A stretch of 64,000 nucleotides of DNA from Carcharhinus amblyrhynchos (taxonomy: Eukaryota), in assembly GCA_965287045.1 (NCBI GenBank), contig OZ336881.1, positions 45,694,001 through 45,758,000 on the forward strand, written 5' to 3'. Every line of letters starts with the position of its first letter. The first letter of the stretch is position 1. Positions 1-64,000 of this stretch are shown one piece after another. A model generated the notes under the pieces. That model was not told the DNA's origin. It was given only the letters and a program-made list of their open reading frames with translations, and ran no database searches. The position numbers and the translations under genes were made by a program.

Positions 1-767
1 ACAGTTCCCCACTAACGGGGAACCAGTGGCCCGACTCTGCTGGAGTGAAGGTGGGGCAATTGGGCCTCCCCCTCCCCGAGCATTGACACTTTGGCAGTGC
101 TAGCCTGGGCCCCTTGGCACTGCCCAAGAAGCCTATGGGGGGTGGAGCCTACAGGGAAAGGCCTGGTGCGCAATCTGTGAGGGTGGGAGGTCCTGCCGCC
201 ACTTTGCAGGCAGGATCAGTGGCTGAAGGAAGAGGCCAGCAATCAGGGCAGACTGGGAGAGGGTGTTCAGCCTGCAGTGGGGTGTTGAGACTGCGGGGGA
301 GGTGTTGGGACTGCAGGGGTGAGGAATCGGGGGGTGGGGGAGCTGGGGATCAGGATAGGCTTTGGGAAGGTTTGGGGCTGGCCTGGGAATGGTTGGGTGG
401 GGCCAGCAATCAGGCCGTGGTGAAGGGTTGGGGGGGGGGGGGGGGGGGGCAGAGGGCTGATGATGCGGAGGTCACAAGGCTAGCCAGTGATTGAGCTGGA
501 CAGCAATCAGGATGCCAGCAGTGTGTGGCTATTGCACATGTGCTGATCATGGCACTGACAGATTGGTGCATGCACAGTGGCCTGCTCAATACTATGCTGC
601 TGGCCTCTCAGGTGGTCCACTGATTTTTAATGATATAGGTACTAGTGCATTCTGCAGTGTACAGAGTGTGGGTGATTCTCCTTTGAACTCCCACTGAAAA
701 AAACGTGAACTATTCCAGGTTTCATGCAAATTTGACACTTACAATTCTTTTGGGAGAAATCTGGCCC
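1..767. mobile_element. End of a Harbinger-like non-autonomous DNA transposon with a G-rich interior
   Basis: Terminus ...tttgacacttacaattcttttgggagaaatctggccc resembles the end of the Harbinger element at 20750-20837 (...tttgacacttagaaatttttggggagatatcagcc). Confidence 0.55.
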
Positions 768-1310
768 ATATCTGAGAAATTCTGATTAATAAAAAGATGT
801 GGATCTGTGAGAGACGCAGATATCAGACACTCACCATTTATTACCCTAAAACAGAATATTATTAGATATTAAATAGTGCCATTTATGAGTATTTCTAATT
901 GGGGAAATTGTTGCCAAGCAAGTGAAAACGTTGAATATTCATGAGCTTTATTTTTGCAATTTTCTTCCTGCCTGTTAAAATAAAACCAGCATGATTAAAT
1001 ACTTGCTGCAAGGCAATAATGTGGCATCCACTTGCACCAGATTTTATTTTCAGAATGCTGATACTATTTTTTAAACCATAAAGTATTTATTTATTATGTT
1101 AATGAAGTTAGATTTTGGAGCTTACAAAGTGCACAATGACACAATAAACATTGATTGAACTGACCATCTTCAGTGTCAGTCTTTATTACATATTGTCACC
1201 CAATATATAATAAAAATTGGTGATGAGCATGAAATCATAGCTCATAAATATCAGCAACAAATGGGAGCAGAGAGTACAGTAACCAAGACCAACCAATTAC
1301 CAGGGGGATA

Positions 1311-1610
1311 AAAACAGAAAATATGGGAAAATCTCAGCAGGTCTGACACCATCTGTGGAGAGTGAATAGAGCCAACATTTCAAATCTGGATGACCCTTCA
1401 CCAGAGCTGAAGACAAACAAAATAGTTTGAAATTTATCAATGTGTATGTATAAATCTAAATCTATAAATGTATATGTACGAACCTCATGTTACTTTCTTT
1501 GTCTTCAGCTCTGACAAAGGGTTATCCTGCCTTGAAATATTGGCTCTACTCTCTCTTCACAAATGCTGTCAGACCTGCTGGGATTTTCCAGCGTTCTCTG
1601 CTTTTGTTTA
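1311..1610. repeat. Fold-back element with inverted arms of about 110 bp, each carrying a decayed hammerhead-like motif
   Basis: 1311-1420 (aaaacagaaaat..ggaaaatctcagcaggtctgac...gacccttcaccagagctgaagaca) is approximately the reverse complement of 1499-1608. Related copies at 21208-21360, 14150-14245 and 63511-63610. Confidence 0.8.
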
Positions 1611-1669
1611 AGATTCCAGCTTCCACGGTATTTTGCCTCGATCAGTTACCAAGCAGGACAGGTTGAAGA

Positions 1670-1953
1670 TGACTGAAGAATTGGAGGGGACATGAGGAAA
1701 AATATCTTCACCCATAAGGTGGTGGATCTTTGGAATTCACTGCCTGGTTTGGTGGTGGAAGCAAAAATCCTGAACTCATTTAGAAGATACCTGATCTGTA
1801 CCTAAAATGCTGTAACCTGCAAGGCTACAGGCTGGGTGCTTGAAGATTAAATTGGAACTGACAGCTCATTTTTTATTTTTTATTTGTTGACTGGCATGCA
1901 CACAGTGGGCTGAATTGTCTCTTTCTGTGACATAAATTTTCGATGGTTCTATG
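1670..1953 (+). mobile_element. CR1-type LINE 3' fragment
   Basis: aaatatcttcaccc..agggtggtggat..tggaattcactgcc (FFTQRVV..WNSLP-like), followed by a tctatg-type tail. Confidence 0.7.
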
Positions 1954-2106
1954 TCAGACATTGATCTGCCTGGTAGGATGATGGAGATTTCAACTGGATT
2001 GTGCAGAGTCTGACTGTTCCTGCCATTTTGGGGCCATGCTCCCATCAGACAATTCAGAACAGCCTAGTCCTGTCACTAATGTCTTGGAACTGGCATCCAA
2101 GAAGGC

Positions 2107-2502
2107 AGTAGCACAATGCCACAATGGTTAGTACTGCTGCCTCACAGCGCCAGTGACCCAGGTTCGATTCCAGCCCTGGTGACTGTCTGGGTGGAATTTT
2201 CATGTTCTCCCATGTTTGTGTGGGTTTCTTCCGGGTGCTCCAGTTTCCTCCTATAGTCCAAAGATGTGCAGGCTAGGTGAATTGGTCATGCTAAATTGTC
2301 CCTTGGTGTCTCAAGAAGTGTAGGTTATGGAGATTGGAGGGGTAAATTAATGGGGTTATGCGGATATGGCAGGGGTGGGCCTGGGTAATATACTCTGTCA
2401 AAAAGGATTATGGGTATAGGGTGGGATAAGATGCTCTTTCAGAGAGTCGGTGTAGACTCAATGGGCTGAATGACCTCCTTCTGCACTGTAGGGATTCTAT
2501 GG
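2107..2502 (+). mobile_element. tRNA-derived SINE (HE1/V-SINE-like)
   Basis: tRNA-like head tggttagtactgctgcctcacagcgccag...ggttcgattcc, central ttctccc..gtgtgggtttc core, and tail ctgcactgtagggattctatg. Confidence 0.85.
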
Positions 2503-2819
2503 TTTTCAGACTACAGCCCTGAGAAAGGAGAGGGAATGCTAGGATTTTTCTGATTGTGTCAGATAGTGTGGTCTGCCCTAGTGTTAGAATGTGTATCTGA
2601 TTAAAATCTCTCATCTAATTAAGAGGACATATTAAAACTCCAACTGGACTTTGGTTTTAAACTGACTTCTCAAGATGTTTTATTGCAAATGCTTGTGTTA
2701 AACATCACCTGCCTCACATGTACAGAATGTGTTGGAGAATCTGGATCATTGTTATGGGCAGCCACTGTTAAGTTTAAGTGTCACTGTTGAATGTGAAATT
2801 GGGATAATATAGCTGTGTC

Positions 2820-3900
2820 CACAGGCTACATTGGAAGGTTCGGAACATATGAAAGAGTTTGAGAACTATTCAGTTTGTATATTGGAGGAATAACTTGTTT
2901 TTCAAAGCTAATAACATTTTGCAACTTTTAAGATGAATCTGGAGAGGTCAAGACTCAGCAAGGCAATTTTTGAGTGCAAAAAAGCAACTTTGTTAATGGA
3001 AGTGCATCACAATTTAAAAGAATTTTGCTCCCAACAAGGCAAAAATGTGCATTCAAAACAATCCTCACCAAGTTGGAGGAACATCTCAATCCTAAGGCAG
3101 TCAAAATATCAGGAAACTAAAAATTTCAAACCTGAAATCACAAGAGTAGTGATCACATTGTGTCACTGAAGAATTTATCATTACATTGCAACTTGGTCAC
3201 TTTCTATGATCGTGCATTTTGAGAGAGATTTGTGGCTGAAAGGATCTGAATTGAAGTGACTGAACACACAAAACCCTACATTAAAACTGACTTGTAAGGT
3301 TACTCTTCCATGTACATTGTATCAAACAATGCACAGGAAAATGAGTACAAATTTTGTCCACGGTCAGAGAACTTCTGCCAAATCTAAAGTGGGGGGACCT
3401 GATCAGAAGCGAGCTGATGATAATGGTTTTGTGAGTTGTTATCACTATAATGACTACTACATAGCATAGGTATGTCATTACAGAAGAATCTAGGGATTTA
3501 ATTGTCAAAAGAAGCACGGTCGCACAGTGGTTAGCAATGCTGCCTCTCAGCACCAGGGACCCGGGTTTGATTCTCGGCTTGGATCACTGACTGTGCGGAG
3601 TCTGCACATTCTCCCTGTGTCTGCGTGAGTTTCCTCTGGGTGCACAAGTTTCTTCCCACAGTCTGAAAGACATGCTGGTTAGGTGCATTGGCCATGCTAA
3701 ATTCTCCCTCAGTGTACCTGAACAGGCGCCAAAGTGTGGCAACTAGGGGACCTTCACAGTATCTTCATTGTACTGTTAATGTATGCCTACTTGTGACTAA
3801 TAAATAAACATTTGAAATGTTGTATTCCAACTGCTTGGCAAGTGGAGAACTCATTCAACAGCAATAGGAAAATGATGAATAAAGGGTTACGATCTATTAT
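2820..3900 (+). mobile_element. Degenerate Gypsy-type gag remnant, interrupted by a SINE
   Basis: Gag N-terminal-like LFFKANNI segment and later fragments, with many stops and frameshifts. Confidence 0.45.
3512..3812 (+). mobile_element. tRNA-derived SINE, subfamily with an aataaataaac tail
   Basis: Same tRNA-like head (gcacggtcgcacagtggttagcaatgctgcctc). Its distinct 3' tail is shared with 20915-21192 and 54060-54362. Confidence 0.85.
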
Positions 3901-4329
3901 GCTCATAGCTAATATACATCATCAGTGATTTCATCATGTGTGCCCAGAGCTCAGAGAGAGATGGTATTGGAAAGAGCCTCATGCTTATCTATTCCCGTAA
4001 TAGATGTTTGAAAATTATTAGATGATGCTTCATGTTCGCAGCAGTAAACCAACTGAATAGCACAGATGCCCAATGAAACTGAGAGTGGCAGAAAAGTGTA
4101 AAACATCAAATACAAGGCAGCCAGGGAATTACTGTGACTGTGAAGCAGAGGGAAAAGTGTCAGCAGAGTCCCAAGCCAGTCAACTAAAAGTAACTGAAAA
4201 TCTTCCGACCACGTGGAAAGGCCCCACCAAGCAGCAGACTGGCAAAACTGATGACACAGGTTTACCAGGTATTGGACCGTTTTGGGATGAGCACAGAAGC
4301 CTAATAACTAGCAGGTCAGCACATTCCTC

Positions 4330-5990
4330 TATTCCATGACAGCAGTGTAGATGACAATTTAGTCAGACGACATGTTAAGGAGGATACAGTGAATTATAAA
4401 GAGGCTATGAAGGTCTTTGATTCATATTTCAAACTTCAGAGAATCACTGTTGCAGACAGTGTGCGGTTTGACATTGCACTCAAGAATTTAGAGAAAATAC
4501 TGACTTTAAGTTAATGACCCATATCGTTTGGCTGAGAGTTGTGAATATGGGGCTCTAAAGGATGTTCTTAATCAGGACTGAACATTTGATGAAGCCTGAT
4601 CTGATTTTCTGCAATCCAGGAAGTATCTCACATTGTCCAAGGTAGTGCCATTAGCAAGACAGGTTGAGCTATACAAACAGACCTGAGTTTTAATCTGGGG
4701 TGATAGAGAACCTTTGTGGAGTAAAGCCACTGATTGAATCCAGTTTGTGAGCAATAGACATACCAAATCACGCATTAAAAAACAGAGAGATTGAAGAAGG
4801 AGCTGTCACTGTTATAGAATCATAGAATCCTACAGTGCAGGAGGAGGCCATTTGGCCCATCTGGTTTGCACCAACCACAATCCCACCCAGACTCTATCTC
4901 CAAAACCCCATGCATTTAGCCGGGCTAGTCCCCCTGACACTAAAGGGCAGTTTAGCATGGTCAAGCCACCTATTGCATGCATCTTTGGACTGTGGGAGGA
5001 AAAGTACCTGGAAAAAATATACGCAGACACAGGGAGAATGTGCAGACTTTACGTAGACAGTGACCCAAGCCAGGAATCGAACCGGAGTCCCTAGCACTGT
5101 GAGGCAGCAGCATTAACCACTGTGCCACCGTGCTGCCTCTATTATCCAATGTTCTTAATGTTGTGCAAGTAAGTCCCATCAGTGCAAAGACTGTCCTGCC
5201 AGAAATTAAGTGTGCTATTACTGCAGAAGTCAGAGCCATTTCAAAGCAGAATGCCACTGCAAAATACTTCCAACTCCAGTTCAAAAAGTTACAGGGAGAC
5301 CAGTCTGGTCAATCTATATCTAAATAATGGAAGATACTGACAAAGTGTCTTTCTTGGGCAAGGTTGCAAAGTCCAAGGCAATTTTTTGGAGCACAGATAT
5401 CATGGCCAACGGCCAAAAAACAAATTTTAAATTTGACATGAAAGCAGGAGTGTCAGTTTTTTTCTGATACAGTACACTGAGTGAATCCTGATTTTCTCCA
5501 GCTATCAGTCATTCAACTTCATGGTCCAGGAGGCATCCCATCGAAGAGCAGATGACTGCTCTACTTTAATGTAACGGAGGAGAGCTTGCCGACATTCGGT
5601 ATGGTATTCTTAATCAAGACTGTTCTTTACTGAGCAGAGAAACCTGTCTAGAGTTGCAGCTCTTCCATTCATTTGTTGCACTGAAAACCCAAATCAAGTC
5701 AAGACAATCCGAGACACTCTTTCTGAAAAAAGTTCCATTCATGTAATGGCAGGAGGAAATTCTTTTTGATTGCATGCCTCTTTGAAAGGAGGATGGATGA
5801 TACATGTGGAGGTGACCAGAACACCACTGAGGAAGCTGACTCGGATACCAATCTGCCTGATTATTCTGGTGAGGATATCAATGACACAGAACAACCTGTG
5901 TCTGCAGAGACTGACTTGCCTGAAGACAAACCAAGGACAGAACCTCCCAGAACACTCATCACCATGAAAACCTCTATCTGACCATGCCCA
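4330..5990 (+). mobile_element. Degenerate Gypsy LTR retrotransposon gag-protease remnant
   Basis: YRLAESCEYGALKD (about 4523), CCHC knuckle CYYCRSQSHFKAEC (about 5212), and aspartic-protease-like NFKFDMKAGVSV (about 5423). Confidence 0.7.
4812..5135 (-). mobile_element. tRNA-derived SINE inserted into the Gypsy remnant
   Basis: Reverse complement of the SINE at 2107; tail tagaatcatagaatcctacagtgcag. Confidence 0.85.
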
Positions 5991-6056
5991 AATCAGGAGT
6001 TAATTTCCACATTGATTACCCTGATTACAAATAGTTCCTTGACAGTATAGAGCTTG

Positions 6057-6631
6057 AGTGTTGTTGAAGTTATACAAGACATTGGTAAGGCCACACTTGG
6101 AATACTGTGTACCGTTCTGGTCACCCTATTGTAGAAAGGATATTAATAAACTAGAAAGAGCGCAGAAAAGATTTACTGGGATGCTACCGGGACTTGATGA
6201 TTTGAGTTATAAGGAGAGGTTGGAAAGACTGGGAAATTTTTCTCTGGAGCGTAAAAGGCTTCGGGGTGATCTTATAGAGGTCTATAAAATAATGAGGGGC
6301 ATAGATCAGCTTGATAGTCAATATCTTTTCCCAAAGGTAGAGGAGCCTAAAACTAGAGGGCTTAGGTTTAACGTGAGAGGAGAGAGATACAAAAGAATCC
6401 AGAGGGGCAATTTTTTGGTGTGTCTGGAACAAGCTGCCAGAGGTAGTAGTAGAGGTAAGTACAATTTTGTCTTTTGTAAAGCAATTAGACATTTGCATGG
6501 GTAAGATGGATATAGAGGAGTATGGGCCAAACATAGGCAATTGGGCCTAGCTTAGGGGTTTTTAAAAAAAGGGCAGCATGGACAAGTTGGGCCGAAGGAT
6601 CCATTTTCATGCTGTAAACCTCTATGACTCT
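6057..6631 (+). mobile_element. CR1 LINE reverse-transcriptase C-terminus and 3' UTR
   Basis: ORF 6058-6504 [20 protein letters not shown]...[15 protein letters not shown] is the hallmark of CR1 ORF2. Confidence 0.92.
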
Positions 6632-7110
6632 ATTGCTGAAAGAATAAAGGCCAGCTGTCAAAGTTTTACATATTGAACTCAACAAGACAAATGTAGGAAT
6701 GCCAAATTTCAGATGGAATAGCATTATATACTGCATGAGAAAAGGGCGATGATTGGTTGGCAAGTGGGCTCTGATTGGTTAAGACATTATCATAATGAAT
6801 GTACTGGGGAACTCATTCTCCCGTGCTTTCTCCAAAGAATGTGCAATGTCTGGCATATTGCTTTTGCTTGTAGAAATCAGATTCCTGCATATGAATATAT
6901 GTAGCTTCCAAGCAAGCATAAATGAGCTACATTGCAAGCCTGACTGATCATAACCAATCTTAAATTCATTGTTAGCATCATTCTTAACACATTTGGAATT
7001 GGTCAGCACATGCTGCAGGTTATCCCAGTGGTTGATGGATTGCATTAAACTGCATGGCCCTTTGGCAGTTCTGAGGCAACCAACCCATGTTTGCATACCT
7101 TAGAACATAA
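6632..7110 (-). mobile_element. Penelope-like element 3' fragment (GIY-YIG C-terminus plus terminal repeat)
   Basis: Minus-strand HVLTNSKCVKNDANNEFKI segment (ORF 6779-7096); reverse-complement match to 8280-8640. Confidence 0.7.
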
Positions 7111-7489
7111 TGGCCTAAATCTTAAGATATAGAGAGAAGCCGCTGATTCAACTTGCATTGCTGATATGTGTCAGGACTCTGAGGAAGTCCTGACAGCGTA
7201 AATCTATAACACTTGCATGGGAAGTTTAAAGCTCCAATGTTCGGTTTTACTATACCTGAATTGGTCCATGATTCCAGGAACAGTGGCATCAAATGACCAG
7301 AATCATGGAGGATTGGGCTGTTTGTACCTTACATACTCTGCTTTTTGCATGGACTTCCTCACAGCTTTTCAAAGCCAGGATAATATCAGCTCTAAGTAAA
7401 TCAGCACAATGGCATTCCTAACGAAGTTCACACCTTCCCACACACCTTCTCCTGGCTCACCTTCTGGAACCCCTGGCTCCTGTGCAGCG

Positions 7490-7810
7490 AATGTTAGCAT
7501 TGTCAGGGAGTAAGAGGGCTGGTGGATTGAGCATTCATGCGGTGAAGTTGGGATAAGGGGGCTGGACAGCATTAAGGGTGAGGAATGGAGGCTGAACATT
7601 TTTGGAGTATGAAGAGGTGAACATTGTCTGGGGGTGAGGGAGGGGGTAAACATTGAGCTGTGGGAGGAGGTAAAGGAGGAGGTGAACACTGATGACAGTT
7701 AAGGGTGGGGTTGAACAATGCTGGTGGTGAAAGGGAGTTAACATTGTCAGATGATGCGAGAAAGATTTGAGTATTGGCAGGGGCGAATGGGGTTAGCACT
7801 GACAGTGAAT
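7490..7810. repeat. Degenerate G-rich tandem array, about 11 units of about 30 nt (core aacatt/agcatt plus G-runs)
   Basis: Repeated gttagcattgtc, gtgaacattgtc, gtaaacattgag and gttaacattgtc separated by G-rich spacers. Confidence 0.65.
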
Positions 7811-8279
7811 GGGAGACTGACCAGTTTTGGGATTGACAAATCCATTTAAAGTTAATGAACTGAAGTCAGTGGTATGTCTTCAGTGAATGACACAAAAAGT
7901 AGGACGGGGGCAGGGCGCGCGGGGTGACTGCACTGAAATTATGCAGGGTAATTGACCTCACAGCTTTATTCATCCCTATACAAAGCTGAAGCTGAAATCG
8001 GAAGGAGCAAAGGCTCCAGCGTAACATGTTAAGTGGGCAATTGAAATTGCAGCCAGTGTCAGGCAACACTCTCTGATGTTGACCAGAAAATTTAAGGTCT
8101 GAGACCAGAACTTACCTGCTATTCACATGGGTTTCACAGAGCCCAGGGCTGAATTTAACGGAAAACTCTGATGATGGCATGACCTAGAGATCCTGCCACC
8201 AGCCAATCTTGAGCCACTGCTAAATGCAGCGCGTTGCATGATAAATGTTGCCCGAAAAGTCTAAAATTTGATGTAAATC

Positions 8280-8642
8280 CATGATTGGGCATTGACAACA
8301 ATCCCAAGTATGCTAAGAATTATACTAACAAGTAATTGAAGGTATTAATCAAGCTTGCAATATCACTCAATTATGTGTGCTCGAAGCTACATAGATTCAC
8401 ATGCAGCAATTTGTTCACCGCAGGCAAAAGCAATATGTCCAGACATTACACCAGGGAAAATAACTCTTTTGGTGCATTCGTGATAGCAATGTGCTGACTA
8501 ATCAGAGCACCTTGCCAACAGCACCCTCTTCACATGCAATCTAAATTATTGTTCCCTATCTAATTTGTTGTTCTTGCATCTGTCCTGATGAGTACAAGAT
8601 GAAAAGTTTTGGCAACATGTCCCTTCAAACAGCAGTACTTAG
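8280..8642 (+). mobile_element. Penelope-like element 3' fragment with a hammerhead-like motif
   Basis: Decayed INQACNITQLCVLEAT*IHMQ...RQKQYVQTL (GIY-YIG tail), then tgtc-CTGATGA-gtacaagat-GAAA-agttt-t-ggca at 8581-8614. Confidence 0.7.
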
Positions 8643-9668
8643 ATTCTGCCTGTCCCATCTTTTTTCAAAGCTCACTTTCTTAGATCAGCAGAATTATTGG
8701 GTTCCAAGTATTTATTCCTCTTTTGAGTAGGCTGTTTTATTTTCATTTTGATGTAAACAATAAATGACGAGTGAATTGATGAGGTTTCTTGTGCATTTTG
8801 TGGCAGATATTAAAGGTCTAATATTGTGAGTTACTGTAAAAAAAAAATAAATCTGCAGTCACTGTCAAATTGCTCCTATGGCGGCGAAATTAATTTTAAG
8901 TGGCACCAACAAGCAGAGCAGTAACAAGTCCCAGGAGCTAATGGGGGTCTATTCAATCCTGTAGCATCTAAACAAAGAGCTGGAATACAGGCAGGCAAAG
9001 GATGGATATGAAATAAACAGACATCCTGTACCTTCTATGACAGCTGTATGTTTCTATGCCATATTCCTATTCTCTCATTCCCACTAACCTTTCTCTCTGC
9101 TTGTGAAACTGATAAAAAGTGGCAAACCTATTTATAGCTCCTTGTTAATAATCCAACATTTTTTATTCACAGTTCTAAGTGTTTTGAATATATTTGTGTG
9201 AAAAATGCATCAGCATCTTGTGGCAAGATTTTATTATGACCAGAAAAAGACAGATGGGAAGCCAGATGTCACAGTTGTGATCCCTTATTCTTAACCTTTC
9301 ACTGTTAAACTTAGTATGCAACTGCCTACAAGAGGTTTCATTGTGGGTGTTGTTAACAGGAGTATTTTTGTGAATGTGCTGTTTCATATGAGTCACTCTC
9401 CCTTGGTTTTGCACACCGGGCATCAAGGTCAAAAATATTCTCTAGGTGAAGATAAGTTAGAGGCTAGGGGATAATTCTAACTGGGTATCCAAGCATAAAT
9501 CAGTTAGCATTTTAATATTTCTTGGTGGTTTCCCTAAATTTGATCCTTGCAACTTCAACATCTCCCTGCCCTCCACCCCAGCACCCATTCAATCCCATAA
9601 CCCCAACCCTGTGCTTCTTTTCCTAGTGCAATCTGAAAGTCATGTTTTGGATTTGCTTCATCTATCCA

Positions 9669-10075
9669 TAGTGGCACAATGATTAGCCCTGCTGCCTCAC
9701 AGTGCCAGGGACCTGGGTTCAGTTTCAGCTTCGGATCAGTGTTTGTGTGTAGTTTCCATGTTCTCCTTGTGACTGCATGGATTTCCTTGCTCTGGGTTCC
9801 TCTTTCAGTCCAAAGATGTGGGATTGGATTGGTGCAGACTTGATGGGCTGAATGACCTCCTTCTGCACTGTAGGAATTCTATGTGCAAATTAAGTGGATT
9901 AGCCATGCTAAATTATCCCTTATTGTCCAAAGGTGTGTCGGTTAAGTGGAATTGGCATGATAAATGAGTGGAATTACAGGGATAGTATGGGGCTGTGGGT
10001 CTGGGTAAAATGCTCTTTCAGAGAGTTAGTGCAGACCCGATGGGTCATATAGCCTTCTTCTGCACTGTAGGTATT
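9669..10075 (+). mobile_element. tRNA-derived SINE with a duplicated 3' portion
   Basis: tRNA-like head; the ctgcactgtagg tail occurs twice (about 9864 and 10060). Confidence 0.8.
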
Positions 10076-10761
10076 CAGTAGATCCTGTTGAGTATCTTGT
10101 AAACTGTGTGCATGGTGGATTGCATTGCCTTAGGCTGACTTTTAAGGGCCACCTGTGGAAAAACAGGTGGGCAGAATTAGAATACCGAGCATGCCATCGA
10201 CCCACCTGTCTCTGCCACGATTTTACAGGCAGCAGCGGAGGTGTTGGATGTGTTTGGATCTAATAAGTTCTATTTAATAAATGTTAAACGTGCAGTATTA
10301 GGTAAGCAGGTGCTGAGTGTTGATCTGTTGATTATACTCTGTTATATATGAGTCAGCCAGAAGTCCTGTCCAATGTGTTGGTGGGGAATGAGCTAGGAGA
10401 GATTGTCTCTCTGCTTTACAGACAATAAGCCTGAACAAGGTCGAAACCAACACTGGATTCATTATTTTATAATATTCATTTACCGTATTGAGACCCATAT
10501 TTGGGTCATTAATGTCTACTGGAGAGCTTCATCCCACTGCTGCGCCAGTTTGATGAGCAGTGGGAGAGGCCTACACCCTAAACATAGCCCAGCAGCTTTA
10601 ACCCTGCAGAATGCTGGTCAATGGAAGAGCTTGACTCTTTCCTTGGCCGTTCAGAGTCCCCTACCTCCATAGTTTTGCCTCCCTGCAACAAGCCTCTCCC
10701 TTTGACCTGTTGAATATACTCCTTAATACACTCCTTGAATATATTCCTTTAGAGAACTCCC

Positions 10762-10892
10762 CACTCACCTTACAAAGGAGCAGCACTCTGACAGCTAGTG
10801 GTATTTACTATGAAATAAATCTGTTGGACTTTAATCTGATGTTGTGAGACTTCTTACTGTGTTTACCCAAGTCCAACGCCGGCATCTCCACA
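10762..10892 (+). mobile_element. Penelope terminal-repeat fragment with a mutated hammerhead core
   Basis: tcac-cttacaa-aggagcagcactct-gaca-gctagtg...aaataaatctgttggactttaa; same family as 30561-30660 and 49981-50092. Confidence 0.7.
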
Positions 10893-11809
10893 GAGTATAC
10901 TCCTGCCATCCCTCTCATTGGGGCTTGTCAGCTCAGTCTTAATGAGTTCCAGCACTTACCTGGGTTTAGGGATATCCATGGTTTCTCTTATGCATGAACT
11001 TCATACAATAAAAGCAGTGGCCACCCATCCCAGTGTGGCATAGGGTTTCTGGTCTTACATTGGCCAGAAGCTCCAGGAGGTGGAAATGCCCCTCAGAGAT
11101 AAACAGAAGCTCCACTTCATAAGGGCTGTCACACAAAAAAACTAAAGTGGCATAAGCTAGCCAAGTGGAGGTGGCATGCCCCTGAATTTCAGGAAGGGTG
11201 TGGGGAACCCACTCTCGGTGTATAATTCAGCCCTTTGTACATAATGACAGCTGTGCTATACTCACATCTATGAGGAATGCTATAGATTTTGTTGCCACTT
11301 CTTCAAGCTAGGGCCCAGAATTTACAGTAACCGGCTTTACAGTTAGTTAATTGTTGTATTCAAATATATGAGCTGGGTACAACTAGCTGATATTGGAAGT
11401 TGTGTTTTAATATCTAAAACAAACAGTTTACATGATTGAACCTACATTTGTGAATTTATATGAAGAATACAGCTTTTATTCCTATTGTGAGCAAATTGTG
11501 CTTGTTTAGTAAGATCAGTCACTTCCACCCAATGTCCAGTAACGTCACTTGTTCACCATTAATCACACATCGTAATTAGCAGGCAATATTGAATCTGGCT
11601 TTCATATGTGAAAGCTCTTCTATTTCAATCCAAGATTATCTAAATAATTTGGACCTGAAAAATCACCATCATAATCCAGCTATCCAAAAACAAGTTATTT
11701 TTAGAAGTTGCTATGCCTAAATTTTAATTCTTATTAAATGAGCAAAATAATTACCACTTATTTGGCTAGGTGCTGCATTGGTGCAATAGTAGCCAGACTA
11801 TAATTACCA

Positions 11810-12392
11810 ACTTTGCATGCCAGTCTTTTCTCGCATTTTATATGATCCATGTGACTCCTGTTTCAAGTGTTCATCTAAATGCTTCTTAAATGTTGTGAGG
11901 GTTCCCACCTCTACTATACTTTAAGGCCGTGAGTTCCAGATTCCCACCACCTTGCAGGTGAAAATATTTTTCCTCAAATCCTCTCTGAATCTTCTGCTCC
12001 TTATCTTAAATCTATGCTCCTGGGTTCGTGGTCACTCCACGAAGGGGAAAAGTTTCTTCCTATCCACACTATCTCCGTTTCTCATAATTTTGTACATCTC
12101 AATCAGGTTCCCTCTCAGCCATGTCTGCAGTAAGAAAAACAACCCCAGCCTAATCAGCCTCTCTTCATAACTTAAACACTCCAGCCCAGGCAACATCCTA
12201 GTGAATCTCCGCTGCATCCTTCCAGTACAATCACATCCTTCCTATAGTGTGGTGCCCAGACCTACAGACAGTACTCCAACCGTGGCCTAATAAGAGTTCT
12301 GTGCAACTTCAACATAACCTCCCTGCTCTTATATTCTATGCCTCAGCTAATAAAAGCAAGTATTCCATATGTCTTTCTAACCACCTTATCTA
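11810..12392 (-). mobile_element. CR1 LINE 3' fragment
   Basis: ORF 12032-12217: [20 protein letters not shown]...LRGNLIEMYKIM. Confidence 0.9.
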
Positions 12393-13555
12393 CATTGAGG
12401 AACCAAAATGCACATTGGATGCGATGTTCCCTCTAATTCCCCTTTGCTATGTGCGGCCCATATGTTGAACTGTGTATAGGTGCATCTTAAAGGGACCTGT
12501 TCTTCTTTGTGGCCTGTTTGACTCTTGTGCAGAATGTTCAGGATTCTGAGTGACTGTGCTCCAAGACAACTCAGAAGGAACATTGGTAGGGGGTTTATTT
12601 TGCTAACACTTCGATGAGCATAACTGTCAGCTTCCACTTCAAAAACAACTTGTCTTCATATATTTAACACAATAAGTTATTCCAAGGTGCTTCAAAAAGG
12701 CACTGTGAACCCCTGAAACCTCCCCCCCACCACCAAACTCCCTGAGATGCCTAGGAGTTCTCACACTGAGAGCCATAGATTCTCATTACAGCTTCTGGCA
12801 CTACAGGAGCTAGAGTGCTGCAAGCCTATCTGATTGGCTGGCAATCCTCTGAGGCAGAACATCTCCCCCAAATGAGGGGAAGAAGTCTCACCTCCAGTCA
12901 GTTAATGCTCAATGGAGCATAAAATGGCTGCAGAGCAACCAGTATGAGTGTGAACATAATTTTTGTCAGCGGTCAGTGCTCAGGGATTTGCACCACCACC
13001 AGTACAATTTTGGGTGACTGGCAGAGGGACAAGCTGTGGCTGCTGGGGCGATCGGGATTGGGGATGGGCTAAGTGGCAAAGAAATGGACTGGATGACACC
13101 CCATGATTTGGAATCTGGTGCATTGGGAGATATCCAGCTCAAGTTCACCATAAATGGGTCCAAGCAGCGGATCTCTGCAAGAGTTGTCTGACATAACTGT
13201 CTACCTCTATTTTGTGGCTACATTCACGGCTGGATGTCCCTTGAGCGATAGCACAAGGTGTCTACCAGCACTTTTGAGGCCACCCATATCTGTTGGGCGC
13301 TGCGGGAACTGGGATGCTTTATCGACTCTGTTAATCACAATTTGGTTTGATGTTTTAAGTTTCCTTTGTGAGTTGTTTTTTGTTTGATGCAATATCCAAT
13401 TATGGGCCTGCTCCTTTAATTGTCCCTCAGTTCATTTGATTTAATTTCCTTGTTCACTCAAAATAGGAGTGTGGGCACGGATGCGTCTGCCGCCAAATCC
13501 TTGGATGGTGGGAAATGAACCTCCATCATCCATACAGTGTGGCATGGCAGCATAG

Positions 13556-13842
13556 TTTGGTGTCACAATGACACAGTGGTTAGTACTACTGCCTCAAAGT
13601 GCCAGGGAGCTGAATTCAATTCCAGTTCTGGGTGACTGTCTTTGTGGATTTTGCACATTCTCCCCATGTTTGTGTGGGTTTCCTCCAGGTGCTGCAGTCA
13701 AAAATGTGCAGATTAGTTGATTGGCCATGCTAAGTTGCCCTATGCATGGGAGTAAGAGATGGGGTCTGGGTGAGATGCTCTGTCGGAGAGTCTGTGCAGA
13801 CTTGATGGGCTGAATGGCTTTCTTCTGCACTGTCAGGATTCT
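13556..13842 (+). mobile_element. tRNA-derived SINE
   Basis: tRNA-like head cagtggttagtactactgcctc, with the same core and tail as 2107. Confidence 0.82.
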
Positions 13843-14310
13843 AAATCATTTTGACTCAAGGATGAGAAGACACATGGTGTTAGGGTGGAAAATATGGCTA
13901 ATTGAGAAAATTAGCCTGGTACTTGGGTAAGGATCAAGAATTTTAAATGAGAGGTTGTAGGGGTGGAACAATGTGAGATGCAAAAGGAGGAGAAAGAACC
14001 AGAGGAGTAACTTTCCATCCCAGTCCCATATTCGCTTCCTTGTGCCTTGCAGCATCACATTATTTGTCATTTAATCTATCCCTTTTCCTTTCTTCCCGGT
14101 CCTTGGCCCTAGCTTTGCACTTGCCTCAAAGCTGCTCATCTTTTAACTTCCAGATTTGCTGAAAAGTAATTGATCCAAAACATCAACTCCATTTCTCTCT
14201 CCACACATGCTGCCAACCCCCCTGTTTCAGTATTTTCTGTTTTTTAATTTGGTTTGTCAGCATTTTGCTTTCATCAGAAGTATTTGGAATAACATAAATA
14301 GAAACACTTA

Positions 14311-14775
14311 GCTGGGATTTTCTGTGAAATTGGCAAAGTCCGAAAGCGGGAGGGGGGGAATTAACATTTGACCCCGCCATCAGCAATGACAGCTTTTCAC
14401 ATCATATCATGCGTCACTTTGTTGAAAAAATAGAGGCAGGGGCTTCATGACAGATCACTGACAGGGTAGCCTCTGATTCACCTGCTCTGCCTTGATCTCA
14501 AGTCTTCTGTAGACCAGGCACCACATTCGAAGGGCAATACTTCATTAAGCTGGCACTCTCTAGGGATCAAAGAAAGTCATGACTTTCAAGTCAAGTTGGA
14601 AGGGAAGAAGCATACTGCTCAAAATTTCAGTGACACCTCTCTTGAGTGGCTGCTAGCACAGTGGAGGCCCACCACGAATTCTTCTACTTCCACTCTAGGC
14701 AAAGAGCTTAAGGTGATCAATCTAACATGGGAGACATGTTAGTGGTGGTGAGCACCAGCAAACAAATCCACCCAT
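14311..14775 (+). mobile_element. Truncated Harbinger-type element with a Myb/SANT partner-gene remnant
   Basis: Starts tta-gctgggattttc (TIR-like); KFSDTSLEWLL..VEAHHE-like segment at about 14622. Confidence 0.45.
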
Positions 14776-16666
14776 TTTTCTTTCTGTTAGAAAAAGTGGT
14801 ACAGAAGAATTTTGTGGATTTATATTTTCAGCTGTATCTTTATTTGTATGGTTTGTCCTTTAAAACCACGCCCATAACTTTTAGAACTGCTTGAAATTGT
14901 TATAATTCCACAGGACATCATCAACTTGAGGAGTTCACTGCTGCCAGGGAAGATTTAAATTGTACTTTGCCCTGGGCTTTTATTTTCGATAGGCTTTAGT
15001 TATTAAGTCGCGCTTTTGTTTTGAAATGGTAATCTGTGCAGAACAGAAAACCAGCATTAATCGAAGAGAAAACAAAGCAAACGTGGTCATCTAGCATTCA
15101 GTGAGGGAGGACTTTGAGAATCATTGAGGAATGGATCCGCAAGCTGTCATTGATCAATGTGTTGCTTTTGTTTCACAGATTGATCAGGAACTGACTTTTA
15201 TTTTGAACATGGTTCTCACTGACTTCAGCTCTCAGCACAGAATTAATCAATAGGGACTTCAGTAGAAAGAAAGATGGCTCCTGATCAGCAACTGTGTTCC
15301 AGTCAATGACAGTGAGCAGACATGCCTCATGAGAGTCCACCTGCCTGCCATCAGTGGAGCACCTTTGTATCACTCTCAGTTAGCTGCACAGAAACACACT
15401 TTCAATAAGGTTTATTATCAAACATTATCAAAATGAAACTCAAGGATTCATCAAATAAGTACCTTATTTTCTACTAACTGCTTCCCCCCCCCCCACCCCG
15501 CCCCGCAACTCCCTTCTCCCATCCCACACACATATAGGCACACACTGCCCATCCCCGCACTGGTGTTTGTAACAATTGTGGAATAGCACTTCAAGTAGTC
15601 GACTAGTCAGTAGCAACAAACACTCACGCTGTTCAGAATGTGTGCAAATGGAACACAAGAAAAGGGAATGTGAACACAAAATTCAGGCATAATGTAATAA
15701 CATTAAAAACTGTTAAGTTTCCTCCCATAGTCATTAACATTTAACAAAATTTTTCGAAGCGCCGGTCAGATTTTTCCAAGATCTTGAGTTTTCTCTCAAG
15801 ATCTTCAGCCACTCAGATGAAAATAAGTGAATGGTTGTTTATGCCATCATTATGATGGAGCAGGGTCTTGTCAGCATAGAGCTGGCAAGACCCACTCTAC
15901 AGAGATCAGGATACAATCTTCAAAGGACGTCCCAATCAGAACAGAAAATAAACTCCTTTCACTCTCTCCTATCATGGAGCTCCTCCCCCTGCCGACAATC
16001 ATTGCTAGCAATCCCTCCCACCTGCCTGGAGTTTTGCTGCTCTGTGTGGAGTTTCCTACAGCTGTTCAGATTCTATGCCCTGGCCCTGTGGGGTCAGGTA
16101 GGACCCTTAATGGAGTGCTGGCCAGACTGCTCTCTGCAGCCACTGTGCTGTGCTGTTCCTTTGTTTTGGTTGTGGGGTGTGGTGAAAAACTGGACTGATT
16201 GCTGGAGTTTTAGGGAGGTATGGCGGGAAGTGCACCATGTGCTGCATGAGGGTTAATCAGTTCAAGCCGCTGGCACTCCAAGCAATGGTGCTGAGGTTAA
16301 CGTAGAAACTCATACTGCATGTACTGTGCAGTGAATGGGCACCCATCTTGTGATAATTAGGAGTCATTCCCTGCCCCATGTCCCTTACCCGCAACACATG
16401 CCTAGTGTAGTTGCACTCATGGCAATGTCTCAAGGGGGCCCAATGGTCATGCCCGTGTACCAATCTGCATACTCTCCCTGCCAGCTGTTTTCATGATGCC
16501 AATTGCAGACAACGCAATCAGGTGACAAATGGCACCACACATTGTGTTGTGTTGCCAGAACCCACAAGAGGGGCTACTGGAACCTGAGAGGGATTGGGGG
16601 ATGTTGGGGTAGATGCAAAGTAGATGTATCTATCAATCTTTCTCTCTCTAACCCCCATTGTGCAGA

Positions 16667-17840
16667 ATGGATCTGGGATTGATGAATTAGAGCTGGCTAT
16701 CATGGTTGCAGCTGAGGAGGAGGAAGCGGCGGTGGTTCAGGAGGTGGAAGGTGTACAGAGGCCACTGCAGGAGCAGCCAGTGGCAGGCCCTTAGGAAGGA
16801 AGGAGGGGACTGCCACTGATGGCCAGGAGGTAGGAAAGCAGTATCCCAAAAGGTGGCCAGAAGAAGGAGGATGTGGAGGCAAGGCGATACTGGACCAGGC
16901 TTCATTTGAGGGGCTGTTGGAGGCTATGTGCTGTCACTGACTCAGACGATCCAAGGACGGTCCGACACTTGTTTGAGGTGCTTGCACAAATGGCTCCTGA
17001 GGGGAGGGGCGGCCACCCGCCCCCAGTAGAAATTAAGATGTTGATGGCCCTTAACTTCTATGCAACTGGGTGATTTCAGGCACCTCTGTGGAATATCTCA
17101 GGCTTCCGTCCACAGATACGTTTGCCAGATCACAGGTGCCTTGTATGCCCGCACAGGCTAATACGTCAATTTCAATGTTGGGCAGGCTCAGCAGGAGGCC
17201 CAGACTGCAAGCTTCGCTACCATTGCAGGAATGCTGCACGTCCAGGGAGCAGTGGACAGGACACATATCACCCTGTGATCCCTTCGAGGTGAGGGGCAAC
17301 CATATCAACTCTCATCAGGGAGTTTCCATGCAGGCCTGTGCATGCCACCCAGGGACTACCCATAACAGCTTTGTGCTGAGAGAGTCAGACATCCTTGGGC
17401 TCTTTGAAGGCCAGTCCAGGCTGTCAGGATGGCTCGTCAGGGACAAGAGCTACCTGCTGATCCTTACTGGTGACGCCTGTGCAGAGGCCTGAGACCAAGA
17501 CAGAAACCCATTGTAATGAAGCCCACGCTGCAAACTGGTCTGTAGTAAATCAGTGCCAGGGCCTGCTGAAAATGCGGTTCCACTGCCTGGACCACTCTGG
17601 GAGTGCCCTGTGGTATGACCATGTGCATACTTCACGGATTATAATTGTCTGCTGTGTCCTGCACAACATTATGCAGCAGCAGGCTGACTAGCTAGTGGAG
17701 GAGGAGAAGAAGGAGCGGCGACACAGCCAAGTGGGTGTCCTGCCATATGAGGAGCCAGAGGATGGAGGGCATACGGTGACAGCAAGTGCCTGACAGGGCA
17801 AGGCAATGAGGGAAGTCTTGATAGCAGCCCACTTCATATA
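16667..17840 (+). pseudogene. Harbinger/HARBI1-type DDE transposase, frameshifted
   Basis: Fragments VEIKMLMALNFYATG, ACHPGTTHNSFVLRES..GWLVRDKSY, NEAHAANWSVVNQCQGLLKMRFHCLD and IIIVCCVLHNI. Confidence 0.88.
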
Positions 17841-18299
17841 AGTGATGCTGTGCTGTGTAGGGGCTGCTCCGAACACTCTTCCACTACACGTCAGGAGCCA
17901 TTGCAGCTGCCATCCCCACAACCCCAAACTGGCCCCTCAACCCACATGATTCCCCCACCCTCTCATCCCTTCTCCACCCTCTCTCATCCCACCATTCCAT
18001 CCCCAAGAAAACTCACAACGGTTAAATGGATGGGCCTGGCGCTGGTAACGAATCATTCCTGAAGGCTGGAGAATGATGATGGTGACTTGCTGTAAGGCAC
18101 ACTGAGGTCCTGTCCCTGATGCCACTCATGTCTGACTCCCATCTTTTCTCCGAATGCACAGTGCCACCTTGGCCCACGTAGCAGTAAAAATTGGGAACAC
18201 AAGTGTATTTTTGGGCAGTGGGTTGGCGGGGGGGGCCTGATTGGGGTCCTGTTTGACTAAGGGTCCAGTGGATGATGGGAAAGCAGGGCAGGCCATCTG

Positions 18300-19815
18300 T
18301 AACATTTGACAGAGTTTAGCACACACAAAGGTCAGTGCCATGATGCATGGGAGTGGGTGGCTGCAACCTGGAGGGCCCCAGCTGACTTGCGGATAACGTT
18401 GTTTCTGTGTCACCCTGTTTAAGCAGCTGGCCCTGAGTTGCCCCGGTGTGAGGAAAGAGGGAATCAGAAAGTCTCGGGATGTTTGGAGTCCCCTGACTGG
18501 AAAGCCTTACTCCCGCTTTGGGGTGCCCAGAGGCCCCTGGGATGCCAGGGTAGCTGGACTGAGCTCCAGAACCTCCAGCTTCACCTGCTTCTGCCAGATT
18601 GACCTGGCCCTCTGAGACTGGACCAAGCTCTGGAGCCACTCTGCTACGAAATTCTGTGAATGAGCCAGGCTCTGTAGCCTCTCCGCATTATCCCTCTGAG
18701 ATTGGGCTCAGTTGTCAAGGCCTACCGCCACAGCCGGCTGTGTCCCCAGAATGCCAGCGAGAGTCCCAACCATGGCCAACAGTGTCTACACCATGCCTCG
18801 ACACACATGACCATGGACCAGTGTGCCCCCTGAATGCCGGAGACAGCCTTGGCCATGGCCTGCTTTGTCTCTGCCATGGCCTGCTGTGTCTCCAGGATGG
18901 CCTGGACCCTGTCACCCATGAGGCCTAATCCCTGATCCAGACTTTCTATTGCAGATACCACCCTTGCAGTATTGGCTTGGTTCCCATATTGTGCTGGTAC
19001 CATCTTCTGCGACAGCACTCTGATTGACTTCTGTAAACAGCCTTGCAGTCACTTACAGCCCATCCACAACTCCTTGGGTTTTCTGTTGCATCGCCACCCG
19101 CTTCAGGATGATGCTCACTTACATGCTGGATGCCATGCTGGCTGTTGGTCACCATCCTAGGCATTGATTCTCCCCCTGCTAGCTCCAGGGCAAGCTGCTT
19201 GCAGGTTGTCAGCTGCCATAGCTCAAGCACACCGCCATCAGTTTGTGCCCTCTCTTGCTGGTCGTGTGCATTTTTTTTCCTGTGGGGAGATAGGAGGGGG
19301 ATTGAAAGCATGGATATATAGAAATGCATGGGGTGCAACGTGTGCCTGAGTTTTGGAGCTTGTATTGGTCATTTCAAGGAAAAGGGTCACGCTGGGGGGT
19401 GCTGATTGAAGGTAGGGAGAAGGAGGTTGGATGCAGTTCTGGGAGTGGAGGGGTGGGCAGTGGGTGAGGCTATTTTTGGATGCCCTTCAGGTATCTGAGC
19501 ATGGTTTAACATGGTTAGTCCAGCATGTGCAGCTTTAAGAACATGACACACATTTACTCTTGCTCCCGAAGAAGATTGTTGTTTCTTCTGACGCTGTTCC
19601 CCGGACCAAAATATCAAGGTCCTGACATTAACTGCAGCTGTAACCTCCCCTACAATGCCTTTGCGGCGTGACTCCTTGGATGCCAGCCCTGAGTGGGGAA
19701 CAGCAGCTGGCACGTCTCCTCCACTGTATCCAGCAGGCGGGCCTGGTAAGCATGACAGAACCTCAGGCCAGGTTTCTTCTGGCCATCTTCTTAGGGTGAC
19801 TGGCTGTGTGCTCAT
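18300..19815 (-). pseudogene. Harbinger Myb/SANT (MSANTD-like) DNA-binding partner gene, two exons, decayed
   Basis: Exon 1 ends ..EVTAAVNVRTLIFWSGEQRQKK, then a GT-AG intron (about 19557 down to 19280), and exon 2 begins EKNAHDQQERAQTDGG. A coiled-coil heptad follows (QAILETQQAMAETKQAMAK). Confidence 0.75.
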
Positions 19816-19959
19816 TATTGCAGCTTATATATAGCTCTGGCTTGTTAGAGGAGTGAGGTGCAGTCAGTTTGGGCCAGTCATTGGCCCATTTGTAAAAGTT
19901 CCTTGTGAGAAATGTGAAGGGAATCTGGTTTCAATAACGAGTTAGCCATCTCCGAAGAA

Positions 19960-20570
19960 CAGGGTGGCAGGGGAGGAGGTCAGAGATGTCTGTGGTGGGG
20001 GGAAGATGTGCCAGCAATGTCTGTAGTGGGGGGTGTGGTGAGGAGGGAGCAGGGAAGGGGAGGCCAGTTGATGTCTGTGGAGGGGGGGCTGAACAAGAAG
20101 GCCAGCGATGTCCAATGACATAGGTGGGGGAAAGGGAGGCCAGCGATGTCTGTGTGGATGAGGGGGAGGAAGGGAGCAGGTTAGGGGAGCCAGCAATGTC
20201 CGTGAGGGGCGGAAGGGGTGCCAGTAAATTCCGTGGAGGAAGGGAGTGGGTTAGGGGAGCCAGCGATGTCCGTGAGGGGGGGAAGGGGTGCCAGTGAAAT
20301 CCATGGAGGTGGGGAGGGGGAAGGGGAGGCCAGCGATGTCCGTGGAGGGGGGTGGAAAGGAAGACAGCAATGTCTACTGACACAGGTGGGGGAAGGGGAG
20401 GCCAGCAATGACCGTGATGGGGTAAGGGATGCCAGTGAAGTCCGTGAAGGCGGGAAGGGGGAAGGGAGGTCAGCAATGTCTGTGGAGGGTGGGCAGGAGA
20501 AGGGAAGGCCAGCAGTATGCGGGGCTGGCGTGAGACCAGCGATGAGGGCAATGATGTCTGTGGAGTGTTG
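19960..20570. repeat. G-rich tandem array, about 16 units of about 30-45 nt, core GCCAGCRATGTCYGTG
   Basis: Core visible at about 20010, 20063, 20101, 20139, 20189, 20259, 20329, 20401 and 20469, separated by G/A-run spacers. Confidence 0.9.
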
Positions 20571-20914
20571 AAGCCAATGATCTCAATGCCTGGAGATTTT
20601 TAGGATCTCCCAGCGAAGTGCACATGCACGGGGTCCCACTCATCATGCCGATTTCAGCCTCTTCTGCGGGAATAGGCCGTGCCTTTTGTTGTTTAATGAT
20701 AACCGCATGCTAGTGGCCTCTCTAGTGCACAGAGAGTGAGAGATTCATTTCAGGAAACACACTGGAAAAACCAGTACAATTTACTCCAACACTCACATGA
20801 CTTTGACACTTAGAAATTTTTGGGGAGATATCAGCCTCTTGCATTTGTATGATGATTGGTATCAGCTGTGGGAAAGTGCAATCAAGTATCTTGAGGAACG
20901 TGAAGGGAGAGGGG

Positions 20915-21192
20915 GCCATGCTGGTGAAGTGGTTAGCACTAGTGAACTGGGTTCCAGTCCCAGATCAGGTCACTGTATGTGCGGAGTTTGCACGTTCTCT
21001 CCATGTCTGCATGGGTTTCCTCCGGGTACTCCAGTTTCCTCCCACAGTCTGTAAGATGTGCTGTTTCGGTGCATTGGTCATGCTAAATTCTCCCTCAGTC
21101 GCCGGAGTGTGGCAACTCTGGGATTTTCACAGGAACTTCATTGCAGTGTTAATGTGAGACTACTCGTCACACTAATAAGTAAATAAAATAAA
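20915..21192 (+). mobile_element. tRNA-derived SINE (aataaa-tail subfamily)
   Basis: Same core and tail as 3512-3812. Confidence 0.8.
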
Positions 21193-21207
21193 ATTACTAT
21201 GGATCTT

Positions 21208-21360
21208 GGAATCTGAAACACAAACAGAAAATGCTGGAAAATCTCAGCAGGTCTGACCAGCAGATCTAAGAAGAATCATCCAGATGCGAAACATTGGCTC
21301 TATTCTCTCTTCACAGATGCTGTCAGACTTGCTGAGATTTTCCAGCATTTTCCATTTGTG
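21208..21360. repeat. Collapsed fold-back hairpin of the 1311 family
   Basis: cacaaacagaaaatgctggaaaatctcagcaggtctgac pairs with gtcagacttgctgagattttccagcattttccatttgtg. Confidence 0.8.
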
Positions 21361-22239
21361 ACCTTCAGGAAAATGTTATTGGCAGACTTAACCTGAACTG
21401 CAGATAACCAAATACACAGCACTGAGCTCCAATGCATTGATGTCCTGTTCTTTCTGACTTGTGTAATGCAATCTGCATAGATGTTAAGTATTTGCCATTT
21501 GATTTGAATCCAAAGTTAGGATTTCTTTCTTTTAACACAGGTTTCAGACACATTTGGCTCAAAAGAGAAGATAAATCTTTATTAATCTCACCTCATCTAA
21601 ACCTCATTGTTGTTCTACTTGATCTCAGAATAAATTAACCTTTTTCTTTGGAAAACGGCCTTACTTTGTTCTATGTATAATTTTTTCTAACATAAGGAGT
21701 GATGTAGTCTGGGAGAGAAAGTTAGTCTAGTGTAAATAGATCATTGTGTCCCATGATTGAATTATACTGTGCATTTAATTATCCACTTTGAACAAGAAAG
21801 GTTTCATGTGATTTGAGAAAACAATTCAGGAAGTCAAATGTTATACTACCAATACATTTGTTTTAGGTTTTTTTTAAATGGTAGATCAAAATTTTACATT
21901 TTTATGCTTTATCAAAACATATGTTTTAAAGATTGATTGATAGAGTTATTGTGATTCTTTAAAAATGGTTTGAAATAGCAGTTTGTGTTTGTATACAAAA
22001 CACTTTAGGTCCAATGAACAGGGTTTTAAATCACACATGCCAACAAAACTAAGAAGTCCAATAAAGTAAATAGCCTTTGCAAACCACAAACAATATCTAA
22101 AGCAGGGTGCCAGATAACAGTAAAAAATGTCAATATTTGATGACAAGGGTTTAGAAATATTTGAAAGTGAAGGTTATTATGTCAACATGATTTACTGAAA
22201 TGCTTTCAAGATTTTTGTTCCCTCTTCATTTTTTAACAG

Positions 22240-22443
22240 AAGCAACAATACTGAGCTATGATGGAAGCAAGTTTATGAAAATCCAACTACCTGTTGTAAT
22301 GCACACAGAAGCAGAGGATGTATCACTGCGATTTGTGTCCCAGCGAGCCTATGGAATCTTAATGGCAACAACGTCCCGGGATTCAGCAGATACTCTGAGA
22401 CTGGAACTTGATGGTGGTCGTGTCAAACTTACCGTCAACCTAG
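22240..22443 (+). CDS. NRXN1: Neurexin-1-alpha internal coding exon (start of LNS4 domain), 204 nt, phase 1/1
   Basis: Translates (E)[67 protein letters not shown](G/D). KIQLPVV, GILMATT and KLTVNL match NRXN1 as I recall it rather than NRXN3 (KIIMPMV, GLLVATT, KLMVNL). Acceptor ttttaacag ends at 22239 and donor gtaaca starts at 22444. Confidence 0.93.
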
Positions 22444-24479
22444 GTAACATCCATTTCAGCATTGTGTCATCATACTTTTGAATAGATGTTTTAAATGGTT
22501 CATAAGGTTGCTTTCAGAATGTATTTGAAAATTTTGAAAAAAGGACTTAACAAGAATGAAAGATGCAAGAAAACGTGTTGCCATATGTTACAAGCCCATC
22601 TTTTGAGACTTGGCTTTTTCCATGAAAACAAAATTATCATTTCTGTTTCATCATGTATTATACATTTTTAAATTGCTTATTATGCTAAAAGTACAACTTT
22701 CTTTCTCACATGCATTTAATTTCTTTCATACTTCAATTTTGCATCTTTTTATAATCTGAAGCAAGAAGCCCGTCCGTGTAGAATTGTAAAAGGTATTGCA
22801 GCCTACACACATCTGTCAGACATTGCATATTATAGTAGACCAAAAATAATCTTCAAGGAAGATTACCATTGGTCAGCCGCTTGATACTTATAAACAACTA
22901 GAATTGTTCTCAGATGAACCATCAGAGGTTTTTGCAAGAGGCAATGATTATTTGGATGTGCCCACTGGAAATATTTATGGAGTGGCTTAAAAATTGCAGA
23001 CACACTAGTATCTTGCTCTAGTCTCTAGGTTACAGTCTATTCATGAACAGTAAAAGATATTTGACTCTTTCCCAGTTCAGATATCATATTTTATTACAAA
23101 TGCGCAACAATCTGTAAAATACAGATACACAAGAAAGAGAAAGCTTGTGATTTCCAGCTCCAGTCAGAGTACACAAATATAATCCTATTTTAACTAAAAA
23201 ATTAGGCCACATTATGATTGTCTAAGTCTATATTATTTAGGGTAGTTAGACAAGGTTGAGAAACTTGGAACAATATTATTTTGTCCCATCTTTCGGAAAG
23301 TATATATTTAGCAATTTCTAACTGTGCAAGTGGTGATAAATTGAATACTAACTGACCCTTGAATTATTATATGGGCTTCTGCTTTTATCACTTTATTTTT
23401 AACAAATGCAGTTTTCACTCTATTCATTCTAATCATATTTATCTTTTACAAATCCATTTTTATTGTATTGTGGTGATAGTTACACCCTTGTTTTGGTTCA
23501 AAAGATGGTACACAACCCTTCAAAGGCCAAGGTCTGCGGCCCTAAGCAAACAGCCATGTGAACAAGAATGTGCAGCCTCTTTTACAGTGAAAATGCTTGC
23601 TTTAGTCTTACTCAAACATATTTTTGAAACAAATGAGGAAAAGAGGTACATTATACTTAAAAGAAAAGGTTGAAATCTGTACACGTTTCAAGTATACTAC
23701 AAGTTTGCATTGCTGAACACCATGGTTTAAAATATGTATGCTTAAACATACTTTGTCAGGTAAATGAAGATGATGTTGATGAAATCTGTTGTGTCTCCAT
23801 TTTGTTCATATTAGGAGTGCAGACTTCCTGAGATAGAGAACCTTTTTGACAACCACCCATGATTGCATCATGTGTTTCAATCTATTACATAAAATTGTAA
23901 CATTCCCAATGTTGCTCATTCTCTTCCCAAAGTACGATGCCAGCACATTGAGCAATTTTTTTCAAAAAGGCCATTTCCCTCTCCTCCATTATAAACAATC
24001 TAATGACCCTGTACAAAGAAGTTCCCACCACATTTTCTTGGAACTGGAATTTAAAGCTTTGATTGAAATGACTTGATTTGTGGCAATGTTAAGATCTAGC
24101 TCATTTTCCATGGAAATGCAACTCTTAATCCCTGGAATTTCGGAATTTATCAATTTGTAATTGCTGGATGCATGCTTGTGTAACAAATGAAGGGACTCTC
24201 ATTGTCGTCCCTTCCTCAAGTTAGTTCCCGTGAAACTTCAGATCTGGAGTTGCAAAGAATCCTGATGATAATTGTCATTCTGAAGCAAATTCAAGCTTTT
24301 TAGTCAGGAATGTAGCTCTTTCAATGCAGTTACTTGGCCATCAAATTAATTTATTATTTTTTGATAAAACCTGTTACACTTACTATTAACCAACCAGTTG
24401 GTTGAAATTTGATGGTTTTAAGACAATTCTTCAGATTGGAAGACATTAATAAAAGTCCTGAGCTTTGCATGACACTTCA

Positions 24480-24607
24480 GGGCCAAAATACAATACAGCC
24501 CTCCACCACTACCTACGAAAACAGAGAATTTAGCACTCAGCCAAATTTCCATTCATGGCAGTGGGACTGGAGAATCCCAGCACAGATGAAATCAGAGAAT
24601 CCTGGCC
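24480..24607. mobile_element. Short Harbinger-type MITE in the intron before the microexon
   Basis: ggccaaaat...gagaatcctggcc ends; similar in layout to about 50820-50948 and 54972-55070. Confidence 0.45.
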
Positions 24608-26812
24608 TATAATTCTCTCCAAACCTCTCTATTATGGTAGATTACTCAAGTGTTTTAAGCCGAACAACAATCCATGTTTCATCTATTTTTCTCACCACTA
24701 AATGTTTTTAACCTGCAATTATTTGTATCACAGAGTTTTACTGGGAAAAACTGTCAATACATAACATCCTACCAAACCATTATTTGAAATGGTATACTGC
24801 ACAGAAAGAGTACTCCCACTGAAAAGAAGGCAAAGTACCACTGGATGAAAGGGTTCTATCAGTTATGTTCTCATATTTTTGGAAGATGACAATAATAAAT
24901 TATTCTTCCGACAGTCAAAAAAAAATGCCAAGTAGTGTATCAAGTAAACAACAGCAGTCTCACTTGAATGGAACATTGGAAATAAAACTTGAATGAGAGG
25001 GATGTAAAAGAAAATCTAAAGATCCAATACATTTTCCAATGCTCTTTGACCTCAGAAGCCCTAGAATTATGAGAATCTATAGTATTTGCCTCCGTCCTGA
25101 CCTAATAACTCTCGCCACATGATTATATACATTATCATTTTTTTCTGCTTTCTAATTCACTCGACAATCTGTTTTTACAACTATTCCTGTTATTGCCTGA
25201 CTCACCACAGATCCCACCCCAGCTTGTCCCACAATAGTCGAGCATTTTTATTGTTTTCTTGGATGCATTCTTCAATCAAAATGTTCATCCCACAGAATGG
25301 AATGATTACAAGGTTTTGATTGTGATTTTGGAATCTAAATATTTTCATTTTAGAATGAGAACATAATTCAGAAAAAAGAAACCCAATTTATTAATCCTGA
25401 AGCAGTTTCAAATTCATTCAAATTAATACCTGCAATACCTTCATGCCCGAGTCATTGCTTTTTATTAAATCTGTGTATTGTCTTTAACTGGGAAATTGCT
25501 CTGAATTTGTGTACTCAATGCAAATGAGGAGATCATAATATAGATAAGTGAATTGGCCTTCCAGAGCACTATTTTAATCAACTCCAAATGAAGTAAGCAA
25601 TCTGCATAAAATACAAAGCTCAAGTTATGAATTATAGGATCACTGTTGACCAGACTATGACTGAAATATTTGCTTGTATCCCCCACCCTCATAATTAAAT
25701 AACAGGAATGCTGCAAGCATCTCCTGTGGTACCATTTCCAGTGACTCCAAAAGTAAGGTTTTCCTTGTTTAATAATCAATATGTTTTAAAATAGTTATTG
25801 AGGTGTTTAAAAGCACAGCATTTCCTGTAAGGAGATGTGTACACTTTGGTCTTTGGCTGTTTGCAACCACTTTTCTGTTGCGGTTGACGACACATGACAA
25901 ACCCAGCTACATGAAAATAAACCTGGAATTTATATGAATAAAATTCTTCAAGGGTGTTAAAGATTATTTTGATCAAGGAGCATATATCTGTTTAAATATT
26001 GTTTTCTAGGACTTATGACGCTGTTCTCTATCTTCATAGTTAATGTAACATTTTCAGTTTTTCTTGCTTTTTGTTGAATATAAAGGGAAAGTGTATGATT
26101 CAATTGTTTAAATACAGCAAAAAATATTTGCAAGTATTTTTAAAATGGGGATATATTCAAACATTTTACAAGTTCTGGTTCAGAGATCTTTTCCACAACC
26201 GTAAAAATGATTTTCTTTAATTACATTGTACCTTCACACAAATATCTGATGATTGTGCACTTTTTCCACACTTAAGTTACATTCCTAAATTACTGATACA
26301 TTTCAGGTTTTCATTTTTAATTCTTTTATGCAAGCAAATTAATGTAATTTTTGTTTTAAACCTTTGAAGAATCTAGCAGTGGTCGAAGCTAGGTGATCTT
26401 GCCAAATTACAACTTGTACCGCAGTATGATGGAGCACTGCTTATTTTCAAAGTAGACAGTTGTGTTCTTTCACACATGAGGAAAGGCCTGTGGCTTGTCT
26501 AGATCAAATATCTTCGACATGAGAAAAATATTATTTTTATCTAGGTTTGGGGATCATGTAGCTGATGTTTGCAGGTGGCCATCTTATGTTCTATTTTAAT
26601 TCAAGACATATAGTAGGCCAAATAATAGATTGCATGGTGCAAAAGCCACTCCTTTATTAAGATTTGTTAACAGGACATAGGAAACTCCAGAGTAAAATGG
26701 CCACATTTGCGTGTGTCTGTCCCCGGAAGGGTGGAATGTAATTTTTGTGGATGTCTGCAGCTGTTACCTTGAAGGATATAATTTCATTTTTCATCTATTC
26801 TTCCCTATCTAG

Positions 26813-26839
26813 ACTGTATCAGGATTAACTGTAATAACA
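26813..26839 (+). CDS. NRXN1: Neurexin SS3 alternatively spliced 27-nt microexon
   Basis: ttcttccctatctag|ACTGTATCAGGATTAACTGTAATAACA|gtaagt. In frame with the previous exon it gives DCIRINCNN(S), matching the known SS3 insert DCIRINCNSS. Too short to appear in the ORF track. Confidence 0.95.
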
Positions 26840-27336
26840 GTAAGTTGCTGTTCAAAGCTTTTTCACTCTTTCTCTTCTACTTTTAAAACAATTTACAAAA
26901 GTAGAACTATATCTTTTCATTGACTCTCAAATATACTTTAAGAAATTGAAATGTACTGATTTGTTTAGAGATAGAATATACAAGACACTTGTCAGGGTGT
27001 TAAAAAATGTTTTTTAATGCATTTTTTTCAACAAAACCTTTCTCTTGAGTAGTTTTTTTTTCAGCATACAGGCTTAGATTGTATGGAATTCAGGAGATAA
27101 AAGTATGCCTTGCATTAAGTCTTTGTTGCTTAAGAACTATGTGGCAAAGTAAGAGCACGTAATGTATTTGGGAAAGATTAAGGTAATTTTAGAGTTTAGT
27201 GTATTGAATGTGAGATGGGTCTTGTGTAGATATCCATACTCCCAAGACTCCAATTGAAGAAATATTTTTTTACACCCTGTTTACTGCACATCAATGGTGG
27301 GTTGGAATCACAAATACATTAATTTAACACATAATA

Positions 27337-27397
27337 TGCATGACTTCTCTTTAAATATGCTTCAGATAATGCATGGAAAAATATATGTATTTGCATG
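27337..27397 (+). promoter_or_regulatory. Cluster of three RBFOX-binding motifs (TGCATG) about 500 nt downstream of the SS3 microexon
   Basis: TGCATG at 27337, 27370 and 27392, plus GCATG at 27541 and one upstream TGCATG at 26631. Confidence 0.6.
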
Positions 27398-30300
27398 ACT
27401 TTTGAAGGTTTTTAAATGTAGAAAAGGAAAGGATTGTGACTTTTCTTCTAATAATTACACTTGCAGAAAAGTCCAATGGCAGTCATTTTGCCAAACTAAA
27501 TGCTGAAAGAACTCTGAGATTGGTATCAACACACTTAATCGCATGACTAATATAACAGCAGTTTGAGAAATGCTCTGAAATAACATTATTTTAATGTCCT
27601 AATAACGTAATATTAATGCTATATTTGTTAACATAATTTTCCTGTTCCACAAAATTGTTGCCACTTTATCAACCTGTAAACAGACAGAAAAGTTTATTTA
27701 ACAAATTCACTAAAAAAAATCAAGATACAATAACCTTTCAATATTGCTTTCCTAATTAAATACTAACACATTTGTATTGTCTTCAAACAACTCTCTTGGA
27801 AATAATTTCTGTGAATGCCTACATCCATCCTATTTTAGTCAAGTACGGAAAGTAACTGAAGATAAACTTTTGTAAGATTATCATTCATTAAAAATGTTAA
27901 TAAAGAAGTGTACATGTCTCTCAAATGTAACCTACCATAATGTGATAGTTTAGACATAAGCTTAATTTCTCAGAATTTTCATGATAGGAAAGGATGCTCC
28001 CATCTAGTCATGGATTTTTCAGACACATTTTTGAACTGCATTGTTTGTTGGTTCTGTGTTATTTTATTACTATACCTATATATATGGTGCAATGAAAACA
28101 TTTTAAAATTTAGTAGGATATACACTGTTGGTGAGATGATAAGTTCAAAGTGTACTGATCACGTTGTGTACATTAGCAATTACAAACCCACTACAGTCTC
28201 TTACATGACACATTCCCGAGAGGGGACCAATCCTTTTTGATGACTAATTCACAGGCATTCTTAACCACTTGGGATATGATTAGCACCCAGAAGACAGAAA
28301 ATGCACATTACATCATCAAATTTGGACAACTGAGGCAGCAGTTATAACAACTGATGCCACTGTTTACCTTATATCTGACATGAAAAAATGGGGTTGGTTT
28401 GTTGGATTCTATCTAGAATAGCCATAATATGTTTTCCTACCTAAGCAATTACTTTTATGAAGATGTGTTTCCTTTATATGTCTCTAAAAGGTTACTTTTG
28501 CACTTTCTCCAAAGGGAAATAAGTGTTATTTCACTCCTGGTATTTCTTCTCATTTTGAATGAGGAGTGCCTCAGGGGCACATGCATTCGTTCACCACTAG
28601 GAGAGCAATATAACCTTAAGAGCCTGCTTGAATCTGGTACAGGTGTATGCTTTCTCCACTGCTCTGATCTAATTTAAAGTGATCTAGTTTAGAGTCTTTA
28701 TGCTGCCAATTCTCAAACACAGTTTGCAAGGGAAAGGAAGGTCAGAAATCAGGAAGTAATTTGAAACCGATGTCGACCCTCGAGTTGTTCATTCACTACT
28801 GCAGCCTCAGCTAAAAGTATGGAATTAGCTGCAGTGATTTAAAGATACATTTTCAGAAGCCTAAATCAACACTCCAAACACCATAGGTTCAGGTAAGTGA
28901 AGTCTTGGGAATTATTTTGTGTGGATTTGGTAGTAGTTTGTAAATTATTATAGCTACTCACTTCAGTACTCTCTCTCGGTAGCACAGTGCCATTGTGACA
29001 ATTATTCTTCTTTGTACCATGATTCATTTATAGTTTGTGTATAATGGAGCAAACTCTAATAATGAGAAGTTAGCTACTACATTTTGCCAGGTTCTTTTCG
29101 ATGACATTACTTAACTGGCTTTGTTTTGGCGTCAACATCCATGGTCTCCTAATTCAGTTGGAACTCGTAGCAATTACCCTGACTTTCATGTTTCCTGTTT
29201 GCAGTTAGGTGTAAGAAGCAAAGAAAATTTCCTTCTTTCATTGAAATGTTTCTCCTTTGCCTTATGATAGTAAATCAGGTCCAAAACAGAAACCCTGCAG
29301 ATGTGAAGCACCGATTATCAGTTGCAAACAAATCACCCTGATTAATTAATTCTAGTCATTAGAACTATCACTGCAATTTTAATTTTGACAATGGTAGCTG
29401 ATCTATAAGGAAACTAACTTTTCAAAGAAAATCATATCTAGTCACATAGGTAGGAAGATAGTTGATTATTTTGGATAATAGGCTGCTCATCCACAGAGAG
29501 ATAATATTGGGATAAACTAGACATGAGGAACATTAAAGACACCTGTTGCTCATTTTCTAATAGGGTCTACATTCCATGGCATGAGTCAAGGTTGAGAACA
29601 GCTAACAAAGTTGATACCCCACAAAACCCTTCCTCTCTATTTTCCTAATTTTGCCAACATTTGAAACCTCTCTGCGGATGCAAAATGGCATATTCCTTCA
29701 TATTAAAGATATAATTGACATATGCTACCAGTTTGCTTCATAAACTTCTGGAAATGTTCAACAAAAGTGCTAATGCCTGCTCCACTACATGTTATAGATT
29801 CTGTGGCATAATTTGAAGCAAAGTAGGAATTTAGTTAACATTCATCCCTCAGGGTGACTAAAAAAGATTTATTGATCAAGCATCTCGTTGCTGTTTATGA
29901 GATCCTGTCATCCAGAAAATTACTGCTTTACTGCTTATATAAGAATAGTCTCAGTATTTCAGAATAATATATATATTCATATACTTCTAGCATGGTGTAA
30001 AACAGGTTTTTCTTTGAGCTAAAATGATGTGGAAAAATATAGATTTCATAAATCATCTTTATAATTTAGGTGTGACATTGTATTTGAAATCTTTGCAAAT
30101 GGTTCATTCCAACAAATTGTATTACTGTTTAATATTCTCATTATGATGCACCATAGGGTTATCAGATACAATTTTTGTTTAGTATTTACAGTAAGTTGAC
30201 CTTCTAAACTAAATTATGAACAATTGTGAAATGTTCTTTGGAAGCCTGAGGGATATTTGTTGTGAGTATTTAAAATTTCACTCTGGCATTATAAATAACA

Positions 30301-30560
30301 CACTTCTGATATTGGATGTTAGAGCAGATTGTTTCTTCAAGCACAGGAAGTTTTTTTTGCTATATGAAACCTATATTAATTTCATCTGAGAGTGCTCAAA
30401 GTTAGCATTCTGTATCCCAGACAAATATGTTTACTTATTTGACAAGACAAGGTCGATCTTGGGTTAGATGATGTTATTTATCTTTATTTTCAATTTTGTA
30501 ATTGCCATAAATCAAAATTCAAGAAGCATTAATCCTATATTTGCTGTGACGTAAATGATA

Positions 30561-31030
30561 CAGTAAAAAGTCTGACAACATCAGGTTTTAGTCCAACCTA
30601 TTTATTTGATAATATACTCACAAGCTTTCGAGGTTAGCCCCTTCATCAGGTGAATGGAGAGTTCTGGCCTCAGACAGAGCATATAAAGCACAGACAGTTT
30701 AGAGATTACTGATTAGAATGCGAATCCTTACACCTAACCTGCTGTTCAAGACCTGAAGTGGCTGATAATTTGAGTGGAAGGAGCACTGATCACAGTTTAA
30801 AGAGATGTGTATTGTCTCCAGACAGTACAGTAAGTGAGGTTTTGCAAACCCAGGCAAGTCACGGGGGTTACAGATAGTGCGACATGAACCCAAGATCCCT
30901 GTTGAGACCGTCCTCATGTGTGCGGAACTTGGCTATCAGTCTTTGTTCAGCGACTCTGCGCTGTCGTGTGTCGTGAAGGCCGCCTTGGAGAATGCTTACC
31001 CGAAGGTCAGAGGCTGAATGCCCGTGACAC
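30561..31030 (-). mobile_element. Young Penelope-like element 3' fragment: intact GIY-YIG C-terminal codons plus terminal repeat
   Basis: 31026 to 30868 reads HGHSASDLRVSILQGGLHDTRQRRVAEQRLIAKFRTHEDGLNRDLGFMSHYL* without disablements; CpGs are retained. Confidence 0.88.
30618..30653 (-). ncRNA. Minimal type I hammerhead ribozyme motif in the Penelope terminal repeat
   Basis: Minus strand UCAC-CUGAUGA-A-GGGG-CUAA-CCUC-GAAA-GC-UU-GUGA: intact core, stem I UCAC/GUGA, stem II GGGG/CCUC, palindromic AAGCUU stem III region. Confidence 0.7.
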
Positions 31031-32479
31031 CACAGACTTGATTTTTCTCGTGATGCAGTTCATCAGGAGCATTTTTCACCTTTGTTGCCAATGCAGTAAT
31101 GTAGTAGAGTGGATGGCCAGATTGATTGTGCTTCATTTGTATCGCAGATTTTGGGCGAGTTCTGCATGGTGGATGATCCTAGCCTTCAGAATATTGCTCG
31201 AGTGAAATCTAAGTAGATAAGTCTTACAGACTGGGATGTTCACAGATCCAATTCTCAATCCATACAGAGTTAATTGATCTAAGTGGATGGTGGTCCCAAT
31301 GACACAACTGCCCTTAACAGTAATAGTACAAGGATTTTACTTGACACTGCCAGGCATGTTTTTGCTGGAGGTAGCATGTAAAATAGGTCAGGTGGCTAGC
31401 CCACCGTCATCCTGCTCACCCTAAGCTGACATCAAAAATGTATTAGTTCAGTAAGTGCTGAAATTGGCAGTATGCCCACCAAATAAATTAGTAAGGCCAA
31501 ATTATGTTTGCAGGCAAGGCTGAATACCATGCTGCCTAGCCAAACTATGGCTGATAGCTGGTATGGCATGAAAAGGGAAAACCAACTGATTTTGGGAGGG
31601 ATGATCTGTGGTCATTGAGATCTCTCCCTCTTCAAAGACATCACTCCCCTCCTTTCTTCTATGTCACCTAGCCCATTTATCCTGCACTTCAATTTCCTCT
31701 CCTCCCTCCCCTCTCCCCAAATTGCCTTCTTACCTTTCTGGGGCAGCCATCACTCTCCTTCTGGCAAGGCCAGAAGCGTCTCCATTACTGAGCAATACTG
31801 ACCAATCTGATTGGCCAGCAACTTCCAAAGTGAGGATGATCTCTCACTGAGTAGCAGAAATCCACGTTCAATCAATTTAGCCCACCCCAGTGACCCATGG
31901 CCACGCAGTGGGCTTGTTTTAGTCGTGTCAGCTTCTGGCCTCTTCCCGCTGTAAAATGCAGCCCAAGGATAGGTAAAGCTGTCAACACTCCTGATCATTA
32001 TCTAGCAATCCCTGCAAGAAACCGGAATGTGTGGCTTAAGAACAGAATTGTCTTCATTAGGTTTACACCATACTCAAATAGATGACGGGTGACCATTGCC
32101 AAGAATCACATTTGAGATTTCTAGTAATAGAAATTTGAATAACATTCAAGAGCACAGCTGTGCCATCAAAACCATTTGCTCTAGCAAGAAGTCAAACCTC
32201 TATGAGAAGAGGAGATGGAAGGGGAAGAGATGGGGGGAATTGGTAAAATAGGGGTAAAGTATTGTCTTTATTTGAGTTTTAACATAAATTAGCTTTATAT
32301 CAAGATATTTGCAAATATTGATGAAAATAATCCAAGTTCCAATGCACAAGCAGTTTGTTCTTTTTCCTGCGTAATGTACTTGCCTTAACATTGCAAAGCA
32401 TCCAGTCACTTTGGAGGATGATTGACATGGACTGAAAACACTCTTAAAAATTCAACTGTTTATATTTTAGACTGAAAAA

Positions 32480-33500
32480 TCAATGTGAGGGTCACTCCAA
32501 GGTAGACATGATATAAGATCACAGGAATAAACTTTTATCTTGATCGGGCAAAATGCTGTCCCAGTTTACTGGCTCTGCAGTAAAGAAAACTCATCGTAAT
32601 ATGATGTGCATGCCTTATCCAAAATATGCTCCATGAAAAATACAATCTTGTTGGCAATGCAAACAATCATCTCCGATTACATCAAGTCCACTTTGAACAG
32701 AGGTACCAATCTCATGTCAGCATTCTCTTCCAGAAATGGAGGCTCAAACCAAACTCCCATAAAACAACAGTCACCACATTTCATCTTGATAACATACCTT
32801 AAATGTGACCTTCTGTGGCAACTTTGTATGACATGTTCCTAGTCTAACTTATCTGGGAATAAATGGACTGCAGTTAACCTTCCAAGACCACCTGAAGAAA
32901 CCACCAAGATGCAGTCAAGAGTCAACTTGATCCAGAAACTGGCAATCACCAGCACCACAGACTTGAGTGATGGCCCTCAAGTACTCCGTAGCTGAACACT
33001 GTGTACCTGTATGGATCAGAAGAAACTACACTCAGCTGGTTGATGTCCAACTGAACACTATAATAAGATGCATCACTGGAACTTTGAAGTCGACCCCAAC
33101 ACCCTGACTACTCATGCTGGCACACACCACCCCTCCAACCTGCCTCCAAACCAATCTGCCACAATATAGTAACTCTCTATGAATTTCAGCAAATTGAAGA
33201 AAGCAAATGCCTCCCCATCCACCAGGTTCTCATCAATATTCCCATCTCATAAGCCACTGGACCTATGCACCCCTGGCAAAGTGATTTCAACCCTGAAGAA
33301 GCTTGGAAAAAATGAGAAGACACAAACCAACACCTCATGAAAATCCTGACAAGAAGATCCTAGCTTTAACCTTCCCAAAAACTCATGGGCATCCTTAAAC
33401 TACATCAATACAAACCATGGAAGATGCACAAATGGAAAATTGAAAACTCTCCTGTATGCAACTGTGGTCACCAAGAACAGACCATGGAACATACAAAGTA
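32480..33500 (+). mobile_element. Degenerate Vingi/Ingi-like LINE (RT and C-terminal region)
   Basis: SRVNLIQKLA and HCVPVWIRRNYTQLVDVQLNTIIRCITGTLKSTPTP*LLMLAHTTPP fit the Vingi/Ingi-type pattern as I recall it. Confidence 0.65.
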
Positions 33501-33589
33501 TTCCTTGACTTGTGTATTGCTGTAGTGCCTCGTTTATTTTTCATCAGTTCTGGTATAATATCCCAACTTAACCATCTTGATATAAAATT

Positions 33590-35420
33590 ATAATTGTTGG
33601 TCCACACCCAGTCAGAAATTTTGGCACATTATGACCCAGAACTACCAACCATACTAACGGCAAATTCATCATCAACAGGACTCGGGGAGTATTATTTCAA
33701 GCCCAGAGAGATAGCAAACATAAATCAGTTTACTATGCTTCAAGGCCAGAAACAGAACCAAAAGGCTTCATACTAAAAATTCTCAACAACATTATGGGAT
33801 TGTGGTTCAAAATTGAGACTGATCATAAGCCACCAGTCACTCTTCAGAAAATAAAATAAACTGTGAAGATGCTGCCCAGAACCTAGCCGTTCAGATTAAA
33901 ATTGAGATATGGCTCCATAAGTGTGTTTAAGCGAAGTGCTAAGCAATTGCAGACACACTGTCACAGAGACCATCAGAAGGAATCAAACAAGAGGATTTAT
34001 ATTTCACACAAGGAGTTAGAAGCATTCATACCTCTAATTACCAATACTTAACCAGCTACTGCAAAAATGGTTGCAGGGAATAAAACGAGCACAGCAACAA
34101 GATGCGAAATGTCTCCTGATAAGCGAATATTGTCTGGAAGGATAGCCAGATTATGTCCCCTACTGCAGTAATACTTTGAACTGCGCAAGCACCTCCACAA
34201 TCATCGACAATTTATTAGCCTTCAATGAGGTAATAGTTATACTGCAAGCACTTTAATTCTATTTTTTAAAAACTTCAATGAGGGATAGCAAAACATCATG
34301 TGTGAGCCCAGCAATCAATTTGGTTGCCAGGCATTATTCATTCTATAGAGGGCTTATTTCTAAATGTCTTGGGGTACAGTAAAGTGCAAAAAGGCTGCCA
34401 TCAATTTACTTTTCCATCAAGGTCGTGTGAGTGCAAGGAATATATTATTTAATTTTGAGGGGGAAAAAATTCTTCTTGTCATTGATTGCTACTCAAGTTA
34501 TATTAAAGTAAACAAATTGCAGAGCTTCAAAAAGAAGCAGTCATTTAATCACTGAATAAAATTTAGATAATACGTAGCATTCTGGGCATTGTAGTGTCAG
34601 ACAATGGGCTGGAATTTAAGAATAAGTTATTCCAAAACTTTGCAAAGGAATTCTGACTTGTTCACGTAATCCAGCTGACCTTGTTATCTCCAAGCAAATG
34701 GAGAGGCTGAGAGAAGTGTACGAAGAATGAAGACCGAGTTACCAAATATTAGTACTACAAATGATTTCTTGCCATCTGAGTTATCGATGGGAAAGAAATG
34801 GAGAAAATAACATTCATCACTGCCACACAAACTTCAACCCAATATCACCACAAGCGTTACAGTACAAGGAAGAACAGAGAATTGTGAAAAGGCTTGTAAC
34901 TTTAATCAAGTGAGTTACCAGTACTGAAGCTTGGGAGTGACACTTGGAAGATGGATATGAGGTAAAATCATTGTGGTCCCAGATGACTATAGGCAGTGAC
35001 TGGTGGCAATTTAACCTGAAGATCACCACACCTCAGACGAGGGGCAAGGTTGAGAAGGCAGGCCTTCATGAATAACCTCTGCAGATACGAAAATGAACCT
35101 GTGCTGTTGGTGTTACTCTGCATCACTAACCAACTATCCTGCCAACTGAGCTAAATTGACCCAATATGAGAACAACAGAGGAGGTATAATCATTGAAATA
35201 ATCCTGTTAGCTTGGTTATGGAGTTAAGACTGAACAGGGTATCATAAGGAGAAACTGTAGTAGCTTAATACCCTTTGAAAGAAAGCTAACAGAAACTTTG
35301 AGCTCACTAGTCGGATTCTGGAGAGAAAGAAGAAGCAGAAAGCCAAAGCTCGACAGCCATCCAAGAGTAGAACAGTCACACTGACAGAAGAGAAAGTACA
35401 AAATCTCCTCAATTTGAGAA
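33590..35420 (+). mobile_element. Degenerate Gypsy pol remnant (RNase H and integrase)
   Basis: LAHYDPELPTILTANSSSTGLG, FKIETDHKP, LLVIDCYS, VVSDNGLEF, and PCYLQANGEAERSVR. Confidence 0.82.
34960..35165 (-). mobile_element. tRNA-derived SINE of a different family, nested in the Gypsy remnant
   Basis: Minus strand begins ttagctcagttggcagg (A box) followed by caggttcattt (B-box-like). Confidence 0.55.
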
Positions 35421-35649
35421 AGAGATCAGAACAAGGTTAGGGAATTTTGGTCAAGGCATCATGGAGACTAACCCTGTGAAGTCTGAAAGTATGGGAGTAG
35501 ATGTATGAGGATGTAAATATGATAGGGATAAACACTTGGAGGGAGATGGAAATGTGAAACAAAGAGTTAATATCAGAAGCATACGATGTAACATCAGATG
35601 ACTGAGGGAAATCTGGAGGGAGAAGTTCCATCCTTGTGCTGAAGTCCCA

Positions 35650-36997
35650 AAATTACAAGCCTAATTAAAAAATCATGGTTTATGAAATTATAGTCTTGAG
35701 AAATTTTGGGAAAAAAATGCCCCAAAAAATCCCTGTCCAGACCTGCTTGCAAAAAGAAACAGTATTGAAGATTGTAGTTGCAGATATTAGATCACGTGGT
35801 GGGACCTCTTCATCAGAGTGGTTCTCTCTCCCCCTGGCTGTGCTGTTGCTCAGTGTCTGAGAACAAAACATTTGGAAAGAAAAAATGGGGATGAGATGGG
35901 GGAAAAGCAAGAGGTCCATGGTCACACCATCAGCAGCTTATTGTTCATGACAGGATGAGTCTGAGCAAGGAGTTGTGTGCATGCATAAGGTAGTAATATG
36001 CCATCATCCTTAATGTTCTCACTAATATTAGTTTCCACAGACTCAGTTTCCACTGACCCCATATGGCAGAGGCCTCTTTGTACCCCAGTGGATCTGCTCT
36101 GTGTCTTCCTAAAGTGTGCTTTCTTGTCCTGCAGCAGTGAAGGAATAACATCAGTGATTGTGTTGCATTGTGTTTGGATGATATACTAGCCACTCTCAAT
36201 AGCTAGAAGTTTGCAAAGGCCGTGAGAGCTGGGTTTATGACTGTCATGTTTGCAATTTGTGTGAGTCTGATGTTTAGTATCAAAGTTTTGGATCGCGAAT
36301 GGGATCTGTGGTCACCCCAGTATTATGATTCATCAGCTCAATGTCCTGAATGTCTGGAATTGCTGATGGAAGAGCAGCAGGTGTTTGGTGCTTCAGCAGT
36401 TGGTGGTGCAATGGATAGTAGATGTGATGTGAAGATGCATTTACTGACCTTGACCACTTGCATGAGGTCATTACATTTCTTACAACACTGCTGCCAGTTT
36501 CTTGGCACCAGTTCAGGATCTAATCTATCTGGTCACCTGCTTCCATTTCCTGTTGAGTGTAGTCCTTTGGGCTTCCCCGTCCATGGCGGACCCCTTCCAA
36601 CCACCTCCAACACCAAGGCCCGCAGAACCACATCCAGGAGCCTTCTCTGTGCTTCATATTCTTATTTGGAATTGCAGCCCAGTACAGACTGCTTTTAATA
36701 GGAGGAGGTTGTCTGTTCCATTTTCTCTCTGTGAATGATGCTAATATTCCTTTTGAGTGTTAAGGATCTGCTTGGAACAATGCTACAATTATTTAACTAA
36801 GAAGGCATTAGAAATGTGTGGTCTGCCCCACACATTTCTGTTGCCTCCTCCACAGCAACAGGTGTGGGCAGGTCTCAAATCAGGACCTCCATATCCCAAA
36901 GATTTCTTTTCCAGAGTCTTGGACAGTAATATCTGCCTCACTCTTTTCTCTAGCTTCCAGTGGGATTGGAAGGTTGACCTGCCATAAAAATTTAGCC
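35650..36997 (-). mobile_element. Harbinger-type remnant with a two-exon Myb/SANT gene
   Basis: TAA plus ggctaaattttta TIR-like start at 36997. LVPRNWQQCCKKCNDLMQVVK|gtcagt ... ctgcag|DKKAHFRKTQSRSTG has the same exon structure as 18300-19815. Confidence 0.7.
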
Positions 36998-37239
36998 TTA
37001 GTGTTATAGTGTAAAAATGCAGTGTTTTCTTTTGTGCAAACTGTTATATGGTTGTCTGGAGGCTTGTATGTTTGAGCACAAACTATTTATTGGTAGCCAT
37101 AACGATGTGTTGCCATTTAAGTTGCCTTTCTCTTCAGCAATTATTTGCTTTCTCCAGACACCATTGGTTTGTTATGTTCTTTCCACAGGGAATGTTTACT
37201 CCATTCATTCCCAGAATCGTCTCCTATTTTCTTTTTCTG

Positions 37240-37930
37240 TAAGGTTTGCCATGTTCTTTCGAGAGGCTGATGCTTCAAAAGTGGAACCTTAATTTCTGTC
37301 TGTTTCACAATTTCAGGTAAATATTTGTTCACTTCCAATCTTTTTAAAGCATATTACCCTTTTCATTCTACTCTCGTGAGTTCAGTAGCTTTGTTTCAGA
37401 GTTAATTGCAAATTCCTTCTTCAAGCTTAACAACTTCAGCTAAGCATTCAGTTCCTTTTGGAGGCTTTATTACAGTGTCACTAACTGCTCTTTAAACTTA
37501 TTCAATTCACTTGTTAGATCCTCACTCTGTTTCTTAGAAATTTCCTTATCTGCTTTTAAAGTCTCAATTTGCTCTTCCAGATTGTGCATCACATATTTCA
37601 TATTCTTCAGATTGGATAAAAGTTCAATAATTTCATTGCTCTTTTCATGATGCAGTTCCAATATTTCAGCAATATTGTTCTGAATCATCAATTCTTTTTC
37701 CTATTCCAGGCATTTTTCACAACGATAGGTACTTCTGATACTTGAAGTTTATCTGGTTCTAAATTTTAATTTTCTGTATGTGAATATTGGTTCTTCATGC
37801 TGAGTAGTTTTCCCATTAGCAAACCCTAATTCTTGTGTGTTATCCTTCAACTCACATTCTTTAATTTGACTTCTGCTAATTGTTTCAAAGATGATTCACG
37901 TTCCTTTGTAAAAACTTTTACTTATCCTTT
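37240..37930 (-). pseudogene. TPR: Intronless, decayed TPR (nucleoprotein TPR) N-terminal coiled-coil fragment
   Basis: EKCLE*EKEL..HEKSNEIIELLSNLKNMKYVMHNLEEQIETLK..EDLTSELNKFKEQ..LQKELNA*LKLLSL and EVNKYLPEIVKQTEIKVPLLKHQ align by recall to TPR [64 protein letters not shown] and [23 protein letters not shown]. Confidence 0.8.
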
Positions 37931-37959
37931 CAACCATTCAACTTTTTCTTGACATTTGC

Positions 37960-39170
37960 AGTTATGATTTTCATTTCAACCAGATCATTTTTCAGCAACT
38001 CATTGATTCAGGATGTTTGTGCTATCCAGTTTTTTTTTCTTCCAGTTCTTCAAGCTTTAACACGCGCTTTACATTTTTCAATATTATTTCTGTCTTTCAT
38101 TTCTCTGCCTGTCGGTTTATCCTTGCCTTTCAGTTTGGTTTTTGGTTTCACTCTTAGCCAGATCTATCTCACTTGAAGTTTTGGCTTGTTTTAATTCTGT
38201 AATTGTGCTAATCCTGGCTTCATTGTTGGCTCTCAAGTGAAAAGTTTTACAAATTTTCTTTTCATCGCTTCTCCTTTTCCATGCAGCTGTTATTTTTCTG
38301 ATCTTCAGTCTCTTTCTTGTACATCTGGTTTCCTCCTGGAACATTGTTGAGTCTTCTCTGCCAACTGGTTCATCAATTCTTTCAGAGTGATATTAAATTT
38401 ATTTGTTCTCTTATAATTTTCCGAGGCACAAACTTAGACTATGAGGATCCAGAGAAGATTCTTCAACAGGGAAGCTCAATTGGTTTAAACTTGAGTTTTC
38501 TTGTAAATCAACAGAGTCTCCTTGAATTTGTTCTGTTGTTCTTCCTGCTGCTCAAGATGCTCTTCACTTCTTTGTGCTGCAGAATGCCTTTTGCATTTTG
38601 TTTGAAGGAAATTTAGCTGCTTACTTCCTTGTTCGTCTTTCGCCAACTCACACTATGCTTCAGTGCATTGCATTATGATACTGATAGTTCTAATACAGCT
38701 TTTTCTGAAGTAGTATTAAACATCATTTTTTTCTAGGGCTACGTATTGATTCTTCATTGAGCCCTCAGGGCAACTATGTCTTTGAGTATCTTTTCTGCCT
38801 GCTGTTGTGCTTGGCTGTACTTGGCTGAACTTTTCAATGTGCGTTTTGATTTTTCGACAATTGAATTCAAAGTTTGTATTTCCTCCTTGTACTTTTCTGG
38901 AGATGCGTAATAATTCTGCTTTGATTCAGATTTTCACTTACTCCAATCTTCCCAGTATTCAATCTTACTTTCTTCATTTTATCTTCACAAAGATTATTGT
39001 TCAGTTCACAAAGAGCTTGGTTCCTTGAAGACTTTAGTTTATTGTGTTCATTGTTTGTAACCAGTCTTGATCTTCAAATTCAGCTTTGATACTGTTTCAT
39101 TTCTTCTTCCTTTTTCTTTCAGCAGGGTTTGTTTATTTTGGGTTACATCAGAGAGTTTCCTTTCAGATAT
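37960..39170 (-). pseudogene. Decayed UACA-family (UACA/RAI14/ANKRD24) coiled-coil fragment
   Basis: ERKLSDVTQ; YASPEKYKEEIQTLNSIV...ALRAQ.KNQYVALEK; KFNITLKELMNQLAEKTQQC; LKQAKTSSEIDLAK. These resemble recalled UACA VPPEKHEKEIIALKS..NQYVP, KFKATEKELKDQLSEQTQKY and LKKLETREVVDLSK. Confidence 0.62.
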
Positions 39171-39255
39171 AGGATATAGTGACATGGGAGATAGTCCAAA
39201 ACAGATTCACCAGAGGAATGAAAGGATTATCTTATCAAGCGATACTAATTAGTCT

Positions 39256-39715
39256 GGTCTGTATCCCTTGGAGTTTAGAAAAGTAAGGGTGTCCTTAATG
39301 AAAGATATAAGATCCTGAGGAGGTTTGACAGTGTAGGTGGTGAGATGTTTTCATTACTGGGAGAGTCTTGAACAAGGGGACATATCTACATGTGAGATGT
39401 TTTCATTACTGGGAGAGTCTTGAACAAGGGGACATACCTACAAAATAAAGGGCCAGCCATTTAACACTGAGGTGTGTAGAAATTTCTTCTCACGGAAGGT
39501 GGTGAATCTCTGGAATTCTCTGCCCCAAAAGATGTCTGGATCATTATCGAAGGTGGAGGTGAATAAATATTTGCTTGATCAAGCAATAAAGGGTTAAGGG
39601 GAAATGACATAGAAAAGTAGTTGAGGCCGGCATAGATCAGCTATGATTGTATTGAATGACAGGGCAGCCTTGAAGGGCCAAATGGCCTACTCCTGCTTCT
39701 ATTTCCTATGTTCTT
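39256..39715 (+). mobile_element. CR1 LINE 3' fragment with an internal tandem duplication of about 45 bp
   Basis: NFFSRKVVNLWNSLP motif; gagatgttttcattactgggagagtcttgaacaaggggacata occurs twice (about 39343 and 39394). Confidence 0.85.
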
Positions 39716-40084
39716 CATTCACAGCCAGCTGCTTGCTCTATACTGCCACCTGTTGTTGCAGTTCAGTTAATGTCTCAGGATTTTCAAAAATGATGGGGGG
39801 GATTCTCTGGGTACATTAGCTCCTATTGCAATGGCCCAAAGAATCAGGCATCAGCACAAAAATGGGTTTTGCATGGGCGCCAGAGCCAATGTGATATACT
39901 CAGCCCCACACGCTGTCCGCAATTTGATTTCCATCCAGAGTGGGTCGGAACCTAATAAATACCCAAATGGTCTCTTTACCATGTCATTAGTGGGCTTGGA
40001 GTCAATTCAATGACTTCCTGCTATGCAGCTGCTCCTCCAGTTAGATTGGCACCAGGCAGGTTTCACTACAGATCTTTTTGATTT

Positions 40085-42690
40085 AGTATCACGTGATAGT
40101 AAAGTATTGTTTCTTGCACACTATGCAGAAAAAGCATACCATTCATAGAGAAGGAAACGAGAGAGTGTAGAATGTTCTGTTACAGCCATAGCTAGGATGT
40201 AGAGAAAGATCAACTTAATGTGAGGTAAGTCCATTCAAAAGTCTGATGGCAGCAGGGAAGATGCTGTTCTTGACTCGGTTGGTACGTGATCTCAAACTCA
40301 ATGGAAGAAGGTGGAAGAGAGTATGTCCAGGTTGTGTGGGATCCCTAATTATACTGGCTGCTTTTCTGAGGCAGCAGGAAGTGTAGACAGAGTCAATGGA
40401 TGGGAGACTGGTTTGAGTGATAGACTGGGTTTCATCCATGATCCTCTAACATTTCTTGCGGTCTTGGATAGGGCAGGGGCCATACCAATACAGCTGTAAA
40501 GAATGCATTTGCACAAGCTGGTGAGAGTTGTAGCAGACATGCCAAATTTCCTTAGTCTCCTGAGAAAGTAGAGGCATTTCACATGGAGGGACCAGGACAG
40601 GTTATTGGTGATCTGGACAGCTAAAAACTTGAAGTGCTCTCCCATTTTTACTTCATCCCCACTAATGTAGACAGGGGCATGCCCTCCATTATGCTTCCTG
40701 ATGACTATCTCCTTTTTGTTGACATTGAGGGAGAGATTATTGTCATCGCACCAGTTCACCAGATTCGCTATCTCATTCCTGTGCTATGTCTCGTCATTGT
40801 TTGAGATCTGACCCACTACAATGCTGTCATCAGCAACTTGAAAATCGAATTGGAGGGGAATTTAGCTACATAGTCAAAGGTGTATATGAAATATAGTAAG
40901 GGGCTGAGGACATAGCCTTGCAGAGCACCGGTGTTCAGGATGATTGTGGAGAGGAATTGTTGCCTATCCTTACTGACTGCGGTCTGTAGGTTAGGAAGTC
41001 TAGGATCCAGTTGCAGAGTGAGGAGCCAATTCCCAGGCCATGAAGTTTGGAGATGAGTCTCATAGGAATAATGGTGTTAAAGGCTGAGTTGTAGGTAATG
41101 AATGGGAGTCTGACATAGATGTGTTTGTTATCCAGGTGTTCCAGGGTTGAGTGTAGGGCCAGGGAGATGGCATCTGCTATGGACCTGTTGTGGCAATAGG
41201 TGAACTGTAGTGGATCCAAGCAGTCTGTGAAGTAGGAATTGATTTGTGCATGATTAACTTTTTGAAGCACTGCATAATGATGGATGTCAGAGCCACTGGA
41301 TGATAGGCATTAAGGCACGCTGCTTGGCTTTTCTTTGGTACTGGGATGATGGTTGTCTTGTTGAAGCAGGTAGGAACCTCTGATTGTGTTCAGAGGTTGA
41401 AGATGTCTGTGAATACCCCCGCCAGCTGGTCCTTGCGGGGTCTGAATGCTTGTCAAGGTACCCCATATGGGCCCGTTACTTTCAGTGGGTCAACTTTTGA
41501 GAAAGCTGTCCTGATGTCGGCAATAGTGCGCCCGGATATAGGTTCATCCGAGGCTTATGGGGTGAAGGGCATGCTCTTGCTGACCCCTTGCTCAAAACGG
41601 ACATAAAATGTGTTGAGTTCAGTGGGTGGGGTGCATTGGAGCCAGTGATTTTACTGCCTTCACCCTGTAGCCTGTTATGCCTTGCAGACTTTGCCATAGT
41701 CAGTGGAAATCTATGTGATTAGCCTGGGATTCTAGCTTGGTCCAATTCTGCTTTTTGGCATCTTTGATCTCTGTAGATCATATCTTGCTTTCCTGTAAAG
41801 GTCAGGGTCATCTAAATTGAATGCCTCAGACTTGGATTTCAGGTGGTGATATCCCTGTTTATTCATGGTTTCTGGTTGGGAATCATGTGGATTTGCTTCT
41901 TTGGCACACAGTCTTCTAAACACTTAGTGGTGAAGTCAGTTACTGTAGCAGCATACTTGTTTAGGCTGATCACAGAGTTTTTTAAATACTGACCAGTCTA
42001 ATGATTCTAAGCAGTCCCATAGGAGATCATCCAATTCCTCAGACCGACATTGCATGGCTTTCTTTGATGGATTCTCTCGCTTCAGTTTTTGCTTATAAGC
42101 TGGGAGCAGGAGCACAGCCTTGTAGTCTAATTTTGCCAAATTGTGAGCAGGCAATAAAGCGGTAGGCACTTCTGATATTTGTGTAGGCGTGGTCTAGGAT
42201 GTTTGGACCCCTGGTAGGACAAGAGATTTTGGTGATGTCTTGAAAGGACGCTCTTGAGCTTGGTCTGACTTGAAGCCCCGACCATGATGAACTAGGCCTC
42301 GGGACGTTTCAGCTATTTGTGGCGGTGTATACGTCATCCAGCACGGTCTTCACGTTTGTGTGGGGTGAGATGTAAACTGCTATCAGGGTAACAGAGGTGA
42401 ACTCCTGCGGAATGTAGTAGGGGTTGCATTTTAGTGTCAAGTATTCTAGATCCAGGGAGCAAAAACTATCTATGTCTAGGCATCATGAAGTGTTGATTAG
42501 AAGTGGACCCCTCCACTAGTCTTGCCTGAGACCTCTGTGTGGTCCATTCAGTGGATTGAGAAGCTGTCTGGTTGTCAGGCAAAGTCCAGTGAAGAAGGAG
42601 TGAGCCATGTCTCCGTGAAACAAAACACATAATAATCCCCCAGTTCTCTTATAACAGTGAGTCTGGCTTTAAGTTCCAGTGATTTGGATA
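40085..42690 (-). mobile_element. Rex1/Babar-clade LINE (endonuclease and RT), degenerate, about 2.6 kb
   Basis: [42 protein letters not shown]; WCDDNNLSLNVNK; LYFLRRLRKFGMS; CFTETWL endonuclease motif near 42620. Confidence 0.9.
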
Positions 42691-45224
42691 TTTGCTAGGT
42701 AGGGAGGGGAGCCTTGAGACCACGTTGTTTCACTCTCACCTGCAGGTTTTCCATACTTTCTGGAGTGTCTTCACAGTCGCAGAATTGCTGTGTTGGATTC
42801 CAAGGGTCCAGGAGACACCATCAACCCCTCAGCAAAGAGGGGTATTCTCCCCCATCCCCTCACTTATCTCTGCCCTCAAGCCCCCTTCACCTTCAGACTC
42901 CCAAATAGGTCTCATTTCCTCTTTTACAAAACAGAAAACATAGACTATTAATCAGGCTTAACATGTGGTTAGGATTAGTGAAACAACTTCAGATTTATTC
43001 ACAGCTAAGGCTGTCACTGAAGGCTTTTGAAAATTAACCAACCAAAGTCTTCTCATAAACTATCACCTGAAGAGAGTGGTGGAGTCTGAGGGGGGAAGAG
43101 GAGCCTGAGTGCGAGTCTGAGGGGAAAGGAAAGCCGTGAGTGGGACACTGAGTTGGGTTGGGTCATGTCACCCTCGTGCCTATATGGTGTATGAGGAGAG
43201 GGGGGCATTATCTGTTATTTGTGAAGCAGATGACCCTTTTTGGTAAGATGTTGGTAGTGCTCCCTACCAACAGTGGAGCATTTAGTCAGTGGAGGATGGA
43301 GTTTCAATTCCATTTTTCTTTGGGGCAAGGGAGCTGGCATACAATTGTGGAGATTGGGGTGATCATTAAAAATGGTGGCATGGCCGGTGGGTCTTCCATA
43401 ATGCATAAATTAACATCATCGCCAAGTGAGAGAATCCCATCTGATAGACACTGCCAACACCAGTGGGAAACTGTCCCAATTCAGGGAATCACAGCTGGGT
43501 TTTTTTTTTAAGACTTCCACATGATTCTGTGCCTCATTGCCACAACTGTGTGGTTTGTTTGGATATTGTCTTTTTCACTTTTGTAGCTTCATCATGGTGT
43601 TTCCTATCCCTCTTTTTAAGTTGTTCCCAATCCACAACTTGAAAACTAAAACGTTTTTAATATTTTTTCAACTACGTGAGTTCAAAGTGGTAGTCTTAAC
43701 TTTCCATCCGTGGCTGTTTTCCATTCGAGGGAAGTGGAGCTTTAAATGCTTTCCTTTCTTCACAATGGCTCTGGAGTATTTTTTTTCTGTGTCTGTTCTT
43801 CCCACATTTGCAGTGTTTTGATGAAGTTATAATGCACTGGTGGGGCTGTTTTATTTTCCACATTATTAACTCTGCAGGAAACATTTAAGACATAAGGTTC
43901 AGATCACTTTGCTATTTTTAAGCCTGAGAATCAAATGGAAGATGATTTTCAGCTCTACCTGTTGTTTTAAAACCCTTTTTTTTGTCGATTTGAATTAAGC
44001 TTGGCCGCCACGTGTAATGAGGCCAGTTGTTGACCCATTGCAGCAGCTTTCCTGCAGCTGTGATCTGGATTTCTAGCCTTGGTGGATGTCCATTTTAAAA
44101 ATGTAACCTTCACCCTCTTATTGTAGTAAGCTCACCATCTTGTGATTTGGCTGGGTTTCTTGACTCTATATTCATTCAGGTTCTTATTTTTATCTACGCA
44201 GTGCATTATTCTTTTGTCATTAAGTCTTTTTTTCCTCGATCTTGCTCACCATTTTACTGATCAAGCCAGGTCTCTTGACTGTGCGCACATTCAGGCCTGA
44301 CAGTGGAGCTTGCTTAGCCAGTCTCCAGCTCTGCCTTTGACTAGGTGCCCTTCTCCCAGGTCAGTCTGCAGTTTCTTTACTTTATAAGCTTTGGGATTTT
44401 GGAGTCTTTCCAACACTGCTACCATGTTGTAATGTTGTTTGGTTTCTCACTAACTGGTCAAGAGGTTTGTATGATTGAACATAAACCACTTGTGGGAAAC
44501 CCATAACTATTTACATCTCCAAGCCCTGCATGGGTGCCATCTCTATGCTGGCTCTGTACACACAGTCTATCATCATGTGACTCTACATCAGACAGTGGGC
44601 ATTACAGTTCCAAAATCCCACATTAGCTGTGCCCTGCCTGAACACCTTAATACCACAAAAGCTCCAAAGAAAACATAAATCAATCTCCCTCTCATTTAAT
44701 TGTTAAAAGTGATGAATATCTGAGATTATTGTGCTCACAAACTTTGTGCAAGGTTAGAGGTTAGAAATTAGGAGAAAATGTATATTTATTCTCTCAAGGC
44801 TGCGGAATAGTTAAAAACCCAGTGAAAGCATTTTATTTTGCTTCAGTCAGCAGCTTTAAAGTTTCCGGGAAGTAGGCATAAATGGATCTCTTTTGCTCTG
44901 AGTATTTTATAATTTCCCGATTAAACTTGTCCAACTGTGCTGCTAGATTTATTTTCAGGCCAGTGAAGGAAGGCAGTTTTTTTTTCTCTCTGTAAATCAT
45001 GAAGCAGTGGATGTACAGCAAGTTTGTGATCGAATAATCATGCATCAAATCTGGATGGACCAGACGTTTTTTTTCTTGCTCCCGTTGCTTTTGTAACTCC
45101 TAATATAACTTTCAACCCAATGTCACTTTTGAAATTCTAGATTGTTCTGATCCTTTATATTGTTAATCCTTTTTGTCTTCTCCCAATTTTTCGTTTCCTC
45201 CAAGAAGGTGAGACTCACTGCTAC

Positions 45225-45400
45225 CGTAAGAACATAAGAAATCGGAGTAGGAGTACGTCATCCGGCCCCTCAGGCCTGCTCCAACAGTCAATAAGATCAT
45301 GGTTGATCTGATGTGACCTTGACTCCATTTTCCTATCTGTGCCCCATAATGCTTGACTCCCTTGTCAACCAAAAATCTGTTTGATTTGACCTTGAATATA
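45225..45400 (-). mobile_element. CR1 LINE 3' end
   Basis: taagaacataagaaat tail plus the CR1 3' UTR stem region. Confidence 0.7.
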
Positions 45401-47229
45401 CCCTAAGGTCTCAGATCTGGGAGTTACAGAATTCATAGAATGGAAGTGCATATTTAAAGTAATTTTTAATAAAATCAGAAAATGTTGGAAACTTTGACAT
45501 AAAGTGTCATTCATCTGAAAGGTTGGTGGAATTTAATTCAGGTAGTGGCATTCTCGCCTGCCGCTGGAAGACAGATGAGAGTTCCATGCCACTTTTCTGG
45601 GAAGTTCTGCTATATTAAAGAGCCAAATAGGCAATGAAAATGCCAGGGTTTTCTCCGGGATCTGAAATCGTATCCTCTAAGAGCTGCTGGCGAATCAGAG
45701 GCCTGCAGCTCTTCATTGGATGCAGCCACCAGGAGCATTTGAAGCTGTCTGCAATTCACCCAGCAGATGCCCAGGCCATACGTGAGTGAGGACAGAATGG
45801 GGATTGCAGGATAGAGTTCATGGGAGAGGGAATATAGAGAGCTTGGAGGCAAGGGTAAGGTGACACTCATTAGACACTCCCTTCCCAATACTGAGTCTTT
45901 TCATTGGGCACTGAGTGGCTGATAACAAGGGTGTGTCGCAGAGGCCATTACCAAACCTGAATATTCAGGTTCTTCACACTAATTGTCCATTTGAGGACCT
46001 CAGCTGTTGTTGGGAGAAGGTGAATACAAACCTCTCCGCCCAGATTTCTGTGGGAAGAGGGCTTCCCACTCCACATCCTCCACTCTGATTAACTGCCCCA
46101 ACTCCTACCACTCCCACTCTGTCCCCAGGCTTATCTTGTAGAGGGCATTAAATTCTACCCTTTTTTATTCTCGCCATACAAATTCTGCTTCCATTGTGTA
46201 TTTCCAACATTTTTTTTGTTTCCAGCATTTGTCATATTTTATATGAATGCTCAAATATTTTTAGATGGTTTAAGTTGTTCATGTTTATAATTGTTTAATT
46301 GTTTCAGTATTGGGGTTTGAACTTTGAAAAATACTTTATTAATATTACCAATTTTTCTCAAAGTGCAGCGTTACTGAACTGTTGCTCATTAGAAATGTTT
46401 ATTGTTCTAAAGCTTTCTTAGACTGATCATTCATGAGTATCAACATTGCAGTAGCTATATCAGGATTCAGCAGTAAGTGAAGATGAAGCTTTCAGTGAGG
46501 TCAGAAATGAGAGAAAAGACATTTCTCACACCTTCAACCAATCTTTTGCTGCTGACAATGTCCATGAGTCAATGAAAGATGATCCATTTACATTTCGTAA
46601 AATTCCAGTTGTAGCAAATTGAAAGTTTTGGAGAAGATTAACTTGAATGGATGGATAACTTTGTACGTCAACCGTTGATGCGTGAGGTATAGAGTGTGCT
46701 AAAGTCCGGCTGCACCACTCAACCCAAACAATGTTCCTAAACCCCAAAACTCCACTGTCGTTGTCTTTTGCTGACATGTGGTCTGATGTGGCATGTGCCA
46801 AAGCTACTTCCCTACTAGCCTTCGTAAAATAAAAATGAAACAAGCAAATTTGAATTTTCAATGTTTTACATTTTAGCCAATTGAACCGCATGCTTTCTTT
46901 TATAAGGTACACTGAAAACGTAACATGAAGGACTTGAGTATCAAACATTGCTGCATTTATGCCCAGCTTTATAAGCAGTGTATACATAATGAAGTACATC
47001 TTCCTCACTATTGTTGGATAGAGATTGTTTTATTCTGATTGTACCAACAAACCATTATTTATTTTTGCTCTTCAGGATAGGCAGCTACTTCAGTCAAAAT
47101 ACCAAATTATTTATTTCAGTACAAATTCTTCAGCAGCTTTGGAACATCAAAGATCACAGGATCCTTGCTGTAGTACTGAGGACCTGCGCTCAGAATTGCT
47201 GCAAATTTAGCTGAGCGTTCCAATATCCA

Positions 47230-48130
47230 TACAACATGAGAATCTACCCATAAAGGTAGAAAATTGCCTATGACCTGCTCATAAAAAAGCAGGACATAAC
47301 CAATCTGGCTAATTACCTCCTCATCATTCCTCTTTTAATCATCAGCAAAATGAAGCAAGGATTTATAAACAGTACTGTTTACAACACCTATGCAGAAACC
47401 AGCTGCCTACTGATAATCAATTTAGTTCTAGCGTAACCACTCTGCTCAGAATGCATTACAATCTTTATCCAAACATGGAAATAGAATTGAATTCCAGAGG
47501 TGAGGTGAGAGTGACTGCTCCTGATGTTAAGGCAGCATTTTACCAACTGGTGGCACCAAGGAACACAAGTAAGTCTGAAGTCAATGGGGATTAGAGGGCA
47601 TGGTTCTCCAGTTGCCATACCCAGCACAAAGGAAGATGATGTTGGTCACTGGCTATCATTCAAACTACAGGACATTGCTGCCAGAGTTTCTCAGGGTACA
47701 TTGAAATCCCAAATACTTTCAGGAATGGCCTCCACTTGAGTATGTGAGGTCAGAAGTGTTGATGTTCACCTCCATTCACAATTGATCAGGTAATCATGTA
47801 GTCCATGTGGACATCTAGCAAGACCTGGATAAAATTCAGGCTTGCTTGAGTTGATAAGCAGGAAATAACATTTGTGCCACCTCCTCTTGACAGTCACAAA
47901 AATTATTAATGCACTGATGGGGTAATCAATGATCAGACACTAAACTTGACCAGCAACGTAAATGATGTGGCTGCCGAAGCATGTTAGAGACTGGGTATTT
48001 TGTAGCAGGTGGCTCAAATCATGATTCTCCAAGGTTTCTTTCTCTCATCTACAAGGCACAAATTATGAGTGTGATGGAATAGTATTCACTTGCCTGGATA
48101 GATGCAGCTCCAACAACATTCAAGAAACGC
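47230..48130 (+). mobile_element. Highly degenerate non-LTR RT fragment (clade uncertain)
   Basis: NLANYL..LLIISK, RVSQG and YKAQIMSVME*YSLAW remnants. Confidence 0.6.
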
Positions 48131-49333
48131 AAGGCACAACTTGAATTGAGACTTTGGGAGAAGTTGAGATATTAGCCCATAACTTCCTCAAAGTGACAAT
48201 CACCCGCAGATTGTTGCTGTGGAGGGAATAACGTTGAAATTCCAAAGTTTTTGGCTTGTCCAAATATCCTCACTGTCCATTTAAGACAGGAGCAGCAAAG
48301 CATGCCCCAAGCTGCATCAGAATGGTGAAAAGGGAGTGTAGTCAGGGAAGATATGTGCCCTTTTTATCTCACTAGCTACTGGAGGGGATCAGGTTTTGTT
48401 AGACCAGGATGGGAGAGAGAGTGCCAGGGCAGATTTGAACTGAGAATTGTGCTCAGAGTTGCAGAGTCAAACTCAGACAAGGAGGGAAGTCAGGTTGGAC
48501 CATGCAGTGGTCAGTTGGACCAGGGAGGAGGGGCAGATGGGGTGGGGGGCATTGGAGATTGGAGTGGATCGAAAGGTGATTTGGAGGGGGGTGGGGTGGG
48601 GTGCGGTGAAGAGGGGGTTAGGGTCAGAGTTGGATCCTGACCAGTGGGCCCGGGGGATGACGTGGTGATCAAGATGGACCTGGGCAGGGGTGGGTTTGGA
48701 GTAAAACCCAGACTGCGGTGGGGGGATGTCCTGTGGGGGTGGTGTGATGACCCTAAGGGCTAGGGATATGAGGTGTATCTTGTACAGGGCCAGAAATGGA
48801 TCTTTAAAATAATCACTCTTAAATTCAAAGTGCTTTTATTTCTTCTAACTCTTTGAGTAACTTATCAGGGTAAAACCGACGGAAATATCCAAAGTCAGCA
48901 ATTTTAATTCCTTTGTTGGGTGGCTCTCAGCCCAGTGCAATTGTCCAAGGGAAGTTAGTCCTTCTGGACAATTGCCAATTAATCCCTGACATGTTAAGTG
49001 CCAAACGGGATTCCCTGGTGCATCACTGGCTTATCCCTTCCTCTCAACCTCAAATGTGATGCTAGTGTCAGGAAAGTATGGGCCATCAGCAAGAGAGTAG
49101 AGCAGAATGGAGCTATTAACAGCTTACAAGGAGAGCATGAGGCCTGGGAAGCTGAGTGGGGCCATCCACACAGAGAGGAAGTCTTTTGGGCAAAGTAGAG
49201 ACATTAACAGTGAGATAAGAGAGCACAGGAACTCGAGAGCTGAAAGTTAACTTGGAAACACAGTGAAAACAATTGATGGTTATATATCATTACAAGAAGT
49301 GACAAGTTTTTAATTGTGTAAATGGAACAAAGA

Positions 49334-49823
49334 AAACTACAAAACAAGAACAGTCCCTTTGGCCCTCCAAGCTCGTGCCAATCATGATGCTTTAATTAAA
49401 CTAAAGAAAACCTTCTACCCTTACTTGGTCCCATACCCACCACTCCCCCCCTGACCCCCCATTCCCTCCATATTCATGTAGCCATCCAGGTGTCTCTTAA
49501 ATGTTGGTAACATGCCTGCTTCCACCACCTCCTCTGGCACTGCATTTCTTGCATCCACCACTCTCTGCGTGAAAAACTAACCCTGCACATCTCCCTTAAA
49601 CTTTCCTCCTTGAACCTGAGCCCTCTTGTCATTGACACTTCCACCTTGGGGAAAATGACTCTGGCTATCCAGCCTGTCTATGCCTCTCATAATTTTGTAG
49701 ACCTCTATCAGGACTTCCCTCAGCCTCCATCTTTCCCGTGAATACAATCTGAGTTTATTTAACCTCTCCTCATGACCATCACCTCAAGACTAGGCAACAT
49801 CCTGGTAAATCTTCTTTGCACTC
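49334..49823 (-). mobile_element. CR1 LINE 3' fragment
   Basis: Reverse complement encodes [29 protein letters not shown]. Confidence 0.85.
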
Positions 49824-49977
49824 TTGTTGATATTAAATTCTAACAGTGCAATGAACTTAAAATAATTAAAAGCATAAACATTACATCCAACAGAAGATAA
49901 AGCGAGAGAAAGTTGTTTGCATGGTGCTGCTTGAATGCCTGAGTCATTTTCCCCCCCTTCTTATTTGGAAACTGTAT

Positions 49978-50092
49978 GTGGAGATGTTGGCATTGGACTG
50001 GGGTTGGCACAGTAAGAAGCCTCACAAAACCAGGTTAAAGTCTAACAGGTTTATTTGGTATAATGAGCTTTCAGAGCTCTGGTCCTTCATCA
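49978..50092 (-). mobile_element. Penelope terminal-repeat fragment with a broken hammerhead
   Basis: Same family as 10762 and 30561; the core reads AUGAUGA...UGAAAGCU on the minus strand. Confidence 0.7.
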
Positions 50093-52689
50093 TTTAGAAG
50101 CTGACCTTAGCTATGGATTTGAACTGCACTGTTGTGATATGCCTTTAAGGGATATCAGCATCACAGCACTAGAATGGAAAGGTGTAATATGATCCAGCCT
50201 TAGTTTCAGTTTTGCTTTGAGCCAAGCACACACATAACCCTGTTTTCAAGCTGTAAACCTATATATAACTGTTCTCTCGTGTACCTAGTCTTAATATGTA
50301 AACCTACAATGTGTTTACACAATCACTTATGAATGATTTCTTGTACAATAAATAAGCCCAAGGTGTCATATCATTATAAGAACACAACATGGACTTACTG
50401 CTAGTAAACAAATCTGGTATATAGCGGGGAGGGTAAATCATGGAAATTAAATTATATAATATCCAGATTATACAGCAGTCGCGTATAAAAAGACTGAAGG
50501 CCATTAGCAAATGTAGAAAAACATTGAAGACAGGAGAGGCAAACATATCTTGTAAGTTAGTTTGTACCCTGTTCTGGCAGTTCATGTCCCAGAAAGTAGA
50601 CCAGCAAATCAGACAGAAAATATACAAAATCAATGCCATGGTCTGTGCAATAGGACGTAAGTGATCATTTAACATCTATAGCAGTTATTTTATTGAGGCA
50701 ATGGAATAAATTTTCAGCTGCACCATGTAATGGAAATAAAGCCAGTGGATTCTATAATATGCTGCCAATCTGCTCTCTCTTTGTTGCCCAACAGTAAAAT
50801 TGTACTTTATACATATACCTTTTTCCAGGCATTCACACTCTACTGCTGCTGCAAGCAAGCATGGAGAGTTTAGGCTCAATCAAATCTCCGTTCACTGCCG
50901 CAGAACTAGAGAATCCCGTTGGTGTGAATGGCCGGAAAACTCTGACCACTCTTCCTATATTATGAACATTGTTTTTGTTGTGTCCCACTCTTTCCACTTT
51001 AATCTTTGTGACAAAGCTGTTCATTGTCTCAGTCCTGTTTCAGTGCTGCCTTGACAAATACTCCATCTTCCTACCTTCGCAACCCTCTTTAAAATCCATG
51101 TCATTGATCATATCTTAGGTTAATTTCCCAAATTCCAAACATAAGTGGAACACATATCGATTTTCCTTCAATATTTAAATCCAATTTGTTGCAGTTTATT
51201 TCCAAGCCTTTCTGAATTAATAGTTAGAGTGAAGGTTGTTCCTGTAATATTTGAATTGCAATCACTCGTTCATATTCCTGTGTATGTCCTACACAATCAC
51301 TATGGTTCATATTGAAAAATTTCTCATTCTTTGAAATTTATAATATCTTAACATTTAAGCAATTTGGTGACAATTTTCAATTACTTTGAAGAAACAATTA
51401 TAACAATAGCTCCTTCTATCATTTCTGAAGAATGGGGCAACAGTTGGTAAATATTTTTATATTTTTGCAAAAATTCTAAATGTGCTGCCAATCAGTGAAA
51501 TTAACTTTTCATTTGGGGTGCATTGACACATTTTTAGTTTTAGACCTGAGGTTCAGTGAAGGTCTTTCACATCGTCTTCGTCAGCTGGTCACCTTCAAAA
51601 TGCATCTAGCATGAATTTCAATGCTCAGAGAGCAAAGTTCTGCTCTTTGTGCTGTGAGACATTTATCTTTTCAACCATTGGGAAATAACCTCTGCACAAT
51701 TGTATAGATAAGCATGTTTTGAATTCTCTCTTTAGGTAATAGGAATCTCAACTAAGCAAGATACCATGCAGTGAATAAGATATTGTCTCAGGAACCCATA
51801 CTGCAACTACTGATCTTTTTGAGAATGAGGTTATAATGCAATTGAAGGTTTAATGCTCTGATCATCTACCAAATAGTTATTACCGTGACAAATACTATTC
51901 TCCCCTTTTGCAGTCACACTGACCCCAATATTATTCCTGAGATAGGGAGAAGCAGATATGTAGTTTTGAGGTTTGGAAACCTGGAAAAATCATTTTTCAT
52001 CAGATTCTGTTGACTATAACTGCAGGACTGATTCATTTTTATTTCTTTTTTTGGTGTTTGCCAGTCGGATTAAGAGACTGGTTGGCTGTTAGGCGAATAG
52101 GCTTTGGCATTCTGACTTCAATTGGGAAGTGAAAAGAAAGGTGAGGGGGACCAGAGGCCGAGCAGTGGGAGTAGACCTTAGGACGTATTGAGAAGGCTTG
52201 CTAGTGGAGGAGTTAGTAGTCCTTGGGGTGGGTATCACAGGTGTTTGGATGTAACAGGTAAAATAAATTCAGCAAATAAGTTGAAATGAAAAGTGAATTG
52301 TTCCAAGGATTTTCTGTTAGAAAATATTTGTTCAATGGGCTCAAAATTTAAAGTAAAAACTTCACAGACTAACTACAGTGTTATTTAGCTGATGGGTGTT
52401 GTCTTATATAGAGTAGCTTTGTTGCATTTTATCACCCACAGAACGGATATTTTCCATAGCTACCTGTGGTAAAGGTAGAAATTGGCCTTTATTTTGAGCA
52501 CATGATCCTTGGCCTGCCCATTATGGTTCAAAAGGAGGTAGGAATTTTTGAAGCCTTGTCTCACTAAAATGATTGCCTTATGGGGTTGAGCCAATTCCGC
52601 ACCACTGTCCTCCTCATGATGCTGCCATCAGCTTTGGCATTCAGCATGGGGCTGAGCACTGTTGTGATAGTACGTGGTGCAGGAAGCAC

Positions 52690-53720
52690 TCCCTTTTTAA
52701 ATGTGTATTCTCCATGAAAGGAAAGCTGCAGCCATGAACAGAAGGCTATTGGGAATAGAGAACTGTGCAGTGATTCATTTTTGCAGGAAGAATATGGAGA
52801 GATGGTATAAAATAAAGGGAGAAGCTCTAATGGAGGTGCAGGAATGGAGAAACCTTTGGTGTGTGTATAAGTCATTGAAAATAGCTGAACATGTTGAGAG
52901 ATCGGTTAATGCAGCATATAAGCTTAGGGGATTGTGTATTAAAGTAAGAAGTCATGTTGAATTTGTACATAGCACTGGTTAGGCCTCATTTGGAGCATTG
53001 CGTCCAGTTCTGGGTGCCATAATTGAGGAAGGATGTGAAGGCAATGGATAGAGTACTGAGGAGATTGACAAGAATGATTTCAGCAATAAAGAACTGTAGC
53101 TATGTTTAATAAATTGAGGATGATGCAATGTGGGCCAAAGTAACAAGGGATTTATTGCCAACGGTAAATAATATTTACAACAAAGGTCAGACCAAATAAA
53201 CTATATACAACTCTTCTCCCAAGCTCCAACTGCAGGATATGCAACTTTGCTCCCGATTGTTTCAGATTCCCACCTCAACAGTCCATAGAGTCTGGTTTGA
53301 TCTTGAGGCCCTCTGGGAACTCCCCTTTAATGGGGCCACGCTACCAAGTTATGAGAATAAATTGAAGAATAAATTGTTTTCCTTGAAGCAAAGAAGATGA
53401 GAAGAGACTAGATAGAGATATTTAAGATCCTGAGAGATATGGAAGGTTAAATTGTGAGTATCTGTTCCCTCTCAAGATAGCATCATTAACTAGAGGGCAC
53501 TGGTTCAAAATAATTGGCAGAAAGAGTATAAGTGATGTGAGGAAACAAAAACCCACCGAGAAGATGATTGGAGTCTGAAACAAACTTCCTGAGCGGGTAA
53601 TGGAGGCAGATTCGACCAAGATATTAAAAAATGAATTAGATTGCTGTCTAGAAAAAAGAGAATGTGCAAGGTTACAGGGATAAGTTAGGAGAGTGGAACA
53701 ATAGGTAGAATAGAGCTAAC
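52690..53720 (+). mobile_element. Old CR1 LINE RT fragment with an internal insertion
   Basis: LYIALVRPHLEHCVQFW at about 52962 and CR1 3' motifs at 53400-53700. Confidence 0.75.
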
Positions 53721-54059
53721 GCAGACCTCCCATCATTTGTGCTATTTGATGCACCACATCAGCATCACTCATCCAGCAGTGCCCCCAGTACTGAGGATCC
53801 ACGCCAGATTTTCACATGCTTGTCTACACAGCCGTGTGATGCCTCACATGAATACTGTTAACCACTTTGACAGACCTTCAGTTATGGCAGGCACATCACC
53901 GAAGCACAGTGCTACACAATCACACAATCTGTCTTGCAAAAGAAGATTACCTTTAACACTAAAGAGAGCCAGAGAATTTGCTGAGAGCCAGCACAACTGT
54001 ATCCACTGAGCCCCCTTGGTGAGGTGGTACACTGCATCATGAGACCAGCAGCAACAGTT

Positions 54060-54362
54060 TATGTTTTTAAGTTTATTTATTGATGTCACAAGTAGGCTTA
54101 CATTAACACTGCAGAAAAGCCACTGTGAAAATCCCCTAGCTGCTACGTTCCAGCGCTTATTCAGGTACACAGAGAATTTAGCATGGTCAATGCACCTAAC
54201 CAGCACATCTTTTGGACTCTGGGAGGAAACTGGAGCACCTAGAGGAACTCATGCAGACATAGGGAGAATGTGTAGATTCCACACAAACAGTGACCCAAGC
54301 TGGAAATTGAACCCAGGTCACTAGCGCTGTGAGGCAGCAGTGCTAACCACTGTGCCGCTGTG
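54060..54362 (-). mobile_element. tRNA-derived SINE (aataaa-tail subfamily)
   Basis: Reverse complement of the 3512/20915 type. Confidence 0.85.
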
Positions 54363-54971
54363 CACATCTGATGCTGGCAAGGCCATCCAGAATGATGGCA
54401 ATTGATTGGCTTATGGTTCTTTCCCACTCAGTCCTCACCCGCATTCTGAGGCATGGCATGAAGTGAAAGCTACAGATGTTCTGACCATGGACATCCTGCT
54501 TTCTCCATCCACCATCTGAAGTCTCAGTGCAATAAGGATGAAAAACAAGAGCAACCCCACACCAATGATGAGGAAGTATCGTCACTTGATCTGATCGCTG
54601 CTGCTGCTGCTGCTAATACTAAAACTCTGCAAAGTTTAGGGAATTGTGTAGAGACAGAATCAGCATGTAATGAGTCAGGCATGAGTGAACTACAGTCAGG
54701 TGGATCATGTTCCAGCTCATAAAGAGAGAAGTCGCAAATGGGTTCTGCTGCAGGGGACTCCGATCAGGTAGCCCACAGGAGAATGCTGGTTATGGTGCAC
54801 ACTGAGATGCTTGTCCATTGGTAGGCCTGTAAGAAAACTTCTATTGTTAAGGAGCATGCAAGAGTCCAGCTCCAATATGGCAAGTGGCATTGTACAAGCT
54901 TGGACAACATCCTTTCTTGTGTAGGAGTAGAGGCCAACTCCAAAACATTGCTGGATAATTGTATATTATAT

Positions 54972-55070
54972 ACCCTGAATTTTACTGGCACGCCCATAGA
55001 ACGGAATTCTCCATTGGCCTTGGGCGGGATTTTACGAGCCTTGCCCAAGCGAGGTTGTAAAATCCTGGCC
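54972..55070. mobile_element. Harbinger-type MITE of about 100 bp with an internal hairpin
   Basis: ggattttacgagccttg...cgaggttgtaaaatcc inverted repeat. Confidence 0.55.
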
Positions 55071-56295
55071 ATTCTGTCTGGCCTTTATCTTCACTTGTAT
55101 TGCAGAATAGGCAGAAGCCTCCAAACATGATCATATCTCCCGACTTTCATGCTACTCAATAGACCACATCAATATCACTCATCCAGCAGTACTCTCTGGT
55201 ACTGAGGACCCAAGCCAGATTTTTACATACTCCATAATCTGGAGTGGATACTGCAGTGGAACTCAGATGGAGGCCATGAAATCCATGCCTTGTTGTGACC
55301 AAAACTCAGACTGCTGTCATAATGGGTGCAGACCTCAGTGCTCAATGAGGCAAGCAGGTTCTTGCAACAGCCCAGCAGATTATTATGATTGCTGAGGTGC
55401 CACCCTTTTGGAGAGTGGTAGTAGCAGCAGCAATGGGGAACATACCTCTTTCAGGATGATAGTATTCATCCTCCCGCCAGTGTCACTCTGCAAGTACCTT
55501 TACTGTAACCTCAGCCAGCCAGCCAAGAGTGCTGCAGACTATGCTGAGTCCATGAAGCCAATGTTAGACCCTTCAGGCTGAGAGTTGCTTGAGGACATCC
55601 TGAAAGGTTACCTGCAGTGTCTCTCAATGAATTGCAGCAGTTTCCTACCGGTCATCATACAGCCACAGGAGTTGTACCACACTAGAGAATGAGGACAGGC
55701 AAGGGCACCCGCAAAACAGGGATGCAAGGTGAGCTCTGTACTAATGAATTTCACAAGGGTGAATAGCTCATTGTTATTTGTGTTTGGATGTGTTGTTGGA
55801 TAAAGATTTTGTGATAGTATTTGTTGGTGTATTTTGTGGTAACATTGGCTCAAGGAGTGTCAATGCAGGGGATTCTGGAATGGTTCTGATGGTGGGGAAT
55901 GGCAGTTCAATCTTGGGAGGTGAAAATTGTTTCATTAGAAACACATCTCACAACTGATGCTTTTACAGTGTGTAGTTACGTGGTTTCTATGCTGCCTCCT
56001 CGCTTGCTCCTACTGGTCCCTCTCTTCCTGTCAGCGATATCTCAGGTTCACTGAAGAGAATGGCTACACTCTGATAAGGGCATGCCCTTAAAATGGGCAG
56101 ATTGTAGAGAACTTAGAATTGAGATCATCTCAGACTTGGGTACCCTCGCTGGTGCATGCCACCATCATTCCCCCAAGAGATCAAGACAGTGGAAGAGTTC
56201 ATTCAGGAACTTGATTGCCTGACCCATGATGTTGATAATGGCTCCCTTGCTTTCATTATCGGCCTGTTCCACTTAAGTTGTGGGCTGTCCATTAA

Positions 56296-56645
56296 GTTTT
56301 GACGGGTATAGACAGAGTGAATGCAAGCAGGCTTTTTCCACTGAGGCTAGGGGAGAAAAAAACCAGAGGGCATGGGTTAAGGGTGAAAGGAGAAAAGTTT
56401 AAAGGGAATATTAGGGGGGGCTTCTTCACGCAGAGTGTGGTGGGAGTGTGGAATGAGCTGCCGAATAAAGTGGTAAATGCGGGGTCACTTTTAACATTTA
56501 AGAAAAACTTGGGACGAGTTCATGGATGAGAGGGGTGTGGAGGGATATGGGCAAAGTGCAGGTCAGTGGGACTAGGCAAAAATGGTTTGGCACAGAAAAA
56601 GGCCAAAAGGCCTGTTTCTGAGCTGTAATTTTCTATGGTTCTATG
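56296..56645 (+). mobile_element. CR1 LINE 3' fragment
   Basis: ORF 56299-56529: TRGHGLRVKGEKFKGNIRGGFFTQSVVGVWNELP. Confidence 0.9.
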
Positions 56646-57379
56646 TCAGAAGGAGTTTTGAGCCACATGCAGTGATAGGCTTTGTACATGTTCAGTCAAC
56701 CTCTGGCTCTTAGAGGCCTGAATGTATGGGAAGAGCACACTATAGCAGGATGAAGCATAACAGGAAATCACTGAGGTGAAGGTCTTTGTGTTGTTGCACT
56801 CCAACTGCAAATTGATTCTGTGGTATTTCTTGCAATTTCTTTCACCCTTTCCATTGACATGGCAGCCTGCAAATGGACTTACCGATAGCTGCTGCTACCC
56901 TGGTGAAGCCCCATGACCTTTCATGCTATCTTTTCTCCTGAGGTGCCAAAGGAATGAAGTCCCCTCATTTGGCATAAGTGTCCTCCATAATCTACCAAAT
57001 GATTCAGTGTGCTTCATGCTGAGATGGTTGGGGTGTGGAATGCACTGCCTGCCTTGATAATGGAATCAGACACTTTCAAGCAGTTATTGGATAGGTACAT
57101 GGAACACACCAGAATGATAGGGAATAGGATAGCTTGATCTTGGATTTAGACATAGCTTGGCACAACATCGAGGGCCAAAGGGCCTATAACGTGCTGTAAT
57201 GTCCTATGTTCTATATGTTTTCAATGTCACCCACTCCCTGCCTGAAGTGACCCAGATCATAAAAAATGAGGACAGTGGTGGCTTCAGATCCACTGATAGA
57301 GCCATCCTCACATTGCTGTGAAGCCCTGGGTCACTATTTCTTAATCATTTCGGGCTTTACTCCTAGCTCTTGCAAATAG

Positions 57380-57625
57380 AGATGTAGAAAACTGGAGCAT
57401 GAGTAGGCCATTTGGCCCCTTGAACGTGCTCCGCCATTCAGTTTGATCATGGCTGATCTATCTCAACAACATACTCTCTCTCTCCCCCATATTCCTTAAC
57501 ATCACTGGTGTTTAGAAATCTATCTAATTCGTTACTAAATGTATTAAGTGACTTGGCCTCTGCAACTTTCTGTGGTGGAGAATTCTTCAAGTTCATCACC
57601 TTCTGAATGAAATGAAGAGAAACTT
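57380..57625 (-). mobile_element. CR1 LINE 3' fragment
   Basis: HFIQKVMNLKNSPPQKVAEAKSLNTF in ORF 57447-57737. Confidence 0.75.
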
Positions 57626-58599
57626 CTTCATCCAGATATTTAGAAAACCCATGATCTTTGATAGAGAGCCATCCTCCTCTTATAACAAAGCTTCTCAAAG
57701 CCTCCCCTGCTCCAATTCCTGGTTTTTCTCCAGACAAGAAGCACTACAACAACCTGGGTCAAATACTCCTCTATCTTTCTTGAATGTTCCCAGTTAAATC
57801 CAAAAGAAATCTGTAACAGCCCAATACTCCTAGAAGGCAAAAAAAAAGTTTGGAACTATGTTATTATTTTCATGTTTCACAGGTGTTCCGTTTTAAAATG
57901 TACAAGACCAGTATTTTTATTTCCCTGTTTACTGTTATTTTTCCCTTCTGGTCAGTGTTTTTACCAACTCTACTTAAAAGCAAAGATGCATGAATAGTAT
58001 CTGACATGCAATTTGTTGAGTGTGCCTTTAAATAACCATAGTAAAGTGCCCACCTTGCATCTCTGTTTGTGTGCAGAAGAACAAATCTATTGGCCAAATT
58101 AAGGATTCTAGGGTCACGTTTGGCTGTAAAATGTCAGAATAACATTGCCACATGCTTCTGGAGCACAATAGAGCACGTGGGCATGGTTCCTAACAGGTTC
58201 AGCTGTGTTTGCTGCAGCAGAACCAGCAATTGGCTCTTCTGGCCCATGAAAAGTAGTACTGGGTCTCTCTATCATACCTCAAGTGGTGCTACACAAGGCA
58301 ATTCAATATCCTGAATGTTCTTTGTGCGCAGTTGCAATTAATTGTTGTGAAGTATTTAATGGAATGAAAAGCAAACAAATTGTCTGGACTTGTTGGCCTA
58401 CACAGGATTTTTTTAAAAAAGGAATACAATCTAGGTAGAGGAAGCAGTGATTTTTGATCTTCCAGATTCTAGAATGTTCCCAGTGGATATGAAGGCACTA
58501 AATGTAACACCATTATTTGGGAAAAGATGGAAAGAGACCTGTCAACCTGATTTTTAACCAGAAAACTGTTATCTGAATTTTGGATCACCTATAATGATG

Positions 58600-61500
58600 T
58601 GTAGTAACTTGGCTCCACCAGTTATGAATAAACTATTAAAGTTCATTAACAACAGCCATTTACAGGGTGACGCAGATTCAGATGTTTCCTGTCACGTCTC
58701 TATGATCTAACTGAGCAAAAGCCCACTCTCTGCTCGGGTGTTCCCATGCGCTAGTTACTGATTGAATGAGCAGGTCACTTGACCATCCAGAAAATCACAC
58801 CTTAAAGGGGCTAGCTGCTACATTCCTTCATCTCTTCTGTTCCTTAATAGTTGTTGTTGTATAGTTGTTGCATACTTGACAACATGACACCTACTATATC
58901 CTGTAAGCTAAAAGGAACTGAGCTTTTGTTTTCCAAAGATGCAACTGACTGTTTCTTTAAGCCAGCCTAAGTCTTGATTGCCCACTCAGCCGGTCCATTG
59001 GATGAGGGACAATACTGTGTAGTCACCGTGTAATAAGTTTTATCTCATTGAAAGAAATAAAACTTTGAAATTTGACCCTTGTGAAAGATGTTCCTTTATA
59101 CTTCAGGTACTCCTGTGAATGAGAACCATTGGCAAACTTCTTGACTGTGGAATGTGCTGTTGTGGAATTCACCTCCATTTATATGGAATGGGCATCATGC
59201 CCAAAAATGGTCCAACATAATCTATGTGGACTCAAACCTATGGTTGACCTGGCTATTCCAAAGAGTGCAATGGGGCTGTAGCAGACAATGTCTGCTGTAA
59301 CTGGCACTGTTTGCAGTACTTCACCAGTCTTTCAATATCACCATTGATGTCTGGACCTCAGAACGTAATTTCTGAAAAGCATCTTCATTTTTGAAGTGCC
59401 CGAATGGGCACTATTTCACTCTGCAAGAAGCAATCCCCTTCATGGCACAGGGATGATTACTCTTGCTCCCCATATACTGATGCCATCCTCTCAGCTTAGC
59501 TTGTCTTTCCTAATGTGGTATGGCTTCATGTCTTGGGATTTCATCTCATTCTGCCAAACTAATATTTTGTGTCTTATATTTGATAACAGCAAGTCTCTGC
59601 TGGTCCAAAATTTTACTTGCTGTGTTAACACTGACAAGTTGTGTCTAGGAAGTTATGATTTATTATGGTATGGGGGTGCAGGAGTTGCATGCCTCTGGCA
59701 GTAGACAACTAAGGGCATCAGCTATTGTGTCCCTGGTCGGTGTTTAAATGTGTATTCGTAGATCGTTGAGATCAATGGCCAGCACCGAATCCTGGTCAAA
59801 GTACAAAGAACAAAATCAGCCTGGGAAACAGGCCCTTCGGCCCAACGAGCCCGCGCCACCATCTCAACACCACCAGTCCACCTCTCTATTCATGACCCCT
59901 ATCTAATGTTTTATGGCCATCCAGATTGAGGGAAACTGATTTAGGGACAATTTATTCCTGCCAATCAGCCTAACAGCACATCTTTGGGGTATATAAACCA
60001 GAGCACCCGGAGAAAACCCACGCAAGCACGCAAACTCCCACAGACACCGGCCCAAATCCATGTGTCTGCACAGCAATCAGCGATAGTCACTGAGCTGTCG
60101 TCTTGCCCAGTATCTTGTCCAGTTTAGGCACACACTAACGACATGAAGCACTAGGCCAATCTCGAACAACCAAGAGCAGCCCCAGTACGACCCATCGCCT
60201 GTATGCCCCTCGTTGGACACGAGGTGGACCGACTTAAAACCTGTGAATGAAAGAGAAAAAAAAACATTATTATCATACTATACCCATTTACATTACCAGG
60301 GATGCCCCAATGCTAATGATCCTTATTTAAAAGGTTCTCCTATAACCACCCATCTCCAACTCAGTCATATGCCTGTCTAAGTTACTCTTAAAGGACTCTA
60401 GCGTGTTTGCCTCCACCATCTTACTTGGCAGAGCATTCCATACCCCCACTACCCTCTGTGTGAAAAACCTCCCTCTAATATCTGTGTTATACTGCTCCCC
60501 CCTCACCTTAAGTCCATGGCCCCTTGTCCAATGTGTCTCTATTATAGGAAATAGCTTACCTCTGTTTACTCTTATCTATACCCTTCATAATCTTATATAC
60601 CTCTATTAGATCCCCCCTCAGTCTGTGTCTTTCAAGGGAAAAGAGCCCCAATTTCTTCAATCTTTCCTCATACCCCAGTCCTTCCATACCAGGCAACATC
60701 CTGGTAAACCTCCTCTGCACTCTCTCCAGAGTCTCCACATCCTTCCGGTAGTAAGGCGACCAGAACTGTACGCAGTACTCCAAATGCGGCCGAACCAACG
60801 TTCTGTACAACTACAACATTAGACTCCAGCTCTTATATTCTATACCCCTTCCTATAAAGGCTAACATACCATAGGCTTTCTTCACCACACTCTCCACTTG
60901 CACTGCCACCTTCAAAGACTTGTACACTTGCACCCCCAGGTCTCACTGCGACTCTATACTCCTTACGGGCTTACCCTTTATCATATAACTTCCCCCTACA
61001 TTATTCCGGCCAAAATGCATCACCTCACATTTATCCGGATTAAACTCCATTTGCCACGTATCTGCCCAATCAACCAGCCTATCAATATCCCTCTGTATTG
61101 CCAGACACTGCTCCTTACTGCCCGCCAATCCAGCCATCTTGGTGTCATCAGCAAATTTGCTGATCACACCACCTACTCCCTCTACCAAATCATTTATATA
61201 CACTTGTCCTCCTTGAAAAGATCCAACTGTAACCTGTAGTCTGTTACAAAAGTAAAATGTCTTCTGTAATTATACTTGTGGAATCTTCTAATGTCTCACA
61301 CAACAGTCAGCCCTATTTTCCTATTTGTGAATTATCTTTTCTCAGTTCCTGAACGTGTTCATGACATGTATGCAATTAACCTCTCAGACCCACCATCCAT
61401 TCTGTGCAATAAATCTGCCTCAATAACATATGGGGGGGGCAGGGGGCGGGTGCATCATACATCCGCACTTGCTTCTTGGATGGGTCAAAATGTACCAGTA

Positions 61501-62174
61501 GGGAAGATGAATGTAAGAGGTGCTTGACCTTATCTTCAGTGACATGTGAAAAGGAGCCCAGAGTGTTGACAGATTTGGAAGGGAACACCCATATTTGACC
61601 ATCCCCAGGAATGATTTAAGCATTTTTCAGGGCCATGCCTCCTCCGTCGCCCTAACCTTATCCTCCGTAGGTTGCAATCCATGGGCATCCACACAACAGC
61701 CAATGTAAGTTACTTCACTAGCTTGAAAAGTTTCCTTATTTAAGCAAACTGCTACCTCCTGAACATTCTTGGTACTTCTAGGTTAATCAAGAGTTGTTCT
61801 TCAGTTGCAGTAGTAATCAATAAGTCATCCAAATATATAACAACATGTGGCAAGCCCTGTAATAAAGTTTCCATGTTTTTTTTAAATATAGCTCACTCGC
61901 TGCTTTATTTTTTACCTCTTTGCCAAATGTAATAACTTGACTCCACCAGTTATGAATGTGAACTGTGAAAACCTATTCACAACAACAACTATTTGCAGGA
62001 TGATACAGATTCAATTACTTCCCATAATGCCTTTATATCTAACTGAGCAAAAGCCCATTTGATGCCCGGTCTGACCAAGTCTGCTCAGATGATCCTTCAT
62101 GCTAGTTACTAATTGGATAAGTGGGTCATATGACTTTCTAGAAGATCACCTCTTAAAGGGGTTAGCTATACACA
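58600..62174 (-). mobile_element. Gypsy LTR retrotransposon with both LTRs, gag/protease deleted, CR1 nested inside
   Basis: Direct repeats 58600-58822 and 61928-62174 (TG...CA). PBS-like tggcaaagagg at about 61915-61925 on the minus strand, and a purine tract next to the other LTR. RT LLQGLPHVVIYLDDLLI (about 61820-61870); integrase RVHIDYVGPFLG (about 59200-59235) and DIERLVKYCKQCQ. Confidence 0.88.
59800..61200 (-). mobile_element. Relatively young CR1 LINE RT 3' part with extended 3' UTR, inserted in the Gypsy element
   Basis: YINDL..ISKFADDTK..WQMEFNPDKCEVMHFG and [33 protein letters not shown]. Confidence 0.93.
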
Positions 62175-62839
62175 AGGTATAAGGAGAAGACTCCTGTTTG
62201 GCTAATCCAAATCCCAGTGCTGCACTCAAGTAGGTAATTTGTTGCTCTGATAGCTCAATCCTGCTCAGTTGCATGATGCAGCTGTTACAGCTCCTGTTCC
62301 TACTCTGCTGATCTCTCATACGCAGTCCTACAGTTTCCCATTTTATCCCTTCTTCCTTTATTTAGATAATGGGGATATGCTTGACAGCATAACCTAATCT
62401 GAGGTTGATTGACAAATGTTCTTGTGACATAGTTGGATATTTCTCTACAGAAGAGCTCTTGGGCCTAAAGATTGTGTGATATAACATTTACCCAGCTGAT
62501 TCAGCACTCTATAGCCCAAGTCTTAGCTGGAGCAGTGAAAGAGAGTTAAGAGTTGGACACACATCTCAAAAGAAATCTATCACCTAAATTGGTTACTAAG
62601 TCATCTCATTAGCAAAATTATCAATAGCTGTGAGCATTCATTGTGAACCTCTGAGGCCAGTTTGGAAAGTGATGGTGTGTTCCTCCAAGAAAATCAAAGC
62701 TGGGTGCAGTAAGTTACAAAATTAATTACACCATATGTCATACCTTCGCAGTTTAGCCCAAGAGCCCTTTTATTGAGAAACATCCAACCACTTTGCAAAT
62801 ACATTTATTACACAACATCAGATTAGATTAAAACATACC

Positions 62840-64000
62840 ACATTATCTAAGAAAGATGGAAGAGATAAAATGGGAAACTAGAGGCCAGTTAGTCTAACAT
62901 CAGCAGTAGACAAAATTGGTAGAATCCAATATTAGTGATATGGGACCTAGACACTTAGAAAATCATAATACTATTTAACAGAGTAAATGTAGATTTATAA
63001 AAGGCAAATTGTGTCTGACAATTCTTTGGAGTTTTTTGTGGTTGTAACCAATATGGCAAGTAAAGGGAAGCAACAGATTTAGTGTGTATGGCTTTTCAGA
63101 AAGCTTGTGGTAAGTACCTGCACAAGTGGTCATCACACAAAATTTAGGCTTATGGCATTGGAATTATAATGCTGTGAACTGAGGATTAGTTAACTATAGA
63201 AAGCTGATTGTAGAAAATAAGTGGCACACTTTTTGCCTCATGTAACTTGTGGGATATCTTAAGTATCAGCTTTTCAGCACTGGAATTTGCAGTCTTTAGC
63301 AATGTCATAGCTGAGGGAACCTAATGTAATGTATCCAAGTTTGCTGATATTGCAACATCTATTGGAAAAGTAAGCTATGAAAAGGATGCAAAGGAATTTA
63401 AGCAGGTTGTTTGAGTGGACCTGAATGTGGCAGATTTAATATTTTGTGGAGAATTATAAAGATTTTCACCTTGCTAGGAAAATAGAAAAATATAAACATG
63501 TAAGTTTAAATCAAAAACAGAAAATGCTGGAGAAACTCTTCAAATCTGATGGCATCTATGGAGAGAAAATAGAGCCAATGTTTCAAGTCTGGGTGACCCT
63601 TCGGCAGGGCAGTTAAAATGGTGAGAGATTGGGAAATGAGAGTATCTATAGGGAATTGAATATTTCTGCACAAAACTCACAGTAAGTTAACATGCAGGTA
63701 CAGAAAAACTTGTAAAGGGATAAATTTTACTAAAATTGTATAGTACATTGGTGAGAACACACCTCTGTACAGTTTTGGTCTCCTTACCGAAAGAACAATT
63801 TGGAGGGTATGTAACTAAGATTCAGCAACTTTCCCTAGAGTTTTGTTAAAACATATAAAATCCTTAAGTAGCTTGATGTTTGTAGATGCTGAAAGGATAT
63901 TTTCCCTGGCTGGGGAATGTAGTACCAGAGACCACAATCTGGTTTGGCCATTTAGGACCAAGATGAGAAAAAATGTCTTCATTCAAACGATTTGAATTTT
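62840..64000 (+). mobile_element. Old CR1 LINE RT fragment running off the window end
   Basis: GN*RPVSLTS, KGKLCLTIL, VSKFADI and LYSTLVRTHL remnants. Confidence 0.8.

What the first reader, a model, noticed from the sequence alone, without database searches (positions are those of the whole stretch)
37240..39170. Intronless antisense chimera joining UACA-like and TPR-like coiled-coil sequence inside the neurexin intron
Seen: an A-rich minus-strand stretch of about 2 kb with no intervening repeat or intron. It reads first as UACA-family coiled coil (about 39170-37960) and then directly as N-terminal TPR (about 37930-37240), with internal deletions, stops and frameshifts. Known: TPR and UACA are unrelated multi-exon genes, and this part of TPR is spread over several exons in mammals, so an intronless copy implies an RNA-derived origin. 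Inference: either a template-switch chimeric retrocopy, or a fossil of a once-functional fusion gene or mobile cargo. The substitutions look largely conservative and keep the heptad character, which hints at a period of protein-level evolution before decay. I know of no described UACA-TPR fusion.
Basis: partly seen in the sequence, partly recalled or inferred. Interest (0 to 1): 0.75.

Follow-up and report, generated by a model that had tools for sequence, protein, structure and literature searches.

The report
Shark repeat built from TPR mRNA
This stretch is a broken, intron-free copy of part of the nuclear-pore gene TPR joined to a second, unidentified coiled-coil sequence, and it is one of many scattered copies, likely spread long ago as one unit by a jumping element in sharks.

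Summary
The stretch is real but it is not a one-off chimera. It is a dead copy of an old dispersed repeat. TPR similarity is confirmed at 37772-37389 (about 40% identity; 0 of 200 heptad-block shuffles reach it) and crosses TPR exon borders without introns. The UACA label for 39165-37965 could not be confirmed: no database hit, only a weak coding signal (3 of 100 shuffles reach it). Contigs from four sequencing runs show a single-copy 3' flank, but depth peaks of 23-53 times that level over both halves. Other loci carry both sides in the same order at about 80% identity. The same locus exists in relatives about 7% diverged, and a catshark protein is the closest database match. Substitutions look neutral, not conservative, and no intact member was found. 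Best reading: spliced TPR mRNA was joined once to a second coiled-coil mRNA (likely UACA family) during reverse transcription, then amplified as non-autonomous cargo, most likely by an LTR-type element, and then decayed. The carrier is not identified. I found no description in ten literature searches; repeat libraries could not be checked.

The parts
36980..39170 (-). Body of the repeat copy: A-rich decayed coding-like sequence, multi-copy; ends approximate
   Evidence: Depth 1.9-53 times the single-copy flank in 23 of 23 bins from 37060 to 39175 in four runs
37389..37772 (-). TPR N-terminal coiled-coil remnant, intronless, 4 stops in the 119 codons of 37745-37389, a 10-residue deletion
   Evidence: tblastn 36-41% identity to P0005/P0006/P0007; 0 of 200 heptad-block shuffles; Pfam PF25481
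37267..37344 (-). Continuation in another frame, matching the catshark protein after a short spacer; that a long stretch of TPR is missing here is recalled, not tested
   Evidence: 58% over 26 residues to P0004; 1 of 200 shuffles
37775..37965 (-). Junction zone; weakly TPR-like; spanned by contigs of other loci
   Evidence: 10-17 of 200 shuffles for three TPR/Mlp homologues; records 5, 6, 16 cover about 37816-38009 at 17-19% other letters
37965..39165 (-). Upstream half: decayed coiled-coil-like coding remnant; UACA-family by recalled resemblance only
   Evidence: Frame-path score z 2.0, 3 of 100 shuffles; no hit; no match to the N-terminal TPR sequences held
37032..37127 (-). Short 3' motif with a diverged same-strand copy 7.4 kb upstream
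   Evidence: nhmmer E 0.0011, 0 of 60 shuffles; 74% over 54 nt
44420..44578 (-). Second copy of that motif; terminal-repeat remnant, piece of another copy or unrelated repeat
   Evidence: loose ends at 37054 and 37092 resemble its continuation by eye
39171..39718 (+). LINE 3' fragment (CR1-type label recalled) with a 52-nt tandem duplication, abutting or interrupting the 5' side
   Evidence: Depth 24-577 times the flank over 39176-39330; tandem repeat 39340-39442; no Pfam hit
39716..39790 (-). Possible upstream continuation of the coiled-coil half beyond the LINE fragment
   Evidence: Read by eye; not significant (33 of 100 shuffles)
36692..36967 (.). Single-copy 3' flank: not part of the amplified unit
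   Evidence: Depth 1.0-1.3 times unit in X1, X13, X15; no cover in X7
22239..22442 (+). Neurexin-1-alpha-like exon (host gene context)
   Evidence: PDB 3qcw residues 657-724, E 3.4e-38

Best explanation
The stretch is a broken, intron-free copy of the front part of TPR joined to a second coiled-coil sequence, and it belongs to a dispersed repeat family that likely arose once, when a reverse transcriptase switched between two host mRNAs, and was then likely spread as passive cargo by an LTR-type retroelement. Shown: TPR homology, intron loss, many copies, both sides linked at other loci, decay. Inferred: (1) the upstream half comes from a second gene, probably of the UACA family; (2) the join was made by template switching; (3) the chimera was copied again as a non-autonomous element; (4) this copy landed antisense in a neurexin intron before the sampled lineages split, was hit by a later LINE insertion and has drifted neutrally since. 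It does nothing as a protein today.
For: Intron loss: a fish TPR exon of 165 nt with AG/GT borders (L001) lies inside the block that aligns to the window with no insertion. P0005/P0007 leave TPR at a point where P0006 and the window run on, read as a third border (inferred). Many copies: flank at unit depth, element mean 8-14 times and peaks 30-48 times (TPR side) and 23-53 times (other side), profiles correlated 0.92-0.98 between runs; 11-27 contigs share loose ends at 37579, 38339 and 38404. One unit: three listed contigs of other loci span about 37816-38009, and 2 of the 15 joints shown link the halves (37578 to 38377 and 37882 to 38922, each in 3 of 4 runs). Age: same locus at 0.6-2% and 6.4-7.6% divergence, other loci at 17-20%; a catshark protein is closer (42/82) than teleost TPR (33/82) and has the same short spacer. 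Decay: neutral-looking substitutions and stop density. Precedent: two-gene retrocopies with several insertion sites from one switch (PMC5131818, passages).
Against: No tool identified the upstream half, and no full-length TPR was held, so one-gene origin is not excluded. No LTR pair, gag or pol was found around the copy; only a 54-nt direct repeat. The linking joints have short sides (28 and 21 nt), and only 15 of 260 joints and 12 of 104 indel rows were shown. Summed contig depth is not a copy number. Tens of copies is more than the passages read report for young LTR retrocopies. Five of 41 TPR-conserved columns are changed identically in window and catshark, which may mean the source copy had already diverged.
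Confidence: 0.55

Rival explanations
1. The fusion was a translated accessory gene of a retroelement or endogenous virus, kept by selection while the element was active, for example as a dimerising TPR fragment acting at the nuclear basket on export of the element's unspliced RNA.
For: Both halves keep a coding trace on one strand. Seven of the 12 length differences shown in other copies have one and the same phase, as expected if the pieces once shared a frame. Window and catshark share derived residues. TPR restrains export of unspliced retroviral RNA (PMC3258255, passages). ERVs have captured host mRNAs under purifying selection (PMC4299795, passages).
Against: Substitutions are not conservative. 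No intact member among 1.84 billion representatives or 5302 longer candidates. No viral relative in 3 completed IMG/VR scans. In PMC3258255 the N-terminal fragment rescued retention rather than relieving it. Four of the 12 rows have the opposite phase.
Confidence: 0.13
2. Both halves come from one gene (another part of TPR, or one shark-specific coiled-coil gene), so the family is a multi-copy processed pseudogene and not a chimera.
For: UACA identity was not shown by any search; both halves have similar depth; only N-terminal TPR was available for comparison.
Against: The upstream half lies 5' of sequence that is already near the TPR N-terminus. No Pfam TPR family matches it and it does not match the TPR pieces held (32-100 of 200 shuffles). 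Its motif order recalls the UACA coiled coil (recalled, untested).
Confidence: 0.12
3. One chimeric retrocopy was formed and then multiplied at the DNA level, as cargo of a DNA transposon or Helitron or by segmental duplication.
For: Harbinger-like remnants lie on both sides (recalled labels; no Pfam hit). No poly(A) tail or convincing target-site duplication.
Against: The adjacent 3' flank, including most of the Myb-like remnant's upstream part, is single copy, so it did not travel with the unit. No long inverted arms bracket the copy.
Confidence: 0.12
4. Two separate retrocopy families lie side by side here by chance, or were mobilised by a LINE through a shared 3' tail.
For: Depth dips to about 2-10 times between peaks; the linking joints have short sides. 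Many LINEs copy RNAs that carry their 3' tail (PMC3747384, passages) and the 3' motif recurs elsewhere.
Against: Contigs of other loci cross the junction zone and the same joints recur in 3 of 4 runs, which speaks against independent insertion.
Confidence: 0.08

Closest known systems
LTR-mediated chimeric retrocopies (Tan et al. 2016, PMC5131818; maize Bs1 as cited there)
   Same: Partial, intronless host sequence; two parents possible; several insertion sites from one switch; no poly(A) tail
   Different: Far older, tens of copies, flanking LTR element not recognisable, no evidence of expression or function
Crocodilian ERVs with captured KIT-ligand or nectin3 mRNA (PMC4299795)
   Same: Host mRNA carried in several copies and shared between related species
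   Different: Those keep proviral genes and open frames under purifying selection; here none of this was found
Processed pseudogene of TPR
   Same: Intron loss, stops, frame breaks, neutral drift
   Different: Joined to foreign sequence, internally shortened, amplified as a family, no poly(A) tail or target-site duplication seen
TPR-kinase fusion oncogenes (TPR residues 140-230 fused to met, raf, trk; PMC3258255 passage)
   Same: An overlapping N-terminal TPR coiled coil is joined to another gene
   Different: There TPR is the 5' partner in somatic DNA rearrangements; here it is the 3' part, germline, non-coding
Scyliorhinus torazame hypothetical protein scyTo_0000780 (P0004)
   Same: Closest match; same short spacer and shared derived residues; likely a gene call on another decayed copy
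   Different: 153 aa, covers only the TPR-like part; its locus could not be fetched

Membership tests
TPR-derived retrocopy | Homology to TPR beyond coiled-coil bias | tested here: met
   0 of 200 heptad-block shuffles
TPR-derived retrocopy | Parental exon borders crossed without introns | tested here: met
   Two borders from fish exon L001, a third inferred from P0005/P0007; shark TPR itself not available
TPR-derived retrocopy | Disabling stops and frame breaks that are not assembly errors | tested here: met
   closest run's contigs show 1 and 0 gaps over 38339-39330
L1-type processed pseudogene | Poly(A) tail and target-site duplication | tested here: inconclusive
   None seen, but the copy is old and its 5' end is hidden by later insertions
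LTR-mediated chimeric retrocopy | Sequence from two unlinked parental genes | tested here: inconclusive
   Upstream half does not match N-terminal TPR but has no identified parent
LTR-mediated chimeric retrocopy | Flanked by LTR-retrotransposon sequence | tested here: inconclusive
   Only a 54-nt direct repeat 7.4 kb apart; no LTR pair or pol on the same strand
LTR-mediated chimeric retrocopy | Several dispersed insertions with the same structure | tested here: met
   linking pieces are few and partly short
LTR-mediated chimeric retrocopy | Microsimilarity at switch points | not testable with these tools
   Parental mRNAs not held
ERV-captured functional host gene | Open frame under purifying selection | tested here: not met
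   (one 71-82 residue segment; no codon-based test)
ERV-captured functional host gene | Proviral genes around the cargo | tested here: inconclusive
   No Pfam hit in flanks, but the same scan also missed an evident decayed LINE
UACA family | Significant alignment to UACA above RAI14/ANKRD24 and generic coiled coil | not testable with these tools
   No UACA sequence could be obtained; 0 of 88 candidates scored

The most novel reading that the evidence does not exclude
An extinct shark retroelement lineage carried a translated UACA-TPR fusion as an accessory gene, a captured piece of the nuclear basket used to get its own unspliced RNA out of the nucleus, and left tens of fossil copies.
Probability: 0.1. 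Interest if true: 0.8.

Novelty: new member of a known kind. Interest (0 to 1): 0.42.

Why it matters
It points to an apparently undescribed shark repeat family made of host coding sequence. That would be a marker of how host mRNAs were captured and spread in cartilaginous fish, and it explains spurious 'hypothetical' or 'TPR-like' gene calls such as the catshark entry. Shared dead copies are usable as neutral phylogenetic markers. If codon tests on internal branches showed selection, it would be a case of a mobile element capturing a nucleoporin that restrains retroviral RNA export, which would be much more surprising. At this locus nothing suggests function.

Tried and rejected
No genome assembly is held for the window, so copies could not be counted or aligned directly. 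Whole-frame Pfam and PDB searches found nothing. Word-based homologue searches found nothing: 367, 5302 and 88 candidates; full-length TPR lay outside their length ranges, so these are weak negatives. The Atlas gave only generic coiled coils for the catshark protein, so it is uninformative for this fold. IMG/VR scans and a metagenome DNA pattern were empty. No RNA holder was listed; this says nothing about expression. A second TPR-like copy at 43.4-45.6 kb was suspected by eye and rejected as unsupported: 60-273 of 300 shuffles reached the scores. A third copy of the 3' motif at 42457-42495 is treated as chance (E 0.55). A long lenient DNA alignment to 43.8-44.5 kb was noise. Rfam found nothing in 30000-48000. 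Maverick origin: no support; PMC8097293 (passages) reports apparent absence in the few chondrichthyans screened. Earlier scan notes: none. Structure and complex prediction were not run, as a decayed coiled coil would not be informative.

Full report
Observation. The minus strand of 37240-39170 is 43% A, above every other 1.9-kb window (31 +/- 3%, maximum 36%). It has no long frame: 43-49 stops per frame, longest run 91 codons. A neurexin-1-alpha-like exon lies on + at 22239-22442 and a short exon-like match at 26812. No later exon was found with recalled motifs, so the intronic position is inferred. The organism is not given; a cartilaginous fish is inferred from the best protein hit.

TPR half. 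One frame, read with stops as X, was searched against 1.84 billion representatives and gave 3 hits at E up to 0.001: a Scyliorhinus torazame hypothetical protein (P0004), an unnamed TPR fragment (P0005) and a teleost 'TPR-like' protein (P0006). The last two carry Pfam Nucleoprot-TPR strongly. Local tblastn places TPR at 37772-37389 with 36-41% identity, and P0004 at 37622-37389 (53%) plus 37344-37267. Heptad-block shuffles never reached the score for these three vertebrate queries (0 of 200 each; 1 of 200 for a fungal-type homologue), so this is not generic coiled-coil bias. A fish genomic TPR exon of 165 nt with AG/GT borders (L001) falls inside the aligned block, and the window crosses both borders without insertion. 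P0005 and P0007 leave TPR where P0006 and the window continue, which I read as a third border (inference). Intron loss is therefore supported, using non-shark TPR.

Upstream half. No call identified it. Pfam, PDB, the representative search (one of three frames) and a targeted search (0 of 88 candidates) were empty. A frame-path model trained on TPR composition gave z 2.0 (3 of 100 shuffles) against z 4.4 for the TPR half and no signal in controls. It does not match the N-terminal TPR pieces held. Its motif order resembles the UACA coiled coil as I recall it; this is a lead, not a test. The junction position is likewise unverified.

The main new result. Contigs of four runs were laid on 36600-39330 at 80% likeness (4 of the 22 runs listed). 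The flank 36692-36967 sits at single-contig depth in three runs and is uncovered in the fourth. All 23 bins from 37060 to 39175 are higher: means 8-14 times, minima about 2 times, peaks 30-48 times on the TPR side and 23-53 times on the other side. The tool warns that summed depth is no copy number, so I take it as 'tens of loci', backed by 11-27 contigs with shared loose ends at single positions and by 110-195 nt pieces at 80-87% identity. Three listed contigs of other loci span about 37816-38009. Two of the 15 joints shown (260 in all) link the halves in order, each in 3 of 4 runs, though with short sides of 28 and 21 nt. The same locus is present at 0.6-2% and 6.4-7.6% divergence, while other loci differ by 17-20%. 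The depth profiles correlate at 0.92-0.98. So the family spread before these lineages split. The closest run shows 1 and 0 gaps over 38339-39330, so the breaks are not assembly errors.

Selection. Over 71 columns the window's substitutions have mean BLOSUM62 -0.31 against P0005 and -0.54 against P0004; P0005 against P0006 gives +0.50. Neutral simulations at matching identity give -0.28 to -0.37, 95% range about -0.9 to +0.3. Four stops in 119 codons also fits drift. Against this, 5 of 41 TPR-conserved columns are changed alike in window and catshark; these may be shark TPR states or changes in the source copy. Seven of the 12 length differences shown (104 in all) share one phase, four have the other, one is neutral. 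That is compatible with one ancestral frame but does not prove it. No intact member was found.

Carrier. No LTR pair, long inverted arms, poly(A) tail or convincing target-site duplication was found. A short 3' motif recurs on the same strand at 44420-44578 (E 0.0011), which could be a terminal-repeat remnant; an attempt to read 43.4-45.6 kb as a second TPR copy failed. The 5' end is hidden by a LINE fragment at 39171-39718 and further insertions. Pfam is blind on sequence this decayed.

Mechanism. I commit to template-switch capture of two host mRNAs followed by re-mobilisation as non-autonomous cargo, most likely by an LTR-type element (0.55). PMC5131818 (passages) describes two-parent retrocopies, several insertion sites from one switch, and LTR mediation of 5 of 7 zebrafish cases. 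PMC3747384 (passages) describes stringent 3' recognition by many non-L1 LINEs. Capture, second parent and carrier type are inferred. Rivals: selected accessory gene (0.13), single-gene origin (0.12), DNA-level spread (0.12), separate families or LINE tail (0.08). For the accessory-gene idea, TPR restrains export of unspliced CTE RNA, but in the same paper its N-terminal fragment rescued retention (PMC3258255, passages).

Comparison and novelty. It works like an LTR-mediated chimeric retrocopy; membership is not shown, because flanking LTR sequence and the second parent were inconclusive. It fails the open-frame test for an ERV-captured functional gene such as those in PMC4299795 (passages). 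Searches for UACA with TPR, UACA with shark, and shark gene capture or retrocopies (listings only) showed no description. The library lacks most subscription journals, I read no supplements, and Dfam and Repbase could not be checked, so the family may already exist there as an unclassified repeat.

Verdict. Real feature, partly as described. A dead copy of an apparently undescribed, old shark repeat family built from spliced TPR sequence and an unidentified second coiled coil. New member of a known kind; interest 0.42.

Noticed in passing
window 33550-35100 (+): Decayed LTR-retrotransposon pol-like stretch (RNase H and integrase-like by eye; weak Pfam RT_RNaseH_2, E 0.022), opposite strand to the finding.
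   Followed up: partly
window 36400-36740 (-): Myb/SANT-like exon remnant of Harbinger type ending at a splice-donor-like site (label recalled; no Pfam hit).
   Followed up: partly
window 40100-42420 (-): Decayed LINE with endonuclease and reverse-transcriptase-like motifs by eye; Pfam missed it.
   Followed up: partly
window 43450-45100 (-): A-rich stretch of unknown nature holding the second copy of the 3' motif; no family hit.
   Followed up: partly
window 36958-36981: Run X15's contig for this locus has about 260 extra letters here that the window and X13 lack.
   Followed up: no
window 1310-1605 and 21219-21360: Palindromic MITE-like repeats with related copies at 63511-63610.
   Followed up: no
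window 19980-20500: G-rich tandem array, period about 31-70 nt.
   Followed up: no
window 32700-33500 (+): Another decayed non-LTR element 3' part by eye, into or beside which the pol-like stretch lies.
   Followed up: no
L001 1040-1204: A fish TPR exon inside a metagenome contig, i.e. host DNA in that assembly.
   Followed up: yes
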